From a virus (taxonomy: Duplodnaviria; Heunggongvirae; Uroviricota; Caudoviricetes): a stretch of 64,000 nt of DNA. The DNA lies in the IMG/VR virus record IMGVR_UViG_2681813318_000003; one strand, 5' to 3'. Positions 1 to 64,000 of the stretch are shown one piece after another; position 1 is the stretch's first letter; every line of letters starts with the position of its first letter. The notes under the pieces were generated by a model. It saw only the letters and a program-made list of their open reading frames with translations. It was not told the origin of the DNA and did not search any database. Both the position numbers and the translations under genes were made by a program.

Positions 1-734
1 CAATGCAGAGCTTCATCACGGGCAATAAAGCGCATAATTTTGGTGTTGCCCTCAAGCAACTTCCGTTCGCCAAAGGCAAACGTACATGCAAAACTTACAT
101 AGAAACGGATCGCCTCAAGCGCATTAATGGACACCAACGTGCGGAAAAGCTGACGGTGCAAAGGGTATGGCTCCCAGCCATATTCATTTACGTACAGACG
201 TTCAAACTCTTTCTCACCTAACGACTGGCGCTCGCAGGTCATCCCATAAAGCCTGTCATATTCAGCAGAGATACTGATCGCTCGGTTGATGATTTCTTCA
301 TCCGTAACAATACCGTTAAAAACAATGCTCGGATCGTCCACCATGCCACGAATAATGTGGGTGTAGCTGCGGCTATGGATAGTCTCAGAGAAAGACCATG
401 TTTCAACCCACGTTTCCAGTTCAGGAATAGAGATAAGCGGCAGCAGCGTTGCATTTGGGCTACGTCCCTGAACTGAATCGAGTAACGTTTGATAACGGAG
501 ATTGCTCAGAAAAATGTGACGTTCGTGGTCCCGCAGCTTCGTGTTGAAGTCGATACGATCGCTCGAAATATCAACTTCTTCCGGCCGCCAGAAGAAAGAC
601 AATTGACGTTCAATCAACTTTTCAAAATCACGGTATTTTTGCTGATCGTAACGTGCCACGTTGACAGATTGTCCGAGGAACATAGGCTCTTTGGTTGCAT
701 CATTAGCACCCAAACGGAACGTTGAATATGACAT
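1..734 (-). CDS. nrdB: ribonucleotide reductase class Ia beta subunit (NrdB), N-terminal portion; 3' end lies beyond window start
   Basis: Manual translation from ATG at 732-734 (minus) gives [34 protein letters not shown]...[11 protein letters not shown]...[18 protein letters not shown]..., colinear with E. coli NrdB as recalled from memory. Absent from ORF track because truncated by window edge. Conserved RBS-start motif upstream. Confidence 0.85.
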
Positions 735-838
735 GTGTTTTCCTTTTGCTTATTGATGTGTTTAAACAAGTTGTTATCTTATTTGTTTAAACAAGGTTTA
801 CAAATCAAAGAGAAGGTGGGGATATCCCCCACCATATG

Positions 839-3154
839 TCAGATTTTGCAGGCTCCGTCGCACTCATCTTCTGGCTCGACGGCTACAGCTTGCGTCAGTG
901 GATTCTGCGGTTCGTCGTCATCACGCTTTCCTGCCCCATCTCTGGTGTTGTGGTAGTAAAGCGTTTTAACTCCCATCTTGTAGGCGAGAAGCAAATCTGA
1001 CAGTAGCGTCATCATTGGGACTTTATCGCCTTCAAAGCGAGAAGGGTCATAGTTGGTATTGGCTGAAATAGCCTGGTCAAAGAACTTCTGGATGATCGCC
1101 ACCTTTGTCAGATAGCCGCGGTTGTCCGGCATATCCCACAGGTATTCATACTGTTCCTTCAGTTTTTCAAACTCAGGCACGACCATCTTAACGATGCCGT
1201 CCTTAGAAGATTTCACCGACACCGGGCCACGAGGCGGTTCGATGCCGTTGGTGGAATTAGTGATCTGGCTGGAAGTCTCGCATGGCATTTGTGCCGTCAG
1301 TGTGGAGTTGCGAAGGCCGTATTTTGCAATACGTTCACGCAGTTCTTCCCACGGCATCTTTAACTCAAAGTTGGTTTCGCCACTTTCGTCTAATGAAGAA
1401 CGGTAATGGTCGATCGGCAACTGACCAATTGCGTACTTGGTCTGCTCAAACCAGTCACACTCACCTTTTGCTTCAGCAAGTCGGCAGCTGGCATCAAGAA
1501 GGTAATACTGGATAGCTTCGAACGTTTCATGCACCAGTTTATTGCCAGCGGTATCAGAATAACGAACGCCATTCTTTGCCAGGTAATAAGCAAAGTTGGT
1601 TACACCAATTCCCAAGCTACGACGAGCTTTGGCAGGCACTGCGGCTGCCTCCATCGGATAGTCTTGATAATCCAGTAACGAATCCAGTGCAGCAACGGCA
1701 TAGAACGCCACCTCTTTAAGAGACTCCAGTGAACGGATGGCTCCGAGGTTAAAAGCGGATAAAGTGCATAGCGCGATCTCACCGTTCGGGTCGTCGGTAA
1801 ATGCCAGTGGACGAGTGGGTAGAGTGATCTCCATGCACAGGTTTGACTGGCGGACAGGTGCAAGAGCAGGAATGAAAGCGCCATGCTCATTAATATGATC
1901 GACGTTCGCAATATAAATTCGGCCCGTGGACGCTCGTTCCTGCATCAGAGATGAGAACAGCTCAATGGCAGACACTGACTTCTTGCGAATTGAATCATCG
2001 GCTTCGTATTTATGGTACAGCTTTTCAAACAGATCCTGGTCTGTGAAGAAGGCTTCGTACATATCAGGCACATCATGCGGGCTGAACAGAGTGATGTTCT
2101 CGCTTCTGACGAGTCGACGGTACATTAGACGGTTACTCATGACGCCGTAATCAAGATGGCGAACGCGGTTTTCATCAATACCACGGTTATTTTTCACCAC
2201 CAGCAGACTTTCAACTTCAAGATGCCAGATCGGGTAAAACGCTGTTGCTGCGCCACCACGAACACCACCTTGCGAACAAGATTTAACAGCCGTCTGGAAA
2301 TGCTTCAGGAATGGAATAACTCCGGTATGGGTGGCTTCACCATTGCGGATCTCGCTGCCCAGCGCACGGATACGGCCAAAACCAATACCAATTCCAGCAC
2401 GACGTGAAACGTAGTCGATAATTGCGGCTGAAGCTGCACTAATCCCTTTCAGACTATCGCCAGACTCAATCAGCACACAACTGGAGAACTGACGGGTTGG
2501 AGTACGGACGCCGGCCATGATTGGTGTGGGCAGAGACAGTTTGAACGTACTTGTAACGTCATAGAAACCTTTGACCATCTCCATACGTGTTTTACCAGCG
2601 CAGTCGTCTTCCCAATTCTGGAACAGACACATGCCTACCAGCATATAGATATGTTGCGGCCCCTCATGAATCTCACCAGTAACACGGTTTTGAACGAGGT
2701 ATTTGCTTTGCAACTGCACCGTAGCTGCATAGCCAAAAAGATCGTCACGTTTCGGCTTAATGTAATTGCCGAGTTCTTCGATCTCTTCAAACGAATAATG
2801 TGTCAGCAAATCCTTGTCATAAACGCCCTTGTTAACGTTCTTGACAATGTGTTGGTAGAAGTTCGGATAGTCGTAACGACCGAAGGCATCTTTGCGGATT
2901 TTAAAAATGTTCAGGCGGGCAGCCACCTGTGAGTAATTTGGTGCTTCTGGTGAGATCAAATCAGCGGCAGATTTAACCAAAGCCTCATGCAACTGGCTGG
3001 TGGTAATCCCATCAAAAATGCTGGCCGCAGCTCCCATTGCTACAGCGGATGCGCTTACACCACGAATGCCTTCTACGCCATACATTACGACGCGGTTGTA
3101 TTTTTCTTCGGATAACGGCTCTGTTTGGCCGTTACGTTTTACGATGCTTATCAT
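839..3154 (-). CDS. nrdA: ribonucleotide reductase class Ia alpha subunit (NrdA)
   Basis: 771 aa; N-terminal ATP-cone, catalytic motifs (SLPTPIMAGVRTPTRQFSSCVLIE, CSQGGVRGGAAT, NLCMEI, GLRNSTL) and C-terminal CxxxxC tail (CDGACKI), as in E. coli NrdA. Confidence 0.93.
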   Translation of the reverse strand: MISIVKRNGQTEPLSEEKYNRVVMYGVEGIRGVSASAVAMGAAASIFDGITTSQLHEALVKSAADLISPEAPNYSQVAARLNIFKIRKDAFGRYDYPNFYQHIVKNVNKGVYDKDLLTHYSFEEIEELGNYIKPKRDDLFGYAATVQLQSKYLVQNRVTGEIHEGPQHIYMLVGMCLFQNWEDDCAGKTRMEMVKGFYDVTSTFKLSLPTPIMAGVRTPTRQFSSCVLIESGDSLKGISAASAAIIDYVSRRAGIGIGFGRIRALGSEIRNGEATHTGVIPFLKHFQTAVKSCSQGGVRGGAATAFYPIWHLEVESLLVVKNNRGIDENRVRHLDYGVMSNRLMYRRLVRSENITLFSPHDVPDMYEAFFTDQDLFEKLYHKYEADDSIRKKSVSAIELFSSLMQERASTGRIYIANVDHINEHGAFIPALAPVRQSNLCMEITLPTRPLAFTDDPNGEIALCTLSAFNLGAIRSLESLKEVAFYAVAALDSLLDYQDYPMEAAAVPAKARRSLGIGVTNFAYYLAKNGVRYSDTAGNKLVHETFEAIQYYLLDASCRLAEAKGECDWFEQTKYAIGQLPIDHYRSSLDESGETNFELKMPWEELRERIAKYGLRNSTLTAQMPCETSSQITNSTNGIEPPRGPVSVKSSKDGIVKMVVPEFEKLKEQYEYLWDMPDNRGYLTKVAIIQKFFDQAISANTNYDPSRFEGDKVPMMTLLSDLLLAYKMGVKTLYYHNTRDGAGKRDDDEPQNPLTQAVAVEPEDECDGACKI

Positions 3155-3227
3155 GTATCACCAAATAAAGAGGGCCACTAAATATAGTGGCCCATGTTAA
3201 TAGATAAGCACTTACCTATCAACGAGA

Positions 3228-3797
3228 TCAAATGAGAGACTTGAGAACATCGCGCACCTGGCGAAACTGATCTGTTTGCATACCGGTATGGATGGCAGCC
3301 ACCGCATCAGCCAAATGTTCGTTTTTGTTCACGAGAACATCCTGTCCAGATTGCTTACGACGCAGCCACGGTGCTTTAGGGTGTTTTTTCGTAGCCCACT
3401 GGATAATCTCTTCTTTCGATGTAGTAAGTTTATTGCCGACAAAATGCTTGATTTCGTTTGGAGTAACCTGGATCAATGGCTTATCCACACACGCAAGTAC
3501 ACCGATACAAATACCGTAAGACGTCTGCGAACGAGAGTTTTGGCTCCCAACCGGTAGCTCACAAAAAACCATATTTGCCTTATCAATGATTGGCTTCGCA
3601 ACACGCCATATTTCACTGGCTCGGCGCAGATCGTCACTGTTCACACGAACGGTCTTTTTGTTACTCCCCGCTTTAGTCTCAACAAGAGTAAGGCCGTGAA
3701 TCTCAAGTTCGTCCGTCTCAAGGTCTAAAGTGCCCACAGCAAGCCCAAAGTTGCTCATTGAGGGATCAACACCAACTACGCTGATTTTTTTACTCAT
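3228..3797 (-). CDS. RuvC-like Holliday junction resolvase
   Basis: 189 aa; N-terminal VVGVDPS...FG motif and C-terminal EHLADAVAAI motif typical of the RuvC/RNase H-like fold. Confidence 0.65.
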   Translation of the reverse strand: MSKKISVVGVDPSMSNFGLAVGTLDLETDELEIHGLTLVETKAGSNKKTVRVNSDDLRRASEIWRVAKPIIDKANMVFCELPVGSQNSRSQTSYGICIGVLACVDKPLIQVTPNEIKHFVGNKLTTSKEEIIQWATKKHPKAPWLRRKQSGQDVLVNKNEHLADAVAAIHTGMQTDQFRQVRDVLKSLI

Positions 3798-3806
3798 ATA
3801 GTCTCC

Positions 3807-4550
3807 TTACCATGTTCCCCATATAGGGTTTTCCAATAATCTCGCCTCCAACGAATTGGCTACTATTGCCGTTTGCAACGTTGGTTGGGGATAGTTTGCA
3901 AAGTCTGAATACTCATTTTCCTGCGTGACACGTTTATCTGCGGCATGTTTAACACCACTTGCTATGAAATGACGCATGATGCCCAACAGCCTCCGACTGT
4001 CTGCACTATCGTTTGCTAAAACATGAGGGAGCTGAAGTTCGATTTCTACCATTTCTCCATACTTACCAACAAACTGTAGTTTGTCCGCACTGTACTTTTT
4101 ATCCCTCCTTTGGATAAGGAAACCAGTAAAAGCATCACCTGGCGATGCCAAACTATCCGCCCGCTTATTGGCAAGTCGAATAAGGTTCGTGAAAGCCATA
4201 CAGAGATGCGCATCCATTGCCCCAAAGAACCCTTCGCTATTAATGTTAAGATCTTCAGTTTCATGGGTTGCGATAAACCCAGGTCCGACGTTGGGAAGAT
4301 ATCCCCCCTCAACAAAAGGATTAATCAAGATCGGCGCAATACATCCAGACGGCAGTGATTCCAAACTTTGCATCAATGGTGTCTCGGATATTAGACCAAG
4401 CAACGGGGCGAATTGTGCTTTGTCAATATTATTGCTGCCCCACAGAATACGTGGAGCCGCACTATTGGAAGTATGCCCATTGATCAGTTTTATCGACTGC
4501 ATCACTGCAAACACCTGCAAAAACTGCGAGCGGCTTAATTTAAACGACAT
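3807..4550 (-). CDS. hypothetical protein
   Basis: 247 aa ORF; start overlaps the 3' end of the upstream SbcC-like gene (operon-like packing). No recognised motif. Confidence 0.6.
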   Translation of the reverse strand: MSFKLSRSQFLQVFAVMQSIKLINGHTSNSAAPRILWGSNNIDKAQFAPLLGLISETPLMQSLESLPSGCIAPILINPFVEGGYLPNVGPGFIATHETEDLNINSEGFFGAMDAHLCMAFTNLIRLANKRADSLASPGDAFTGFLIQRRDKKYSADKLQFVGKYGEMVEIELQLPHVLANDSADSRRLLGIMRHFIASGVKHAADKRVTQENEYSDFANYPQPTLQTAIVANSLEARLLENPIWGTW

Positions 4551-6456
4551 AGCTGCGCCCCTCTTTAACTTCCAGCGTAATAGTTTCGCGGAACCATGAC
4601 TTCATCTCTTTATGGGAGATAATCAGCACAGTGCCCCGTTCGCGAGCTTTGGACTCCAGAATACCCATGAGGCGTTCAAGACCGGCTGTATCGAGTGCAT
4701 CGTCAATTTCGTCGCCGATAAACAAATCGATGTTTTTACTCGCCCGGTTACTAACCAGATCCTGCAATGCCAAAGAACACGCAATGCGAACCTTCCGCTT
4801 CTCACCACCAGAGAGGGTCTGGAACGACTTACTTGAACCTTTCTTCTGCACACTAATGTTGAATTTGTCGCGATACTCACCTTTTTTAGTGACATCCATC
4901 GTCGACCACTCAGCAGTAATATTCCCGTCAGACAACGTATTGAGATACTCGGCTGTGCGTGTATTCAGGAAAGGCGTAACAGACGTCAAAATATGAGAAC
5001 GCACCCCGGCAGGAGAGTAGACCTGACGAGCTTTTTCCAATAGCAACGTTTGTTCCTGAATAGCCTTCAACTCATCTTTTAAGGACTTGAAGGTAGACTT
5101 ACTGGATACCAGGTTATCTTCGTGTCTGGCGATAAGAGCAATAAACGGATTAATCTCTTTTGATATACGATCGACCTCAGTACGAGCACGAGTAACAAGA
5201 GACTCAATAGCAACAACCTCCTTCTCACGATGACGCAAAGATGAGAGTTGTTTAGTAAGTTCTTCAATCCGGGCAATGATAGCCGTTACATCAGGTGTCG
5301 TTTTAACAAGGGCAGACTCAATGCTTAACGCCTTCTCAAGATTCGTTTTGTGTTTAGCCATTGCCTCTGCAAGTGTCTTCGCCTGACCAATTTCCTGACG
5401 TGCTTGTTCAATGAAATTCTCCTTCACCGTTGATAGATCTTTTTCGCAGTAGGCTTTGCCACAAGTAGGGCATGGTGATCCTACTTTAGTACCAACCTCT
5501 TCTGCTTTGGTCTTAAAATTGCGCGCGCGGCTCATTGCATCAGCCTGACTATTTTCTGTAGCTTTGATGCTTGCCCGAATATCAGTTATCGCTCCACGCA
5601 CTTTGAGCAACTTGGCGTCATGTTCTTCTTTTGAGGCTAACTTTTTGCGCTCACTTTCGATTGCCTTCTCGGTATCACAGATCTGTTCGGGAAGAGTGCG
5701 GATCTCAAGTTCAACTTCTGTTAACTCAACTTCGGCACTTGCCAGCCCAGCCAGGGCATCGTCATAACGTTTAGAACGCTCTTGTTCCCATGATTCAGAG
5801 GAGGCTTTCGCGGACTCAATTTCTGACTGTGTTGCCTCAATGGTCGAGATTGTCGACTCCAATTTGGTTTTAACCACGTCCATACGTGCGGCAGCTGCGT
5901 TAGCTCGTTCACGAGCAATAGCGTAGGCGCGTGTCAGTCTGTCAACGCCAGCGGCTTCTTCTACGATGGTTTTGAGGTTTTTGTCGGACATTCCAGGTAG
6001 ATCTGGCATAGCTTCTTGGCTTGCATAGATGGAAGCCATGAAAACCTCTTTAGATGCACCGATCAGACGTTCGACGAACTCTTGCGTCAGCGCATCTTTG
6101 CCTTTCGTCATATCGCCGTCTTCACCACGAACGATAAGCCGATTTTTGAACTCTTTGTGTTTACGGTGACGAATGATCGCATATCTCTTGCCTTCATCCT
6201 CGATGGTTACTGCAACACGACAGTTCTTTTCATGGTCGGTAGACAACACATCGTCCCCCTTCACACCATGAGCTGTTTCACCATAAAGACACCACATCAG
6301 GCTATTCATTAGAGTTGACTTTCCAGAGCCATTACTTGATGCGGAACTATCATCACTATTAACGCCCTGAATTAACACTAAACCACGCTGATCTAACTCG
6401 ACCTCCGCGCTGGCGATAGCCATAAAATTCTCAACCTGGAGTTTTAAAAACTTCAT
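4540..6456 (-). CDS. sbcC: SbcC/Rad50-like DNA repair ATPase
   Basis: 638 aa; Walker A GSGKST near N-terminus, long coiled-coil with central CPTCGK zinc-hook-like CxxC, C-terminal signature and Walker B (DEIDDALD). Confidence 0.85.
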   Translation of the reverse strand: MKFLKLQVENFMAIASAEVELDQRGLVLIQGVNSDDSSASSNGSGKSTLMNSLMWCLYGETAHGVKGDDVLSTDHEKNCRVAVTIEDEGKRYAIIRHRKHKEFKNRLIVRGEDGDMTKGKDALTQEFVERLIGASKEVFMASIYASQEAMPDLPGMSDKNLKTIVEEAAGVDRLTRAYAIARERANAAAARMDVVKTKLESTISTIEATQSEIESAKASSESWEQERSKRYDDALAGLASAEVELTEVELEIRTLPEQICDTEKAIESERKKLASKEEHDAKLLKVRGAITDIRASIKATENSQADAMSRARNFKTKAEEVGTKVGSPCPTCGKAYCEKDLSTVKENFIEQARQEIGQAKTLAEAMAKHKTNLEKALSIESALVKTTPDVTAIIARIEELTKQLSSLRHREKEVVAIESLVTRARTEVDRISKEINPFIALIARHEDNLVSSKSTFKSLKDELKAIQEQTLLLEKARQVYSPAGVRSHILTSVTPFLNTRTAEYLNTLSDGNITAEWSTMDVTKKGEYRDKFNISVQKKGSSKSFQTLSGGEKRKVRIACSLALQDLVSNRASKNIDLFIGDEIDDALDTAGLERLMGILESKARERGTVLIISHKEMKSWFRETITLEVKEGRSYVV

Positions 6457-6685
6457 ATAACACCTTTGATACCGTGTGTTAGCTTTTGACCTTCTTTCAA
6501 TCTGAACTCCGTATGCGCCGGGAAGGATCTGCGCCTCAATACGCCTTTTCTGGTTAACCTTCCAAGATAAAACGCTACGGGATTTCCTTGTGGCGGGTAG
6601 GGCTTGTGAAACATCACCGTCTGGCCTCGTTCAAGTCTTTTCATCGTGATGGCAAAGTCTCGAAAGCTCCCATAACGACTTTGCC

Positions 6686-7771
6686 TCACACAGCCTCCGA
6701 ACTCTCCGCTTCGGTGAGGATTTCCTGACACAAAATATCCAACTTGCTCAGATCAAATCCGCCGTCAGTATCGTGGACAATCTTGCAATAAGCAGATACC
6801 GACTCTCCCAGGCTATCGATTTTGCTGGTTTCCGTTGTGCTTGCTGTCCCTTCCATCATTGATGACTTACGGATGAAGTTGCACACAACACCTTTTGCAC
6901 CCATTGTTTTGAGGATGTTCTGGTACTTAATGCCTTCTTCGTCGTTCTCGATTACGGCGCGGAAACGCACGTAGTTGCCGCGAATTTGGTCATCAGCAAC
7001 ATAATCTTCCAGGTTAATGAATTTAGGCGCACTGGTTTCGTAGTGACTGAAACTGCCGTCCGGGTTTACGATCATGTAACCAGCCAGAGATCCAACATCT
7101 CCCCAATTTTGATGGGTCAGTGCACCGACACTGATAACTCCAGGAATGACCTCTTTGTGGTTGTGGTAATGCCCACTAAGCACGAGACGAAAGCCGATAT
7201 CCTTTAACTCCTGCGCATCGATACCGACGTCAGGCATTGTTGGAATGGCTTTGTTAATGGATGTATGGATAACAACATCATGATTATCACCTTCTACGCT
7301 CTTACGTAATGCTTTCAGATCGCTGATAAGCTCTGCATGATTGTTACGCCAGCTAATCAGGTGGACAGTCACATCACCAATTTTTATTGAGTGTGGGCGC
7401 TTGCCACATACGATTACCACGCCGATAGAACTCAGCGATGCTGCTGCGTTGGCGCTATATACTGAATCGTTGGTTTCAAGATCGTGATTACCGGCCAGCA
7501 TTACTACTGTCAGATCAAGCTCGTTGATAATCCACTTGTACGTTTCAGTTACGTAATGCAAAACAGAAGGGGACACAGTTCCTCGGACGTGAAATGTATC
7601 ACCGGCAACCAACATGTACTTACAACCGGCCTTCTTCATGGCGATGGCTGCTTCTTTCGTTGCTTCCAACTGTATTTCAAGTCTGGAGTTAAGCCCCTCA
7701 GCGTTCGTCGTGGAGAACGCATCCCATTTGTGGTAGTGGCAGTCAGAAATGACGCCGTATGGCAAAGTCAT
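6686..7771 (-). CDS. sbcD: SbcD/Mre11-like nuclease (calcineurin-like phosphoesterase)
   Basis: Phosphoesterase motifs (DCHYH, GDTFH, GNHD). Start placed at the internal ATG (7769-7771) preceded by the conserved AAAGGAAAAACAC RBS motif, rather than the track start at 7801. Confidence 0.85.
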   Translation of the reverse strand: MTLPYGVISDCHYHKWDAFSTTNAEGLNSRLEIQLEATKEAAIAMKKAGCKYMLVAGDTFHVRGTVSPSVLHYVTETYKWIINELDLTVVMLAGNHDLETNDSVYSANAAASLSSIGVVIVCGKRPHSIKIGDVTVHLISWRNNHAELISDLKALRKSVEGDNHDVVIHTSINKAIPTMPDVGIDAQELKDIGFRLVLSGHYHNHKEVIPGVISVGALTHQNWGDVGSLAGYMIVNPDGSFSHYETSAPKFINLEDYVADDQIRGNYVRFRAVIENDEEGIKYQNILKTMGAKGVVCNFIRKSSMMEGTASTTETSKIDSLGESVSAYCKIVHDTDGGFDLSKLDILCQEILTEAESSEAV

Positions 7772-8092
7772 GTGTTTTTCCTTTGTGGTTATTTGATACA
7801 AATCTTAAGCTTGCTCGAGAGGTGAGCAACCAAGACAGCACGGCACAGAAGAACATCAACAGGCATAGTATTACAAAATAAATAGGTAAGTGAATACCTA
7901 CCAAAATTGTTGAATGGATTGCTTACAAGGCGGCTAGAGTTTCATTGAAGTGCTTAGATGTATATGGTAGGCAAAAGTCTCATCGTTACATATGAATGAA
8001 CTATCTCATGGGTCATGTATCATTTGATATTTTTATTATCAACAATTACTGTATAAGAGGAATTTTCCAAATTGAAAAAGGATTGATTATCA

Positions 8093-8350
8093 ATGGCTAT
8101 TGATGAAAGAAATATTGTTGTTGGTGGATTGTACAAGACCCATACGAATCAAGAACGGGTCGTTCTAGAAATAAAAGATGATGAAGTGAAATACGCTCCT
8201 CGAGGTGGAAATGTAGAAAATAAATTTGACCATATGCAAAAAGCCAAATTGATCACATTTGCAGGAGCATGTTCAGAAAAAATTAAAGATTTACCCTCCG
8301 ATGAATTTAATAAAATTCGACAACTATTTGTGGATAGAAAACTTATTTAA
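8093..8350 (+). CDS. hypothetical small protein
   Basis: 85 aa; AAGGA RBS about 8 nt upstream; followed by hairpin and T-run terminator at 8442-8471; plus-strand island. Confidence 0.55.
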   Translation: MAIDERNIVVGGLYKTHTNQERVVLEIKDDEVKYAPRGGNVENKFDHMQKAKLITFAGACSEKIKDLPSDEFNKIRQLFVDRKLI

Positions 8351-8441
8351 ATAGTTGTATTAGTTTTGAGGGTTTGTCTCTTAAAGGATTACCATTACTT
8401 GGATGAGTAAATTTTAAACAGGAAAAGTTCTAAAAGCCAAT

Positions 8442-8471
8442 GAGCGCCTATGTAACGAGCGCTCTTTTTTT
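8442..8471 (+). terminator. rho-independent terminator (GAGCGC/GCGCTC stem plus T7 run)
   Basis: Stem 8442-8447 / 8459-8464 followed by TTTTTTT at 8465-8471, between convergent genes. Confidence 0.55.
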
Positions 8472-8497
8472 GTTTGTGGATGGGCCTACTAAACCAT

Positions 8498-9151
8498 TTA
8501 AATCGTGTCGGAGGGCTTTTTACGCGCGTTACGCGCTGCGTTTATGCTTATGACGCCAGCTTTTGGACGTGGGTCAACAAGGTTAAGCTCTTCTTCACTG
8601 TGGTATTCGAGGTCGAACTCACGTTTTACATGTCTGATGTAGATTGCGGTGAGCAGGCTATCTTTGGTTAGGAAGTGTCCGTAGGATTTGCGGATCACTT
8701 CTTCTACCTTCTCGATTTTCTCACCCCCCATACAGAGATGATTAAACCGGCTGTGTTTTCGCAACATTTCGTCTACTGGACCTGAGTAAACCTTGTCTAC
8801 TTTCCCAAAACGGATGATTTTCCCTGTGTCTGCGGATACAAGGCAAATCAGCTTGTCTGGTGATAAACGATCTCGCCACGTCACACCTGAACGGAGTGTG
8901 TTGAAGTAGGGGGCATCCAATCCGATGATCGGTTTACGAAATGCGAGCAATGGAACGTACCTGATGCAACTGTTTAAATGAAAATTCACACCAGCCTTAT
9001 CAAGTTTAATTCTGGTTTCGTAGATCGGGCACTTCGCCGCTATACCGCAGATGTCACAAAGCAACTTCTGCTTATTCAGGTTGGAATTTGATTCGATAGT
9101 GTAGGAGCCGTCTTCAAGACGACGAACCCAGCGCGTGCGTTTTAGATCCAT
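8498..9151 (-). CDS. hypothetical protein (Cys-containing)
   Basis: 217 aa ORF ending just before the origin region; CDICG...C cluster; no confident family assignment. Confidence 0.55.
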   Translation of the reverse strand: MDLKRTRWVRRLEDGSYTIESNSNLNKQKLLCDICGIAAKCPIYETRIKLDKAGVNFHLNSCIRYVPLLAFRKPIIGLDAPYFNTLRSGVTWRDRLSPDKLICLVSADTGKIIRFGKVDKVYSGPVDEMLRKHSRFNHLCMGGEKIEKVEEVIRKSYGHFLTKDSLLTAIYIRHVKREFDLEYHSEEELNLVDPRPKAGVISINAARNARKKPSDTI

Positions 9152-9227
9152 ATGTCATTTTTCTGTGATTGTTAGCCGAGGCAACGATAACCCACCAGGT
9201 GCGCCGAAGGTAGTAAATGCCTGTTTT

Positions 9228-9310
9228 AATTATTCACATATCCACAGGATAGATCCTAATAAAGAGATCCATAGATAGATCCTTGTATAGATCAAATAAG
9301 ATCCCCGATC
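9228..9310. promoter_or_regulatory. origin-like region: two tandem DnaA boxes plus six clustered GATC sites in heptamer repeats
   Basis: TTATTCACA (9230-9238) and ATATCCACA (9238-9246) match the DnaA box consensus TTATNCACA. GATC at 9252, 9266, 9278, 9290, 9300, 9307 within (T/A)AGATCC repeats spaced about 12 bp. Confidence 0.7.
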
Positions 9311-9350
9311 GCTGTAAGCCGCGCCACGACTGGTCTGAAGCCATGTTCAT

Positions 9351-9457
9351 GTATGCTACCAGCGGTAATTGATAGTCTGTCAACGGTTCGCCGTATGCTG
9401 CCAACTGTTTTTGGTATGCTGCCAGCGGCAAATCAAGTATGCTGTCAGCGGTTGAAT
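9351..9457 (+). repeat. upstream iteron set (4-5 direct repeats, consensus GTATGCTGYCAGCGGT)
   Basis: Copies at 9351-9368, 9392-9409 (degenerate), 9414-9432, 9438-9457, plus a partial copy at 9375-9388; immediately precede the rep start. Confidence 0.8.
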
Positions 9458-9472
9458 GACAAAGGTGTCCAC

Positions 9473-10567
9473 ATGTCCACAAAAAATAAAAAAGGTAAAA
9501 ATAACAAAGAAGTAGAAGATAATCTCGACAACTTTGAAGAAGGTTCCCTTGAATTGTACACAGGGGAACTTGTCCCTAATAGCAACAATACAGTCCAACC
9601 AATTGCGTTGATGCGGCTGGGGTTGTTCGTGCCCACGCTCAAGGGGACAAAATACAGCAAGCGTAACAAGCCAAATGAGATCGATGCTTCAAAGGAGCTT
9701 GTTCAGCTCGAAGTAGCCCGTTCTGAAGGTTATTCCGATATCAAGATAACCGGTCCTCGTCTCGACATGGATCATGATTTCAAAACGTGGGTGGGCGTTG
9801 TGCGTTCGCTGGCAGAATACGGCGAACCTAACGGTCGTGTCGAGTTAAGCATCACGAAATTTGCGAAGTTTTGTGGCTATCCATCGTCACAGATCCGCAA
9901 AACACTCCGCGACCGGCTTACAAACAGTCTTTTGAAGATCATGCGTACAACTCTGTCTTTTCAGAGAACGTATGAAGAAAAGAACGTCGACGGCTCTAAC
10001 AAGATCTCGCTTCTGATGGTGCACCTCATCAATAGCGTGGACTACAACGAGCAGAAAGATACGGTGGTGTTCTATGCAGAACCGAAGCTGGCCGAACTAT
10101 ATCGCTTTGACCATAAGGTTCTTTTGCAGTTAAAGGTTATCAATAAGCTACCACGCAAAGAAACAGCACAGGCTCTGTACACCTTCATCGAAAGTCTTCC
10201 AACCAAGCCTGCGCCGGTATCGCTTGCTCGATTACGTGCGCGACTCAATTTGAGTAGCAGGAATGTCAGCTCGCAGAATCAGACTATACGTAACGGCTTA
10301 AAAGCTCTCCAAGATTTGGGCTATCTCGAATACAGCGAGATTAAGCGAGGGCGGTCGATCTATATCCAGATTCACAGCCGCAATCCAAAACTCAAAGTCG
10401 CACCGCCAAAACCTGAAGACATCGAACCCAAAAAACCAGATGAGAAAGCTGGGGAAATTGATGCCAAACAGAACATTATCAACAAGATAACCGAACTTTC
10501 GCAGAATTTGACGCCTGAAAATATCAAGATGATTGAGATCCTTTCCAATAGTCTCAAACTGCTTTGA
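9473..10567 (+). CDS. repA: iteron-binding plasmid-type replication initiator (Rep)
   Basis: Flanked on both sides by iteron arrays (P1 RepA-like layout). Start set at ATG 9473 with AAAGG RBS; the track ORF start at 9353 would translate the iterons. Confidence 0.7.
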   Translation: MSTKNKKGKNNKEVEDNLDNFEEGSLELYTGELVPNSNNTVQPIALMRLGLFVPTLKGTKYSKRNKPNEIDASKELVQLEVARSEGYSDIKITGPRLDMDHDFKTWVGVVRSLAEYGEPNGRVELSITKFAKFCGYPSSQIRKTLRDRLTNSLLKIMRTTLSFQRTYEEKNVDGSNKISLLMVHLINSVDYNEQKDTVVFYAEPKLAELYRFDHKVLLQLKVINKLPRKETAQALYTFIESLPTKPAPVSLARLRARLNLSSRNVSSQNQTIRNGLKALQDLGYLEYSEIKRGRSIYIQIHSRNPKLKVAPPKPEDIEPKKPDEKAGEIDAKQNIINKITELSQNLTPENIKMIEILSNSLKLL

Positions 10568-11100
10568 TATGCTGTCAGCGGTGAAATGTATGCTATCAGC
10601 GGCTATTTTTCTGAAAAGTATGCTGTGAACGGTTAAAGATATGCTACCAGCGGTATAGTGAGATAAACGTATGCTGTGAGCGGTAAATCATCTATCACCA
10701 CTCAATGCTCTGGCATACCTCCCCAGTGGTTACTAACCTCGAAGAGTGCATTCCATATAGGTTTGCGCTCACTAACATTCTATTGCCGTTGCGCTGATTG
10801 CTTGTAGTGAAAGGCATTTATTGCCTGCTGCTCCCTGATAGAACGTATGCTGTCAGCGGTGTTTTATTGAGGAATTTTTGTTTGGATATGCTATCAGCGG
10901 TAATTAATGGTATATGTCAGACCTTCGTATGCTGCCAGCGGTAATTTTGTTCTGGTTATAACCATACCGGTACACATTATTCATGCAATGTCTTAAGTAT
11001 GCTGTCAGCGGTAAAAAATCGAGTAAAGTATGCTGTGAGCGGTGAGATAAACTCTCGATATGCTATCAGCGGTAATTGATTGTGTATGCTGTCAGCGGTG
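10568..11100 (+). repeat. downstream iteron array (about 12 direct repeats in two blocks), likely copy-control locus
   Basis: GTATGCT(G/A)(T/C)(C/G)AGCGGT copies at about 10568, 10588, 10618, 10640, 10669, then 10845, 10886, 10927, 10997, 11028, 11058, 11084; all same orientation; first copy abuts rep stop. Confidence 0.8.
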
Positions 11101-11146
11101 ACGACTATGAAATATGACTGCGGCACGTGCCGCAGTCAGTTTGCAT

Positions 11147-11359
11147 TTAGTGTATTTTCTTTAACAGACCCCAAAGTGTTCCGGCTTTTGTAGTCAGTTT
11201 TCCTGTTTCTGGATCGTACATACGCCATTCACGCCGCTGGTGGACGATATACCCATCTTCACGTTCCAGACGCTCAAGAATGCCAGGCTGCTTGAAACCC
11301 TTAGCACGCCAGTAGCCGCTTGTTTTCTCGATTTCCAGACCTGCCAGTGTTAATGCCAT
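11147..11359 (-). CDS. hypothetical protein
   Basis: 70 aa ORF abutting the next gene upstream. Confidence 0.45.
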   Translation of the reverse strand: MALTLAGLEIEKTSGYWRAKGFKQPGILERLEREDGYIVHQRREWRMYDPETGKLTTKAGTLWGLLKKIH

Positions 11360-11694
11360 TATCCAACCTCCTTGCAGTCATCGAAAAGGTAGCTTTGCTG
11401 AGAAGCGTGAACGCCATAGAAGCCCTTGTATTTGTTGTATACGAAGTGGTCTTCTCCGACGCCGGTTAATTTGCCATTACGGTTTGTGAGATATGGGGAT
11501 GACAATACTCGATCGTCACGCACTACATAGAACTGGTCGCCGCTGTCTACGACCATCGCGCCATATGGTGCTTTTATGACGTCGGTAAAAGCGCCATTCT
11601 TAATGTCGGCTACAGACATTTCACACTGATAAACAGTGGTGTCGGCCACAACGATCGAAGAAAGGAACAACAAAGCGAATGGGATGGCCTTCAT
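11359..11694 (-). CDS. hypothetical secreted protein
   Basis: 111 aa; N-terminal signal-peptide-like hydrophobic segment (MKAIPFALLFLSSIVVA). Confidence 0.55.
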   Translation of the reverse strand: MKAIPFALLFLSSIVVADTTVYQCEMSVADIKNGAFTDVIKAPYGAMVVDSGDQFYVVRDDRVLSSPYLTNRNGKLTGVGEDHFVYNKYKGFYGVHASQQSYLFDDCKEVG

Positions 11695-11870
11695 GCTGCC
11701 ACCTCTTTGATTACATCAAATGCTGAATTAAATACGAGCACGATAGCCAAAGCGTTTATGACTACTTCGTTCACCGGGGAAAATACTTTACGAATGACAC
11801 CAGTGAAAATGCAGTCGATGACAAAAGCTATTGACACGATGAGTAACAAGTATTCAATAAAAATCTTCAT
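11691..11870 (-). CDS. small hydrophobic membrane protein (59 aa)
   Basis: Manual translation MKIFIEYLLLIVSIAFVIDCIF...; stop overlaps the downstream start (ATGA coupling); below the track length cutoff. Confidence 0.4.
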   Translation of the reverse strand: MKIFIEYLLLIVSIAFVIDCIFTGVIRKVFSPVNEVVINALAIVLVFNSAFDVIKEVAA

Positions 11871-11909
11871 GATAGGTAGATACTAACTTATATAAATTTT
11901 ACTGTAAAC

Positions 11910-12185
11910 TCACTCAAAAGTGCTGATGCTTAAAATACGCTCAAGATGTGCGGCATCTTCATCACTGATTTGTTGAGTCTCTTCTACGTACCAACAGTTG
12001 CCGTTATGCCAACAAACACCATCATCATCAACCATCACTGAATCAGCGTCATGACCTGTATATTCAACGAGAATGTGCTGGATCAGCGCGTCAGTTTCTT
12101 CGTCGTTAAGGCCATCGGCTTTGACCATAAAAAGCGGAAACACGTCATAGACAGTGCTGGTAACGATTCGAACTAAAACTCTCAT
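11910..12185 (-). CDS. hypothetical acidic protein
   Basis: 91 aa, Asp/Glu-rich; conserved RBS-start motif at 12183-12205. Confidence 0.55.
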   Translation of the reverse strand: MRVLVRIVTSTVYDVFPLFMVKADGLNDEETDALIQHILVEYTGHDADSVMVDDDGVCWHNGNCWYVEETQQISDEDAAHLERILSISTFE

Positions 12186-12240
12186 GTGTTTTTCCTTTTG
12201 TGGTTAGTGTTTACTTATTTTGTTAGTTATGAATAGGCGA

Positions 12241-12666
12241 TCAATCTTCTTGTTTAGGGAAAAACTGTTCAATAACTCTGTCAACGGCTGTGTCTATATG
12301 GAGTAGATGCCACACAACCATATCTTTGCTTCCCATGCCTTGTGTGAATATCACGTCATACTTACGCCATGCGCAGTGGAACCAATATGCTGAGTCATCA
12401 ATTGGTAAATCCTCTCCCGCCTCTTTGAAGTATTTCAGCAGCATTGCCTGCTCTGCCGTTGGCGTTGGACCTATTTCCTGAGCGTACATACGGATGAATC
12501 GCTGCCAGTCTGTCTCGTCGGGGGTTGGATCTGGTGGGGTCATTTCTGCGATAGCGTTTCGTAGCTGATGCGCCCAATCAGGTTCAGGAAAGCCTTTTGC
12601 TACTTCATCATCAATAACATCCAGAGCCACGTTTGCGGCATCGTAGAGTTTCTTAATAGCTGTCAT
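12241..12666 (-). CDS. hypothetical acidic protein
   Basis: 141 aa; preceded by AAACAA-N-TTGTTT palindrome and AAGGA RBS. Confidence 0.55.
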   Translation of the reverse strand: MTAIKKLYDAANVALDVIDDEVAKGFPEPDWAHQLRNAIAEMTPPDPTPDETDWQRFIRMYAQEIGPTPTAEQAMLLKYFKEAGEDLPIDDSAYWFHCAWRKYDVIFTQGMGSKDMVVWHLLHIDTAVDRVIEQFFPKQED

Positions 12667-12715
12667 GTTTTCTTATCCTTTTAAACAAATTGTTTTCTTA
12701 ATAAGATAATTGCGA

Positions 12716-12741
12716 TAAAAAAGGCGTCCAACTGGACGCCT
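12716..12741 (-). terminator. rho-independent terminator (GGCGTCC/GGACGCC hairpin)
   Basis: Stem 12723-12729 / 12734-12740, loop AACT; T-run on the minus strand (A-run 12716-12722 on plus); follows stop of the SPFH gene. Confidence 0.7.
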
Positions 12742-12757
12742 GAACTTTTTAGGGGAG

Positions 12758-13588
12758 TTATTTCACTGTAATGAAAGGAGTGTTAGCCCCTTGAGTCATG
12801 TACTGCGGTAACTGGCCATTCCATTTATTGATGGCTTCCAGTTCCATAACGTTCGGGTTTTGACGCAGAGCTTCACCGCGCAGACGAATGGCGTCTGCTT
12901 CTGCTTGCGCACGAGCACGGATAGCATCAGCTTCACCATTAGCCTGTTCACGTAGCATATTCGCCTCAGCTTTACGTTGTTCAACTTCCTGCTGACGTTG
13001 CAGAGTACGCTGGTTAGCCGTTACTTTGGCGTTAATAGATTCAATGACAGTTTTTGGGTAATCAGGCTTTCCAACCCATGACAGGCTCAGTACCTCAATA
13101 CCAACCGGAGACATCTCTTTCTGAATATCTTTCAGTGCGTTGTCCAGCAATTGTGCCTTACCACCGTCGATAAATGAGTCAGTGGTCATACGGCTGGCCA
13201 AACGGTTTAGAGAGTCGGCAATTTTCTGACGCAGATCTGATTCGGTGATATCGTCTACGCCTTTGCGATAGGTCTGGAACACCGTCGTTACCTTGTCACG
13301 ATTAACCAGATACGCAACGCCAATTTTGTGACCAATAGCAGTACCGTCACTCATCTGGAATGTGAACGGCTCGTCGTAGGTCTTCATTTGTTTGAAGGTC
13401 GGGAATACGTAAAGTTCGGTGTTAAGACCTGTCCATTGGCGACCAACGCCAACCACTTCACCAATCCCTTTGTCTTCACCTAATTTGTTTACTTTGATGC
13501 CAACGTATCCAGGCTCCACGCGATCGCAGCCAGTAAGACCCATTGTGCAAATAGCCGCCAGAGCAACTGCAAGTAAACCTTTCTTCAT
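12758..13588 (-). CDS. SPFH/band-7 (prohibitin/HflC-like) domain lipoprotein
   Basis: 276 aa; lipobox LTGC after signal peptide; coiled-coil Ala/Glu/Arg-rich segment and C-terminal ...NVMELEAINKW... resembling HflK/HflC-type SPFH proteins (from memory). Confidence 0.55.
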   Translation of the reverse strand: MKKGLLAVALAAICTMGLTGCDRVEPGYVGIKVNKLGEDKGIGEVVGVGRQWTGLNTELYVFPTFKQMKTYDEPFTFQMSDGTAIGHKIGVAYLVNRDKVTTVFQTYRKGVDDITESDLRQKIADSLNRLASRMTTDSFIDGGKAQLLDNALKDIQKEMSPVGIEVLSLSWVGKPDYPKTVIESINAKVTANQRTLQRQQEVEQRKAEANMLREQANGEADAIRARAQAEADAIRLRGEALRQNPNVMELEAINKWNGQLPQYMTQGANTPFITVK

Positions 13589-13591
13589 TAC

Positions 13592-13792
13592 TTATTTCCC
13601 CTTTGCTTTGATTAATGAGTTGATAAACTTACGACCAGCAATAAGACCGATTACAGGAGCACCAAAACCAACGATAACTCCAAACATGACGGCTAAATCA
13701 CTCTTGGTAGAAATCAGCGACGGAACCAGTAAACCGTAGATGAGAGCCACTGAAAGGCCTGTGGCTACTGCCAATAGATAGATTTTGATCAT
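13592..13792 (-). CDS. small two-helix membrane protein
   Basis: 66 aa, two hydrophobic helices; immediately upstream of the SPFH gene (possible membrane partner); conserved RBS-start motif. Confidence 0.5.
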   Translation of the reverse strand: MIKIYLLAVATGLSVALIYGLLVPSLISTKSDLAVMFGVIVGFGAPVIGLIAGRKFINSLIKAKGK

Positions 13793-13855
13793 GTGTTTTC
13801 CTATGTGGTTGTTATGCGAAAATAATAAGTAAGTACTTATATATTTTCAAGAGAT

Positions 13856-13878
13856 AAAAAAGGCGTCCTGTGGACGCC
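13856..13878 (-). terminator. rho-independent terminator (GGCGTCC TGT GGACGCC)
   Basis: Perfect 7 bp stem 13862-13868 / 13872-13878 with T-run on the minus strand; directly after the RecA-like gene stop. Confidence 0.7.
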
Positions 13879-13884
13879 TTGTGT

Positions 13885-14958
13885 TTACTCTTCTACTGAC
13901 TCGGTGGGGTTGTCTTTTGCTCTTCGGTCGTCGATTGCCTGCAAAGCCGCAATGATTTCAGCCAGTGGCTTCTCCCGATACATCTCGACGATCTGCGATT
14001 TGGTGTATTTCTTGTCACCAATTTCAACTCGCCCGCTGGCGTTCTTTGGCAGGTATCCTTCTTCCAGCATGTACTCGACGAGCGATTCGATAACGTCGAG
14101 GCCACGAGTAGGATCGAAGTAGAATTTCCAGGTGCATTTGCCATACGGTGGTGCAACTTTGTTTTTGATGCATTCTGCGCCTACGTCCTGGCCGATCTTC
14201 TCTTTACCATCCTTCATTACCGATGCACCAAGACGGATACGTACAGAAGCGTAGAACTTCGGTGAATCTCCACCTGGCGACGTAGTAGGGTCGCCAAACA
14301 TTACACCGATTTTTGTGCGAACCTGATTCAAGAAGATGATGCAGGCGTTGTATTTGCGTGCCCACAAAGCCAGAGTAGGGAAGTTCGCACTTGTCGCACG
14401 AGCCAGTGCCGTATTGTCGTTCATGTTTAGCTGATCTTTGTCTTTGGCAGTGCCTTCAGCCATCTTTTCGAACTTCTCGGCTTTGGTGTTCGGAACCATA
14501 GACGCAAGTGAGTCAGCCACGATACAGATAGGTGCTGATTCAGGGATAAGCTCTTCATCACGTACCAATTTAAGTATTGTGCCGATCAACTCTACAGAGT
14601 CTTCGAAGGTGTCAGGCTGCTTGTATACCCACTGACCGTCATCCTCATCTGCGTTCAGGCCATTGGCTACAGCCAGGCCAACGTCAAAACTGTTTTCATG
14701 ATCGAGGAATACCGCCAGACCATCTTGTTTTTGAGCGGAGATCATCGCTGCTGTCGCAAGGAACGTTTTCCCTGCACTTGGAGGACCGAATACTTCGACG
14801 ATACGACCACATGGGAAGCCGCCATCGTAACGACCGGAAATAGCTTTGTTTAACGGTGGAAAGCCTGTATCAATCCAATGAGTTACTTTCTGAATTTCGT
14901 CGTTGCTACCGATTTTCTTTTTCAGAGCAAGTGCCAGTGCGGATTTTCCTTTTGCCAT
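13885..14958 (-). CDS. RecA/UvsX-family recombinase
   Basis: 357 aa; GRIVEVFGPPSAGKT Walker A and IIFLNQVRTKIGVMFGDPTTSPGGDSPKFYASVRIRLG, colinear with the E. coli RecA core. Confidence 0.88.
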   Translation of the reverse strand: MAKGKSALALALKKKIGSNDEIQKVTHWIDTGFPPLNKAISGRYDGGFPCGRIVEVFGPPSAGKTFLATAAMISAQKQDGLAVFLDHENSFDVGLAVANGLNADEDDGQWVYKQPDTFEDSVELIGTILKLVRDEELIPESAPICIVADSLASMVPNTKAEKFEKMAEGTAKDKDQLNMNDNTALARATSANFPTLALWARKYNACIIFLNQVRTKIGVMFGDPTTSPGGDSPKFYASVRIRLGASVMKDGKEKIGQDVGAECIKNKVAPPYGKCTWKFYFDPTRGLDVIESLVEYMLEEGYLPKNASGRVEIGDKKYTKSQIVEMYREKPLAEIIAALQAIDDRRAKDNPTESVEE

Positions 14959-14960
14959 GA

Positions 14961-15233
14961 TCAGGCTCCTTTTGTTTCGTTGATTCGTTTTAAAGCGGCG
15001 GATTCGTCGAATACAATCGCATCGTGATTAAGGAGTCTGGATACACGAGCGAGGATTTTTACGACCTGCTCGCTGACTAATCCAAACTCGCGATCTGTCG
15101 CTTTCATTCCGGCAGCGCCCAGAATTGACGGCAGTGCGATGACAGCGTACTCACCGTGATAAAAGACAATCTCTTTTGCCAGTTGGGTGGGGGTGGTTGT
15201 AGCGCCATTAATAATCGATTTAAGCATTAGCAA
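14961..15233 (-). CDS. hypothetical protein
   Basis: 90 aa ORF tightly packed between recombinase and flap endonuclease genes. Confidence 0.5.
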   Translation of the reverse strand: MLMLKSIINGATTTPTQLAKEIVFYHGEYAVIALPSILGAAGMKATDREFGLVSEQVVKILARVSRLLNHDAIVFDESAALKRINETKGA

Positions 15234-16171
15234 TACCTTTCGAATGGAAGAACAAACACTTCAAGGTCTTCAAGGAACGAACGGAAATTCAGCTCGTAGC
15301 ACAGTTGCTCGAATGCTTTCACGTCACGATTGCCTTTGATTGTTTCGATTTCGGTAGGCGGAAACTTCGTCTCAATCAGGTTCATTAGCGTGATGTTTCT
15401 CTTGAACGCTTCGAGCATTCGACAGCCTGTTTTCTCGTTGAAGGCATTCTTCGCTAGTTTGTTGAAGGCGGTCTTATGGCGTCCTTTGTCAACCACGATT
15501 GAGCCGTCGTTGATGCCGCGTACCATCGTTGCGACACTTCCCCATTCATGCAGCAGCTCTTTCGCACCGCCAGCACCAATGCCACCAACACCGCTAATGT
15601 TGTCCGATTTATCGCCTTGTAATGCTTTTGCTTCCAAAAATGCGCGAGGAGTAGCGAATCCTGTCAGCTCCGCAAATTGCTCAAAATTAACCTGCTTGTT
15701 TTTGGCGTCTTCGCGCAGGCTTACCCAGCTTACGTTTTCGCGAACTAACTGAAGCCAGTCGCTATCGCCTGTTAACAGATAGATGTGTTCAACGGTTGGC
15801 TGCGCTGCCATGCGGGATACCAGCAGCCCGGCCAGATCATCCGCTTCTGCATCTTTTGCAATGAGTTGGGTAACTCCAAGCGCGGTCATCATTTTGAGGA
15901 TGTATGGCTTCTGGATAGCAAAGCCTTCCTTCATCTTTTTCATATCAGGATCGTCGTCGCGATTTGCTTTGTAGTCCGGGTAAAAGTCGCGACGCTTGTC
16001 ACTAAATCCATCCCAAAGAATCATAGGTCGGGCATGGAGGATGGAGGCATAACGACGGACGTTCTTAACAAAGCCGAAAGCAGCCTGTACTTCCATTTCG
16101 CCGTTGTGCAATTTGTCAGATTGTTGGTGGTAATAACCCAGGCTATTGCCATCTACGAAGAGATAATTCAC
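15227..16171 (-). CDS. 5'-3' exonuclease / flap endonuclease (FEN, RNase H-like)
   Basis: H3TH-like motif QGDKSDNISGVGGIGAGGAKELL and acidic clusters. Start moved to GTG at 16169-16171 (VNYLFVDGNSLG..., GGAAGGAA RBS) because the track start at 16222 would place a terminator hairpin inside the ORF. Confidence 0.8.
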   Translation of the reverse strand: MNYLFVDGNSLGYYHQQSDKLHNGEMEVQAAFGFVKNVRRYASILHARPMILWDGFSDKRRDFYPDYKANRDDDPDMKKMKEGFAIQKPYILKMMTALGVTQLIAKDAEADDLAGLLVSRMAAQPTVEHIYLLTGDSDWLQLVRENVSWVSLREDAKNKQVNFEQFAELTGFATPRAFLEAKALQGDKSDNISGVGGIGAGGAKELLHEWGSVATMVRGINDGSIVVDKGRHKTAFNKLAKNAFNEKTGCRMLEAFKRNITLMNLIETKFPPTEIETIKGNRDVKAFEQLCYELNFRSFLEDLEVFVLPFERYC

Positions 16172-16186
16172 CGGTACATTCCTTCC

Positions 16187-16215
16187 AAAAAGTAAGGCGT
16201 CCGTAGACGCCTTAC
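16187..16215 (-). terminator. rho-independent terminator (10 bp stem GTAAGGCGTC/GACGCCTTAC)
   Basis: Stem 16192-16201 / 16206-16215, loop CGTA, T5 run on the minus strand; directly downstream of the SSB stop. Confidence 0.7.
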
Positions 16216-16231
16216 TGGTCACGTAATGGGA

Positions 16232-17260
16232 TTACAGAGAGTCCAGCTCTCTCAGTAGGTCATCCAGACCTTCATCTTCCGTCGCAGATGCGGTTGCTAC
16301 AGATGTCGCTGCGACTGCTTCAGACTCTTTGACTGATACGGCAACGGCAGCGGAACTTGCCTCTGGTTTAAATTCAGTTTCAACGGCACGGAGGATTTCT
16401 TCATCAACCAGACTGGTTGGTTCAGAAGCCGGTGTGTGCGCGGTTGCTACAGCCGTCGCTCCTTCTGTATGACCAGTGACAGAGCCAAATCCAGGTAGTG
16501 CCGCAGCCGATGTTTTCGCGGTTGAGGAAATTGCTGGTGCAGATGCTGCGGCAGTTGGTGCAGCGATGCCAATCAGACGACCCATAGTGCGAACTGTCGA
16601 CAGAAGACGAGTTTCATCAGCCTGATTTGCGTATGCGATCAGATCATGCTGAGTGTTCCAGAATTTATCTTCGATATCGCCTTTGTAGACTTTACGCTTA
16701 GGCGAGACGTCATATTTGGTATCGCGACCAGAGCCAGTACGTTTAATCAGGAATGCGTAGCCTTCCTCTTTGCTCAGTGGATTGCCGATATCATCAGCGA
16801 TGTCTTCGGTGATTGCTTTGCAGATATCATCGAATACAGTAGACGGCAGCTCGATTAACTGGCATTTCTCAGCATCTGCGAAATCCTCACGAGCAGAAAG
16901 AATGCCGTTGACCAGGTAGCGAGGAGTGGCACGCATTTGACCGATGCGTTCTTCCATTGCTTTGTTACCCTTGTGACGAGCGCGACCTTCCATCACCATT
17001 TCGCATAGCTGACAAGCGCGACCGTGAGTATGTTGCTCACAAATATAAGCGTTGGTTGCTTCTTTACCTTCCTCGTTCTGATACTTAACGTAGTGCATAC
17101 CGAAAGTCTGGAAGAACTTACCGTTTGGGTCGTCTTTATTCGGGAAGATGCGGATATAGTTGACGCCGTCTTTTAAGCGAGTCAGATCAACGTTGTTACC
17201 ACGTTTGGCGGCAATGTCTTCACGAGTTTTGTTAAGCAAATCAAGTAATGTCTTAGACAT
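16232..17260 (-). CDS. single-stranded DNA-binding protein (T4 gp32-like)
   Basis: 342 aa; N-terminal GVNYIRIFPNKDDPNG and CEQHTHGRACQLC zinc-site region resemble gp32 (from memory); Ala/Ser-rich linker and acidic C-terminal tail DEGLDDLLRELDSL. Confidence 0.65.
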   Translation of the reverse strand: MSKTLLDLLNKTREDIAAKRGNNVDLTRLKDGVNYIRIFPNKDDPNGKFFQTFGMHYVKYQNEEGKEATNAYICEQHTHGRACQLCEMVMEGRARHKGNKAMEERIGQMRATPRYLVNGILSAREDFADAEKCQLIELPSTVFDDICKAITEDIADDIGNPLSKEEGYAFLIKRTGSGRDTKYDVSPKRKVYKGDIEDKFWNTQHDLIAYANQADETRLLSTVRTMGRLIGIAAPTAAASAPAISSTAKTSAAALPGFGSVTGHTEGATAVATAHTPASEPTSLVDEEILRAVETEFKPEASSAAVAVSVKESEAVAATSVATASATEDEGLDDLLRELDSL

Positions 17261-17377
17261 GTGTTTCTCCTTGTTGTGATTTGGCCGATGGCGCTATGCG
17301 CGTTGGGCTTTCGTTCATTCGTGGCTCTTTCGAGCTGTTAAATGATAGATCAGTACTTACTTATTATCTATCAAAAA

Positions 17378-17833
17378 TCAACGGGGAGTAATAAAGCGTT
17401 CAGAGCCTAATCGCTCTAATTCAACGATGGCCATCTTTGACGCCTGAACGATCATGTCTCGGCGATGCGAAAAGGCGGCGACAGCATGTTTGTATATGTC
17501 TGCGATGTGCCGTGCTTCATCCAACTTCTGCCGTTTAGACAGATACTGTGGGTTTGTTTTAACCTTAGCGTCCAGTACAGATTCGTTGAACTTAATGCCG
17601 TTCATACTCAAGTTCTTACGCTCTGTGTCGTATAGCTTTGCTTCAACAGCTTCAAGGTTAAGTTTTGCTTCTGCGACACTTCTTTCTGCATGGGCGAGTT
17701 TTGAGCCATATTCCATCAACAGGCGGGGTTGTCTACGCCAGACTTCTTCCAGATTGTCTCGGTCAAACTCGAGATCAGACATTATTTTCTCGTAAATATC
17801 GGCGATCATGCACATTTCCTTATCACTTATCAT
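17378..17833 (-). CDS. hypothetical protein (possible UvsY-like recombination mediator)
   Basis: 151 aa helical protein next to SSB and recombinase; assignment is positional only. Confidence 0.45.
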   Translation of the reverse strand: MISDKEMCMIADIYEKIMSDLEFDRDNLEEVWRRQPRLLMEYGSKLAHAERSVAEAKLNLEAVEAKLYDTERKNLSMNGIKFNESVLDAKVKTNPQYLSKRQKLDEARHIADIYKHAVAAFSHRRDMIVQASKMAIVELERLGSERFITPR

Positions 17834-17936
17834 TTTGTATTGATTATATCATTGTAATGATGAGGCAATGAGCTTGAAGATAGGGGGGGGTGAGGGGATA
17901 AGGGAAAACATGGCCTTTATGGCCATGTTTATTGGA

Positions 17937-20900
17937 TCACGTCTTAATAGTTTCTGCTACGTCGGCTAATATCGCTTCTAGTCGTTCTCCCTCTTCAGGT
18001 CTGAAGTAAAGAATGTTGGGGTTAAACCCGTAAAAGACAGTAACGTCAAGGTCTGGAAGATACTCCTTCCTGCCGACCAAATCGGATGGCTTGTTTTTGT
18101 TGTTAAACAATGCCGTTGCCCGGCTGCCACACGTCAGCACATAGGTCGGACGCACCAGATTGATCTCTTCACGTATAAAGTCGGTGAACTGGCCGATCTC
18201 GTCTTTGGTGTAGTCTTTTTCTTTGTCTTTAACCTTCTTGCAAACGCCTGTGACATAGAGATCGCCCATTCGTAAATCTCCAGCCGTCAATAGCTTGGCC
18301 TTAAAGTCGTCGTATCCGTTCTCCATAAAGTAACCGGTTCGAGCATCATTGCCGTTCGCATTGTCCAGAATGATCATGATTTTCGGCTTAATACCAATGC
18401 TGGGGCGGATTAGTTCATCACCTAAGCCCATTTCAGCCGCCATCCGCGTCATGAGTACGTTAATTTCAGCCGAACGTTTGGGGTTCATCTCAAACGGACG
18501 TGAGGCTTTAACTGCGTCTATGACAAGATTTCCCATCAATTCAGCCTGGTCGCGTAGGCGCTCTGGAGCAGTTGCTGGCAGACTACCTGGCTCGATGGAT
18601 GCAAACGCCCCTACTTTTTGCAGCGATTCGCGCACTCGACTATTACAGGCACGTTTCTCGACAGCTTCTTCGAATTGCGCCAGTGACTCGAATTTGCCGC
18701 CAACTTTTTCTCGCGCTCTCATGATGGCTTGGCAGCCATTCTCAGAACACCCCTTCACAGCAGAGAATGGCGCATACAGCACCTGGCTGCCATCTTCAAG
18801 CGTGCGGATCTCGATTCGGTTAGATGACACGTTAACGTCTGGTGGCAATACGCGAATGCCATAGGTCAGCGCATCTTTAACCAGCCCCTGGTGTTTATCT
18901 TCGCCAAGAATAGTGAGAGCAGCAGCGAAAAACTCTGCGGGATAATGAGTTTTCAACCACATAGATTGATAACTGATTAAGGAGTAAGCAACAGAGTGTG
19001 ATTTGTTGAACTGGTAGGCACCATTTTTTTCGAATGCGGTCCAGATCTCCTTCGCTTTCATCTCTGATAGCCCTGGATGTGACGCTGTAACGCGTACTGC
19101 GTTTATAGGTAGTTTTGCGCCGTGCTCAAGTGCCTCTTCGACAGTTTTCAGAGTTCCGTCTTCGCATTTAAAATGTTCCGCACGGTGAATGCGCTGTGTA
19201 GTGCCATCTTCCAGCTCAACGTCTATCCAGCCAGCTTGAGCCTGAACGATGAACTTCTCGCCCATGCTCTTCATTTTTTCCATGTTCTTCTTACCGATTG
19301 CGGAACGCACAGCGTCAGCTTCAGCCATTGTGAAGCCGGCAAGCAATCGAGTCGCGTTCATCGTCTGTTCCTGATAGAGAATCACGCCATTTGTTTCCGC
19401 GGTAAGTTCATCAAGAACGGGGTGTAATGATTCCGGCGTCATAAAGCCTTTGGCGACAGAAACATAGTCATCCAACATGCCTGATTGAATTGGCCCTGGC
19501 CGGAAGAGCGCAGTCGTAGCGACGACCGTTTTAAAGCTCATTGGCTCAATTCCACCACCTAAATCTTTAAGCAGCTTGCGCATTGGGCCTGATTCAAGCT
19601 GGAAAACACCTTGAGTATACCCAGCAGCAAAACCATCCAGCACCTTGCGATCTTCAAGAGAAATGGCATCAAGATTGATATCTTCACCTGTGTTCTCTTT
19701 TATGTAGCGTTTTGCACTATCGAGCAAATCGAGAGTTGCCAGGCCAAGCACGTCCAGCTTAATTAGGCCCATAGCCTCGCAGTAACGCTTGTCAAATGCG
19801 ATACAACGCGCGTCACCACGGCGCTCAACCGGTGTACGTTCTGTCAGAGGAACACCTGCTACGATCATCCCTGCCGCATGTCTACCAAAGCCACGCATAA
19901 GGCTTTGTAACTTGCAGGCTGCATTGAATGCATCAGGATATTTTGTTGCGTATTTGTCGAGACTTGCCAGTTGTTCGCGCAGCTCTTCCAATGGAAGGCT
20001 ATCATCCTCGACGTTCTTCAGTTCTTTTGATACCGCCATATCTGCGGACTCCACACCATAAATACGAGCGGTATCACGTAGTGCAGAGGCTGCGCCCAGG
20101 TAGGTGAAGTTCGGAATGCCTGCAACGTAATCTTCGCCGTAGCGTTCATTCAGATACTCGATCACTTCATGGCGACGTGCCTGGCTGAAGTCCAAATCCG
20201 CATCCGGCAAGTCGAGACGCTCAGGGTTGATGAAACGTTCAAACAGAAGACCGTGACGGATTGGGTCGACGTTGGTTATGCCTATGCACCATGCCACCAG
20301 AGATCCAGCGGAGGAACCACGACCAGGCCCGACAGGAATGCCAGTTTCACGGCTGTGATTCATCAGATCGCGTACCATCAGGAAGTAACCACAAAATCCC
20401 AGGCGAGTCAGCGTGTCCATTTCGTACTTTAGCCGCTCAACATAAACCCTGTTCTCAGAAGCAGGTGGTGTGTAGCCAAACTCTTTTGTGGTAAGACGTT
20501 TACGCAGCCCTGCAACAGCCAGTTTCATAAGCGTTGCAGGCTCGTCGTCTGCCATCTTTGGCAGTGCTGGCGGCAATTCATGCCAGCGCCATGTGCAGGC
20601 ATCGATAATGGTATCCTGCGTTGTTGAGGCCATTGCAGCTGTTACCGGCACATCCATGCGAACGGAGAAGGCTTTAAGCGCCTCAAGGAGATGGCGGCGA
20701 CCATTGACGGCGTTATCTCGCTGGTGGGGGATACGCAGACGATGCGGCTGGTCGATTTTGATGTTGTTCGTAACCATGTGCGCAATGTCTTTAATGTCTG
20801 CATCGTCGATCGATTCGTAATAAGCGGGATAGAACGCCACTGGCTCTATTTTCAATGCGCTGGCGACTTTCATCGCCCGGACGTTAATCTGGTCGTAGAA

Positions 20901-21455
20901 TGGGGTAGGGTGCGGATAAACCACACTATAGAAGTTGTCTTTTCCACCCGCTGTAATCAGTGTGCTTATGATTTTTGCAAAATCGTTGCGTTGGAACACG
21001 CTACCGATGTCGGAAGTAAGCAGGATGATGTTGCCTTTGGCATATGTAGAAACCAACTGTTCGAGCGAGAGACGCGGTACAAAGTAGAACTGTTCTCGTG
21101 TGTTGGCCGCCGTCATTAGTTCGCAGATGTCGCGATATCCTTTCTCATTTTTAATTAGAGCGGTAAACGAGTAGTTACGTCCTCGCTCTAATGATTCCAT
21201 ACATCCCTTAGATTCTTTAGCAAGTTTAGCCCGGTGCTCGTATGTGGGATCATCAACGATATTTAGTTTCACACCACAAATAACCGCCATGTCGTCACCA
21301 GCGGCACGTTGTAGTGGAATAACACTCGCAATATTCATGCTATCTGCTGAAATTACAGCGGTGTAGCCAGCTTCTCTGGCAATCTTCACCGCGTTTTCTG
21401 CTTTTAAAGCCGACTCCCCAAGTGAGAAGTCAGTTCGAACCATCAGTGCCTTCAT
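17937..21455 (-). CDS. dnaE: DNA polymerase III alpha subunit (DnaE family)
   Basis: 1172 aa; polymerase core motifs [48 protein letters not shown]; N-terminal PHP-like region apparently degenerate. Confidence 0.9.
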   Translation of the reverse strand: [1172 protein letters not shown]

Positions 21456-21640
21456 GTGTTTTTACCTTTCTGGTTTTTTTTGATTTTGTCATTTGGGAAG
21501 CCTACGAACTTCCCATGCATCGAAATCGCAACTTCTTTTGCTGATTGGTGACAATCAGGCTTGTCTGGACACACCAGACAAGCCTTACCAGTTTCAGAAG
21601 CAGCGATAAGAGAGCCGAAACATCCTTTACGCACGATCAA
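21452..21640 (-). CDS. small Cys-rich hypothetical protein
   Basis: 62 aa with CxxC...C...C; overlaps neighbours at both ends; may be spurious because it spans the 5' leader of the polymerase gene. Confidence 0.25.
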   Translation of the reverse strand: MIVRKGCFGSLIAASETGKACLVCPDKPDCHQSAKEVAISMHGKFVGFPNDKIKKNQKGKNT

Positions 21641-22872
21641 CCAAATATTTTTTGAACAACTTCACGAGCCGCTTGTGCAGAAGCTGAAGGGAGTTTGTTA
21701 ATGAAAGAACGCTCAATACCTGTCACAAAGTCGCCTCGCATCATTCCAATCTTGGCCGACAACAAAAGTTCACGAGGGCCAATTGGCTGACTGATAAGGT
21801 GTTCTTCGTATCCATCGCGAACGATACCGGCAAACTTAACCATCTTTTCTGCGTATTCATCCACGATACCGGCATTTATCAACATGTTGATCTCTGCCTC
21901 TTTGCTCATGTATTTCACATTCGAAACGATGCCAAAACGCGAAAAGTTCGCGGCGTTCTGGATGTTTGTACCCTGGTACAAGCCGGTTTCATCACCAGAT
22001 CCGTTCGTGTTGCCAGTGCCAATGAAAGCAAACCGTTCATGCGGAGTAATGCGACGCCATTCTGGAGTTGCCTCTTTGATGACCAACGCTTCACCTTCCA
22101 GCACTGGCTGATACACGCCAAGAATTTGTGGAAACGCAAAGTCGTATTCATCCGCGAGGTAAACCCAGCCATGCTTCATTGCGAGCGCAAGCAAGCCAGG
22201 TTCGAAATACGTAGAGCCATCACGCGCCAGAATTTGCCCCGTAACATGTGCCTCTTCCATTGATGCTGTATGTTGGGCACGGATCAACGGACGATTGAGC
22301 AAAGCACATAGCTGTGTAGGCAATGACGATTTGCCTGTTCCTGCATGACCCCACAAATAGCCAGGTATGCCAAGTTCAAGCATCATGAAAATATCTTTGA
22401 TCAGTTCGAAGTCGCCATATACGTAGCCTTTCTTCACTTCGGGAACGAACTCTGGATACGGCGTATTGACGTTGACGCTAACCATGAGCGGCGTCCCACG
22501 TTTTGTTCCGAGTTCTTCCACCGTTACGTTTAGCAGTTCGTGAGCTGCGACCAGATCTGTCTTGTACTCAACTGTGCCTGTGTAGCCAGGGCTACTGGTC
22601 AAGCCAGAAGATTTGGCCATTTCGCTTTTTTGCTCGGCACGTTTAGCTTGAATTGCATCAAGTGCCTTTTTCGATAGCGTTGGTTCATCTGGAAACTGCG
22701 TTGTGTACATTTTCAGTACGGTGTCAGGATCGGCATCTTTTACTGACTCAGGAATGCCCTCGCAATTACCATTGGCTACATGGGACTTAAAATAGTGAAA
22801 TGATTTGCCGCACCACTTGCAAACAAGGTAATCAGAAGGATTTTTTTCATTTTGCAGTGCAGTAGTCGTCAT
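21637..22872 (-). CDS. CobS/MoxR-like AAA+ ATPase
   Basis: 411 aa; Walker A GHAGTGKSS, Walker B VYLADEYDF; N-terminal CxxC...C zinc-ribbon-like; paired with a downstream vWA protein. Confidence 0.65.
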   Translation of the reverse strand: MTTTALQNEKNPSDYLVCKWCGKSFHYFKSHVANGNCEGIPESVKDADPDTVLKMYTTQFPDEPTLSKKALDAIQAKRAEQKSEMAKSSGLTSSPGYTGTVEYKTDLVAAHELLNVTVEELGTKRGTPLMVSVNVNTPYPEFVPEVKKGYVYGDFELIKDIFMMLELGIPGYLWGHAGTGKSSLPTQLCALLNRPLIRAQHTASMEEAHVTGQILARDGSTYFEPGLLALAMKHGWVYLADEYDFAFPQILGVYQPVLEGEALVIKEATPEWRRITPHERFAFIGTGNTNGSGDETGLYQGTNIQNAANFSRFGIVSNVKYMSKEAEINMLINAGIVDEYAEKMVKFAGIVRDGYEEHLISQPIGPRELLLSAKIGMMRGDFVTGIERSFINKLPSASAQAAREVVQKIFG

Positions 22873-22967
22873 GCGTTTTTCCTTTGTTCTCTAATGAGCG
22901 TTCAACTTCTTATATAAATATATCATCATCTATCGTAAGTGGTTACTTATCGTTAAGGCTGTTTTGT

Positions 22968-25076
22968 TCACTTTAAAATGATACGAGATAGTTCAGTAAC
23001 TACAGATGAACCAAGACTATCAACGCTCGTTACCAGGGCATGATTTGAGTAAAATCTCTCCGGTGCGTCAGTCATGATGCCAATTGCCATCAAATCAATA
23101 TCAGTCTGCGTTTCAATTTGCTTCGCAACTGAACGCAAATGAGCGTCAAAACCTCTCCCAACAGCCCACGGCGCGCCATCACTCAGAACAAGCATGATCT
23201 TCCTGTCCTCCAAGCGACCGGAAAATAACGATGCAAGGCTGGCTATGCTTTCACCATCCACGTTATTAAGAAGTGGGAATGTGTAGCCTACGCACCCCAT
23301 ACGTGAGCGAACTTCGCGAGAATTTACCTTTTCATTCCAATTTTTGATGATAGGTAGCATTAAAGATTCAAAGCGAGAGAACTCATACTTGACAGCCTTA
23401 AGTTCTCCTGCCGCCATATGACTACCAAATGTAGTGAAGCCGGTGATAATGTTGGGAACATTTATTCGATCAAGGGCATCTGCGATGGTATATGCACTTG
23501 CAAGAGCCAATTGTATCGTTATACCACTCATTGAACCTGATAAATCAATCACTTGTTGAACACAGGCGTTAACGGCTTTAGATTCTTCTTTTTTACGAAA
23601 CACGCGATCATCATTCATTGCTAATCTGTAGATACTAGAACCATGAATGCGCCCCCGACGCTGGCCCGGTATAAACTGAACTCTGTTTCTGCTTGCTATT
23701 GCTCGCTCCAGGTCTTTTGCCAGCGTCGACGAAACACCTGACGAAAGATGCTTTTCAATATATTTGTCGAAGAGCTGGTTGCCTTCAGGAACGATGCGAT
23801 AGCGGCTGATTGGATATCCTCCTAAATCAATATCGGAGAATGTTTTAATAAGCCGTTTGATATGGGCTTCTGCCTGATCAATCGAGCCGATGAAGTCGTA
23901 TGAGCGATTGTATGGCCTGTATTCGCTTTTCGAGCTTTCTGTTAACTCGCTTTTAATCGTTTCGGATAGAGCATCTTCTGTCATGCCTCCGACTTCATCT
24001 TCTATGCTATCCAGCTCCTCTAAAGCCTCTTCCAGACTCATTTTTGACGGAGTTGGAATATCTGAAGAGCCGTCTTCTGTCGTTTTTCTTTTTTCGTGGT
24101 CAGCGATAAATGATTCTGACACCGCGTTATCAGAAGCATCAGAATCTGATACCTCTTTATCATTTTCTGTATCATCGAATATTGTTTCTGATGATTCAGA
24201 ATTATCTGAATCATCACTGTCGTTATTATCATGTTTGTGCTTACTGTGTGATTCTGATTTGATAGATTTGTGATTATCTAACGCTGAGGGTGTCTCATGA
24301 TCTTCGTTGTCTTCATTGTTTTCTCCAGAGGCATCCGTCTGGTCAGCGTCTGAAGGATCGGAAGTTTTTCCCGGAGCTGACTCCTTACCTTTGCTTTCAC
24401 TTTCAGTGTCTTTGAGGATCTTAGCTATGGTCGCAGCCACCTTTACACAATCCTCGGTGCAAGACATGTTACGCACGGCCACATCGATACCATGTTCTTT
24501 TAATAATGAAATTGGTTTCTCAATGACAGGCCAATATTCATCCATGAAATCTACGAACGGTGCTTGGCCATCCCAGGCTCTTACAACCGGACAGAGAAAG
24601 AAGTTTAGAAAAAGCGCGCGCTGATCTTTGCCACAATAAGCAATAGCCTCTGAAGCCTTTGGTTTAAAGACTTTTTCGATTATAAGGCGCTGAGTTGCCA
24701 TCAGATTACGTCTTGTTCCGTTAAAGACCTGACCCATTTTTCGCTCGATGAACACGTCTTCTAAGGCATTCCATAGCGACCAGGAAGGAACGCGTCCTTT
24801 TTCTCTCATTTTGTTGGACACACGAATATCGGTAAACAAAATGTGAGCAACCTCATGATCGAGAAATCCGCGCACAGCATTCATCAATGCCGGTGTTGCG
24901 TTATCCGGGATTGATGGGATGTTTACGAGAATTGGCTCTCCATCATCGTTATAGCGTACATAAGCGTCGTCCCCTCGTTCTGCAACAGGGATGTTTTTAC
25001 CTGAAAGGAGAGCGACTACTCGTTTTACACTGTCACGGAAGTCCTGAACCTCTTTGATAGAACGTTTTTTAGACAT
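22968..25076 (-). CDS. CobT-like von Willebrand factor A domain protein with long acidic Ser/Asp-rich linker
   Basis: 702 aa; C-terminal vWA MIDAS motif DLSGSMSG; central low-complexity acidic region (about aa 220-330). Confidence 0.65.
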   Translation of the reverse strand: MSKKRSIKEVQDFRDSVKRVVALLSGKNIPVAERGDDAYVRYNDDGEPILVNIPSIPDNATPALMNAVRGFLDHEVAHILFTDIRVSNKMREKGRVPSWSLWNALEDVFIERKMGQVFNGTRRNLMATQRLIIEKVFKPKASEAIAYCGKDQRALFLNFFLCPVVRAWDGQAPFVDFMDEYWPVIEKPISLLKEHGIDVAVRNMSCTEDCVKVAATIAKILKDTESESKGKESAPGKTSDPSDADQTDASGENNEDNEDHETPSALDNHKSIKSESHSKHKHDNNDSDDSDNSESSETIFDDTENDKEVSDSDASDNAVSESFIADHEKRKTTEDGSSDIPTPSKMSLEEALEELDSIEDEVGGMTEDALSETIKSELTESSKSEYRPYNRSYDFIGSIDQAEAHIKRLIKTFSDIDLGGYPISRYRIVPEGNQLFDKYIEKHLSSGVSSTLAKDLERAIASRNRVQFIPGQRRGRIHGSSIYRLAMNDDRVFRKKEESKAVNACVQQVIDLSGSMSGITIQLALASAYTIADALDRINVPNIITGFTTFGSHMAAGELKAVKYEFSRFESLMLPIIKNWNEKVNSREVRSRMGCVGYTFPLLNNVDGESIASLASLFSGRLEDRKIMLVLSDGAPWAVGRGFDAHLRSVAKQIETQTDIDLMAIGIMTDAPERFYSNHALVTSVDSLGSSVVTELSRIILK

Positions 25077-25174
25077 GGCTAATCCTTTGTTATGAAAACA
25101 AATTATTTACTAGTGTGTTTAATGTAGCACTGCGCGAACAGGGAACTAAGCCATTCGCGCAGGGAGAAGAGGGG

Positions 25175-25387
25175 TTAACAGATTCTGACGGCTAAAGACC
25201 CGGAGCCGGTATTGAGAAGCGTGAAGCGTTTGTTGTTAAGTTCGAATATAAAGCCAGTTGTGTCATTCACACCAACCTGAATCTGCTCATTCGGTAGATC
25301 GGTGAGGATGTCAGCTACACACTCATCAGCTAATTTCTGTACGTGTCCGATCTCAAGAGCGATTAGGCTGGAAATAGTGGTGTTCAT
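25175..25387 (-). CDS. hypothetical protein
   Basis: 70 aa ORF divergent from the XRE regulator gene. Confidence 0.4.
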   Translation of the reverse strand: MNTTISSLIALEIGHVQKLADECVADILTDLPNEQIQVGVNDTTGFIFELNNKRFTLLNTGSGSLAVRIC

Positions 25388-25638
25388 TCAATCAATCCAT
25401 TCTAACTTATACTATGGTAAGGAATACTACTAAAATTTGTATCAATACTGAATACATTCATATCATATGCAAGTTAATTTTCTTACCTATTTTGGGCTAG
25501 TTTTTCTCCGTGCAATGGCCTTTAACCGGTCTTTTAAGTGCCTATCGAAAAAAATGATAATAGCTTTACAACCCTAACCTTTGATGTAATATCGGTAAGC
25601 ACTTACCAGAGAGAATTGAACGCGCAAAGGTTGTAACC

Positions 25639-26025
25639 ATGTCTGATAACAAGATTGAATTTATAGAAAGTCGCTACGCTGCTTTTATCGCAGGGTTGAT
25701 TGAATCCTCACCTATGAGCCAGGCCCAGATAGCCAAAACAATTGGGTATAAAAACGCCAACAACCTTTCTTTAATTAAAAGCGGCAAAATTCCTTTGCCT
25801 ATCGATAAGGTTCGTCCGCTGGCGCTGGCACTGGGTATTGAGCCAAGTCGTCTTATGATGATGGTGCTGGAAGAACGCCAACCCGAACTCGCAGCATTTT
25901 TATACAAAGAAGGCACTGCTCCTCTTAACGAGGACGAAAAACAGGTTCTTGCTGCATATAACGAGCGATTCGGTAAAGAGAAAGGCGCATCACAAAAGGT
26001 TGTTGAGGCCATAAAGTCTCTATGA
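25639..26025 (+). CDS. XRE-family helix-turn-helix transcriptional regulator (candidate repressor)
   Basis: 128 aa; HTH segment MSQAQIAKTIGYKNANNLSLIKSGK; AAAGG RBS; divergent 250 bp control region upstream containing a GGTAAGCACTTACC palindrome. Confidence 0.65.
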   Translation: MSDNKIEFIESRYAAFIAGLIESSPMSQAQIAKTIGYKNANNLSLIKSGKIPLPIDKVRPLALALGIEPSRLMMMVLEERQPELAAFLYKEGTAPLNEDEKQVLAAYNERFGKEKGASQKVVEAIKSL

Positions 26026-27123
26026 AAAATTTACACGAATAAGCTCTGTTGATAGACGATCTCCCTTAAATTTGTGGTCAATTTCGTCTAAATCCGGTTG
26101 CTCTACGATTGATGCGATGTACGTCGAGAAACTTTCTAAGGCGTCTCGCATCTCGTCCATATAATCGTGCCGGTCGTAGACCCGATCTATCCCCTCAAGA
26201 CTGTGGTTCATGATTTTACGTGATACCTCCTGGCTTATGCCTAATGCTGGGAAGTAACTACGCGCAGTACGGCGCAAATCTCGGGGTGTAAATGGCTCAA
26301 GCTCCATCAGTTCTGGTCGTTCCAGAATACGACGTAATGCCTGGGCTATTGCCACTTTAGACATAGGAAGGTCTTTCCCGATTTTTTTATTCGAAGGCAC
26401 GAGCCACTGGCTGTCTTTACCGTATTCGAACAACTCTTCAATGCATGTGCGCATTAATGTGCTTAAAGGCAGCGAATGCTCACGTGCTGACTTGTTTCTC
26501 TTGCCTTGATTCCAAACCCCACGCTTAAGATTGAACTCACTTTTTTTAGCCCGCAGTACTTCGTCAGGTCGTCTTGCTGATACAAGACACAGTCTGGCCG
26601 CCCATTTTGTACCAGCGCACACATTGAAGTAGTCCCATATATTCCAGAACACCCATACCTCTGCGTCAGTCAGCTTCCGCTCGCGGGGCGTGGGCTTTGC
26701 GCCACCGGCAACTTTGTTAAGTGACATATCGTTTAACGGTGACACGTCTATCATCCCCTGGAAGGCGCACCAGCTAAGGAACTGCTTCATCAGAGAGAAA
26801 ACGCGGCGGCCCATAACAATTTTGCCATCCAGTATTAGTGGGTTGACCAGTTGGTTCACCATGAACCTATTAATGTCACTTACTTTTACATCGGCAATGT
26901 GCGGCAAAACATGTATCAAAATACAATGAACAGCGATCTCTGGCCGACGTCTGGTTATCAGCAGAGATAAGCGAGTGAATAACAGGAATGCGTCCGAGAA
27001 TCTCATGTCATTGCTGACCTGGGAGATCATAACGGCCTGCATTTGAGATGCTCTTTCGAGATACTCTATCGCCTCTTTTGAGGTGTTCTCCGCAGCGCGT
27101 GCTCTGTCAAAGCTATTTTTCAT
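26020..27123 (-). CDS. tyrosine site-specific recombinase (integrase/resolvase family)
   Basis: 367 aa; C-terminal catalytic region PRDLRRTARSYF...KIMNHSLEGIDRVYDRHDY (R..H..R..Y arrangement). Confidence 0.8.
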   Translation of the reverse strand: MKNSFDRARAAENTSKEAIEYLERASQMQAVMISQVSNDMRFSDAFLLFTRLSLLITRRRPEIAVHCILIHVLPHIADVKVSDINRFMVNQLVNPLILDGKIVMGRRVFSLMKQFLSWCAFQGMIDVSPLNDMSLNKVAGGAKPTPRERKLTDAEVWVFWNIWDYFNVCAGTKWAARLCLVSARRPDEVLRAKKSEFNLKRGVWNQGKRNKSAREHSLPLSTLMRTCIEELFEYGKDSQWLVPSNKKIGKDLPMSKVAIAQALRRILERPELMELEPFTPRDLRRTARSYFPALGISQEVSRKIMNHSLEGIDRVYDRHDYMDEMRDALESFSTYIASIVEQPDLDEIDHKFKGDRLSTELIRVNFS

Positions 27124-27221
27124 ATGACAATCACCGAGTTACGCCGATGCACTGTATAAGTAAACAGTATATTAGGCATAGATTCTTATAGGATCAAGAG
27201 TAAAAGTAACTCATTTTCAGC

Positions 27222-27254
27222 AATGATTCCATACATAGTAGGTATGGAATCATT
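27222..27254. other. candidate recombination core site: 13 bp perfect inverted repeat with 7 bp spacer
   Basis: AATGATTCCATAC-ATAGTAG-GTATGGAATCATT, about 100 bp upstream of the recombinase start; lox/dif-like geometry; extra half-site at 27259-27267. Confidence 0.5.
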
Positions 27255-27445
27255 TAAGGTATGGAATTTAAATTCTGTAATATTAGAGGGGCATTACTTC
27301 GGAAATCGTGAACCTTTACATGTGAGGATTATTGTTCTATTTTTGCTGGGACACGTCGTAGCGCCGCCGGGATTATTAGGCTCGATATTGAGATTTTGAG
27401 CAGAGAGTAGGTTAAGAAGAGGCAATGACCGCTATTGCTTTCAGA

Positions 27446-27862
27446 TCAGGAGGCGTGAAAGTTTTCTGCAACGTTTGAAAAATATTTTAGTAGCCTAGTA
27501 TCTCTTGCAGACATGCGAACATGAGCTGGAGTGACTAACCCCATCAGCAAATAACGACCGTTCTCCCACATATGCTCGGTATAGATCAGATAGTGATCTG
27601 AAGTTCGGTTGTAGTTTTCTTGCCTTACACTCCAGGTTAACTGGAAATGTAAATTTACGTGAATATGTTGGACGTTAGCGTCAACGGCAAACGGAGGAAA
27701 ATCGAATGGCGCATCTCTACCAAGAAGATTGGACGGGTTGCCAGTTGATTTGTAGGTAATGAACTCAGTTTTGAGCTGATTTTCTAGATCAGGATAAACG
27801 GCAAAAGTAGGTTGAAAAAACTCTACCCATGTCTCTTGACTGTATTCAGCCGTTAATGCCAT
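27446..27862 (-). CDS. YafO-like type II toxin (ribosome-dependent mRNA interferase family)
   Basis: 138 aa; motif series FITYKSTGNP..GRDAPFD, VQHIHV, NYNRTSDHYLIY, LLMGLVTPAH, ARDTRL, AENF matches E. coli YafO as recalled from memory (needs HMM confirmation). Confidence 0.5.
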   Translation of the reverse strand: MALTAEYSQETWVEFFQPTFAVYPDLENQLKTEFITYKSTGNPSNLLGRDAPFDFPPFAVDANVQHIHVNLHFQLTWSVRQENYNRTSDHYLIYTEHMWENGRYLLMGLVTPAHVRMSARDTRLLKYFSNVAENFHAS

Positions 27863-28401
27863 TTGACTGCAGCCTTGTTGCCTGTCGCCAATAGATGATT
27901 CATGGCAACGAGGTTTACGCCAGAGTCACGTACTACAGAGGTGCGTGTAATCTGGTCGATCAGATTTAGATAATTTTTGGCCGCAATACTGACCATTTTA
28001 ATAGCTTTAAAGAAGGCAAACTCTACAGCGTTTTTGTCGTAAGACAAAATGACATCTTTTTCAGGTAACATCAAAACGAAAGATTCTGCGATTGCGGCTA
28101 CATGAATCGTTTGATTTTTAATTTCTTCCGCTACATTGACAGCAGCAAAAAAATCAGTGTCAGCATAACGAGCAAGTTCAGCGCGGCTTGAGCGCAGTTC
28201 TGTCGCTAGCTCATTAAGAGCTGCTGTAAGATCGCTGATGTCGGTTTTGTTGACTCTAGCGCCCATCTCATAAACCCGCTCTACAATAGTGGGCTGGCAC
28301 GCAACCGCTTTTGGTTGCGGCTGGATGCTGGCAAGAACCAGTGCCACTGCTGCCTGTAAATGCTGGATTTTAAATTTCACGATAGACTCCATAATCGTCA
28401 T
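27853..28401 (-). CDS. hypothetical protein, candidate cognate antitoxin
   Basis: 182 aa ORF overlapping the toxin start by 10 nt (operon); does not resemble YafN/Phd-type antitoxins; start codon uncertain. Confidence 0.45.
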   Translation of the reverse strand: MTIMESIVKFKIQHLQAAVALVLASIQPQPKAVACQPTIVERVYEMGARVNKTDISDLTAALNELATELRSSRAELARYADTDFFAAVNVAEEIKNQTIHVAAIAESFVLMLPEKDVILSYDKNAVEFAFFKAIKMVSIAAKNYLNLIDQITRTSVVRDSGVNLVAMNHLLATGNKAAVKWH

Positions 28402-28528
28402 TTCTCGACGAGGCGTAGTATTCTACTACTGAATTTAACTATAAGCTAAAAAAACTTGGTTGCATAGACGACTGAGACTGCAAAACACGAAATGAAAAAT
28501 TAAAGGCCGCTTTCACGGCCCTTTAAAG

Positions 28529-28774
28529 TCAAAGTGTGCTGACATATGCGGCCAGCTCTGTGTATCCGCCAATAGGTTGGCCATCGATCAGCACTTGGGG
28601 GATAGTCTCTACCGGTTTACCAACAATTTCGCTAAGTTTTTCCTTGTCGATACCGGCAGTTGTGATGTCGATGTACTCATAATCACCGTAGCCATGTCCC
28701 TTTAGTTGCTTCGCCAGCTCGACCGCACGTTTGCAGTATGAGCAGTTATCTCGTCCGTAGATAACGACTTTCAT
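28529..28774 (-). CDS. glutaredoxin (RNR electron donor type)
   Basis: CSYC active site near N-terminus and PQVLIDGQPIGGY C-terminal motif; start set at ATG 28774 (track uses upstream GTG). Confidence 0.85.
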   Translation of the reverse strand: MKVVIYGRDNCSYCKRAVELAKQLKGHGYGDYEYIDITTAGIDKEKLSEIVGKPVETIPQVLIDGQPIGGYTELAAYVSTL

Positions 28775-28890
28775 CACTTCACCTCGTGCAACTGCTGTTC
28801 ATTAACGATGATTGTGTCAATTTCGTAGCCGTGGATGCGTTTCACTGCCTGACGAGCTGCGCGACGCGCCTGTTTACGTTTGTTTCCCAT
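28771..28890 (-). CDS. small basic protein (39 aa)
   Basis: Manual translation MGNKRKQARRAARQAVKRIHGYEIDTIIVNEQQLHEVK; AAAGGA RBS; stop overlaps the glutaredoxin start (TGATG); below track cutoff. Confidence 0.3.
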
Positions 28891-28991
28891 ATTGAGTCCT
28901 TTCAAGTGAGTAAGTGTCGTGACTATAGCTAAAATGAATAAGTGAGTCATTACCTATTTAATGTGTTGGGTTACTAAGCAGAAATGGCTTT

Positions 28992-30329
28992 GTGAGGTTG
29001 ACGCACCAGAACCGGCAAGACAGCTTTAAACTAGCTGAAATGGTATGGTCGATTAGGTATCATTCAGTTTCAAAATTAACCAAAGACACTGATAAAATGC
29101 CTGTTTTGTTAATCCTCATACTTGGGACAGTGATGATTATTTTCTGGGATACCGTCAAGGAAAACGTAGAGGTCATAGGTACACTTGCCACTTCACTTGC
29201 ATTTTTCGCCACAGCATGGGCCGCTTACGAGGCAAGGCATAGTGCAAAGGCAGCAATGAGGGCTACTAGGCTGACGGCAGCTTCACTCCTTGAAATGAAA
29301 AAAGCCTCTTTTAAGGAATGGTACGGCATATTACTTGAACAGCATAATAGATTACTTGAGGATGTTAACAAGACCTTGCAGGATGATAGGGAACTTAATG
29401 CAAAACTGGGAATGAATCTCATCAAGGCTATTTATTACCATGTAACCAAAAACTCCGTTTACATTAAATATATTAACCACATAGTTTTAATTCTTGATTA
29501 TTTAGATAAAGACTTCTATTCGCCGTCATCAGCCGATTATGAAAAGAGAGCTTACATAGAACAGCTGCGCAACAGCATTAGTCCTAATGTAAGCCTGCTG
29601 ATAGCTACATTCGGCCTTAATATTGACACTAATAAAACCTATGACGCAAAGAGACTTTACAGTCTGCTAAGCAAGTATAACTTCTTCGAAGGCCAACTTT
29701 TTTTTGAAGAAGCAATATCGAAAGTTCATTATTTGGACTCTTATGCTGCTGTGATATTTGATAACGAATACCGAAAAGATGTAGAGTTTTATGTTGAAGA
29801 AATGGTTCGAGGTCGTGAGACCCCTAAAATCGATACAAGATACCGTCATTTAAGGGCTACGTTCGCAATTCTGTGGTCTTACAACAACCCCTGCCGACAA
29901 CATTTGCTTCAAAGATTTAATGACCTACCTATGCATATGCGAAACAGCATTGAGCTGAGGATGGAAAATGCAGCCGATAAAGTAGCTGAGTTCAACTCTT
30001 TGTTACCTGGTTTTATAGGCTGGGAGCTTAGAATCGCAGGTAATAAAGTGAGGGTGATCAAGGATGAAAAACATTTAAAGAGGCTAATAAAACTCAACGA
30101 TAAGTATCCTATTTCCCCCCGAGAGAGAAGTATTCTGTTAACCAATGGTATCACCAATAGATTCGCTGATGAGATTAAAAATAGTCTGTCTATGTATAAG
30201 TTAGAAAATGCCTATTTAGCACTCAACTCTAATCAACACAAAGAAAAGGTGATTGATGAAATTGTTGTTGAAGTTGAGAAAATTGTCGATAAATTTAAAG
30301 CAGAACTTGATTCTTTAGATTTCAACTAA
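28992..30329 (+). CDS. hypothetical two-transmembrane-helix protein in an AT-rich plus-strand island
   Basis: 445 aa ORF; two N-terminal hydrophobic helices then about 350 aa soluble domain; markedly AT-rich relative to flanks; true start may be internal (for example ATG 29097 MPVLLILILG). Confidence 0.6.
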   Translation: MRLTHQNRQDSFKLAEMVWSIRYHSVSKLTKDTDKMPVLLILILGTVMIIFWDTVKENVEVIGTLATSLAFFATAWAAYEARHSAKAAMRATRLTAASLLEMKKASFKEWYGILLEQHNRLLEDVNKTLQDDRELNAKLGMNLIKAIYYHVTKNSVYIKYINHIVLILDYLDKDFYSPSSADYEKRAYIEQLRNSISPNVSLLIATFGLNIDTNKTYDAKRLYSLLSKYNFFEGQLFFEEAISKVHYLDSYAAVIFDNEYRKDVEFYVEEMVRGRETPKIDTRYRHLRATFAILWSYNNPCRQHLLQRFNDLPMHMRNSIELRMENAADKVAEFNSLLPGFIGWELRIAGNKVRVIKDEKHLKRLIKLNDKYPISPRERSILLTNGITNRFADEIKNSLSMYKLENAYLALNSNQHKEKVIDEIVVEVEKIVDKFKAELDSLDFN

Positions 30330-30331
30330 GC

Positions 30332-30356
30332 AAAAAGGGGCCGAAGCCCCTTTAAT
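30332..30356 (+). terminator. rho-independent terminator (GGGGC CGAA GCCCC plus T-rich tail)
   Basis: Stem 30337-30341 / 30346-30350 followed by TTTAATTATTT; A-run upstream makes it potentially bidirectional. Confidence 0.7.
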
Positions 30357-30508
30357 TATTTGCGCTGAAAAAAGTGTTGCTACGATGCTAAGAAGCAATG
30401 GTTAAGAACGTCTGCCGTAATTGTCTATCACAGCGTTGAGCGGTCTGGTTTATGTTAGCGGAGTCTTAATCTGGGTGATTAAAAGGCCAAACCGCTCAAC
30501 GCTGTGTC

Positions 30509-30595
30509 TGGCGGAGAGTAATGGAATCGAACCATCATCGCTTGCGCAATGGGACGGTTTTCAAGACCGCTTGAGCACCATGCTCCCTACTCTCC
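30509..30595 (-). tRNA. tRNA-Ser (anticodon UGA), type II with long variable arm
   Basis: Manual cloverleaf: acceptor GGAGAGT/ACTCTCC, anticodon stem-loop GCGGT-CUUGAAA-ACCGT (as in E. coli serT), T-arm GATGG-TTCGATT-CCATT, encoded CCA. Confidence 0.7.
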
Positions 30596-30915
30596 GGCCG
30601 TTGTGGTGGCCGGTACTGAACTCCGACACAGGGTTGTAGCAAACCCCGCAAAGCGCGCACTACTGTAGTTGCGGCACATCAGCCTGTGCATTCATCACAA
30701 CGGTAAGATCACTACCTTTCGACCAGTCATTGTGCACATGAACGACGATTAACCGTAATGATATTATCGTTGTGTTGTGAAGCCAGATGCTTATCTTCTG
30801 GTTGCTTCAAAGAGCTGCACTTCCTCACAACGGTAAGAGCACTGGTCTGACTCTATCGATTTACGGCCTTGTGGGTCAGTATCGCCGATTCGCCCAATGC
30901 TCTTACCTGTTGTGT

Positions 30916-30991
30916 TGGTGCCGGTTAACGGACTTGAACCGCTGGCCATTCGCTTACAAAGCGACTGCTCTACCAACTGAGCTAAACCGGC
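30916..30991 (-). tRNA. tRNA-Thr (anticodon UGU)
   Basis: 76 nt: GCCGGTT acceptor, D-arm GCTC-AGTTGGTA-GAGC, anticodon loop TTTGTAA, T-arm AGCGG-TTCAAGT-CCGTT, encoded CCA. Confidence 0.8.
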
Positions 30992-30995
30992 AATT

Positions 30996-31082
30996 TGGTG
31001 GGGAGTGATGGAGTCGAACCACCCGAGTCGCCATGACAGTAGATTTACAGTCTACACCGCTACCTCTACGGACTAACTCCCC
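30996..31082 (-). tRNA. tRNA-Tyr (anticodon GUA), type II
   Basis: 87 nt: acceptor GGGGAGT/ACTCCCC, anticodon stem-loop GTAGA-CTGTAAA-TCTAC, long variable arm, T-arm GGTGG-TTCGACT-CCATC, encoded CCA. Confidence 0.8.
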
Positions 31083-31087
31083 TAAAT

Positions 31088-31162
31088 TGGCGATGGTGGG
31101 TGGATTCGAACCACCGACCAGTTGGTTAACAGCCAACTGCTCTACCGCTGAGCTACACCATC
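31088..31162 (-). tRNA. tRNA-Asn (anticodon GUU)
   Basis: 75 nt: acceptor GATGGTG/CACCATC, D-arm GCTC-AGCGGTA-GAGC, anticodon stem-loop GTTGG-CTGTTAA-CCAAC, T-arm GGTGG-TTCGAAT-CCACC, encoded CCA. Confidence 0.85.
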
Positions 31163-31940
31163 AATTCAGCACTGCCAGTATTTATTACTCAACAGTGCCA
31201 ATCGCGACGGTTTAGTTTCTGCCAGGAAACGCACCGCTACTTGCACTTTTCGTTAGTGCCAGACGCTTTCGACTTCGCTCAATAGTAGAAGGCAAAATCT
31301 TTAAGTAGATGATGTTTCTGAGGACAGCACCTACTTTGTAATTTATACAATGTGATGTATGGAATCATTTGTTGTGAAAACAGGCACCAATGGCAACAGT
31401 GGTTAAACCTACACAACAATCCCGTCTTCACAACGTTGAGGCCACTACTCCGATTGAATGTTTGCCCAACATGTTACATATCAACGCTCGCCGGTATCTC
31501 TGTGAATAGAACCTTAGAATTGATAAAAATGTAATGGCCTCAACGTTGTGTGCTGGCTAACCATACCAGCCGGGCTACGTCGCCGCTTTTTAACCCAGTA
31601 TAAACGACATAATTGAACAAAATGACGTAACAGGATGGGCGGTCAGTGGCTAAGAATCCGGGAGTCATATGGAGTTGAAAATATACCGACCGCCCATTCT
31701 GTTACTTCATCGGAGGGAACACTCATGTTCCCTCCTGCGTTCTGCAATCACACTCGCTCAGTGTGTCCCATTTCGGTAACGAGGCTGGAAACTGACCTCG
31801 CTGGTGTTTGGCTTATTAGGCTACTGCCAGATAGACTTCTTCGTTTGCACTTGTATTTAAGTTCAAACAGTCGCGTCTCAACGAAAACAAAGTCATCTTA
31901 TACATAAAAGATAAGTAAGTAAATACTTATCACTATGTTT

Positions 31941-32231
31941 TTATTCGGTTGTAACTTTTTTGATCAAGGCCACTCTACGATCAGGTGTTCTTGTGATGGT
32001 GGCAGTGAATCGTTTCGCTTGGATAGTAATGGTTTCGTTCTCCTTAAGTTGCCCGTAGCGAGTTTCCACCAGGGTACCAAGACGCCACAGACCATCATCG
32101 ATACGTTTATGACTAGCAAATTTAATAAGCAACAGTTTTACGACTAACTGACCTACGTAAAAGGCGAATGCGACTCCGGCCGCTAAGAAATAGGTGGCCA
32201 ACCACCAGTCCCAAGAAGTTAAATTGCTCAT
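31941..32231 (-). CDS. hypothetical membrane protein
   Basis: 96 aa with N-terminal hydrophobic helix (WDWWLATYFLAAGVAFAFYVGQLVV). Confidence 0.45.
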   Translation of the reverse strand: MSNLTSWDWWLATYFLAAGVAFAFYVGQLVVKLLLIKFASHKRIDDGLWRLGTLVETRYGQLKENETITIQAKRFTATITRTPDRRVALIKKVTTE

Positions 32232-32376
32232 TTTCTAACCTTTGTTTCATGAACTACCCGATACACACGCTTTCCGATGCACAGTGTTTTGGTTTTAAGT
32301 TCCTGCTTAATTAAATCACGACAGATGCCGAAGCCGATAAGGAAGCCACCCATAAAAGCCAATGAGATGTATGGAA

Positions 32377-32592
32377 TCATTTTAACACTCCTGATTCTAC
32401 TAATTGCTGTAGCAATACTTTCCCTTTATCAGTTAACTGGTAGTTGGCCGAGCACCACGTTTCAGAAACGTTTGCAACCAATCCTAAACGCTCTAACTTA
32501 GCTCGCGTTTTAGGCTTCCAGTACTCAGGGAACTCCGGCCACTTACTTATTTCATGAAGCGTTTCTTTCTCCCGTTTACTTAATACGATCAT
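32377..32592 (-). CDS. hypothetical protein
   Basis: 71 aa; start overlaps the ligase stop (coupled); 3' end overlaps a copy of the GTATGGAATCATTT repeat. Confidence 0.45.
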   Translation of the reverse strand: MIVLSKREKETLHEISKWPEFPEYWKPKTRAKLERLGLVANVSETWCSANYQLTDKGKVLLQQLVESGVLK

Positions 32593-33911
32593 TCTTTATC
32601 TCCGATTCGATCTTCGGTATCGCGTAAGCAACGCGGCCATTTCAGTCGTGGGTGGCGTAAGCTGCCATCCGGCGTTTTCTCGTGACAATGAACCTCGACA
32701 ATACGACCACGGTACTTCTCTTTGTTGTTCCAGATCTCGTCCAGATATTTATGCTTAATGCCGCTCGCACGAACAATCACACCGTTTTCAAGGCGAATAA
32801 CAATTTTTCCAAGCGTGTTGGCAAAACCAGAGTCCGGGTCGCCCGGCTCAAAATCGATAATTTCACCATCTTCTGAATCTTCGTCTTTTAACTTCCACCA
32901 GCTGCGGGTACGTTTAAACTCGTAAACAGAGTTCGGATCTTTGCCCATCTCCCCTTCTTCGTTATCGTCCAGGCGTTTCATGAAGCGTTCGATGAAGTCT
33001 TCGTGGCTATGGATGATGTAGAACGGATGCAGGTGAATGTCTTGTGCGTAGCCTTCACTGCGATCGTTTTTGAACAACGCCACGAGCATAGCCAGGCGCT
33101 CTTTCAGCTTCATACATGTCTTTGCATACTCTTTGGATTTAGCCTGTGCTCGCCATTCCGGTAGGAAGAAGTCGAAAACATGATAAATAGCGCCAATTGC
33201 CTGCACGTTCTTTTTGCGCAATGCAGATACGGACTGGTTAAATGAGCCGGCTGTTCCTTCACCATCGAAGAAGATGTGTTTGTGGCCTGAAAGTTTGCCT
33301 AATTCGAGCATTGCTGGCTTTAGGTGATCGAGAGACGTGATTGGATTACCAGTACGAGAAAGGAAGTTAACCTCTTCCTCGTCAACAATAACCTCGCAAA
33401 TTACTCGCAAACCATCGAGCTTAAGACTGCCAATCATCGGCCATTTTGCTTTAGGGTTTGGCTTGAAGGGGTATTTGTCGCCTTTTTCTTTATACGGTGA
33501 CGCCAGCTGCACCTCGAATTTCGGAATGGGATTTTCAAAAACCTTGTTGCATAGGCTAATCCCAACACCCGCTTTCGGGTCTTTTAAGAGGAAACGACGG
33601 AACACGTCCTGCCCATCGGCGCACATTGATGCCACGATAGACTCAACAGCAGCTATTGCTGCGTTCCCCGTCAGCTCGCGAGAGGCCAGCTTATTCAGTA
33701 CATCAATGGCTTTTTCGTCACTTGGGACGGACTCACTAAGCGGCTCTGCCACTTTGTATTTCTTTACCCCAAAACGGATGAAAGGGTTGAGCATCAATGA
33801 AACCATGCTTTGTTCAAAGTCATCCATGTTGGCCAATGCCTCTTTTTTTGCATTGGTTCCCATAGCTTTCATTTCGTCCAGCTTATGCTTAAGTGCGATC
33901 AACTTTTTCAT
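32589..33911 (-). CDS. ATP-dependent DNA ligase
   Basis: 440 aa; adenylation motif I GSLKLDGLR (KxDG), motif V-like WWKLK, OB-fold C-terminal region. Confidence 0.85.
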   Translation of the reverse strand: MKKLIALKHKLDEMKAMGTNAKKEALANMDDFEQSMVSLMLNPFIRFGVKKYKVAEPLSESVPSDEKAIDVLNKLASRELTGNAAIAAVESIVASMCADGQDVFRRFLLKDPKAGVGISLCNKVFENPIPKFEVQLASPYKEKGDKYPFKPNPKAKWPMIGSLKLDGLRVICEVIVDEEEVNFLSRTGNPITSLDHLKPAMLELGKLSGHKHIFFDGEGTAGSFNQSVSALRKKNVQAIGAIYHVFDFFLPEWRAQAKSKEYAKTCMKLKERLAMLVALFKNDRSEGYAQDIHLHPFYIIHSHEDFIERFMKRLDDNEEGEMGKDPNSVYEFKRTRSWWKLKDEDSEDGEIIDFEPGDPDSGFANTLGKIVIRLENGVIVRASGIKHKYLDEIWNNKEKYRGRIVEVHCHEKTPDGSLRHPRLKWPRCLRDTEDRIGDKE

Positions 33912-34390
33912 TGTTGTTTTGCCTCCATATGTTGATCGATTTGCTCATGTGTTTCTTTTGTTGTTTCTTCAAGCAACGCCGCATACACGTCAGTGATCGC
34001 TGTTTGTGATGTGGCGCTCTTCTTAACCATGCTATTAATCGTTACACTGTCACGTTTTCGTTTTATAGTTCTGGCTTGTTTATTCCGTTCTTCAACCTCC
34101 TTAATGAGTGCGGTCATATCTTCGAAATACAGAGATTCTCCTTTACGAATCTCTTCAACCATCATTTTTAACGCCTTGCATTTGCCTGCTTTGATAGCGG
34201 TTGCGCACGACTGGAATGAAGTTCGAGGAAGACGGTTTTCTTTGAAGGCAAGAATGGTGTGCTGGCAAACGGAGTAGCTGCAATATGCCGACTCACCGTT
34301 TATCTTTACTTCCTCACAACGAAGTGAATAACCATTATTTCCTGAAATAGAGGGGATTTTTGACAAATCAGCTTTCACAACCACCGCCAC
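33908..34390 (-). CDS. hypothetical Cys-rich protein
   Basis: 160 aa; C..C..C..H..C cluster near N-terminus; overlaps ligase start. Confidence 0.5.
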   Translation of the reverse strand: MAVVVKADLSKIPSISGNNGYSLRCEEVKINGESAYCSYSVCQHTILAFKENRLPRTSFQSCATAIKAGKCKALKMMVEEIRKGESLYFEDMTALIKEVEERNKQARTIKRKRDSVTINSMVKKSATSQTAITDVYAALLEETTKETHEQIDQHMEAKQQ

Positions 34391-34445
34391 AAATAATCTT
34401 GTACCTACCTATCATTCTTTGCGTAAAAAACGACACACTGAGAGA

Positions 34446-35228
34446 TTACCAACTTCCCCAGCTAATCATCTTGCGCTGATTGCTTTCTAAGCGATAGGGG
34501 GCAAGAAGCTCTGTGACATGATTGGTGGCGTATGATTTGGCCTCTTGCTCTATCATCGGTAATTCGTTAGCAATCCTGACCATCTTCCCAGCAAATTCCG
34601 CCATTACGCCATCACACGCCTTACCCGCATCAACAATGATATGCACAAGATCCAACTGGCTTTTGCACATGTCCCAAAGAGTCGAATATTCGCTCTCCCT
34701 GATTAGGTTTACAGCATCATTAGCCCCTTTATTAATCAAAACCTCCAACAGATTTGTCGGGGTGACGAAATCGGCTTTCAGAGACAATGTTGGTTCAGCT
34801 TTTACCGACAGCAAGTAATCTTCAAAGTTTTGCTTGTCTTCCAGCAAAGCTAAACTACGCATAGCTCGAATTGATTCTCGAATAACGGCTTCAATATGTT
34901 CGTCACCTGGAGGACAGATAATGGTATCTGTATAGATGACTCTGCCATCAAACCACGCCCCAACCTGCACTTTTAGAGTTCGTAAGTTTTCTTTGCGTAC
35001 AAAAACAACTAATGCAGAACGTCGTGCATGTGCAGGTTCGCCCCATACGCACAACTTAACCTTCAGATAAGGTAGCCCCGGTAGAGGGATCTCGACCAAA
35101 CGAGTGGCGATATGATCCATTGCCGTATTGACGGCTTTTTCAATGATGTCTAGCCGATTGCTCTCGCTGATTTCTAAACCAGTTTTATCAATGATGTTGC
35201 AGGCTAATCTCTTAATTTCTTCTTTCAT
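34446..35228 (-). CDS. hypothetical protein
   Basis: 260 aa ORF; TAAGTA..TACTTA palindrome 40-60 nt upstream. Confidence 0.55.
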   Translation of the reverse strand: MKEEIKRLACNIIDKTGLEISESNRLDIIEKAVNTAMDHIATRLVEIPLPGLPYLKVKLCVWGEPAHARRSALVVFVRKENLRTLKVQVGAWFDGRVIYTDTIICPPGDEHIEAVIRESIRAMRSLALLEDKQNFEDYLLSVKAEPTLSLKADFVTPTNLLEVLINKGANDAVNLIRESEYSTLWDMCKSQLDLVHIIVDAGKACDGVMAEFAGKMVRIANELPMIEQEAKSYATNHVTELLAPYRLESNQRKMISWGSW

Positions 35229-35353
35229 ACCAACTCCTAGCTAACGGATGAAAGTATTCTTACAAAAACTTAAGTATGTATCTACTTATAATTTTAGGTG
35301 CAATAGTTCCCTATACGAGGATGCCGGGCTTATAGTCTGCCCGGCATTCACCA

Positions 35354-35767
35354 TTAATGAGCTACAGCCTCACTGTTGCACATCTTTCTGTAGACCTGCT
35401 TATAACGCTGTAAGTCATGAGGATCATTAGGTGCCAACGACTTCGATAGGATTTTGTATACCACCCCTTTCGAAAACATGCCCTTTGGCTTCATTTCGAG
35501 TTCAACAACATATGAGTGATAGCCCACGTATGCACCAAAGCCATTTTTGGCGTTCAATTCTCCGCACACAAAGCCTGTCACACTTCCATCGTCATGATCA
35601 GTCCTGACAAACTTATCTTTCCTAAACATCACCGACGTGGGATCTTTCATATCATCCGCAATTGCTTGTTGGCCCAGAGCAATAGCCTTCTCGTCTGTAG
35701 GCTTACACCCCACTAAAGCAAACAAAGACAATAAAGCTCCTGTTAAAATCAGCTTATTTTTGCTCAT
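35354..35767 (-). CDS. hypothetical lipoprotein
   Basis: 137 aa; signal peptide with lipobox LVGC; possibly periplasmic/outer-membrane accessory (for example exclusion) function, speculative. Confidence 0.55.
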   Translation of the reverse strand: MSKNKLILTGALLSLFALVGCKPTDEKAIALGQQAIADDMKDPTSVMFRKDKFVRTDHDDGSVTGFVCGELNAKNGFGAYVGYHSYVVELEMKPKGMFSKGVVYKILSKSLAPNDPHDLQRYKQVYRKMCNSEAVAH

Positions 35768-35999
35768 GTTGGCTTCCCTTTATTTATATTTATTGCAGGT
35801 ATTAGTTAATCAAAACACGAGCAGTGCCACAATAATTAAATGGCGTACTATTTCTTATGGTTATTAGTTTCCCGGTAACTTTACCGACCATAAACTAAAT
35901 CAACAAAGCTGACATATTAACTAAATTTAAGTACCCTTTTCGCACACTTGACGCTTGCCGCGTCTAAACTGTTCATCCTATATCAACAGAACAAAAAAT

Positions 36000-37145
36000 A
36001 TGAAATACATAAAATCTTCATCGTTGCTGGCATTAACTTTGCTTTTTAGCTCTGGATTCGTTAACGCAGACAATAAACAAACGCTGATAGAAGCCGCTAA
36101 CGCAGGGAATACCGCAGCACAAAGTGAGTTAGGGACAAATTATTTTGATGGTATCAATGGTTTTGATAAGGATGTAGTTGAGGCCAAGAAGTGGATTGAT
36201 CTAGCTGCAGAAAAGGGAGATAAAGTAGCATATTATGCACTTGGAGTTATGTACACATTTGGCGAGGGTGTAGATAAAGACCTAAATAAAGCTGTTGAGT
36301 ACTACAAACTTGCGGGGGACGCTCGTGAAGGTAGAGCCTACAACAATCTTGGTGCTATTTATCAAAAGGGGATGCTTGGTAAAGTAGATCATGCACTCGC
36401 CATTAAATACTTCAAACTAGCCTCTGATGCCGGGTATGTTAAAGCAACTTCAGTTCTTGGGGCGTATTACCAATATGGTGAAGGCGTTCAAAAGAATTAT
36501 AAAAAGGCTTTTGCTTATTACAAAAAAGCGGCGGATCAAGGTAGTTCAGATGGTATGTTCGCATTAGGCACCTTATACGATGATGGTTTAGGTGTTAAAC
36601 GAAACGATGCCGAAGCAATTAAGTGGTATAAAAAAGCTGCTGAACTCGGAAACGTCGATGCCATGACAAATCTTGGCATTATGTATGAGAATGGCGAGGG
36701 TGTTAAAAAGGATTATAAAAAAGCAGCCGATTTTTATCAGGCCGCTTGCGATAAAGGAGATAAAAGCGGCTGTAAATACATTGCAGAACTGAAAGAAAGC
36801 GGCAAATATCGAGCGCCGGCTTCCAAAGCCAAAACAAAATCCGCCACCCAGCGACTTATTGCTAAATCCATTGATAAGGGCGTTAACGCTACATTTACCT
36901 GGCAGGGTGATGATGCTACCTTCACCGCTAATGATGGCAAAGTTGACTGCACCTTCCTGAAGGATTTTTCAGAGAAAGGAGGCAATCTGGCTACCTCGTT
37001 TGTTTGCACCGATAACGTTCAAATCATCCTGAAGCAATTCAGAGATACCAAAAATGCCTACCTCGCGGTAATGACTGACAACTTCAATACTGAAGTTAAA
37101 TCATTTTCGGTCAATGTGTATGTGACTAATACTGGTTCAAACTAA
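36000..37145 (+). CDS. Sel1-like repeat (SLR/TPR-like) secreted protein
   Basis: Signal peptide MKYIKSSSLLALTLLFSSGFVNA; about six Sel1-type repeats (A..WY.KAA..G...A...LG.MY..GEGV.KD). Start set at ATG 36000 rather than track start 35955. Confidence 0.65.
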   Translation: MKYIKSSSLLALTLLFSSGFVNADNKQTLIEAANAGNTAAQSELGTNYFDGINGFDKDVVEAKKWIDLAAEKGDKVAYYALGVMYTFGEGVDKDLNKAVEYYKLAGDAREGRAYNNLGAIYQKGMLGKVDHALAIKYFKLASDAGYVKATSVLGAYYQYGEGVQKNYKKAFAYYKKAADQGSSDGMFALGTLYDDGLGVKRNDAEAIKWYKKAAELGNVDAMTNLGIMYENGEGVKKDYKKAADFYQAACDKGDKSGCKYIAELKESGKYRAPASKAKTKSATQRLIAKSIDKGVNATFTWQGDDATFTANDGKVDCTFLKDFSEKGGNLATSFVCTDNVQIILKQFRDTKNAYLAVMTDNFNTEVKSFSVNVYVTNTGSN

Positions 37146-38318
37146 TGCAGCTATGCCTTTTACCTTGCTTAAAAGTTCAAGCTGTCGTGAGTAAGGTTTT
37201 GCGCAATAGTAGGCTTTGATAATCTGCCCCGGGGTCGCATCGCCGGGGTCTAGTCCTTCCTCGCCCAAACATGCAATTTTCACATTAAGACCGATACTGG
37301 TCAGTCGCCTGGCTGCGGCCATAGTGTTTCGTATAGCTTGCTTTTCACTATCCCACATCATGATCACATTACGTAATCCACGCGTCTTGAGCGTCAGGAA
37401 CGCGCCTAACTGATCTTCTGCATCCTGAGTGGTGTTGCCAGATAGATGCATCCCGAACGTTCCTATTGGTTCCACATAATCACGTAATGTTTCTTCGTCA
37501 AAAATAGCTCGTTTGACCCCCATAACATCGAACGCCCCCTCACAGACAACTACAGTCTGTTTGCCGACTGCATTATGGCCGTTGTAGAGAAACTTACCTG
37601 AAGCTGGAAGCTGCATAGGAAAGAGGTAGCGGCGTTCTGCTGTACCGGTAATGTCTCGTCCCTGAAATGTCTTCATTACCCCATCCAGATCGTAAACCGG
37701 TATCAGTATTCGCATATCGAATATCTGTCCTTTAACCTGATCTGTATACGGATCTACATAGGCGTGCTTGCCTTCGACGCAGTATCGTAGGTCAAAATAC
37801 TTTGCCATTTCAGGCGATATGTTTCGTTCAACCAGATAGTCTGGAAGACGGCCATCTATAGGAAGTTCGTAATGACGAGGGAGTGCAAGTGGTCCCTCTA
37901 ACTCGACTGTGCTTGCAAGCACTATCTCTTCTTTCTTTGGTGCCCACCCCTGGGAAAGAAGAGCGTTCTGCACATATTCCTCGAACTGTCGTCGTGATTT
38001 ACCGCTGTAGTGCTTGAGGAAGACCAGCTTATTGAACTGAATCTCTTCGGGATGATCACCAGCGAAGCATTTGCCGACGCCACTGGTCAGATTGAAATAT
38101 ACCTTCCAGTTGGAGCTGCCGCATACCGGACATTCCTTGATATTCACTTCACGACCGCGAGCACTCACGCCTCCACGTCGATAAACGATACCTTCAGTGT
38201 CCAACCATTGTTCAAAATCTAATTCGGTAATTAGCTCTTTCAGCTCGCTCACGATAATTCCACTTTTAACAGGCAATATTGTGACCAACCTAAATGTTGA
38301 TATAACATAAAGGCTCAT
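37137..38318 (-). CDS. DNA primase (DnaG-like zinc finger plus TOPRIM)
   Basis: Zinc-binding CPVCGSS...C...H near N-terminus and TOPRIM VVVCEGAFDVMG. Start set at ATG 38316-38318 preceded by the conserved AAAGAAAAACAC RBS motif (track start 38390). Confidence 0.8.
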   Translation of the reverse strand: MSLYVISTFRLVTILPVKSGIIVSELKELITELDFEQWLDTEGIVYRRGGVSARGREVNIKECPVCGSSNWKVYFNLTSGVGKCFAGDHPEEIQFNKLVFLKHYSGKSRRQFEEYVQNALLSQGWAPKKEEIVLASTVELEGPLALPRHYELPIDGRLPDYLVERNISPEMAKYFDLRYCVEGKHAYVDPYTDQVKGQIFDMRILIPVYDLDGVMKTFQGRDITGTAERRYLFPMQLPASGKFLYNGHNAVGKQTVVVCEGAFDVMGVKRAIFDEETLRDYVEPIGTFGMHLSGNTTQDAEDQLGAFLTLKTRGLRNVIMMWDSEKQAIRNTMAAARRLTSIGLNVKIACLGEEGLDPGDATPGQIIKAYYCAKPYSRQLELLSKVKGIAALV

Positions 38319-38399
38319 GTGTTTTTCTTTTGTGGTTTGGCAAAAGAAAAGTTGTTTCACCAATGAATCAAGCGTGGAGGTGTTCTCCACGCTTATTTT

Positions 38400-39740
38400 T
38401 TAGGTAACGTCTAAGATCCGCTCAATGAAGCGCATTTGTTCGAGGTTTTGTTTAACACGAATGCTGATCCCTCCCTGCTGGTTACGTGAACCAGCAAAGT
38501 AGAGACGAGCCTCTCCTTTCGCTTCTTCTTCTTCGGTTTTGTTGATCGTTATTACCAGGTCAGCAATACGTACTTTTTCGATGTTGTCGGCGGCGTGCAT
38601 CATTGTGGCAACTTCTGACGCGCCACCTTCACGGTTTGTCTGCGATGCCGTGATTCCAGCAACGTTATGTTTGTCATAAAGAGCACGTAAATCGGTGTAG
38701 ATACTACGAATGTTGGCGCGATCATCACGAAGGTCATAACTGGCACGCATCAAATCTGCGTAGTCGACAACAAGCATGTCAGGCACCATGCCATTGGCTT
38801 TCATACTGTTAAGCATACGGTCCAGATCTGCCGGTGACATACTTCCTGACGGACGCTCAACCACCCACAAACTACCAATCCCCTTCGTGGCTCCCAACTC
38901 TGCCAACTTACGATGAACCTCATCGCGCCGTTCCACCAGCTTGGACATTTCTGTCTCCGACAATCTTGCATCAAAACGGTCGGATAAAATGGTGGTGTGA
39001 ACCTCCAGCGAAAGATACAGAACATTGTAGCCAGCAAGCGTTGCATTTATGGAAAATTCACCCATTGCGGTCGATTTACCGGATTTAGCGAACCCCATGA
39101 AGAGCACCATTTCACGCTTCGCCCAGCCTTTTTGGTACAGCAACCTATCGAGCAGAGGGAGTCCAGTTGTAATGCTGTTTGGCACATACTCCTCTGAAGC
39201 CTCATATTCACGCGCTTTCAATCGCTCACTTGCGGAGGTGTAGTAGTCATAGATTCCGGTCGCTTCGTTCGATCCAATCTGCTGAACCTTGGCCATGATT
39301 GCCATCGCCCCCTGAAAGTCGCCTTTCTCTTTCAGTTCAGCAGCCTTAATCAGAGCATCATCAAACGCTACACTTTTTGCGAAGGTTGATACCTGGTCAA
39401 CCATGTACGAGGTATCGGACAATTTTTCTGCAAGAATGCGCTTAAACGCAGCAACAACATCGGCGAATAGTTCCTCACGGATAGTCTTATCGCGTTTCGC
39501 ACGCTTAAGCATATCCAGAATTGCAGATGAAGAGGGCGCGCTCTTGTACATACGGTAATAGCCCGAAACCATATTAACCAATATGGCATTGGCCGCATTG
39601 GCAAATTGGCTAGGCACAACCAGATCTCCCGCACGAGTAAGAAACTCGTGATCACGACAAAAATATGCCGTCAGTCTGTTCTGGAAATCTTCATCAAACT
39701 CTTCGGACAGCCCGCGTCCTGTATGGCAAAGTTCTGTCAT
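38400..39740 (-). CDS. DnaB-like replicative DNA helicase
   Basis: 446 aa; Walker A GFAKSGKST, Walker B LVVDYADL, SQTNR arginine-finger region typical of the DnaB/RecA-fold helicase family. Confidence 0.8.
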   Translation of the reverse strand: MTELCHTGRGLSEEFDEDFQNRLTAYFCRDHEFLTRAGDLVVPSQFANAANAILVNMVSGYYRMYKSAPSSSAILDMLKRAKRDKTIREELFADVVAAFKRILAEKLSDTSYMVDQVSTFAKSVAFDDALIKAAELKEKGDFQGAMAIMAKVQQIGSNEATGIYDYYTSASERLKAREYEASEEYVPNSITTGLPLLDRLLYQKGWAKREMVLFMGFAKSGKSTAMGEFSINATLAGYNVLYLSLEVHTTILSDRFDARLSETEMSKLVERRDEVHRKLAELGATKGIGSLWVVERPSGSMSPADLDRMLNSMKANGMVPDMLVVDYADLMRASYDLRDDRANIRSIYTDLRALYDKHNVAGITASQTNREGGASEVATMMHAADNIEKVRIADLVITINKTEEEEAKGEARLYFAGSRNQQGGISIRVKQNLEQMRFIERILDVT

Positions 39741-39783
39741 GTGCTTTCCTTTGTTTTTTAAACAAATTGTTTTCTAGTATTAG

Positions 39784-40533
39784 TTAATTAGATAGGGGAT
39801 CAATAAACCGCCGTGCTTCTTCCAGTTCTTCTGGAAAGTGGGCGGAAATAAGGCGCTCTGGAACGATTTCCATTAGCCAGATAGCGGAGAAAATTGCGCG
39901 TATGCGCTTGCTGCGAGGGATGGTGCGCAAACGCTCCAGAATCCACTCAAAATAGCTTTCCTGAATCGGGTTGAACTGCATGTCTCCCATATGCTTAAAG
40001 CTAACAAGAGAGTCATCCAGACGGGTTGTTGCGCGTCTGGCTAATTTCTCTTCGAATATCTCAACCAGCTCTGGCTGCCACAAATGCTGTGGGCGCGGCA
40101 GCTTGTCCCACAGCCGTCGTGCAGCTGCGGAAAGAACGGTGGAGATAAAGTAGTCGTATGAGCAGCAATAGCGGTCAGCAAACTGGCGTGCTTTCCATAG
40201 AGACGTTTTATTGGCAGTCGACAACTCCTGATAAGGCAGGCGTTTTAACCCGGTGGTGAACGGAGCTGTTTCAAAGTGTTCGCGACCGTGCGTCAGCATG
40301 ATATTTGAGTACTGACGTTTGTATGCCTCCGTAAACAGACAGGTGGCCATAAGAGGATGCATGTCTCGGTAATCAAACCACTTCGTCTCGAAGAGTTCAG
40401 CCTCGTCTTTACAGCGCGACAAACCAATGTTTTCAGCGACCCACTTGTCCATAACAGCGGTATTCCACTCTGTCATGAAGTCGTACTGGTCGTTGTCGAT
40501 GGTATCGAAAAAGATTTGGCTCATGTGGCTCAC
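39784..40533 (-). CDS. hypothetical protein
   Basis: 249 aa ORF upstream of the helicase (possibly a helicase loader by position only). Confidence 0.55.
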   Translation of the reverse strand: MSHMSQIFFDTIDNDQYDFMTEWNTAVMDKWVAENIGLSRCKDEAELFETKWFDYRDMHPLMATCLFTEAYKRQYSNIMLTHGREHFETAPFTTGLKRLPYQELSTANKTSLWKARQFADRYCCSYDYFISTVLSAAARRLWDKLPRPQHLWQPELVEIFEEKLARRATTRLDDSLVSFKHMGDMQFNPIQESYFEWILERLRTIPRSKRIRAIFSAIWLMEIVPERLISAHFPEELEEARRFIDPLSN

Positions 40534-40798
40534 CTGGTAGGTAGTTACTTACTTATCACAATGGACGGATGATAGCGACTGGTGTCAGTTTTTGGAAGTG
40601 AAAACGGAAGGGAGTTGTTCTGGTGGTGTCTTTTAAAAGACCTGCTTCCGTATATATTTAATAAGTTACTTATTATTTATATACAGAAACAGGCTCCTAA
40701 TGGATACCAAGAACAACATAATTTGACTCCAACTCCAGATGCTATGTCATTGACAGATTTATCAAGGGAGATCATGTTAGAATTAGTGTTTTAGCCTC

Positions 40799-41872
40799 GT
40801 GGATATTGTCACCATGCGCATGAATAGACTTCCAGGATATGGCCTTCCCGAACTGGCTTTTTGGCCTCAGCCTAAATATGAACGGAATAAATGGTCGATG
40901 TTCTGTCTGAAACTCCGTAATGATGGAACCCTTGCTTGGTATCGGCGATATGTTGATCGTGGTATGCCAAACCACGCTGTTGATGACGACTACGATAACT
41001 ATCCTGAAGCAAGAAAAGCGGCATTAGAGCTGAATAAAAACGTGAGCTTTGACATTGAAAAACTTCCTCTATCTATGTTTCAAAAGAAGTCATTGCGTTT
41101 GAAAGTTGACAAAGCACTCAAAGCCAAATCACGTCTCATGGATGAAGAGTATATAATGCTCAACGAAGCAATTAAGGCACACGCCAACGATCCGCGAGTG
41201 ACATTAAATGAGTTAATAATTAACCCAGATTACGAAACTTTGCGTCAACCCCTTTTTGACGTGCTAAGCGAGATGCCTTACTTACATTTTGTTTTTCTTC
41301 CCAAATTCCAAGTTTCACTTCAACTCGTTGCTCCTAACACTTGGGAATGTTCATATAACAACAAAGCTAAGACAGCGAAGATCTGCTACCAAGAACGCAT
41401 AGCCAGAGGTTTTGGTTTATCAGGTGCTGCACATTGGGGAAAAACAAAAGCGACTATTCGCTCAATGCTGCTGCCGCGTGCTAACCGGTTACTGCAACTC
41501 GCCAGCGTAAAAAGAATGCTGGATGAAGCTCTCAGGAATGGGCAAAAGGTACTGGTTGTTGGCAACTTTGTTTTCTGGTTTGAGGACAAAAATCAGGTAG
41601 GTTGGAGTGTTAAAGTTGCTAGCGAAAGCGAAACCACCTCAAGAGGCAATACGCTCTGGAAAGAAGGAACTATCATTTCAAAAAATCACGGTCGAATTGT
41701 CGTGCTGCCGTATACAAAAGAAAACGGTAAACATGTAAAAGGTTATACCAAGAATGCCCCTAACGACGGCAATGCAATTCCGAGACATAAGGATGAGTAT
41801 GTTGAGTTGCCCTTTGAAATTTTGGATGGTGACTTGATGTTCAGTCTGTTCGGTGAGCTTAACTACGAATAG
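40799..41872 (+). CDS. hypothetical protein (plus-strand orphan)
   Basis: 357 aa ORF convergent with the partition operon; start uncertain (GTG 40799 or ATG 40814/40820; no clear RBS). Confidence 0.5.
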   Translation: MDIVTMRMNRLPGYGLPELAFWPQPKYERNKWSMFCLKLRNDGTLAWYRRYVDRGMPNHAVDDDYDNYPEARKAALELNKNVSFDIEKLPLSMFQKKSLRLKVDKALKAKSRLMDEEYIMLNEAIKAHANDPRVTLNELIINPDYETLRQPLFDVLSEMPYLHFVFLPKFQVSLQLVAPNTWECSYNNKAKTAKICYQERIARGFGLSGAAHWGKTKATIRSMLLPRANRLLQLASVKRMLDEALRNGQKVLVVGNFVFWFEDKNQVGWSVKVASESETTSRGNTLWKEGTIISKNHGRIVVLPYTKENGKHVKGYTKNAPNDGNAIPRHKDEYVELPFEILDGDLMFSLFGELNYE

Positions 41873-41932
41873 CTTTCATAGAACGAAATATTTCTAAGGC
41901 TGTCCAATGCAGACCAGCCTTAGAGATTTATA

Positions 41933-42292
41933 TCAACCTTTCTTCATTAACTCGCGTTTAATTTCATCGGTACGCATCGTGACATCGGCAGCAGTGATCG
42001 CCTCGTTAAGCTTCACGATGTCCTCGATTTCCTGCGGTGACTTCTCTGCCAGATGGAAAATGGCTGCTCGAATCACGTCAGAACGAGTGAACTTCTCGAA
42101 GCGAGGGATGAACTTCATCATCTCCAGCAGTTCGAAGTATTCGTCTTCCAGTGACATTGTGCGGCTTTTAATTTTCTCTTTGCCACGAGTCGGGCGTCCC
42201 TGTGGTCTGACTGGTTGGCGCAAAGGAGTTGTGTTCTTAGCCGGTGCATCAGGCTCTTTGCGCTTTGCTAGGTCACCCATTTTCATGGACAT
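41933..42292 (-). CDS. small partition protein, candidate centromere-binding protein (ParG/ParB-like)
   Basis: 119 aa; basic flexible N-terminus (KRKEPDAPAKNTTPLRQPVRPQGRPTRGKEK) and helical C-terminal domain; immediately downstream of and coupled to parA. Confidence 0.5.
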   Translation of the reverse strand: MSMKMGDLAKRKEPDAPAKNTTPLRQPVRPQGRPTRGKEKIKSRTMSLEDEYFELLEMMKFIPRFEKFTRSDVIRAAIFHLAEKSPQEIEDIVKLNEAITAADVTMRTDEIKRELMKKG

Positions 42293-42960
42293 TATTCTTC
42301 TTCCTCCAGACTCAACAGATAATCTACAAATTCTTCAAACTCGGCTTCCGCCTTTTTGTCGCGCTCGCTACCGGTCATTTCAAAGATAGAACGACCAGAC
42401 TCTTCCGCATCATCATAGACGTTGCGGTTATATAGATTGACTGGCGCAGACTCGATGCCAAACGTCTCAACAATCTCTTTAGCCGCCAGAATGCGAGACA
42501 CTTGTGATGGCAAAGCCGGGCACTGGTTCATGACCGCGCGGACCTTCACTTTATCGTTTACATTACGAACATTGTCGATAATAGGATCAATGTCACGCAG
42601 AGATTTCAAATCACGACGCTTAGGACGAAGCGGGATAATGATAACGTCGGCCATCAGCATCGCTTGTCGCTGAATTTCGGAGTCAAAGCCACCAGCATCT
42701 ACCACTACAAACTCAGCTCTACCCTGAAGCGATTTTAGGTGCTTAATGATGTCATCCTGAACGTATGCAAAAGGAATCAGCTCAAGGTCTTCGTTCTGTC
42801 GACGGTCTTCACACCAGCTTGTTGTCGTGCGCTGAATATCTATATCAGTGATATAAACCTTCTTCTTCTTTTTGACTTTCAGGCAAACGGCAATTTGCTG
42901 GGCAACGGTGGATTTGCCAGGCCCGCCCTTTGTGCCGCCAACCACAAAGATCTTGGTCAT
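42292..42960 (-). CDS. parA: ParA/ParF-family partition ATPase
   Basis: 222 aa; deviant Walker A GGTKGGPGKST at N-terminus and ParA-like core. Confidence 0.8.
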   Translation of the reverse strand: MTKIFVVGGTKGGPGKSTVAQQIAVCLKVKKKKKVYITDIDIQRTTTSWCEDRRQNEDLELIPFAYVQDDIIKHLKSLQGRAEFVVVDAGGFDSEIQRQAMLMADVIIIPLRPKRRDLKSLRDIDPIIDNVRNVNDKVKVRAVMNQCPALPSQVSRILAAKEIVETFGIESAPVNLYNRNVYDDAEESGRSIFEMTGSERDKKAEAEFEEFVDYLLSLEEEE

Positions 42961-43086
42961 TGGAGAGTTCCCTTTGCGTATATAATTATCGTCTGAAACA
43001 ACTTGTTTTCTTATATGTGATATAGCCTAAATGCCTACGGCTGCGGTGTAAAGGTTTAATGATAGGTACATAGGTGGGCTTAATAA

Positions 43087-43112
43087 CAAAAAACCCGCCG
43101 TAGCGGGTTTAT
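43087..43112 (-). terminator. rho-independent terminator (CCCGC CGTA GCGGG flanked by A6/T-run)
   Basis: Stem 43094-43098 / 43103-43107; reads as hairpin plus T6 on the minus strand immediately after the stop at 43109; also T-rich on the plus side. Confidence 0.7.
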
Positions 43113-43882
43113 TGATTCATAGATCGTTTACTCAGAATGTTCACTATATGAGTACAAGCACCTGGGGTGAGATTGATTTTATTAGTCCCCCACTCTTCAC
43201 GTCTTCGCATCTGGCCTCCGTCAGACTTACCGATATCCCACGGAATAAAACCACTTACGCCACAGGCATCCTCACCCAATTCCTCTATAAAATTTTCGTT
43301 CTTCGTATCGTAAATTTCGACCAGTCCATGTTTGCGCATACTCACAGCCCAAAGAGTTGCGCCTTTTATCGTCTGTAACGTATCGCAAACCAAGTATTGA
43401 TACTTATCTACGAGATAAAGGTAAGCAAAACTTGCGATGCCTAATCCCATATAATCAGCATGAGTAAAAACCCCTCTAATCTGCTTGGCGCTGACTTTTA
43501 CTCCAGATTTATCCTTGATTGGAAACTCGCAGTAGGCCACGCGGAAGACTGTTTGGACTGGCTGCCCCACATGCAACTTGTAGGATTCAATTTCTGCTCC
43601 TATCTCAAGAGGTGTGTAACCAGCACGTTTGAGTCGCTTAACTTCCTGCTCTTGGTAATCAGGATCACATGACTCAAGACACTCGCCAACAATACAGCGT
43701 TCATAGGCCGAATCAACAAGCTCGTATTCGGTAAATCGAATTAGATCGAAACCTCGGGAGATAAAATAGAACTCACCGAGAGCGATAATTCTCGTCGCTC
43801 TCGGCATTTCAGACAAGACCTTGCTGTAGTCTTCTATTTCAGGGATTAATCTGTTCGCCTGACCAATTAGAGATGGTGCCAT
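43109..43882 (-). CDS. hypothetical protein
   Basis: 257 aa ORF between lysis and partition modules. Confidence 0.55.
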   Translation of the reverse strand: MAPSLIGQANRLIPEIEDYSKVLSEMPRATRIIALGEFYFISRGFDLIRFTEYELVDSAYERCIVGECLESCDPDYQEQEVKRLKRAGYTPLEIGAEIESYKLHVGQPVQTVFRVAYCEFPIKDKSGVKVSAKQIRGVFTHADYMGLGIASFAYLYLVDKYQYLVCDTLQTIKGATLWAVSMRKHGLVEIYDTKNENFIEELGEDACGVSGFIPWDIGKSDGGQMRRREEWGTNKINLTPGACTHIVNILSKRSMNQ

Positions 43883-44286
43883 GAAGTATTCTGTGCCGTT
43901 GATGGTTCCATATCATCGATTTTACAGAATTTCTTCATAAAAGACTCTACAACTTGTTTGATTCGTGAAGAAATATCACGATCTAAACACTTCAAGTCAG
44001 GATATTGTTCAGCAACATCTAAAACAAAAGAGGTTCGTTTACCGTTAGCGACAACCTCGGCCAACGGTTTAACCAGTGACGTAGAATTAGAGACCTTTTC
44101 GGCACGCGCCACATCGCTCTTAAAAGTGACGATGAAGTGCTGGCGGTTAGCTGATTCACGGCACAACATACGTCGCACTTCTACTGCGTCTTCACTGTTG
44201 TGAATACGCATAGGAAAGCTGTCGATAACCGCAGTATTGGTGCGGATCGTCTGCATAGAACGCGTATTGTCATGATAATTTAGCAT
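43867..44286 (-). CDS. hypothetical protein
   Basis: 139 aa ORF overlapping the downstream gene start. Confidence 0.5.
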   Translation of the reverse strand: MLNYHDNTRSMQTIRTNTAVIDSFPMRIHNSEDAVEVRRMLCRESANRQHFIVTFKSDVARAEKVSNSTSLVKPLAEVVANGKRTSFVLDVAEQYPDLKCLDRDISSRIKQVVESFMKKFCKIDDMEPSTAQNTSWHHL

Positions 44287-44495
44287 ATATCCACCTTAGC
44301 CGTTAACACAAGTGTCATTGCGGCACCCCTCTCGGGGTTGAAGGCTACGAGAATGCGTAGCCTGTATGTGCCCACTTACGTGGATGCCTAATAAATCTAC
44401 ATCAAATTACTAAATGATTCAACATGAGCTTGAGTGAACAGGCGTGTATATGAGTGAAGATGCCATCTTTAGGATAAAAGGTAAACTGAGATCAA

Positions 44496-44741
44496 TCATC
44501 GACTCAGTTCAGGTGCCCCCCACTCACACAGCCTTTCACCTATCGTATTGTGGATAAGCAACTGTCGCTCCGTTTCCTCAGTCATAAAATCCTCTCTACT
44601 CACATAGATAGGATTTGCAGCATCGCAGAATAGCACGCCTGGAGCCTGCGTCTTAATCACGCACCCATTTATCAAACAGCTCGCGATGAACACCAGAGGC
44701 ATCTTTTTGCCGCACTTCATTAACCGTTTCATTTTTGACAT
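44496..44741 (-). CDS. outer-membrane spanin (o-spanin lipoprotein), overlapped with i-spanin
   Basis: Out-of-frame ORF starting inside the i-spanin gene; lipoprotein signal with lipobox (MKRLMKCGKKMPLVFIASC / LINGC). Exact start ambiguous (44702-44741). Confidence 0.5.
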   Translation of the reverse strand: MSKMKRLMKCGKKMPLVFIASCLINGCVIKTQAPGVLFCDAANPIYVSREDFMTEETERQLLIHNTIGERLCEWGAPELSR

Positions 44742-44904
44742 CCACTGTGCTTTGAAGTCGTTTTCTGTCTTCCTGTTTTGCCTTCTCTTCCATTGCTCGT
44801 CGCGCCGCATTCCCGCCCATCGTGTAAGCGCCGACCAGAACGAAAAGAACGGCAGCCAGCGTAATCAAAGCAACTTTTAGCTTTGTCATCAGGCTGCCTA
44901 GCAT
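44653..44904 (-). CDS. inner-membrane spanin (i-spanin)
   Basis: 83 aa; N-terminal TM helix then charged periplasmic helical domain; o-spanin frame begins within it. Confidence 0.55.
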   Translation of the reverse strand: MLGSLMTKLKVALITLAAVLFVLVGAYTMGGNAARRAMEEKAKQEDRKRLQSTVDVKNETVNEVRQKDASGVHRELFDKWVRD

Positions 44905-44905
44905 A

Positions 44906-45625
44906 TTAGACCATCCCTTTCTGGTGTTTTCTTACCTGCGACCAGGCAATGAATCCTGCCACAACAATAGTGGCAATACCGAAGATGATGCGTACTGTAT
45001 CCCCGCTAGAGATATGACCTTGTGCTTTATCCATAGCAGCGGAAACCTGTGGCATAACATCGGCCAGCTGTGCCAGACCAATACCTGCTGTAACAGTTGC
45101 GCCTGCGGTTTCTTTAGTTACAGGAACAGCCTTCACGGTTTTCACCGGCTTAACGACGCCAGCTCGACGCAGACCTTCCTCAATAACTTCTGCCGCATAC
45201 CAGGTGTTCAGCGTTTTTAGCGGACCTCGCCCATTCTCATGGCGAATGATTGCCTCAACCAAAGGTCGAAGGATGTCGTAATCATGCAGATCGATGATCA
45301 TGTCTGCGGTTACACCAACGGCTTTAGACACCTCATTAATGTAGGCGTCAGTGTTGTTTTCATTCGGCGGTGCCCAACGTTCAATAACTTCACGAATGGT
45401 ATCGATACTTGAGCCGTCTTTTGCGCGACGTTTGTCGTGGTAGGTAATTAGAGTCACCGCCAGCGCACGAATCCCCCAAACAGGGTCTTTAAACGTGCAA
45501 AAGCGCGGTTCGTCTGGATTCGCAACCAGACCTTGCCACGGTGATCCTTTATCAAGATTACCGGGGTTATTATTACGAATGCCTCTCGGAGTCTTCATCC
45601 TTGATCTCCTGTTATTGCAGTCCAT
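44906..45625 (-). CDS. lysis-cassette protein with C-terminal TM helix (possible endolysin-type peptidoglycan hydrolase)
   Basis: 239 aa; GIRNNNPGNL motif near N-terminus and C-terminal hydrophobic helix; functional call by position between holin-like and spanin genes. Confidence 0.35.
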   Translation of the reverse strand: MDCNNRRSRMKTPRGIRNNNPGNLDKGSPWQGLVANPDEPRFCTFKDPVWGIRALAVTLITYHDKRRAKDGSSIDTIREVIERWAPPNENNTDAYINEVSKAVGVTADMIIDLHDYDILRPLVEAIIRHENGRGPLKTLNTWYAAEVIEEGLRRAGVVKPVKTVKAVPVTKETAGATVTAGIGLAQLADVMPQVSAAMDKAQGHISSGDTVRIIFGIATIVVAGFIAWSQVRKHQKGMV

Positions 45626-45947
45626 TTTTTACGCCATACGCGGCTAACCCCAAAAGCAGTGCAGTAATAATGAACGACGTTATTTTAGAAACAATGCCGC
45701 CAAAGAACCCACTGGAGATGGAATCTAACCGGTTAAGGAGTTTGTCCAGATTGGAGTGTTGAATACTATGTTGCGCCGGGGTCATATCACCAAAGTAGGT
45801 TTTCAGCTGATCATTGACCTCCTGGCCAATTTCTTCACGTAGCTCTTTGCCTAATTTGCCAACAACCTCCCGAGCAACGATCGCGGCAATACGCTCAACT
45901 TGCTCTGTTGTAACGCCCGCCATCTCGTTCGACATATTTTCCTCCAT
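45612..45947 (-). CDS. holin-like small membrane protein
   Basis: 111 aa with C-terminal TM helix, immediately upstream of the putative lysin; call positional. Confidence 0.3.
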   Translation of the reverse strand: MEENMSNEMAGVTTEQVERIAAIVAREVVGKLGKELREEIGQEVNDQLKTYFGDMTPAQHSIQHSNLDKLLNRLDSISSGFFGGIVSKITSFIITALLLGLAAYGVKNGLQ

Positions 45948-46016
45948 GAAAAGTCAAATCGGGATGGCGGATTTATATCACATTTCACCCTTTTGTTGTA
46001 GGTGTGTGCTTACCTA

Positions 46017-46247
46017 TCATTCAGCATTGCAACGGACTGATGAGAAAGCACCTACTCCAACCCATCGCCAGTTATAGATGCTACCCGCTTTGTATAAGGT
46101 ATAGTCGTTCACTTTTTTAACAGCATATATGGGTATGACTGTCTCCTGTCCACCAATGCTAGCCTCACCATAACATATAGGTGTCGGCAATTTCTGGCAG
46201 CCAGTAAGAGAGAGAACAACAGCTATTGTTAGAAATAATCTTTTCAT
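46017..46247 (-). CDS. small lipoprotein
   Basis: 76 aa; signal peptide with lipobox LTGC. Confidence 0.5.
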   Translation of the reverse strand: MKRLFLTIAVVLSLTGCQKLPTPICYGEASIGGQETVIPIYAVKKVNDYTLYKAGSIYNWRWVGVGAFSSVRCNAE

Positions 46248-46257
46248 CGTTTACTCA

Positions 46258-46866
46258 TCAGTTATACAGATTTCTATTTATTACCGGTACTCTGCCATTT
46301 ACACTAAAACTATGGCCGCCATTAAGTTGGTTTACGAATATAGAGCTAACAGTATTTCCATATGCCGCATATCCATAAACCATTGTCATGGCCCCGCCCG
46401 GTACTGGAACCGCGAACACATTTGCATATGTTGGGATTATCGCTGGCGGGTAATCAAAAACATGCCCTCCAGAACTGTTCCACTCCGTATTATTAAGAAA
46501 GGTAAATGAAAGTGGGATATTTGCCGTATTATAGATTTCCTCCCCTTGTGCATTGAAAAAACTCATGCCCCAAGTTTCTTTTTTGGCTATACCTTTCGAA
46601 AATACGTATATCGTGGCACTAGAGTCGCTACCCTGACCTCCGAAACTGTAAATCACCTGGTTGTTACGCACTATTCTGTTGGCTATTAATGAAACAGCTT
46701 TCGAATAGGCAACAAAAATCATCGGTGAACGATCTGGAGATATTTGGGTGTTAAACTCTGTCCCGCCAGACAAAGAAACAACCTGCTTTCTCTGAAAAAC
46801 GATAGGAGACAAAGAAGGAGACATCCAGACCTTCCCGTCAGATCGATATATCTTGCTTCCGTACAT
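46258..46866 (-). CDS. hypothetical tail-fibre-associated protein
   Basis: 202 aa Gly/Ser/Asn-rich ORF directly downstream of the tail fibre gene. Confidence 0.5.
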   Translation of the reverse strand: MYGSKIYRSDGKVWMSPSLSPIVFQRKQVVSLSGGTEFNTQISPDRSPMIFVAYSKAVSLIANRIVRNNQVIYSFGGQGSDSSATIYVFSKGIAKKETWGMSFFNAQGEEIYNTANIPLSFTFLNNTEWNSSGGHVFDYPPAIIPTYANVFAVPVPGGAMTMVYGYAAYGNTVSSIFVNQLNGGHSFSVNGRVPVINRNLYN

Positions 46867-47120
46867 TATTTTTGAAAAACCAATATGTTTAAATTGCCAC
46901 TAGCTCCAGACCATGAAATGGTATTTCCAGAAACCGTAAGACTTGTGTATTTCCCATTGGTTACGTCCATTATGTAATAGTCGATTCCCAATCCCGCCTC
47001 AACCTCATATGTTCTACTTCCAGAACCAGAGGGAGTAAAATAATCGAGGTAATAAACAGGGGCCAACGCATCGACCATCTCCTGTCTTGATGGCGACCAT
47101 ACCTGTGCACCATAGCTCAT
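46866..47120 (-). CDS. hypothetical protein
   Basis: 84 aa ORF; stop/start abuts the next gene. Confidence 0.45.
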   Translation of the reverse strand: MSYGAQVWSPSRQEMVDALAPVYYLDYFTPSGSGSRTYEVEAGLGIDYYIMDVTNGKYTSLTVSGNTISWSGASGNLNILVFQK

Positions 47121-47180
47121 AAATATATCCTTATACTTTTAAGCAGGGGCTGGTTTAGTTCCAGCCCCGATTGAAGTTGT

Positions 47181-50100
47181 TTATTCTTTAGGTGAATTTA
47201 ACTTCGTTTCAAGCTCCTCAACCCTTTTGGTCAATTGCTGAATATGATGAATGAGTGGTACAACCAAACGCTCATACATCACCCCTTCAGCGACCATACC
47301 ATTTGAGGAAATATCTTCTGGAGAATCATTATTTGTTGGTTCACGCCAATGGACATATTGCGGGGCAATCTCACCTACCTCTTCAGCAATAAGGCCGTAA
47401 TACCCCCAATCCTTTCGGTCACCTCGACAAATTGAACGATACCAAACAGGTCTTAATGACAAAAGTTCATCAGCATATCGATCTTGTAATGTTTCAATAT
47501 CCTTTTTATAGCGCCTTGAAGATGTTGAACGCCAAACTGTATTGATACCTGGGTTTGGATCAATGTACATATTGGCACCGCTAGTAGTTGTGCCAATATC
47601 CCATATAGCAAACCCTCCACTACCGCCTGATTTGACAACCAGTGTTTCAGCAATAATATCCAGGTTGCCACTATAGCCTGTCAGTGATGATCTGCTTGCA
47701 TAGGAACTTAGAAGGTTTGTTACCTCTGTTTTCGTGTAAGCATTAAGGTTAGCCGCAGTCAAAGTAATATCGGCAGAGCCATCAAACGCCACACCAGCAA
47801 TTTTCCTTGCTGTCTGCAATTTTGTGGCTGTTGCGGCATTACCAGTAGTATTCTGATTACCGGTTGTATTCACACCAGGGATTGAATCCTTAGCAGTATA
47901 TACCTGCGCCCACGCTGACCATGCCGCATCTGTGGTATCTCTTCGTGAGCGAATGAAAACTGGCGCATGTGCACCGCTCGTACCACTCCAGCCAATAAGC
48001 AACTCGCCCTCACCAGCAGCACTCGCACCTTTCATGTGCAATACGTTGCCATACGTGGTCGGATAGCTATTGTTGTACGCCTCGTACATTTGAATGCCAG
48101 CAGTGCCTTGAGTAGAGCCGCTTAATGCCGTAACTCGGCCACGAGATACCAGTGTATTAATGTTGATATCGCCTGAGCCATCAAACTTAACACCATTGAT
48201 GTTTCTCGCTGTTTGCAACTTCGTAGCTGTTGAAGCATTACCGTTCAAACTACCATTTACGCCACCAGTCACATTTAGTCCATTACCAATTGATACCGCA
48301 CCGCTGGTATTATTAATTGTAATAGGTCGCAAACCGTTCCATGAACCTAATGTGTCTCCTGATGCTGTTAGCATGAAATATGTGTTCGATCCATCATTAC
48401 GGATAAAGAACCCAAAGCTACCGTAAGCAATGCGGAAACCATTTGCATATTTTGAAATGATCTCACCAGAAGACGTTAATCCGCCAGTTAACGCTCCTCC
48501 AGATAGTGGTAAAGCTCCGACATCAGCCGCAGTAGGCTTGTTTTTAGTGTTATACGCTCTGCGCCATCCTGGTGAATAGCTCGTCCCGTTAAATACATAG
48601 ATAAACTCCGCATTAGTGAGAGCACCAGAGACACTCGTCGTTGTGGCCGTTGTTATACGGATCGTATAATTGTTTGAGCTACTACCGTTATTAAATACCT
48701 CTATAACAGCTCCTGCTAATGGAATAACGCCACAACCAGTTTCACTATTTGGTATGGTTGCACTATTGGCATAGGCCCACGCACATCGAGCAATCCATGA
48801 CTTTGTGTTAAATGCTCCATTATTTTGCAATAACGTCACTAACTGTGCTGTTGTTATTGCTCCGCCATTACTTCCTGTAGTTAACCAACCAGTAGGAGAT
48901 GCCGGGCAACCTATATTTGCTGGCGACAAGGAAATATTTGCCGAGCCGTCAAACGACACCCCATTGATAGTACGCGCAGTCTGCAACTTCGTAGCAGTAG
49001 CCGCGTTGCCCGTTGTATTCTGATTACCAGTCGTATTAACACCTGGCAAATTAATATTCGCAGTACCATCAAAGCTCACGCCGCCGATAGTTCTTGCCGT
49101 CTGAAGTTTTGTAGCAGTTGCAGCATTACCAGTGGTGTTCTGATTACCCGTAGTATTTACACCTGGAAGGTTGATATTTGCAGAACCGTCGAAACCAACT
49201 CCACCGATAGATCTTGCCGTCTGCAATTTCGTTGCTGTACTTGCATTACCATTTAATGTTCCGGTGATCCCACCAGTAACAGACAACGGACCTGAAACTG
49301 TTCCTCCGGTTGTTGGCAGTGCTCCAATATCTAACGGCGTCGGTTTCTGATGTGTGCTATACATCGTATAAACAACACCATCGGTAACGCTGGAAGGCTT
49401 ACTAGCTGAATATGTTGGCGATGTATAAATAGAAACTGTCGCATTTGCAGTACAATCCCAATGGATATTTACACGAGTCGCATAATTGCCAATCTCAACG
49501 TAAATATCATATGTATCGCCGGATGTGTTGATCCAGGCGAAATTCGTTAATCCGACAGCTGTACGCTTCCACAAAGCACCTGTAATCCCTTTGGGGTTTC
49601 CATTGCCTGCTCGTAGAACCAGTTCTGAAATGCCTGCCTGATGTGGGGAGCCGACGTTGTAACCAGCGCCACCAATCAATGCGATGTAAACGATGGAACT
49701 CGCTTGTGGCATTGTAACAGTAGCCAGTTTGAACCACCCGGCCCCGCCAGAGAAAGACATCGTTATTGAATTTAAAGTACCAATATCTTTCGGCGTTAAT
49801 GTGATATCCGCAGTCAGTGCTTTCCCGTTAATTTTTCGGTTAGATGGCACCCTGCTGTTCGCATTGTCATTGACTACTTTAACTGCTTTTGGCGTTGCGG
49901 CCAGCGATTCACTGGTGCTGTCGACAGCACTGCTAAGTTTCACAACACCTTTAGTTGTAAGGCTTGCGTCTTCCATCGCAACTGCACCGGCAATCTCTTC
50001 AGCACGATCAGCAGCAGCTTCCGCACGGGTCGCAGCGGATTCAGCAGCAGTTTTGCTCTGAGATGCTGCCGTCGCACTGCCTGCCGCCTCTGTTGCTTTC

Positions 50101-51338
50101 GTGGATGCCGTCGTGGCGCTGCCCTTCGCTGCTGACGCCTGTCTGGTCGCCTCATCTTTTGAAGCAGACGCAGATGATGCCGATGACGCTGCCGAACTGG
50201 CGGATGATGCGGCTGCCGTTTTTGAGGATTCTGCACGGGTTTCCGACGCTTTCGCGTTCGTTTCGGATGTCTTCGCTGCGGAAGCAGACCTCGCTGCTGC
50301 GCTGGCCTGTTCAGTGGCTTCGCCAGCCTTCGTTGTGGCTGTTGAAGCAGACGATGCGGCACTTTCTGCCGATTTTCCGGCGGCGGTGGCACTGGCTGAG
50401 GCCTGCCCGGCACTTGTTGACGCGGCACTGGCAGACGACGCAGCCGCTGTTTTTGAGCCTGCCGCAGCCGAGGCGCTCTGTCCCGCTGCCGTTTCAGAAG
50501 ACCTGGCGTTCGTCTCGGACGTTTTTGCCGCCTTCGCGGAATTTCCTGCCGCCGTTGCCGAGGAAGCGGCATTACTGGCGCTCGAGGCTGCGCTCGTTTC
50601 TGATGATTTCGCTGCCTCTTTTGAGGCCGCCGCATCCCGGGCTGAGGTGGCAGCTTCTGACGCCTTCGTGGTCGCGGTGGATGCAGAAGTGGCTGCAGAT
50701 TTTTGTGACGCTGCAGCATTCGTTTCAGACGTTTTCGCGGCACCGGCACTGGTGGCCGCCGCGCTTTTTGAGGACTCTGCAGCGGATGCACTTTGAGACG
50801 CTTGAGAGGCTTTTTCTCCAGCGGTATTGGCGCTTTCTGCTGCTGCGGCAGCACTGGCCGCCGCCTCACGAGCTTTGTCGCCAGCAGCATCAATCGCGTC
50901 AGTGTTATTTTTATACCACTCAACGTTTTCGTTGTGCTCGTTGACGATCTGCATTAGCGGCTTAACGGTCACTTCTGTACCGTCTTCACGCTCGATTGTC
51001 ACCTCATCCAGAGCAGTCAACCAACTGCGCATGGACTTGGAATCAGCCGACATACGCGACATTAGTGCTGTAAAGCGCGCGCTAAACTGTGTTAAGTCGC
51101 CTTCATAGGTCGTAATGATTCGGCACGGAACTTCAGACTGAGTTTCGCCGGTATAGGGTTCTGAGAGAACAATGTTCGTATCACTGGTTACGCGCTTGAT
51201 CTCATACAGCTTATTGTCGGGGCCAATGACGATCATCCCCGGCAACACACCATTAGCTGTTACGTTCCAGGCTGTCCCTGCCCCAACCAGAGTATTGCTG
51301 CCCTGTGTAAATGTGATAGTACCTTCCCTGTACCACAT
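47181..51338 (-). CDS. long tail fibre protein with Ala/Ser-rich low-complexity region, tandem repeats and C-terminal peptidase S74 intramolecular chaperone domain
   Basis: 1385 aa; about 330 aa Ala/Ser-rich region; repeated NINLPGVNTTGNQNTTGNAATATKLQTAR units; C-terminal STSSRRYKKDI...YGLIAEEV motif typical of self-cleaving S74 chaperone domains (T5 pb1 / endosialidase type). Confidence 0.8.
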   Translation of the reverse strand: MWYREGTITFTQGSNTLVGAGTAWNVTANGVLPGMIVIGPDNKLYEIKRVTSDTNIVLSEPYTGETQSEVPCRIITTYEGDLTQFSARFTALMSRMSADSKSMRSWLTALDEVTIEREDGTEVTVKPLMQIVNEHNENVEWYKNNTDAIDAAGDKAREAAASAAAAAESANTAGEKASQASQSASAAESSKSAAATSAGAAKTSETNAAASQKSAATSASTATTKASEAATSARDAAASKEAAKSSETSAASSASNAASSATAAGNSAKAAKTSETNARSSETAAGQSASAAAGSKTAAASSASAASTSAGQASASATAAGKSAESAASSASTATTKAGEATEQASAAARSASAAKTSETNAKASETRAESSKTAAASSASSAASSASSASASKDEATRQASAAKGSATTASTKATEAAGSATAASQSKTAAESAATRAEAAADRAEEIAGAVAMEDASLTTKGVVKLSSAVDSTSESLAATPKAVKVVNDNANSRVPSNRKINGKALTADITLTPKDIGTLNSITMSFSGGAGWFKLATVTMPQASSIVYIALIGGAGYNVGSPHQAGISELVLRAGNGNPKGITGALWKRTAVGLTNFAWINTSGDTYDIYVEIGNYATRVNIHWDCTANATVSIYTSPTYSASKPSSVTDGVVYTMYSTHQKPTPLDIGALPTTGGTVSGPLSVTGGITGTLNGNASTATKLQTARSIGGVGFDGSANINLPGVNTTGNQNTTGNAATATKLQTARTIGGVSFDGTANINLPGVNTTGNQNTTGNAATATKLQTARTINGVSFDGSANISLSPANIGCPASPTGWLTTGSNGGAITTAQLVTLLQNNGAFNTKSWIARCAWAYANSATIPNSETGCGVIPLAGAVIEVFNNGSSSNNYTIRITTATTTSVSGALTNAEFIYVFNGTSYSPGWRRAYNTKNKPTAADVGALPLSGGALTGGLTSSGEIISKYANGFRIAYGSFGFFIRNDGSNTYFMLTASGDTLGSWNGLRPITINNTSGAVSIGNGLNVTGGVNGSLNGNASTATKLQTARNINGVKFDGSGDININTLVSRGRVTALSGSTQGTAGIQMYEAYNNSYPTTYGNVLHMKGASAAGEGELLIGWSGTSGAHAPVFIRSRRDTTDAAWSAWAQVYTAKDSIPGVNTTGNQNTTGNAATATKLQTARKIAGVAFDGSADITLTAANLNAYTKTEVTNLLSSYASRSSLTGYSGNLDIIAETLVVKSGGSGGFAIWDIGTTTSGANMYIDPNPGINTVWRSTSSRRYKKDIETLQDRYADELLSLRPVWYRSICRGDRKDWGYYGLIAEEVGEIAPQYVHWREPTNNDSPEDISSNGMVAEGVMYERLVVPLIHHIQQLTKRVEELETKLNSPKE

Positions 51339-51430
51339 GTTGAATATGCTCCTTGATTTGGTGGGCTATCCTTGCCCACCATTAAGTATGTACATACTTA
51401 TTTTTACCGATATAAATATTTTTTTCTACA

Positions 51431-54400
51431 TTACAGAAGGCCAATTCTTACTCGTAGGACGTTGTTATCGTCATAAACGTCAATCCGCTGACCATTTATG
51501 ACCAGTCGCCCATTACCCCCGCTATTACCGTTGATCTCAAGCGTTCCATTTTTGCCGAACCGCCATCCAGATCTACCGCTAACAAAATTGGTAGATTGCA
51601 GATCGCCTACTTTTGCATTGGTGATTGTGCCATCCTTGATATACGCACCATTCATATAGGCGATACTGTTTTCGATAACAAATGGCGTGGTGATCTTCCC
51701 GTTAACAGAGTTGACCAAACCAAACCTGTCAGCCTGCACCAAAAACTGAGAAAGGCCAGTGGTGTCGATACCAAGCGCAATACCAGCAACATACTTCTGC
51801 CCTCCGCTCGTTGAAGTTTCCATTTTCAACGTCCACGCGGTTGACACTTTTTTGTTGGTATCAGCAATAGCTGTTGCCTGCTGTTGAATTGTCGCGGTAT
51901 TTCCATCCACCTCTGCTTTCAGAGTATCGATTCGCCCACTCAGAGCATTATCTGCCTGCGTTCTCGCTGTCGTTTCAGTTGTTACCGCCGCGGAAATGTT
52001 GGCTGCCGTTTGAGACTCTAAGTTTGTGATTTGAGTCGCCAATGCAGCATCTTGCTCTGTACGCGTTTTCGTTTCGGTTGCTACAGCCGCTTTAATATCC
52101 TCTTTGTATTGAGAGGTCAGCTTGGTGATCTGAGACGACAACGCCGAGTCAGCATCAGTTCGAGCCTGCGTTTCAACTGCAACGGCCGCACTAATATCTT
52201 TCGCTGTCTGTGCTTTTAAACTTGAAACCTCTTTTGTTAAAGCGGTATCACCATCAGCACGAGCCGTTGTTTCTCTGGCAAGAGATGCCTCGAGATCATT
52301 AGCTTTTGCTGTAAGAGACGAAATCTGAGTGGACAATGCACTATCGGCATCAGTCCTTGCCTTTGTCTCTACAGCAACCGCTGCGGCAATATCAGTTCCG
52401 GTTTGTGCTCGCAGGCTGTTAATTTCTCGTGAGAGCGCCTGGTCAGCACTTGCTCTGGCCTCCTGCTCCTGAGTGATGGCAGCGGATATATCACCGTCAA
52501 CCTTTGACTGAAGCTGGTTTATTTGTTTGGCTAACGCAGAGTCCCCGCTTGCTCGGGCCTCCTGCTCACTACGTATTGCAGCAGAAATATCATCATCAAC
52601 CTTTGCCTGAAGTTGGGTGATCTGGCTTGCCAGAGCCGAATCTTCCGTTGCTCGGGCTTCTTGCTCTTCCTTAATAGCTGCGACGATATCGTTGCTTACT
52701 TTCGACTCAAGCTGAGTGATCTGTGTCGTCAGAGCTTCATCGGCAGATGTGCGAGCCTCCTGCTCTGTACTAATCGCCGCGCTGATATCTCCTTCAAACT
52801 TAGATTGCAGCTGAGTGACACGCTTTGCCAACGCTTCATCGCCATCGGCACGAGCGGTGGACTCTTCCAGAATACTGGCCTTAATGTCTTCGCCAATTTC
52901 TACGCGAATTTCCTCAACCTTCGTGGCCATTGCAGACATATCATCAGCAAAGGTTTTCTGTGTTGTTGCGATCTTCGCGTTATTGACCATCTGCTTGTGC
53001 TGGTCTTCATCTTGACGAAGAGCCAGGTCAATATTTGTTTTGGCTAACGCCTCAATGTTCGTAGTCAGTTCTGCACTGGCACGATCGACCTCTGCAACCG
53101 TCTTTTTCATTTCTTCAACGGCAGCGGAGCTTTCCTCTACCGTTGACTGCAACACTTCCAGTTGTTTAGCGTTTGCAGCATCGCCTTCAACACGAGCCTC
53201 GCTTTCCTTAGCAATAAGAGCCGCAGCTTCATCTCTTGCAGCCTTTATTGCCTCGACTGTATTAGCGAGAGCTTTATCGTGTTCAGATACGGTGTTTTCG
53301 ATTTCAACAATTGCAGCATCAGTGGCATCAATTTTTTCAAACGCTTCATTGACCTTGTCGATCGTTGCCGAAACCTCACCTTTAAGCTCGGTTTGTGCGT
53401 TCTCCAAAGCATCGCTACGCTCGTTGAATTTTATTTCAAAACCCGCGAGGTTATCGCTGAACTGCTTATCTAATTCAGCTATATCTTCCTTAACGTCGTT
53501 TACCGACCCCTCCAAAGATTCGACGCTCTGGTTGATATGCTCATTTAACTCGTCAACTGCTTCTTGAGAGGCTTTGCTGTTGATGTCCTCAAGCAGAGCC
53601 TGACCAAGCTCGGAAGATGTAATTTTGCCAGCCAGGAACGACAGTACATCGCGAGTTGTCGCCTCTGTACCCAAGTTTGAGTTCGGAGGGCTTAACATAC
53701 CTCGCTTGTTCGATGCTCGAACCCAGTAATACCACGTTTCGCTATCCCCAAGACCAGCATGTGTAAAGGTGGTGCTTGCAGACTCTGCGATCAGTTTCGC
53801 CGTATCCAGATTGTTGGTCTGGGATGCGTAAACATTAATGTGATCAAGGTCTACCGAATCTGGATTAACCCAATTCAGTATCACATTACGATAGTCTCCA
53901 ACGGCCGTTAATGACGTTGGGGCATCCGGCGGTGTCATTGTGCCCAACACCTGATAAACGGTACTGATAATCTCTGTTTTTTTACCGTTGAATGAAACCG
54001 CATACAGTTGGAAGTCGTAGCGTCCATTCTCCGCGACATTAACGATTTCGTATTGCTCTTCGGTTACACGCGCCGATTGCCAGTTCGATACATTGTTTTC
54101 ATCAGAACGTCGCCAACTGATCCAATACTCTGGAGATTTTCCTTCCCATGTTGCAGTCAGTTTTACTGACAGGTTGCCCGGGCTTGAGAGATAAGTCCCT
54201 TCAGTGATTTGCAGATTAGATGGCTTGGAGTAAGTTGGGTCCAATACCGTCGTATTCTGCGGGATCAGCGTTGCACCATTGTCGATTGCCTCATATTTAG
54301 ACGGATTGTTCTCAACAGCGGTGATGTCAAAGCTACCCGGCGTTTCCCCCTGCGCGATGTTAACGATGCGAACGCGCATAGGTTCGAGATCTGGTTCTGT

Positions 54401-56161
54401 AATTGTCCAGACACCGTTCAAAACAGGCGTTTCCGCTGACGACAGGGCTTTTGAAAACGTAACCTTTGTTATGTTTTCGCCAGTTTCAAGAACATCGCGT
54501 TCAACGATTTTGCCTTCCTGATTCAATATCCGAATAAAGCTGCCGCTTTTAGCTAACGACACAGGCGCATCGAGAGTGATGCTGTTTTTGGTAAACTCCA
54601 CAATTCGACCGGAGTTACGTTTACCTGCACGATATTTGTTCTGAATCAGAACGGTTTCACCAGGCATCAGAAATGAGGCGTCTAAGCCGGCAGTAAATGT
54701 AATTACATCCGACTCCATTCTGGCGGTATACAAAAGCCACAAACCAACTCGGTGAGCCTGGCCTCGGCTTGTACATCCAAATGCTACGACTTCTGTTTTA
54801 CGCTCACCATAACGGCGCATTGCGTCCTGATCTTCAACGTATTCGATGTTTTGCTTATAACCGTCCTCCTTGTTGTTGTAGGTTACGAGCGCAACGGATG
54901 GGCGATCTTTACGCGCAGAACCTTTATAGGTAAACAGTCCATCTTTGACGTTGGAGTTGGTAAACATCATTACCGGATCTGATGGGCTATCCTGCATGAT
55001 GTTAACCATGCCACCAGCCCAAAACACCATGCCGCGGAATGCACCGGCAATATCCTGAATTAATCGGTATGCGTCTTGTCGACTGGTGATCTGCGTATTG
55101 ATTGCAAAGCGTTTCTCTTTACCCCCAAAGCCATCATCGACCTCTTCGTCACAATATCGACCAATCTGGTAGAGCTGGCCGAGGTCAATCATGGATTCCG
55201 ACACAAATTGCCCAAGACCATACCGAGTATTGGTAAGCAAATCGTAGAGAATCCACGCAGGGTTTGAAGAAGACAACAGCTTAAAAGTACCGTCCCATAC
55301 GCCGACATAAGTATTGGTGTATTCGTTGTAGTTTGACGGTACTCGGATTTTGATACCGCGCACCAAATACGAACGGGAAGGCATTGTGCTACCAAACTGC
55401 TCTGAATTGACCTTCAAGCCAACAAGAGCAGAGTTAGGGTAGTTCATTGGCGTGTCGACAATCTCACCTATGGAATCAACCCATGTGTCGTTGTAGAGGT
55501 ACTGGCTACTGTTATCATCTGTAAGACGAATCACCCTAACCTTGTATGCACGACCAGGCTTAGGTAGTTTCAGCTCATAGCTACGGTAATACACGCCTGT
55601 TTTCTTTGCCGTTAGCGTGATATCAACGCTTTTCTCACCTTCTGCCACTACATCAGAAAATGTTGCGTCTCCGTTGGCGATCTGGAATTTGTACTTCACC
55701 GTAGTGCCATTTGTATCGCCAGAGCTTTTATCAACGCTACGTAAAGAGGGGAATTTCATGATGACACGAACGCGATCAGCTTCATCGTTATCGATTGAAA
55801 CCGTAACGTCGTGTGTTTTTTTAAGCTGAATATTTACGGACTTAGGCGTTTCGACAAAATCAAAACCAGCCATTGGCGTCTGATCTTGTGAGCCGTCACG
55901 AAAATCCCATGTAATACCGCTGAAGTTGGAAGAGCCATCTTCATTCAAGATCGGTAAATCGTCGATGAAGATCGACTTTGCGCCATTTACCAGGCCACCG
56001 ATAACCCCCTCGCCAAGAAGGTCGAGGATGGCTGCCATAGCACGAGAATTGACAGTATCATCAGCTTCAACCGGGGTACGGCTGGAGCTTTTACTTTTCT
56101 TGCCACCAGCACCGGCAATAAGAAGCGGTAATTTTTTCTTCTTGAACTGTTCCATGTCCAA
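51431..56161 (-). CDS. tail tip host-specificity protein (lambda gpJ-like)
   Basis: 1576 aa; N-terminal and central regions colinear with lambda J (NSALVGLKVNSEQFG, YLVRGIKIRVPSNY, WDGTF, NPAWILYDLL, AFGCTSRGQAHRVGLWLL); about 11 tandem 28-aa helical repeats inserted; C-terminal region J-like. Confidence 0.88.
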   Translation of the reverse strand: MDMEQFKKKKLPLLIAGAGGKKSKSSSRTPVEADDTVNSRAMAAILDLLGEGVIGGLVNGAKSIFIDDLPILNEDGSSNFSGITWDFRDGSQDQTPMAGFDFVETPKSVNIQLKKTHDVTVSIDNDEADRVRVIMKFPSLRSVDKSSGDTNGTTVKYKFQIANGDATFSDVVAEGEKSVDITLTAKKTGVYYRSYELKLPKPGRAYKVRVIRLTDDNSSQYLYNDTWVDSIGEIVDTPMNYPNSALVGLKVNSEQFGSTMPSRSYLVRGIKIRVPSNYNEYTNTYVGVWDGTFKLLSSSNPAWILYDLLTNTRYGLGQFVSESMIDLGQLYQIGRYCDEEVDDGFGGKEKRFAINTQITSRQDAYRLIQDIAGAFRGMVFWAGGMVNIMQDSPSDPVMMFTNSNVKDGLFTYKGSARKDRPSVALVTYNNKEDGYKQNIEYVEDQDAMRRYGERKTEVVAFGCTSRGQAHRVGLWLLYTARMESDVITFTAGLDASFLMPGETVLIQNKYRAGKRNSGRIVEFTKNSITLDAPVSLAKSGSFIRILNQEGKIVERDVLETGENITKVTFSKALSSAETPVLNGVWTITEPDLEPMRVRIVNIAQGETPGSFDITAVENNPSKYEAIDNGATLIPQNTTVLDPTYSKPSNLQITEGTYLSSPGNLSVKLTATWEGKSPEYWISWRRSDENNVSNWQSARVTEEQYEIVNVAENGRYDFQLYAVSFNGKKTEIISTVYQVLGTMTPPDAPTSLTAVGDYRNVILNWVNPDSVDLDHINVYASQTNNLDTAKLIAESASTTFTHAGLGDSETWYYWVRASNKRGMLSPPNSNLGTEATTRDVLSFLAGKITSSELGQALLEDINSKASQEAVDELNEHINQSVESLEGSVNDVKEDIAELDKQFSDNLAGFEIKFNERSDALENAQTELKGEVSATIDKVNEAFEKIDATDAAIVEIENTVSEHDKALANTVEAIKAARDEAAALIAKESEARVEGDAANAKQLEVLQSTVEESSAAVEEMKKTVAEVDRASAELTTNIEALAKTNIDLALRQDEDQHKQMVNNAKIATTQKTFADDMSAMATKVEEIRVEIGEDIKASILEESTARADGDEALAKRVTQLQSKFEGDISAAISTEQEARTSADEALTTQITQLESKVSNDIVAAIKEEQEARATEDSALASQITQLQAKVDDDISAAIRSEQEARASGDSALAKQINQLQSKVDGDISAAITQEQEARASADQALSREINSLRAQTGTDIAAAVAVETKARTDADSALSTQISSLTAKANDLEASLARETTARADGDTALTKEVSSLKAQTAKDISAAVAVETQARTDADSALSSQITKLTSQYKEDIKAAVATETKTRTEQDAALATQITNLESQTAANISAAVTTETTARTQADNALSGRIDTLKAEVDGNTATIQQQATAIADTNKKVSTAWTLKMETSTSGGQKYVAGIALGIDTTGLSQFLVQADRFGLVNSVNGKITTPFVIENSIAYMNGAYIKDGTITNAKVGDLQSTNFVSGRSGWRFGKNGTLEINGNSGGNGRLVINGQRIDVYDDNNVLRVRIGLL

Positions 56162-56172
56162 AAAATCCTTGA

Positions 56173-56763
56173 TTACATAAGCTGGTCGATGGTGATAGAA
56201 GAACTCACGACCTGTGAGCCAACTAAAATTTCCTCGCCATAGATAAGCTGTACAGGGTTCCCCTGGTTTGTTGTGTTTTGAGGTCCATCAAAGTAATAAG
56301 AGTTCGAGTTATCCGCCTGCCTCACACTTTCGTTAGTGGCTTGCGGAGATATGATTTGCGCTATACCGCTCATCATCAGTGACAAACCGAGAGGCGCAAG
56401 AGCGGGCACCCATATCGAGGCAACCATTAATACTGCTCCAACAACCGTCTGAAACCATCCAAAAGCAGATCCACTACTTCCTCGCGGAACAGGGGTAATG
56501 CGGATTTTTGCAATATTGTCAGACTGCCCCATCATCTGATATTCACTCTCGTCCACAGACCACTTGTGGCCCTGTTTATTGGTGATCTGGATGTGGTATC
56601 TGTCATAGGTTTTGATATTGCGCTTCATCCATGCTTTAAACCCAGGCTTGTTGGCCTCAATTAAATCCAGAGCCTGTTTTGTATTACGCACCTTTAGATG
56701 CCAGTGGCGGCCAAAATGTTTGGCCATAGGGCCGCCAAGCTGCACATGAACTAACTCAGACAC
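56173..56763 (-). CDS. tail assembly protein (lambda gpI-like)
   Basis: 196 aa with central hydrophobic segment; position between K-like and J-like genes. Confidence 0.6.
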   Translation of the reverse strand: MSELVHVQLGGPMAKHFGRHWHLKVRNTKQALDLIEANKPGFKAWMKRNIKTYDRYHIQITNKQGHKWSVDESEYQMMGQSDNIAKIRITPVPRGSSGSAFGWFQTVVGAVLMVASIWVPALAPLGLSLMMSGIAQIISPQATNESVRQADNSNSYYFDGPQNTTNQGNPVQLIYGEEILVGSQVVSSSITIDQLM

Positions 56764-57575
56764 GTCTCATCTCCCTTGAGCAAGTCTCTGTGACGCAAGT
56801 GATGCGTCGTATGTTTCTGATACATCCCGCCGTAATAAGCACGACAACTAAGGCGGTCGATCTGGTGATGAAGAATCATTCCATCGCCGATATAAACCGC
56901 ACAGTGGTCAGGCATTTTTCCGTATTGGATAAAGAAGACGTCCCCACGTTGAGGTTCTGTTCCGGGCGCAAGCCGTACCAATCCTTCGTTTCGGTAGTTC
57001 TGATCGAGAATGTCGTTATCGCCGGTGTACCACGATGGAATATGCAGGTGTGCGTTCGGGTTTAGTTCGACGTTAAACTCACGCTTCAAATAGTCCCGAC
57101 ACAACATCCAGCAATCAAATACGCCAAATACATACGGTCTGCCCAGGTATGGCATTTCGAAACCATCAGGAGTGATCACATTCATCTCGCTAAAATGGAA
57201 AGGGGCATCTCCCTCAACATTCTTGCGAATAGCCAGAATCATCCACGGAACTTCCGTCGCTTCGCAGCCTGCACGATCGGCATCAGATGCTTCTGCTGAT
57301 TCATCAGTATGTGAATGCCAGATTGCGATAACATCACCCGCATCCTCTGCCGCCATAATGTCGTCAACGTGCATTACAAAAGTGTTCTGCGGGTTCTCCG
57401 AAACATTCCGCGCTTCCATAAAGCGATATTTGTCGCCATTAGTTCTAACCAGAAAGCCACACGCTTCATTAGGGTAGCGATTTATGGCGCAGAGATAGAT
57501 TTGCTGCATAACGTCAGAGCCAAGCTCAGGGATTGCTTTATTACCCATACCGCGTAGCTCCAATAAATCCGCCAA
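56751..57575 (-). CDS. tail tip assembly protein (lambda gpK-like; JAB/MPN plus NlpC/P60 domains)
   Basis: JAMM-like EACGFL...HSHT...S..D motif and NlpC/P60-type Cys (FDCWMLCRDY) / His (DHCAVYIGDGMILHH). Confidence 0.75.
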   Translation of the reverse strand: MADLLELRGMGNKAIPELGSDVMQQIYLCAINRYPNEACGFLVRTNGDKYRFMEARNVSENPQNTFVMHVDDIMAAEDAGDVIAIWHSHTDESAEASDADRAGCEATEVPWMILAIRKNVEGDAPFHFSEMNVITPDGFEMPYLGRPYVFGVFDCWMLCRDYLKREFNVELNPNAHLHIPSWYTGDNDILDQNYRNEGLVRLAPGTEPQRGDVFFIQYGKMPDHCAVYIGDGMILHHQIDRLSCRAYYGGMYQKHTTHHLRHRDLLKGDETCLS

Positions 57576-58239
57576 AATGGATCACACCGTCGGCAAAATA
57601 ATTCCGACGCGCATTACAGGCGTCATAACGTTTTGTGCAGTAATCAGCACCAGACATAGACGTCTGCTGGTTATTTTTGTCGAAATATGGACCGGTATAG
57701 CCGCATTCTGGCCCTCGGTATTTCCACGGGCAGGTGTTTTTAATGATCTGACGATACGGCAGTTGCACCCCCATCAAATCGAACACACTGGACAATTCAA
57801 ACTCGACAACCTGATGAGTTTCGAGAGTTTTCTGTTCGATAAACCACATTTCATCCGGGAAATGTTGGTTTGGATCTGCTGTTGGGTTGCCGTCTTTAAA
57901 ATTAACGGCATCGAGGAAGCGAGCCAGCGTCATCTTGCGAATAATGCGGCAGCCAACAAGATCGTCGTTCGCCTGAACTTCCGCAGAGACGGTTCCGGCA
58001 AAGTTCGATACCTGAATTTTTGGACGTGGCAACGTTCCCTGGCCAGTTTTGTCAAAGCCTGATGCTTTGATTGGCCACGGCTCGTATGTCACTCCTTGCC
58101 AGACGACCGGTTGCATCAGTTCGTTTGTTCCGGCGTGGAAGAATAGCTTCCCCCCTGAAGTTGTGTTCGACATATCCAATACGAACAACTCAATGAGTGC
58201 AGAGGGAGATAAGCTCTGAATATCAGCTTTAATTCCCAT
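57541..58239 (-). CDS. minor tail protein (lambda gpL-like)
   Basis: C-terminal Cys cluster CPWKYRGPECGYTG...C...C typical of gpL. Start set at ATG 58237-58239 (AAGGA RBS; MGIKADIQ...) instead of track start 58272. Confidence 0.7.
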   Translation of the reverse strand: MGIKADIQSLSPSALIELFVLDMSNTTSGGKLFFHAGTNELMQPVVWQGVTYEPWPIKASGFDKTGQGTLPRPKIQVSNFAGTVSAEVQANDDLVGCRIIRKMTLARFLDAVNFKDGNPTADPNQHFPDEMWFIEQKTLETHQVVEFELSSVFDLMGVQLPYRQIIKNTCPWKYRGPECGYTGPYFDKNNQQTSMSGADYCTKRYDACNARRNYFADGVIHFGGFIGATRYG

Positions 58240-58321
58240 TGTTTCATCCTTAAAATAAGTAGGCGCTAACATCCTGTCAGCGCCACAATGATAGTAAATT
58301 AGTACTTACTTATCCAGATAC

Positions 58322-58657
58322 TTAAGCCTCAAATACTTGTCTGAATGTAGCAGTTAAGACACAGTACCCCTGATATCGCTTGACCGTATGACTGTCACAT
58401 ACAACTACAATCTGCTTGCCTCTTGGATTAACCCAATAGAACGATTCAACGCCTGATCGCTCAGTCAGGAAGTCATCGATTGCATTAATTTCGTTGTATG
58501 ATCTGGTAAAGGTTAACGACCATTCTTCTTTAATACGATTAAGACCTTGAGCCTGTCGCTGCTCGTAGTCATCACCCAAATTAAGTACAGTTACATTCGG
58601 TTTTACGCTTTTTTCAGATTCGTAATCTGGATACCAATTAAACGTTTGTCTTTCCAT
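58322..58657 (-). CDS. minor tail protein (lambda gpM-like)
   Basis: 111 aa (lambda M is 109 aa), positioned between tape measure and L-like genes; AAGGA RBS. Confidence 0.65.
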   Translation of the reverse strand: MERQTFNWYPDYESEKSVKPNVTVLNLGDDYEQRQAQGLNRIKEEWSLTFTRSYNEINAIDDFLTERSGVESFYWVNPRGKQIVVVCDSHTVKRYQGYCVLTATFRQVFEA

Positions 58658-58699
58658 CTCACATCCTTGTGAGACTGCCCCGGTCGGGGCAGTCGATAG

Positions 58700-61600
58700 T
58701 TAGTTACGTTGAGTGTTTGGGTTGAGTGATCCGCCAGGGCGTTTCTCTTGAGCGATAGTCTCAAGCGCGATTGCTTTCATCCGTTGAGCGGCATTGTTCC
58801 ATATGCTTTCTGTATCGCCGGATTCAGTTGTGCTACCGTCACTATGGACGTTGATCTCAATTGATACAGGAGAAAGAACATTTCCGCCTCCACTCATACC
58901 ATCGGTACTGAGCGTTACAGGGATTGTTCGGCCATCAGGCAATGGAACATACGCCTCATTCATAGAACCTTCCCCAAACAACGCTAATTGAGGCGAGTTA
59001 GCAATACCGCCTTTCTGGTATGCCCGGAGCGGGATCACGCCGTCTTTTCCGAATATTCCTCCATTTGCAAACTTCGGGATTGCAGGAATGCCTTTAGTTC
59101 CGTCAGCCACACTGCTGGTTGCGGTTTTAGCAGAGCTTGATGTCAAGCTGTCGAAACCACCGCCAGCCCAAGCTGAAACAAGACCAGATGCAACCGTTGC
59201 TCCAAAACTCAACCACTTATTACCAGAGCCGGAAGCATTAGCTCCAAGCATTGCAAACGCGGCAGACAGCGCGCCGGTAACAGAGCTGAGGTTCTGCATC
59301 GAGAAGATGGAGTCCTTCACGGCTTTTGTCTCGGCATCTTTGGCTTCGGTGCTATCAAATAGCCCCGATACCCAGCTACCAATCGCATTTGTTGCTGTGC
59401 CAATTGCGCTGGTGGTCTGCTGTGTTGTTTGCCCCAATCCAGTTACCGAACTGGACGTCTCCTTCGTGGCTTCTCCTACCGACTTGTCGCCATTAACAGT
59501 GTTGCCCATTCGTACACCTTGATTGGCAACGGCAGAAGCAACTCCAGTGAGCAAATTGCCACTCTGTGAACTACCAGCTGCGGTGGTTCCCATCCCCAAC
59601 ATGTTCATTAGAGGCAGCGTGATTTGCGACTTCACGACCATATTGGTGATATCTTTCAAAATGGACTGAGATAGGCTGGAGAAGCTCATCTTCCCGTTAA
59701 TAACGAAATCAGTCAGGACATCAGTTAAGCCACTAAACAAATCAGTCCAGGTGCTTTCGATCTGCTCTGCCAAGTTTTCGTATTCCAGTGCCAACTTCTG
59801 CGTCGCAGTCCCCGTCTCTTTAATAAGCGCGGTATTGCCAGCAGCAATCAGTTGATTGATTTTCTTTGTATAAAGCGCCACAACTTTAGGATCAGACGCC
59901 TTATCACGAAGTTCTATCAACGCTTTGAGATTGCGGTTGTAGGTGTCTTCGAAATCAGCAACTTTATCTTCGCGAGACGGCGTATAGCCAGCACTAATAA
60001 TGGAATCCGCCTCCGGTGCCCAAGTGGAGATCATCTGCTCAACATTGCGGCGATTAAACATCTCGCGATATTCAGGTGTCGCATTTTTGAGGTCTTCAAG
60101 ACGTTTTTTCGCCTTGTCGATCATCTCTTGAGTGATGAACTCGTTAGGAACCGCATTAGCCAAATCTGTCAGCGATTTCGTTGTATCGCGAAGAGACTGA
60201 TCAAACGATACCGTAGCCTTAGAGCTTTCACCCATTTGCCCCATAAGCTGATCGGCTTTGTCCAGAGCCTTCTGGTATCCGGCTGCCAGTTTCTGTTGCG
60301 CTGCCTGTTCCTTCTTGGCCGCACGCTGCGAGGCGTTAGCTGATCGTTGGGCTGCTTTCTCGGCAGCTGCTGCATCCTGTTCACGAGCTTTAGTCAGTGC
60401 AGCAATGGCTGCGGCACGCTCTTCATCGCTCATTTTCTCCAGAGAGCTGGCGCTGGATGCTTTCTGCAAATTAAGCTGCGTCTTGAGTTGTTTAGGCCCA
60501 ATAATCGGCTTACCTTCGAAGTCCATCATCGGAGTGCCGTCAGGCAAAGTACGTTGATAAGTCGCAGAATCCATCTGGTTTCGCATATATTGCGCCAGCG
60601 CCTTCTGAGCAGCTTTATCAGTTGTACCTAACCCAAGAACAGTCCCCTGGTTTGACATTACGCCCTTACCAGTTTTGGCCGCGTTATCTCTCTCGAACTC
60701 TGCCTGAGTCAGCTCCTGAGCAACGGCTTCCAAATGCTCCTGATAACCACGAATACTGCCTTGCAGTTTCTGGATCTGCTCGGTATTTCCATCCTTTTTG
60801 GCTTTTTCAAGCTGATCATTAAGAGTCGCGATTTGCTTCTCGGTCGCATTCTTACGAGAAGAAAGTGAATCAACCAGTTTTTGCGCAGGCTCCAGATAGC
60901 TTTTGTTTACCGTTTCACGTAACGGTGCCAATAGCTTGTTCTTTTCGTCATCTGAAAGTGAACCGTCATCATTGATTTTCTGGATCTTATCCAGAGCCTC
61001 CTGCCGGGCTTTCACGAATGTTGCCGCGAAAATCTGGTTTTCCGCTCGAATTTTCTCAATCTGAGATTCGGCAGCCTCTTTAGCCAAACGCTTTGCTACA
61101 GCGCCGTCACCAAGAGCTATCGTGCCGGTTATCTTTTGATACTCTTCCTGATTTTTTTTCAGGCGTGCTTCGATGTCAGCCTTCGACTCTTTGTGAGTAA
61201 TAACACCGGCAGAGTTAGATACGTAATTAACGCCCTCACCATTTTTTAATGCTCGTTGATCAGCGAGAATCTGCTTTTCGAGCTTTTCTGCGCGATCGGC
61301 CATCTGTGCTCGTTTGGCCGCTGTCATCGCCTCTGGTATTTTCCTAATCTCGTCAACGACCTTTGAAGTTTCGCTGCGGAGCATGGTCATGTACGTGATT
61401 AGGCCAGCAACAGCTACAGTGGCAACTGTAAATGCTGCCCCTATAGGGTTTGCTGCAATGAACGCCGTTAATCCAGCAAAAGCGCCTTTAAGCCCCGTAA
61501 TCGCCCCACGGATGGCGAAAATAAGAGAGGGGATCGGAGCCAGCCCCATACGTGCCGCACGATTGAATCGGGTTACTGCTGTAGCGCCGAGGTTAAATGG

Positions 61601-63274
61601 AGTCTGTATGGCTGTCGCCATCGTGGCAAAGGTGCTAACCATCTGGCTGCCTGCGCCAACTACCCCCATGATCCCTGCTCGCATCAGTTTGAACGCAACC
61701 ATCGCGGCCACGACCTTACCGAGATTAATTACCAGCTCTTGGTTCTTTGCTAACCATTGAGCAAGCTGACGCAACCCATCGATTGCCGTTGTTAACCCCG
61801 AACCTAAAGAATTGGCAAACGAAATCCCTTCGGCGCTATTCATGATTGAAGCCAGTTCTTTCATCCCCTTCGATAGAGAATCCAGATATCCGGCCTGACC
61901 AACCCGATCAGCAAATAACGTGAATGACGTCTGAAGTTGCGCCAGCGCACCTGTGTAGGTTTGCATCATGTCTTTCGCTGCGTTCTCATTCTCCGCACGC
62001 AGACCAACAAACATCAGAGACAACGCCTGTTTTGCCTCAACCGTACCGCTGGCAACGGCTTTAGTCAGTTCCCCCATAGTGATGCCTGCGGCGTCTGCCA
62101 TTGCCTGCATCGCGTTAGGAACGGCTTCACCTAATTGCTGACGTAGCTCTTCCATTGACACAACGCCCTTACCGGACATCTGCTGAACGGCCACAGCCGC
62201 ACGTTTCAACAGCTCACTATCACCACCAAAACGAGCAACGGAGTCCACCAGCGCCTTCAGAGAACCATCGGTTGGATCTAAGCCAGCAGAACGAAACTTC
62301 ACGAAGGAGTCTGTTAACGCCTGCATCGCGAACGGCGCATTTTGAGCCATGTCTACGATGTACTTCATATCATCAGCGGCAGCCTGGCCCGGGTTGGACT
62401 TCTCCTTATTCAACCCTCGAAGCATCACCCGCATACGTTCCATTTCGGCCGCAGCTTCAACAATAGGCTTCTGCCACCCAAACATGATGTCAGTAACCGT
62501 TCTGGCTGCATCTCCGATCTCGCCAAGCAGGAAAATGTTGCCACGAAGGCCAGAGAACATACCTCCTTCGTTACTTTTACCGCTATGGCCAGAAGCGCCG
62601 CTACGCCGCCCGCTACCACCATCGCCACTTCCAGATGTACGAACGCGTACCGGCTTGCTAATCAGTTGCTGACGTCCGATAACTTCGTCCATCTGCTCAC
62701 GAACCTTTTTCAGTCCCTCGGCAGCCTGACTCGTTGTGACACCCCAATTACTGAGTCGCTTCGTCGTGGTATTAAGGCGCGTATTCATGCCACTCACGGA
62801 CACAGAGGCTTCTTTGACCTCCGTACCAAAGCGGCTTGCGCTTTTGCTTGCATAGGTCGCCCAATCAGAGAAATCATTTAGCTCTGATTGCACTTTACGC
62901 AATGACGCGGTGAGTTTATCTACTGAAGAAGTTGTCGTATCGACGCGCTCAATCAGGGCTTTAAGACCAGAATTGAGGCTGGTGATGTTGCCACGCATTT
63001 TACGCGTAGCATCTGAAGCAAGCTCAAAACCGGCAGCTACATCCTGTAGTTTATCTGCCGTAGAATCGAGCTTGCTTTCCAGAACGCCAATGATACGGGC
63101 GACCGAACCCAAAGAGCGTTCAAAGGTTTGGATTTTTTGAGCAGGCTTTGTTACCTGCTCACCAAATCGAGTAAGCAGTTTCCCCGCACGATCGATTGAC
63201 GCTGTAAACTGTTTGTCTTCCAGCGACAGGATAAACTCTACGTTTTGTGACATTCCCTTGTCATCCTCTGCCAA
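58700..63274 (-). CDS. tail tape measure protein
   Basis: 1524 aa, highly alpha-helical/coiled-coil with internal hydrophobic segments, located between the G/T chaperone and M/L genes. Confidence 0.9.
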   Translation of the reverse strand: MAEDDKGMSQNVEFILSLEDKQFTASIDRAGKLLTRFGEQVTKPAQKIQTFERSLGSVARIIGVLESKLDSTADKLQDVAAGFELASDATRKMRGNITSLNSGLKALIERVDTTTSSVDKLTASLRKVQSELNDFSDWATYASKSASRFGTEVKEASVSVSGMNTRLNTTTKRLSNWGVTTSQAAEGLKKVREQMDEVIGRQQLISKPVRVRTSGSGDGGSGRRSGASGHSGKSNEGGMFSGLRGNIFLLGEIGDAARTVTDIMFGWQKPIVEAAAEMERMRVMLRGLNKEKSNPGQAAADDMKYIVDMAQNAPFAMQALTDSFVKFRSAGLDPTDGSLKALVDSVARFGGDSELLKRAAVAVQQMSGKGVVSMEELRQQLGEAVPNAMQAMADAAGITMGELTKAVASGTVEAKQALSLMFVGLRAENENAAKDMMQTYTGALAQLQTSFTLFADRVGQAGYLDSLSKGMKELASIMNSAEGISFANSLGSGLTTAIDGLRQLAQWLAKNQELVINLGKVVAAMVAFKLMRAGIMGVVGAGSQMVSTFATMATAIQTPFNLGATAVTRFNRAARMGLAPIPSLIFAIRGAITGLKGAFAGLTAFIAANPIGAAFTVATVAVAGLITYMTMLRSETSKVVDEIRKIPEAMTAAKRAQMADRAEKLEKQILADQRALKNGEGVNYVSNSAGVITHKESKADIEARLKKNQEEYQKITGTIALGDGAVAKRLAKEAAESQIEKIRAENQIFAATFVKARQEALDKIQKINDDGSLSDDEKNKLLAPLRETVNKSYLEPAQKLVDSLSSRKNATEKQIATLNDQLEKAKKDGNTEQIQKLQGSIRGYQEHLEAVAQELTQAEFERDNAAKTGKGVMSNQGTVLGLGTTDKAAQKALAQYMRNQMDSATYQRTLPDGTPMMDFEGKPIIGPKQLKTQLNLQKASSASSLEKMSDEERAAAIAALTKAREQDAAAAEKAAQRSANASQRAAKKEQAAQQKLAAGYQKALDKADQLMGQMGESSKATVSFDQSLRDTTKSLTDLANAVPNEFITQEMIDKAKKRLEDLKNATPEYREMFNRRNVEQMISTWAPEADSIISAGYTPSREDKVADFEDTYNRNLKALIELRDKASDPKVVALYTKKINQLIAAGNTALIKETGTATQKLALEYENLAEQIESTWTDLFSGLTDVLTDFVINGKMSFSSLSQSILKDITNMVVKSQITLPLMNMLGMGTTAAGSSQSGNLLTGVASAVANQGVRMGNTVNGDKSVGEATKETSSSVTGLGQTTQQTTSAIGTATNAIGSWVSGLFDSTEAKDAETKAVKDSIFSMQNLSSVTGALSAAFAMLGANASGSGNKWLSFGATVASGLVSAWAGGGFDSLTSSSAKTATSSVADGTKGIPAIPKFANGGIFGKDGVIPLRAYQKGGIANSPQLALFGEGSMNEAYVPLPDGRTIPVTLSTDGMSGGGNVLSPVSIEINVHSDGSTTESGDTESIWNNAAQRMKAIALETIAQEKRPGGSLNPNTQRN

Positions 63275-63647
63275 ATATTTGCATCAGTTGCTCTTTGGCG
63301 TCAGGGTCTGCCTTATCCTGGCTTGGATCGTAGACTTTATCTGTTACGACTGGTCTTCCAATCCTGAGTTGCAAACCCTCCATGAACGCCTTCACAGCCT
63401 CGCCATCCGCCTGGGACGCACGAGCGACTTGTAAGTTGCGGACATCCTCTTCCGCACGCAGACGGTCTATATTGCGACTGAGCATCCAGAACATCGTGAG
63501 AGGAACGTTCAGTAGCTCTAATGGCGACACGGCGTAGTGAGCAACTACACGACTGAAATAGAATCCGAGATCTATTGAGACGGTCCTTGTCCCGGATTCA
63601 TCGCGGGAAATTACTTTGCCCCTTCGCCAGCCGCTTTTTCGTTTTCT
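63261..63647 (-). CDS. tail assembly chaperone T-like frame (expressed as G-T fusion by -1 frameshift)
   Basis: Frame open from 63647 without ATG (track start 63530 is GTG); overlaps the G stop by about 37 nt; slippery GAAAAAG at 63634-63640. Confidence 0.55.
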   Translation of the reverse strand, partial: RKRKSGWRRGKVISRDESGTRTVSIDLGFYFSRVVAHYAVSPLELLNVPLTMFWMLSRNIDRLRAEEDVRNLQVARASQADGEAVKAFMEGLQLRIGRPVVTDKVYDPSQDKADPDAKEQLMQIFGRG

Positions 63648-63943
63648 TCATCAATCACTTCCATAGCGAAGGTGAAGATCTGCTGGAGTTGCGGAACAGT
63701 CAGTTTTTCAAGAACTTCGTCAGGTACTGAAGGGATAACCTTACGAACCAGATCTGCATAAGCTGTCACTTGCTCAACAGGAGACATGTTCATGAGATCT
63801 TTACCTTCCATCTGCTTGATGGAAACGAACAGACCTACCGTCATTTCAACGATGGGATATTCCTGACCGCCAAATTTGATGCTTTTCTTCGGAGGCAGAA
63901 TGGAATCGAGAGTAAGCGTAAACTGACCGCCGTATGTAGCCAT
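63611..63943 (-). CDS. tail assembly chaperone (lambda gpG-like)
   Basis: 110 aa acidic protein immediately upstream of the T frame and tape measure gene. Confidence 0.6.
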   Translation of the reverse strand: MATYGGQFTLTLDSILPPKKSIKFGGQEYPIVEMTVGLFVSIKQMEGKDLMNMSPVEQVTAYADLVRKVIPSVPDEVLEKLTVPQLQQIFTFAMEVIDEENEKAAGEGAK

Positions 63944-64000
63944 CAGACGAGAATTGGTAACTTAGACGCCCATCTGATATAGACGGACATCTAAGTATGG

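Follow-up and report, generated by a model that had tools for sequence, protein, structure and literature searches.

The 64,000-nt stretch of DNA analysed here, referred to as the window, belongs to the SSU5-like phage-plasmids of Shigella sonnei / E. coli and shares 99.9% identity with S. sonnei plasmids. Between the backbone gene heading the helicase-primase module (39784..40533, minus strand; PHROG 2500) and a small parB-like partition gene, also on the minus strand, lies a single plus-strand gene, here called the orphan gene. It is convergent with the partition operon, as an earlier note on this DNA had described, and the 357-aa open reading frame given there is present at 40799..41872, starting with GTG. 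Because the homologues and PHROG 22329 all start at residue 6 of this frame, the ATG at 40814 is the likely start, so that the gene (40814..41872) would encode 352 aa, and the GTG start appears less likely. The start context is indeed weak, no Shine-Dalgarno sequence being found upstream of either codon. The coding sequence of the cassette has a GC content of 42.6%, compared with 47–50% for the flanking genes. Comparison with the copy in Klebsiella gave a dN/dS of 0.155 overall and of 0.08 in the C-terminal third, and the orphan gene encodes a real, constrained protein under purifying selection.

Homology to PhiR41_1, Cyrano and SSU5 ends at approximately 40694-40704 and restarts at 41930-41935, the stop codon of the parB-like gene forming the right border of the slot, and Klebsiella p4727 is collinear with the window across the intervening segment (79% identity). 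This segment (40695..41932, plus strand) includes a promoter, the gene and a terminator. The putative promoter is an extended -10 element, TGtTAGAAT, at 40775..40783 on the plus strand, with a predicted 5' UTR of about 24 nt; no sigma-70-like promoter was called in a consensus scan of 39700-44400. The pattern TGnTA(A/G)AAT and its spacing to the ATG are conserved in the copies on phage-plasmids (Klebsiella and Salmonella) and on chromosomes (Enterobacter and Pantoea). Both the extended -10 promoter and the hairpin downstream of the gene accompany it into other contexts. The borders and the co-travelling promoter and hairpin mark 40695-41932 as an autonomous, exchangeable one-gene accessory cassette in a hypervariable slot of the SSU5-like phage-plasmid.

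The region upstream of the gene (40534-40813) is AT-rich as reported, with 37.5% GC compared with 46.2% for the window. Two palindromes of the type TAAGTA..TACTTA had been described in it. One was recovered as a large palindrome centred at 40667 (AATAAGT-T-ACTTATT, 26-nt arms, 85% complementary), but the second is a direct copy of AGTTACTTA at 40543, and TAAGTA does not occur literally. The palindrome is part of a long AT-rich hairpin of about 100 nt (40615..40715) at the left border of the slot, for which a folding energy of -43.8 kcal/mol (z -10.1) was calculated on the minus strand, where TCTTTT follows. All five SSU5-like genomes compared retain its core, CCTGCTTCNGTATA...TATACNGAAGCAGG, which belongs to the backbone. 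The only Rfam matches in 39500-44500 were microRNA-like, below threshold and on this palindrome.

The cassette ends in a second hairpin (41890..41927), its putative transcription terminator, situated between the stop codon of the orphan gene (41870-41872) and that of the parB-like gene (41933-41935), where an inverted repeat had been noticed. The arms, CTAAGGCTG (41894-41902) and CAGCCTTAG (41915-41923), extend to 13 nt with 92% complementarity (41890-41902 / 41915-41927). The stem of 9–13 bp, 18 nt past the orphan-gene stop and 6 nt past the parB-like stop, encloses a loop of 12 nt, or of 7 nt with a bulged extension; the folding energy is -18.5 kcal/mol (z -3.4), and one of 200 shuffled sequences folds equally well. 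The sequence 3' of the stem is UUAUAUCA on the plus strand and AUUUCGUU on the minus strand. Like intrinsic terminators between convergent genes, this is a stable stem-loop just past both stops with U-rich sequence on both sides; unlike them, it has interrupted U-tracts (4–5 U in 8) and a long loop, and it was not called in a consensus terminator scan.

In Klebsiella phage p4727 the hairpin has the same stem and a different loop. In the copy on a pHCM2-like Salmonella plasmid both sides of the stem are altered (CTAAGGCGG/CCGCCTTAG), a T:A pair being replaced in a compensatory way by G:C, and seven further flank pairs are complementary. The copy on the Enterobacter chromosome reads GGCGGG/CCCGCC. 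The cassette of PhiR41_1, whose gene is unrelated, ends at the same position in an unrelated canonical GC hairpin followed by TTTTT. Of the bidirectional terminator that had been suggested, the part that stands is a probable terminator of the orphan gene itself, as the hairpin travels with the gene and its stem is kept through compensatory change.

The parB-like gene (41933..42292; 119 aa, PHROG 5111) overlaps parA (42292..42960, minus strand), which encodes a short ParA-type ATPase of 222 aa (Pfam MipZ, AAA_31 and CbiA; PHROG 164; NCBIfam ParA_partition, 1.9e-33); both belong to the backbone. Residues 54-79 of the parB-like protein gave a weak match, below cutoff, to the aCcr1 family (NCBIfam, E 2e-4), which we take to be of the ribbon-helix-helix type. 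A ParA of this length lacking an N-terminal DNA-binding domain, together with a partner of 119 aa, fits type Ib partition, in which a short ParA acts with a small ribbon-helix-helix ParB (ParF/ParG-parH of TP228, par2 of pB171). The centromere/operator of type Ib systems sits upstream of parA, which matches the position of a conserved non-coding stretch at 42976..43050 (minus strand), a candidate promoter, operator or centromere. This stretch is 88–93% identical in SSU5, Klebsiella p4727 and the pHCM2-like plasmid, as against 77–83% for the parA coding sequence, and contains the 13-bp palindrome AAACAAGTTGTTT. Departing from type Ib, it shows no visible array of short repeats, and the hairpin lies outside the system. 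The statement that parA has no repeat array upstream was borne out by Tandem Repeats Finder and a repeat search; a tandem-repeat scan revealed no array near the par region, and a search of the window for another occurrence of the hairpin, or for other repeats of the par region, was negative. On the strength of its conservation, the 75-nt stretch is a better cis-site candidate than the hairpin.

In other SSU5-like elements the slot is occupied by different genes. That of PhiR41_1 holds PD-T4-3 (PADLOC, 1.6e-23; GIY-YIG domain), which is said to be a single-gene anti-T4 system described by Vassallo et al. in 2022 and modelled in PADLOC. As in the window, this cassette consists of a single gene in the same slot and on the same strand, convergent with parB, and has a hairpin terminator of its own directly ahead of the parB stop. 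The two proteins are unrelated, PD-T4-3 having 255 aa and a nuclease-like domain, whereas the window protein has no nuclease motif or PADLOC match. PDC-S31 / DUF2971 was found in the same slot in Cyrano, SSU5_037 and an E. hormaechei plasmid, and a P-loop NTPase, PDC-S49, in K. pneumoniae pF138_1; the other alleles are pairs of uncharacterised genes, and one pHCM2-like plasmid contains both the orphan gene and the DUF2971 gene. The slot is a variable site bounded by conserved core genes, with known or candidate defence genes as alternative occupants. In Cyrano, a toxin-antitoxin pair, KacAT, occupies the second variable slot of SSU5-like elements. The distribution of the orphan gene is patchy, as it is present in 138 of 731 matching PLSDB plasmids and in 37 of 255 backbone-carrying E. 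coli genomes.

The earlier note had seen no recognisable motif in the orphan protein and had proposed profile and structure searches. These gave no match in Pfam (E<=0.1), NCBIfam (E<=1) or PADLOC (E<=1), the family not being listed in PADLOC v2, and the only profile match was PHROG 22329, annotated as of unknown function. No family of PADLOC-DB v2.0.0 matched one Pseudomonas homologue (P0118) at E<=0.001, a Pfam scan of ten distant, longer relatives disclosed no informative fusion domain, and the C-terminal module, used as a profile against a word-indexed database, retrieved fragments only. No fold match and no relative among solved structures was found, and Foldseek gave none among viral structures at E<=0.001. 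The designed lectin MITSUBA-1 was matched by the single sequence in the PDB (E 2e-4), but the family profile did not reproduce this match, which is therefore considered spurious. The orphan protein is soluble and, with a pI of 9.3, basic, and its C-terminal tail is acidic; no transmembrane segment or signal peptide was predicted, and no nuclease or NTPase signature was recognised. Its most conserved part is an all-beta module at residues 279-331 (41648..41806, plus strand) with the motif W-x2-G-x3-S-x-N-x-G-x5-P-x4-D-x5-G-x-T-x11-R. A literature search found no paper on the gene or on the slot.

The protein belongs to a family that is uncharacterised and moves horizontally. Homologues number 346 at E<=1e-3, all hypothetical proteins of about 350 aa, with 49–100% identity among the 120 listed. 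In four P2-like prophages they lie between gene A and the portal gene Q, at the tin/old locus, and in P4-like satellites between psu and int in five cases and downstream of psu in another. In P2, tin and old are lysogenic-conversion genes that act on their own to keep other phages out; the orphan gene resembles them by locus, its homologues sitting precisely at the P2 tin/old and P4 psu-int hotspots. In a Salmonella lambdoid prophage the homologue is directly past the integrase, and in the tail module of a Pseudomonas prophage it is found between an Aga/SMEK-like gene and a SLATT 2TM effector. The family also occurs in chromosomal islands of Gamma-, Beta- and Alphaproteobacteria and across free-living marine and soil bacteria. 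Gabija GajA/GajB are 41–113 nt from a chromosomal homologue in five loci and within 4 kb in seven, and Mokosh MkoA/MkoB is likewise found next to the family gene.

In seven Pseudomonas loci the homologue takes the place of gop in the P4 gop-beta-cII layout, ahead of beta on the same strand with cII convergent. P4 Gop differs in having 133 aa and an unrelated sequence (hhalign probability 0.3%, E 0.18) and was rejected as a relative; the gap to beta is 135–255 nt in place of an overlap, and the window and most family loci lack beta and cII. The commonest families among 148 nearest neighbours, all within about 870 nt, were beta (7), GajA/OLD (6), UvrD (5) and integrases (5), given as raw counts. 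No conserved partner gene was detected across 54 genome loci, the commonest neighbour cluster being present in 11 of them, and the orphan gene is thus regarded as a stand-alone unit. By the identity of these loci and neighbours, the homologues occupy defence hotspots or adjoin defence genes in unrelated genomes.

Taken together with the allelic position in the SSU5-like slot, this association points to a defence function. The cassette, with its own putative promoter and terminator, is best explained as encoding a so far undescribed, single-protein anti-phage (superinfection-exclusion) factor with no matching fold, which we consider probable. A literature prior for this function is provided by P4 hotspots, in which six of eight randomly chosen uncharacterised loci protected against phages (PMC13586616). 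DefenseFinder 1.3.0 is reported to find nothing in S. sonnei-type elements (bioRxiv 10.1101/2025.09.12.675607); the lack of a DefenseFinder or PADLOC match is as compatible with a non-defence function as with novelty. Such slots are also home to anti-defence genes and to other genes of lysogenic conversion, which weighs against the defence reading.

It is unlikely that the orphan gene is a counter-defence or other mobile-element fitness gene, for example an inhibitor of Gabija. All of its clearly identified carriers are mobile (phage-plasmid, P2-like and lambdoid prophages, P4-like satellites), no effector domain is recognisable in the protein, and Gabija is repeatedly adjacent to homologues; to our knowledge, however, inhibitors are usually not encoded beside their target system in the same genome. 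The family also sits at validated defence loci (tin/old, psu-int and the slot of PD-T4-3), and the chromosomal islands in which it is found beside Mokosh, Gabija and beta-cII have no evident mobile backbone within the flanks.

It also seems quite unlikely that the gene has nothing to do with phages and serves lysogenic conversion or addiction, for instance by encoding a toxin-like or host-interaction protein. Such a role would agree with the Salmonella homologue, which has the prophage integrase on one side and an LRR/NEL effector-type gene on the other, with the GNAT toxin genes among the neighbours on viral contigs and with the KacAT pair of Cyrano. Yet the window has no small antitoxin-like gene adjacent to the orphan gene, the family has no conserved partner, and the protein lacks a signal peptide and membrane segment; the occurrence of the family in free-living marine and soil bacteria argues against a role in host virulence.

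Structure modelling bears on the idea of a trimeric fibre-like structural or adhesion protein with long helices and a foldon-like C-terminal string, which we regard as very unlikely. The full-length AlphaFold model shows two helices of about 35 residues each and is poor over the most conserved third, which includes the foldon-like region, and GYTKNAPNDGNAIPRHKDEYVEL aligns without gaps to the 27-residue T4 fibritin foldon with 12 of 23 identities. The foldon match is not significant (E = 1.6 in the PDB profile search), the conserved beta module folded alone models as a monomeric sheet, and the gene is outside the structural operons, appears to have its own promoter and terminator and is also found in non-phage islands.

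It is extremely unlikely that the hairpin at 41890-41927 is the centromere, or one of them, to which the small partition protein binds, and that the orphan gene assists in partition or maintenance. In favour are the position of the hairpin directly past the parB-like stop and the lack of a repeat array upstream of parA. Against this, the hairpin is not an array but a single inverted repeat, and it is missing in PhiR41_1 and Cyrano, where parA-parB is 97.7–98.5% identical and the sequence past the parB stop is unrelated to that of the window. In the pHCM2-like plasmid it comes after the orphan gene and has a DUF2971 gene, not parB, as its neighbour, and orphan-gene homologues occur in chromosomes, prophages and satellites without par genes. 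The linkage to the gene, the compensatory stem changes and the unrelated sequence beside near-identical parA-parB all indicate that the hairpin is the terminator of the orphan cassette and not a parS-like centromere, as had also been proposed; the hairpin/centromere question would alone be an ordinary one.

For an anti-phage factor the following course of events is proposed. Transcription of the orphan gene would start from the extended -10 promoter of the cassette, run opposite to the backbone operons and stop at the cassette hairpin, which would keep the converging cassette and parAB transcripts apart. The protein would be made in the lysogenic plasmid state, where it could shield the host and the phage-plasmid from other phages. 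As no catalytic or sensor domain can be named, the mode of action is a guess, the likeliest being stoichiometric binding of phage nucleic acid or of a replication or packaging protein, similar to P2 Tin and without enzymatic cleavage of DNA. A fuller proposal is put forward more tentatively: the orphan protein may found a new single-protein anti-phage family with an unseen fold, carried as defence cargo by SSU5-like elements and swappable with tin/old and gop-beta-cII, which would bind a phage nucleic acid or protein through the invariant basic beta module and be auto-inhibited by the acidic tail.

A recent survey reports a phage-plasmid lineage that is common in extensively drug-resistant Shigella sonnei and has no detectable defence system (bioRxiv 10.1101/2025.09.12.675607). 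The window probably belongs to this phage-plasmid clade, as judged from its near-identity to S. sonnei plasmids, and a protective orphan gene would thus give a function to a lineage described as lacking defence. The cassette is compact and easily cloned, and the exchange slot of SSU5-like elements could be mined for further systems. The family is already present in at least four kinds of mobile element, namely SSU5-like phage-plasmids, P2-like phages, P4-like satellites and lambdoid prophages, and, if it is protective, a new protein family and fold would be added to the bacterial immune repertoire.

The region around the orphan gene (40814..41872, plus strand) is, judged by its sequence, part of an SSU5-like phage-plasmid. 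A 3.1 kb segment around it has matches in Salmonella phage SSU5, Escherichia phages PhiR41_1, Cyrano and CMS-2020a, and Klebsiella phages, and positions 40534-41932 share 99.9% identity with Shigella sonnei plasmids of ~108 kb and 99.2-99.6% with many E. coli plasmids. In E. coli plasmid NZ_CP047004.1 this match falls in two pieces (H22, H64), and the annotation of the matched region includes an IS1 family transposase. Nearby ORFs encode a primase, a DnaB-like helicase, a PHROG 2500 protein, a short ParA with its small partner, lysis proteins and a tail fibre. Just past the primase gene, an ORF at 35955-37145 (plus strand) encodes a Sel1-like repeat protein that from its translation alone appears to have a signal peptide; it may be a further accessory gene of the phage-plasmid. 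Tandem repeats of ~2.2 copies with 76% matches were found within the 1385-aa tail-fibre gene (47181-51338; 120-nt unit, 48991-49251) and past it (99-nt unit, 52449-52666). A consensus scan of the 4.7 kb at 39700-44400 called no sigma-70-like promoter, the dinucleotide shuffles giving 7.4 +/- 3.0, an apparent depletion of canonical promoters across the replication and partition region.

The orphan gene belongs to a bounded, exchangeable cassette that has its own promoter-like element and hairpin. In pairwise comparison, homology to PhiR41_1, Cyrano and SSU5 ends at ~40694-40704 and restarts at 41930-41935, where the parB-like gene has its stop codon; collinearity with Klebsiella phage p4727 extends across the entire segment (79%). 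The content between these borders differs from relative to relative, being one 255-aa gene on the same strand in PhiR41_1, one 267-aa gene on the opposite strand in Cyrano, three genes in SSU5, a 587-aa gene or two small genes in K. pneumoniae plasmids, and a DUF2971 gene in an E. hormaechei plasmid. Among SSU5-type slot alleles, matches to the PADLOC models PD-T4-3 (1.6e-23), PDC-S31 (3e-41, 2e-33) and PDC-S49 (6.5e-24) were found. In the pHCM2-like Salmonella plasmid CP090231.1 (L079, 2306-4186) the family gene shares the slot with a DUF2971/PDC-S31 gene, the two cargo genes being convergent, and cassettes can therefore stack. The family protein also appears in a Salmonella Typhi record, as an 84-aa fragment (P0310). 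Of the 731 PLSDB plasmids matching the backbone, 138 have the window allele, as do 37 of the 255 E. coli genomes that carry this backbone. The coding sequence of the cassette has a GC content of 42.6%, the flanking genes one of 47-50%. On the far side of parAB, at 43109-44286, is a second variable slot with two genes (PHROG 3307 and PHROG 2594) that have no PADLOC match; Cyrano has a KacAT-type toxin-antitoxin pair in their place, and Klebsiella and pHCM2-like plasmids have one plus-strand gene of ~185 aa.

The ORF described in the earlier note (40799-41872) is present, and its probable start is the ATG at 40814 (352 aa), because PHROG 22329 and all homologues begin at ORF residue 6; no Shine-Dalgarno sequence precedes either candidate start. 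The upstream region is AT-rich, as had been reported (37.5% GC vs 46.2% window-wide), but of the two palindromes described there only one, centred at 40667, is a large palindrome, the other being a second, direct copy of AGTTACTTA at 40543. The large palindrome is a component of an AT-rich hairpin of ~100 nt (40615-40715; -43.8 kcal/mol on the minus strand, z = -10), which on that strand is followed by TCTTTT; it delimits the variable slot on the left, adjoining the replication module. Its core CCTGCTTCNGTATA...TATACNGAAGCAGG is kept in all five SSU5-like genomes compared and its centre is variable; in the outer stem, backbone bases pair with the initial cassette bases in both the window and the Klebsiella phage, with a sequence that differs between them. 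The hairpin may terminate or insulate transcripts exiting the slot, or be an origin-related structure.

At the other border, the inverted repeat CTAAGGCTG (41894-41902) / CAGCCTTAG (41915-41923) is real and placed between the two stop codons, with arms that extend to 13 nt (-18.5 kcal/mol, z = -3.4). The p4727 copy keeps an identical stem with a different loop. One pair of the core stem is changed on both sides in the pHCM2-like plasmid (CTAAGGCGG/CCGCCTTAG), seven new complementary pairs lengthen the stem there, and what comes after the hairpin is the DUF2971 gene instead of parB. An Enterobacter chromosomal copy has GGCGGG/CCCGCC at this location, and the alternative cassette of PhiR41_1 closes at this position with ATGCATTGGCGC...GCGCCAATGCAT and then TTTTT, a canonical terminator unrelated to the hairpin. 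Since the stem travels with the gene and the PhiR41_1 cassette has its own terminator there, the hairpin belongs to the cargo gene and behaves like its terminator. Its efficiency in termination is presumed, because its U-tracts are imperfect and a consensus terminator scan did not call it. Upstream of the gene, a putative extended -10 element, TGtTAGAAT (40775-40783), recurs as TGnTAAAAT, equally far from the ATG, in the copies on phage-plasmids and on Enterobacter and Pantoea chromosomes; on this comparison the promoter-like element and the hairpin move together with the gene.

The earlier note had offered a terminator and a centromere as readings of the hairpin, and its structural observation and the first reading hold. 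The hairpin cannot be the centromere, because elements with a 97.7-98.5% identical partition system have no such hairpin, and the reading as a cassette with a terminator, not a centromere, is considered very probable. As had been noted, no repeat array was seen upstream of parA. In short-ParA (type Ib) systems the operator and centromere usually lie upstream of parA, and 75 nt of non-coding sequence there (42976-43050), which include the palindrome AAACAAGTTGTTT, share 88-93% identity in SSU5, the Klebsiella phage and the pHCM2-like plasmid, more than the parA coding sequence (77-83%). This segment is a candidate operator or centromere, and a likelier place for the centromere than the hairpin; it stays a candidate since no convincing repeat pattern was found in it.

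Homologues of the protein at E<=1e-3 number 346, all annotated as hypothetical, and the full-length ones are nearly all ~350 aa. The 120 matches listed share 49-100% identity, their sources being Enterobacterales, Vibrio, Aeromonas, Shewanella, Pseudomonas and others. When 1.84 billion cluster representatives were searched exhaustively with a profile, only 142 matched. Some of these are longer relatives that share the C-terminal two-thirds, or just the last ~90 residues, and have unrelated N-termini; Pfam gave no informative domain in any of ten such relatives. The pattern W-x2-G-x3-S-x-N-x-G-x5-P-x4-D-x5-G-x-T-x11-R shows little or no variation across the superfamily. The gene is under strong purifying selection (dN/dS against the Klebsiella copy 0.155, and 0.08 in the C-terminal third). 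The impression that the protein has no recognisable motif was borne out, profile scans with Pfam, NCBIfam and PADLOC finding nothing. AlphaFold modelled the N-terminal two-thirds confidently, as beta-meander plus helix units and two ~35-residue helices, and the C-terminus of the full-length protein poorly; modelled alone with distant relatives, the C-terminal module was all-beta (pLDDT ~90). Neither model had a meaningful match, Foldseek against viral structures returning nothing at E<=0.001. Profile searches against PDB sequences also gave nothing, and the protein is without detectable relatives among the structure libraries searched. It is predicted to be soluble and basic (pI 9.3); residues 206-243 form a strongly basic helix (pI 11.8), and the tail is acidic and hydrophobic.

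No conserved neighbour of the family gene was found, the commonest neighbour cluster occurring in 11 of 54 genome loci, and the recurrent feature of the family is a kind of place, not a partner gene. Homologues occupy at least three independently recognised defence hotspots. In P2-like prophages (L069, L107, L108, L110) the homologue occupies the tin/old locus, flanked by replication gene A and portal gene Q, and in P4-like satellites (L111, L112, L113, L115, L118; psu only in L116) it lies between psu and int, a locus occupied in P4 itself by gop-beta-cII. A recent study of P4 hotspots (PMC13586616) reported that six of eight randomly chosen unknown loci were protective against phages. In Salmonella the homologue follows a lambdoid prophage integrase directly. 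In Pseudomonas brassicacearum, inside a prophage tail module, it has an Aga/SMEK-like gene on one side and a SLATT effector on the other. In chromosomal islands the family gene often adjoins known defence systems, Mokosh in Vibrio among them. Gabija adjoins it in seven such loci, directly in L025, L029, L036, L048 and L055 (Pseudomonas) and L061 (Brevundimonas). The gap is 41-113 nt in five, in either gene order, GajB ending 41-59 nt before the homologue in three and GajA starting 58-113 nt after it in two; this adjacency may reflect either island co-localisation or a functional link. Seven Pseudomonas loci (L026, L031, L033, L034, L041, L053, L057; ~10001-12950 in each) have the homologue, a beta-family gene 135-255 nt on and a convergent cII-like gene. 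They repeat the layout of P4 gop-beta-cII with the homologue in the position of gop, and may therefore be a three-gene variant system, although the family protein is unrelated to P4 Gop. The families seen most often in the 148 nearest neighbours were beta, GajA/OLD-type ATPases, UvrD helicases and integrases.

A survey with DefenseFinder 1.3.0 reported no defence system in S. sonnei-type SSU5 elements, and PD-T4-3, PD-T7-5, PrrC or restriction systems in E. coli and Shigella relatives (bioRxiv 10.1101/2025.09.12.675607); the family is therefore unrecognised by that version. The hotspots and defence neighbours make it probable that the window gene is a defence gene; the rival readings, that it has an anti-defence function, that it serves another lysogenic-conversion function, that the hairpin is a centromere or that the protein is fibre-like, are each considered unlikely. 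Under the defence reading, the gene would be expressed in the lysogen and its product would exclude other phages, acting through binding and not catalysis, because no nuclease, NTPase or membrane features accompany its basic body and acidic tail. This specific binding mechanism is doubtful, and the explanation as a whole is judged somewhat probable. The orphan gene, carried here by a clinically widespread phage-plasmid, makes a strong and directly testable candidate for a single-gene anti-phage system not described before, and as such it would count among the defence cargo of hotspots.

Follow-up and report, generated by a model that had tools for sequence, protein, structure and literature searches.

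A probable side tail fibre of modular build, with connector repeats and a predicted S74 chaperone end, in an SSU5/Cyrano-type phage-plasmid

The stretch of viral DNA analysed here (IMGVR_UViG_2681813318_000003, 64,000 nucleotides, hereafter the window) carries at 47181-51338, on the minus strand, an intact open reading frame with an ATG start and 1385 codons, exactly where a previous sequence-only reading of the same DNA had placed a composite tail fibre. Both the frame and the assignment hold, since PHROG tail-fibre families are matched along the entire length of the protein and the gene lies directly downstream of a J-like tip gene, the host genome being a phage-plasmid of the SSU5/Cyrano type; together with its relatives, these data define a complete side (lateral) tail fibre gene. 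The genes that follow it encode an 84-residue protein, a 202-residue protein and Cor, and none of them matched a PHROG family for tail fibre assembly (tfa). An invertase is absent, and a search for inverted repeats found none (compare phage Turner). Genes 96-99.9% identical to the fibre gene over its full length are present on many E. coli plasmids of 100-113 kb, and the tail fibre of phage Cyrano is 97.5% identical to the window gene over 80% of its length. When the fibre frame is compared with that of phage Turner, substitutions are distributed 11/7/59 over the three codon positions, so that third positions dominate, and purifying selection acts on the gene in this frame. It is likely, in our view, that a siphovirus of the SSU5/Cyrano type, kept as a plasmid in E. 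coli, uses the gene product as its trimeric side (lateral) tail fibre, with the modular anatomy and the mode of action proposed below; the trimeric state is itself presumed. It is an ordinary yet neatly modular fibre, of a gene type already known.

All features described below are encoded on the minus strand. The N-terminal anchor domain (residues 1-145; 50904-51338) is of a tail-type-specific kind: the F2-pyocin side fibre has an N-terminus that matches residues 2-107 (25ve_A, E 4e-4), and a DNA match to SSU5, at 77.9%, is confined to the anchor region. No Pfam match in the fibre was obtained for PF08400, the collar domain by which lambda Stf is attached to its tail tip. By these matches the anchor resembles that of siphovirus-type side fibres. 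Swaps to a lambdoid N-terminus (PF08400) were seen among relatives on draft contigs only; they are probably mis-assemblies.

The anchor is followed by an Ala/Ser-rich rod (residues 146-453; 49980-50903), recognized by its periodicity and by its homology to lambdoid stf genes, with which its DNA is 88-95% identical. It consists of 43 consecutive heptads of the form xxSAxxA, in which alanine is invariant at position 7 from residue 152 to residue 446, serine occupies position 3 in 33 of 44 cases and alanine position 4 in 30 of 44. Fourier analysis gave peaks at 3.5 and 7.0 residues, and residues 146-453 include neither proline nor any aromatic residue. Alanine and serine make up 56-66% of each 50-residue block across residues 151-450, and the GC content, which is 0.40-0.50 on either side, rises to 0.57-0.64 over about 49850-50900. 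Long alternative-frame ORFs occur here on both strands, as previously pointed out, among them 49940-50923 (-, 327 residues), 49964-50944 (+, 326 residues) and 50101-50796 (+, 231 residues); they are spurious, for it is the codons of the fibre frame that show the differences from relatives concentrated at third positions. Next to the rod lies a conserved motif (residues 454-502; 49833-49979) that contains SLTTKGVVKLSSAVDSTSESLAATPKAVK and matches residues 105-156 of the Mu and P1 S fibres (5yvq, 8ju3); a relative, P0050, has the Pfam family PF03406 (Phage_fiber_2) at this position.

The distal arm starts with a beta-rich domain of unassigned fold (residues 503-663; 49350-49832), for which the PDB sequence search gave no match. 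In the relative P0106 a P1-S'-like domain stands in its place, with the right-hand junction of the swap at residue 663, and the P0043 allele carries a 74%-identical DNA copy of the domain beyond connector repeat R5. A connector with the motif KPTPLDIGALPTTGG comes next (residues 664-696; 49251-49349), beside the P0106 junction; the motif, KP(T/S)xxD(I/V)GALP, occurs twice, at residues 665 and 934. Beyond the tandem repeats considered below lies a P1 S'-like globular domain (residues 807-933; 48540-48920), residues 790-942 of the fibre aligning with residues 186-329 of the P1 tail fibre S/S' (8ju3) at 100 bits; a relative of this domain forms the tip in the Cyrano-type allele. The domain at residues 934-1032 (48243-48539) belongs to the Gp34_trimer type, with a Pfam PF21446 match over residues 907-1008 at 104.6 bits, above the cut-off of 27, and matches to Mu S (5yvq 243-340) and T4 gp34 (4uxe 145-238). 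A variable knob domain (residues 1063-1152; 47883-48152), replaced by an alternative allele in relatives, found no match in the PDB sequence search. The tip of the mature fibre (residues 1196-1272; 47523-47753) adjoins the predicted cleavage site and would be the end that contacts the receptor. The monomer model has low confidence over this tip, which is conserved together with the following S74 domain, at 48-49% identity, as stand-alone 231-residue proteins of T1-like phages. Beta-helix folding within the fibre is presumed.

These domains are joined by a repeat that the sequence-only reading had described as three or more near-identical copies of about 44 residues. Repeats do exist, but their period is 120 nucleotides, or 40 residues (TRF: 48991-49251, 2.2 copies, score 298), and they form 2.7 tandem copies plus two dispersed ones, not a simple triplication. 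The tandem units R1, R2 and a partial R3 (residues 697-806; 48921-49250) were found by TRF and as direct-repeat family D1; the dispersed units are R4 (residues 1033-1062; 48153-48242), with a D1 copy at 48166-48242, and R5 (residues 1153-1195; 47754-47882), which includes the D1 reference copy at 47767-47843. The string cited previously, PGVNTTGNQNTTGNAATATKLQTAR, occurs three times, at residues 725, 765 and 1154, the last being a full unit, and the core TATKLQTAR...FDG(S/T) five times, at residues 701, 741, 781, 1037 and 1170, of which three are full units. Near-identity applies to R1 and R2 only (90% of protein, 76% of DNA), whereas the other pairs share 53-68% of residues over 40 positions. 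Even R1 and R2 differ in codon choice at 20 of the 36 residues that they have in common; at DNA level the copies are 57-76% identical, and no in-register shared run exceeds 12 nucleotides. We define the family by the consensus PGVNxxGNQxTxGNAxTAxKLxTARxIxGVxFDGSxxIxL. It matches 5,425 protein clusters at E 1e-3 or better, with 3-16 copies per protein and a modal spacing of 40 residues in the best 150 of the 5,425. No Pfam family was found for the repeat, and a 12-copy protein is likewise without a Pfam match. With this profile, matches were obtained to PhiM1 gp47 (8vbx_R, E 7e-6) and to Dec of phage L (6e3c_C, E 1.4e-5), and none to T4 gp34 or gp12.

The C-terminus (residues 1273-1385 and the stop codon; 47181-47522) is assigned to the S74 intramolecular chaperones, as had been proposed, with predicted cleavage between T1272 and S1273. 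Pfam Peptidase_S74 (PF13884) is matched at residues 1273-1329; the score is 27.2 bits when the whole protein is searched and 29.8 bits with the C-terminal fragment, both above the cut-off of 22. Across 120 homologues, conservation is at least 95% at each of R1270, S1271, T1272, S1273, S1274, Y1277 and K1278, S1273 and K1278 are invariant across an alignment of 83 sequences, and the motif RSTSSxxYK is kept in homologues at 35-99% identity. In the AF2 monomer model, pLDDT exceeds 90 over about residues 1275-1380, and the best Foldseek match is the MyRF ICA domain (7dc3, E 1e-5, TM 0.44-0.59); weaker matches (3gud and 3gw6, E 0.02-0.08) were both deposited as intramolecular chaperones. Membership of the S74 domain is thus supported by Pfam, the conserved site and the predicted fold, and autocleavage is predicted.

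Other explanations were weighed for several of these parts. For the Ala/Ser stretch, the sequence-only reading had proposed a low-complexity spacer of about 330 residues, which would be disordered and flexible. Of the 308 residues, 120 are Ala and 69 are Ser, a heavy bias, and the Pfam search found no family over the stretch, as a spacer would have it; nevertheless, the heptad register runs continuously through 43 repeats without proline, the length variant P0050 lacks 105 residues of the rod, which is exactly 15 heptads, and cryo-ET of Ur-lambda with AlphaFold3 modelling shows the homologous segment of lambda Stf (residues 102-393) as a rigid proximal coiled coil that leads into a hinge (PMC12617516). 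The enrichment stands, but it extends by periodicity over 308 residues; we give almost no credence to a spacer and regard the region as a putative coiled-coil rod homologous to the proximal part of lambda Stf. At the other end of the fibre, the S74-like domain might have lost cleavage and be retained in the mature fibre, where it would serve in structure or binding; for this speak a modest Pfam score, 5 bits above the cut-off, and the weak sequence matches of the C-terminus to solved chaperones in the PDB (8hqz_d, E 0.02). This is very unlikely, given that the serine, the lysine at +5 and the preceding threonine are conserved over 120 diverse homologues, that the predicted fold matches autocleaving chaperone domains, and that the spacing of S1273 and K1278 is that of T5 pb1, which cleaves at T1263/S1264 with K1269 (PMC4690869).

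It may also be asked whether the gene is in decay and has ceased to play a part in virions. Four plasmids otherwise 99.9% identical, the closest relatives, have IS2 inserted within the gene, and therefore carriage of the plasmid does not require the fibre; the copy in NZ_CP027358, which is missing its N-terminus, is labelled a pseudogene by NCBI; and lambda and T5 can do without their side fibres (PMC12617516). However, the window copy is an uninterrupted frame of 1385 codons, dozens of relatives have equal length, and substitutions show a strong third-position bias, so that decay is highly improbable.

Comparison with known systems helps to place the fibre. T5 pb1 (LtfA) is likewise a single long chain (1396 residues against 1385 here) forming a lateral fibre on a siphovirus and ending in an S74 chaperone with a Thr/Ser bond and a lysine five residues after the serine, although cleavage is known in T5 and predicted here; the T5 fibre is dispensable and speeds adsorption (PMC12617516). 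In pb1, however, a bullet-shaped receptor domain of 294 residues precedes the cleavage site, whereas here about 77 residues separate the last repeat from it, and the two have no Stf-type coiled coil in common. No pb1 chain appeared among the PDB sequence hits, the chaperone gave a weak match to 8hqz_d, and beyond that domain no similarity of sequence to pb1 was detected. By analogy, the fibre may work like pb1, yet by these searches it is not its homologue outside the S74 domain. With lambda Stf it shares the position after the J tip gene, the rod, the post-rod motif and the overall plan of anchor, coiled coil, hinge and distal arm (PMC12617516). It differs from lambda Stf in its anchor, where lambda has the N-terminal PF08400 collar, in its distal arm, and in having a fused S74 domain and no invertase, whereas lambda uses a separate Tfa protein for folding; of the features of a lambda-type Stf, the proximal Ala/Ser heptads of the presumed coiled coil are thus found, and PF08400 and a downstream tfa are not. 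Cyrano (pLF82) and Salmonella phage SSU5 have the same virus type, locus and N-terminal anchor, but Cyrano-type alleles diverge from about residue 1215 and end in a P1-S'-like domain without S74, and in SSU5 the adhesin or assembly protein has a gene of its own, SSU5_022. A further allele combines a longer tip and an S74 domain with a gp38-like adhesin gene. Residues 790-942, residues 931-1033 and the post-rod motif match Mu S, P1 S and T4 gp34 at E 1e-21 to 1e-36; those are myovirus fibres that need separate chaperones and have no S74 end, and only internal modules are shared. The K1F endosialidase chaperone and the MyRF ICA domain (7dc3) share the PF13884 family, the Ser-Lys site and the predicted fold, although identity is about 12-21% and the domain here follows a thin fibre tip, not an enzymatic tailspike or a transcription factor.

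We hypothesize that, from the virion outwards, the anchor (residues 1-145) would carry the rod (residues 146-453), the post-rod motif, the arm, the tip and the S74 domain. The rod would be a rigid alpha-helical coiled coil of 43 heptads with an alanine core, about 45 nm long if helical, and the post-rod motif would be placed where lambda Stf has its hinge. The distal arm would consist of beta-rich globular domains joined by the five 40-residue connector copies and would end in the short tip (residues 1196-1272) and the C-terminal chaperone (residues 1273-1385). The chaperone may template trimerisation of the tip, after which autoproteolysis by Ser1273 and Lys1278 between T1272 and S1273 would remove it, as happens in T5 pb1, and expose the end that binds the receptor; both actual cleavage and the identity of the receptor are presumptive. 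The initial contact, quick and reversible, is probably made by the fibre, on a surface glycan or an outer-membrane protein, and irreversible binding probably falls to the J-like tip and the small downstream genes. Heptads and connector units would serve as in-frame joints, at which microhomology crossovers may add, remove or exchange whole modules with the fold kept.

The repeats had also been proposed as a substrate for recombinational variation of host range. A two-copy allele is present in the plasmid NZ_CP176485.1, the only complete one with two copies, but all three tandem copies are kept in 115 of the 120 relatives among the matches listed. Two independent exact deletions of 40 residues were found, one with its crossover within the 12-nucleotide CAGACGGCAAGA, the longest in-register identity of R1 and R2, and P0120 has a 40-residue duplication at R4; a deletion from R4 to R5 (P0067) is known from one draft assembly only and from none of 5,426 complete genomes. 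In P0055 and P0068-P0074 the knob is replaced by an alternative allele of 20-30% identity between flanks of 90-98% identical DNA. Homology with knob-swap and tip-swap alleles stops at residues 1061 (R4), 1188 (R5, as in the T2-like tip allele) and 764 (R2), and R4 is the junction site of the knob swap, the P0120 duplication and the P0067 deletion. Repeats account for 22% of the arm and for 8 of 14 junction events (binomial P about 0.005), a count in which four of the eight are copy-number changes, possible in repeats alone; for module swaps alone the proportion is 4 of 10, judged not significant by estimate, uncomputed. These in-frame deletions, the duplication and the swaps with junctions inside repeats agree with the proposal, and therefore recombination is partly supported, through microhomology and not long identity. 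Within this gene, to judge from their DNA, the copies are poor substrates for homologous recombination, and any effect on host range is conjectural.

The 40-residue units might instead be structural shaft modules that set fibre length and stiffness, their rare variants being neutral and without any part in host-range change. Near-invariance of copy number in close relatives speaks for a structural role no less than for an adaptive one, only a single complete plasmid departs from it, and swap junctions by themselves were judged, by the same estimate, not significantly enriched; furthermore, exact identity between copies reaches at most 12-14 nucleotides, and with DNA identity so low recombination between them would therefore be rare. 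On the other hand, knob and tip alleles of low identity are flanked by nearly identical DNA that ends in or beside repeats, identical domain types sit at different positions in different alleles, and copy number ranges from 3 to 16 in the wider family, for the best 150 of 5,425 clusters. A purely structural role is thus unlikely, and we favour the units as joints at which modules may be exchanged. A broader idea, which we advance tentatively and hold to be possible rather than probable, is that the 40-residue unit, which has no curated family, serves thousands of phage fibres as a general in-frame 'splice joint' for domain shuffling, and that selection would favour codon divergence between copies, since deletions within the gene are thereby suppressed and rare microhomology-mediated exchange stays possible. 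If this were true, fibre architecture could be rearranged predictably by cutting at the units.

The sequence-only reading had described a composite tail fibre of 1385 residues at 47181-51338, and we recovered this open reading frame on the minus strand, with an ATG start and with all the features listed for it (Ala/Ser-rich region, repeats and C-terminal domain), although with corrections. Full-length counterparts with 96-99.9% identity are present on E. coli plasmids of 100-113 kb, and phage Cyrano, which is the SSU5-like phage-plasmid pLF82 from strain LF82, has a tail fibre that matches 80% of the gene at 97.5% identity; near-identical copies appear in public databases as 'tail fiber domain-containing protein'. 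It lies directly after a J-like tip gene (1576 residues; 51431-56161, minus strand) and is followed, in order, by an 84-aa gene, a 202-aa gene, a Cor lipoprotein, a holin and an endolysin, the first three of which occupy 46017-47120 on the minus strand (84 aa, phrog_557; 202 aa, phrog_425; 76-aa Cor-type lipoprotein at 46017-46247). PHROG tail-fibre families matched the entire length of the protein, and in its first 107 residues it is similar to the anchor of the F2-pyocin side fibre. By its neighbours, PHROG matches and anchor, the protein is the side (lateral) tail fibre of a lambda-like siphovirus. Pfam placed Gp34_trimer at aa 907-1008; in searches of five sub-segments with E up to 10, the N-terminus, the Ala/Ser rod, the aa 503-663 domain and the repeats all stayed without a match. 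NCBIfam likewise had no entry covering the fibre, the 84-aa protein or the 202-aa protein, the knob and the aa 503-663 domain matched nothing in sequence searches of the PDB, and a promoter and terminator scan gave no signal exceeding chance.

The Ala/Ser-rich region had been taken for a low-complexity spacer. The enrichment is present, with 56-66% Ala+Ser in every 50-residue block of aa 151-450 and GC reaching 0.57-0.64 over the corresponding DNA, but the region is a coiled-coil rod. When aa 146-453 are stacked in sevens, position 7 is Ala in 43 consecutive heptads (aa 152-446), position 3 is Ser in 33 of 44 and position 4 is Ala in 30 of 44; none of the 308 residues is a proline or an aromatic, and the Fourier peaks fall at 3.5 and 7.0 residues. 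Relatives of the P0050 group are shorter by exactly 105 residues, that is, 15 heptads. At the DNA level the rod shares 88-95% identity with the side tail fibre genes of lambdoid phages, and in a structural study of Ur-lambda the corresponding Stf residues 102-393 form a proximal coiled coil followed by a hinge (PMC12617516). If helical, the rod would be about 45 nm long.

Spurious reading frames on both strands had been anticipated over this region and were found at 49940-50923 (minus), 49964-50944 (plus) and 50101-50796 (plus). In comparisons with four relatives, most substitutions change the third position of codons read in the fibre frame (11/7/59 over the three positions against phage Turner, for instance); the overlapping frames are by-products of rod composition. 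In the phage phi458 record (L009, 3863-4773) opposite-strand frames over the rod are called hypothetical proteins, and public calls of the fibre gene are cut to 1237-1293 aa or flagged as a pseudogene 'missing N-terminus' (L001, 9001-12693). One relative, P0049, shows no similarity over 140 rod residues (aa 306-446), with the same length and 99% identity elsewhere; the block looks like a pair of compensating frameshifts into the open alternative frame, and may be a sequencing error or a true variant.

The repeats, which had been described as a triplication of about 44 residues, were recovered by tandem-repeat detection at the DNA level, with a period of 40 residues and a less simple arrangement. 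Tandem Repeats Finder reported a period of 120 nt at 48991-49251 (2.2 copies, score 298), the unit being PGVNTTGNQNTTGNAATATKLQTARTIGGVSFDGTANINL, and a direct-repeat search found five related 77-nt segments in the gene. Three cores stand in tandem, starting at aa 697 (R1), 737 (R2) and 777 (R3, truncated), and two are dispersed, at aa 1033 (R4) and 1166 (R5), the latter with a complete upstream half. R1 and R2 are 90% identical in protein and only 76% in DNA, with different codons at 20 of 36 identical residues, so that either the duplication is old relative to the divergence of the alleles or codon differences have been favoured. In register, the longest identical run shared by a pair of copies measures 8-14 nt (12 nt for R1/R2), and whichever the cause of the codon divergence, the copies are ill suited as substrates of ordinary homologous recombination. 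The unit is widespread: among 1.84 billion cluster representatives, 5,425 proteins carried it at E <=1e-3 and 1,764 at <=1e-10, and the best 150 of the 5,425 had 3-16 copies each, most commonly spaced 40 residues apart. A 12-copy protein gave no match in Pfam. Two assignments of the unit were rejected: PF03406 maps instead to the motif after the rod, and a profile of 58 units matched neither T4 gp34 nor gp12, whose mixed alpha/beta repeat had been considered; consequently, the fold of the unit stays inferred.

Both the mosaic nature of tail fibres and exchange at conserved motifs have long been established, and the repeats had been proposed as a substrate for recombinational host-range variation. 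Many alleles among the best 120 of at least 8,000 matches of a protein search are 90-100% identical apart from sharply bounded blocks. In support of recombination at the repeats, the tandem array shows two distinct exact 40-residue deletions (P0038/P0045 and P0055) and P0120 carries a 40-residue duplication at R4; the P0038 crossover lies inside CAGACGGCAAGA, the longest in-register stretch common to R1 and R2, and this two-copy allele occurs in a complete plasmid (NZ_CP176485.1). Against it stand the short in-register identity and the tandem copy number, which is kept in 115 of these 120 relatives. An R4-to-R5 deletion in P0067 was absent from the complete genomes searched and was not trusted as evidence. 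Larger modules are also exchanged. Several clusters carry a 20-30%-identical alternative to the knob (aa 1056-1146), with DNA homology stopping where R4 ends, at aa 1061, and restarting at aa 1143, ten residues before R5; in P0054 the alternative knob is also present after R2. One tip allele diverges from aa 1188, inside R5, and is longer, with a second occurrence of the aa 503-663 domain beyond R5, its own terminal S74 domain and then a gene for a gp38-like adhesin (L014, an SSU5-type plasmid, 7879-8724; Pfam Gp38_N and GP38), an arrangement that resembles the T2-type fibre tip. In the Cyrano type, divergence sets in at about aa 1215 and the fibre terminates in a P1-S'-like domain, S74 being absent; P0106 has such a domain in place of aa 503-663, and SSU5 has its adhesin gene separate from the fibre. 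Repeat units make up 22% of the distal arm and contain eight of 14 junction events (binomial P about 0.005), but four of these eight are copy-number changes, possible only in repeats, and by our estimate the module swaps alone (4 of 10) would not be significant.

Other routes to variation were considered and discarded. An invertible tip, as in Mu, P1 and lambdoid phages, is rejected, since inverted repeats of at least 18 nt are absent from 44500-52000 and no invertase lies nearby. Proteins fusing a lambdoid Stf N-terminus (PF08400) to the fibre body at 96-100% identity (P0090, P0119 and others) are apparent swaps of that end, but they come from draft contigs only, and in both contigs examined, where lambdoid J-lom-stf 5' sequence joins an SSU5-type fibre body (L004, 8001-8531; L005, 1269-1800), the junction lies in shared rod DNA within about 10 kb of the contig end. 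A search of 5,426 complete E. coli genomes did not recover the chimeric gene (best coverage 87%). These swaps were therefore rejected as evidence; they are probable mis-assemblies, and the shared rod probably gives rise to prophage-plasmid assembly chimeras. Nor do the 84-aa and 202-aa genes accompany the S74 tip, because SSU5 has both despite its different tip; in T1-like phages their homologues adjoin the J gene (the J-like gene in orkinos), with the S74 protein encoded elsewhere, at a distinct fibre locus. SSU5 has all three small genes, Cor included, and Cyrano-type and gp38-type plasmids lack them. The trio is similar to what has been described in small siphoviruses as a 'bona fide RBP locus plus Cor' (PMC8594841). 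The neighbouring J-like protein has tandem 33-aa repeats (99 nt; 52449-52666; 2.2 copies and 76% matches in TRF) within a region, ...DISAAI..EQEAR..SAL..QI..L..., that looks like an extended coiled coil. In four 100.5-kb plasmids IS2 interrupts a fibre gene 99.9% identical to ours near aa 930 (L011, NZ_CP025894.1, about 1860-3190, equivalent to about 48540 here), so the side fibre is dispensable for plasmid maintenance.

For the C-terminal intramolecular chaperone of the earlier reading, Pfam placed Peptidase_S74 at aa 1273-1329. Across 120 homologues of the C-terminal 191 residues, spanning 35-99% identity, conservation reaches at least 95% at each of R1270, S1271, T1272, S1273, S1274, Y1277 and K1278; among these homologues are 231-residue proteins that stand alone in T1-like phages, some of which carry the annotation of lateral tail fibre chaperone. 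In an 83-sequence alignment S1271, T1272, S1273, S1274 and K1278 are invariant. T5 pb1 is cleaved between T1263 and S1264, the serine being activated by K1269 (PMC4690869), and the same spacing predicts cleavage at T1272|S1273 with K1278. An AlphaFold2 monomer model had pLDDT above 90 over about aa 1275-1380 and 50-69 in the preceding tip, as expected when an intertwined trimer is modelled as a monomer. Foldseek ranked the MyRF ICA domain first for the S74 model (E 1e-5), followed by 3gud and 3gw6, deposited as intramolecular chaperones. In Drexlerviridae the tip and S74 module form a separate, unfused gene of 168-231 aa in the lateral fibre locus, as in T1-like phages (P0146, P0152, P0156; L007, 2869-3375).

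The evidence best supports an L-shaped side fibre of ordered modules. It would run from an anchor through the Ala-core coiled-coil rod and a hinge motif to a distal arm, in which connector units join the globular modules, and would end in a short tip with the fused chaperone. By analogy with T5 pb1, the chaperone would fold the tip and then cut itself off, exposing it, and the fibre may speed a reversible first contact, as lambda Stf and pb1 do. The likeness to pb1 is one of working, since only the chaperone is common to both. Rod and locus are shared with lambda Stf; the anchor differs and, unlike Stf, our fibre has no separate assembly protein. Internal modules are held in common with Mu S, P1 S and T4 gp34.

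There is nothing unusual in the gene as such, lateral fibres of mosaic build that carry a fused S74 chaperone being well known, and our additions are modest: a residue-level module map, a microhomology crossover, codon divergence between repeat copies and a very common unit without a curated family or a clearly assigned structure. For annotation and assembly, the Ala/Ser rod is a warning, as it leads to false ORFs, truncated gene calls and, probably, contigs with plasmid-prophage fibre chimeras. The map also marks natural in-frame joints, at heptads and 40-residue connectors, that could guide the design of chimeric fibres for use on lambda-like delivery particles.
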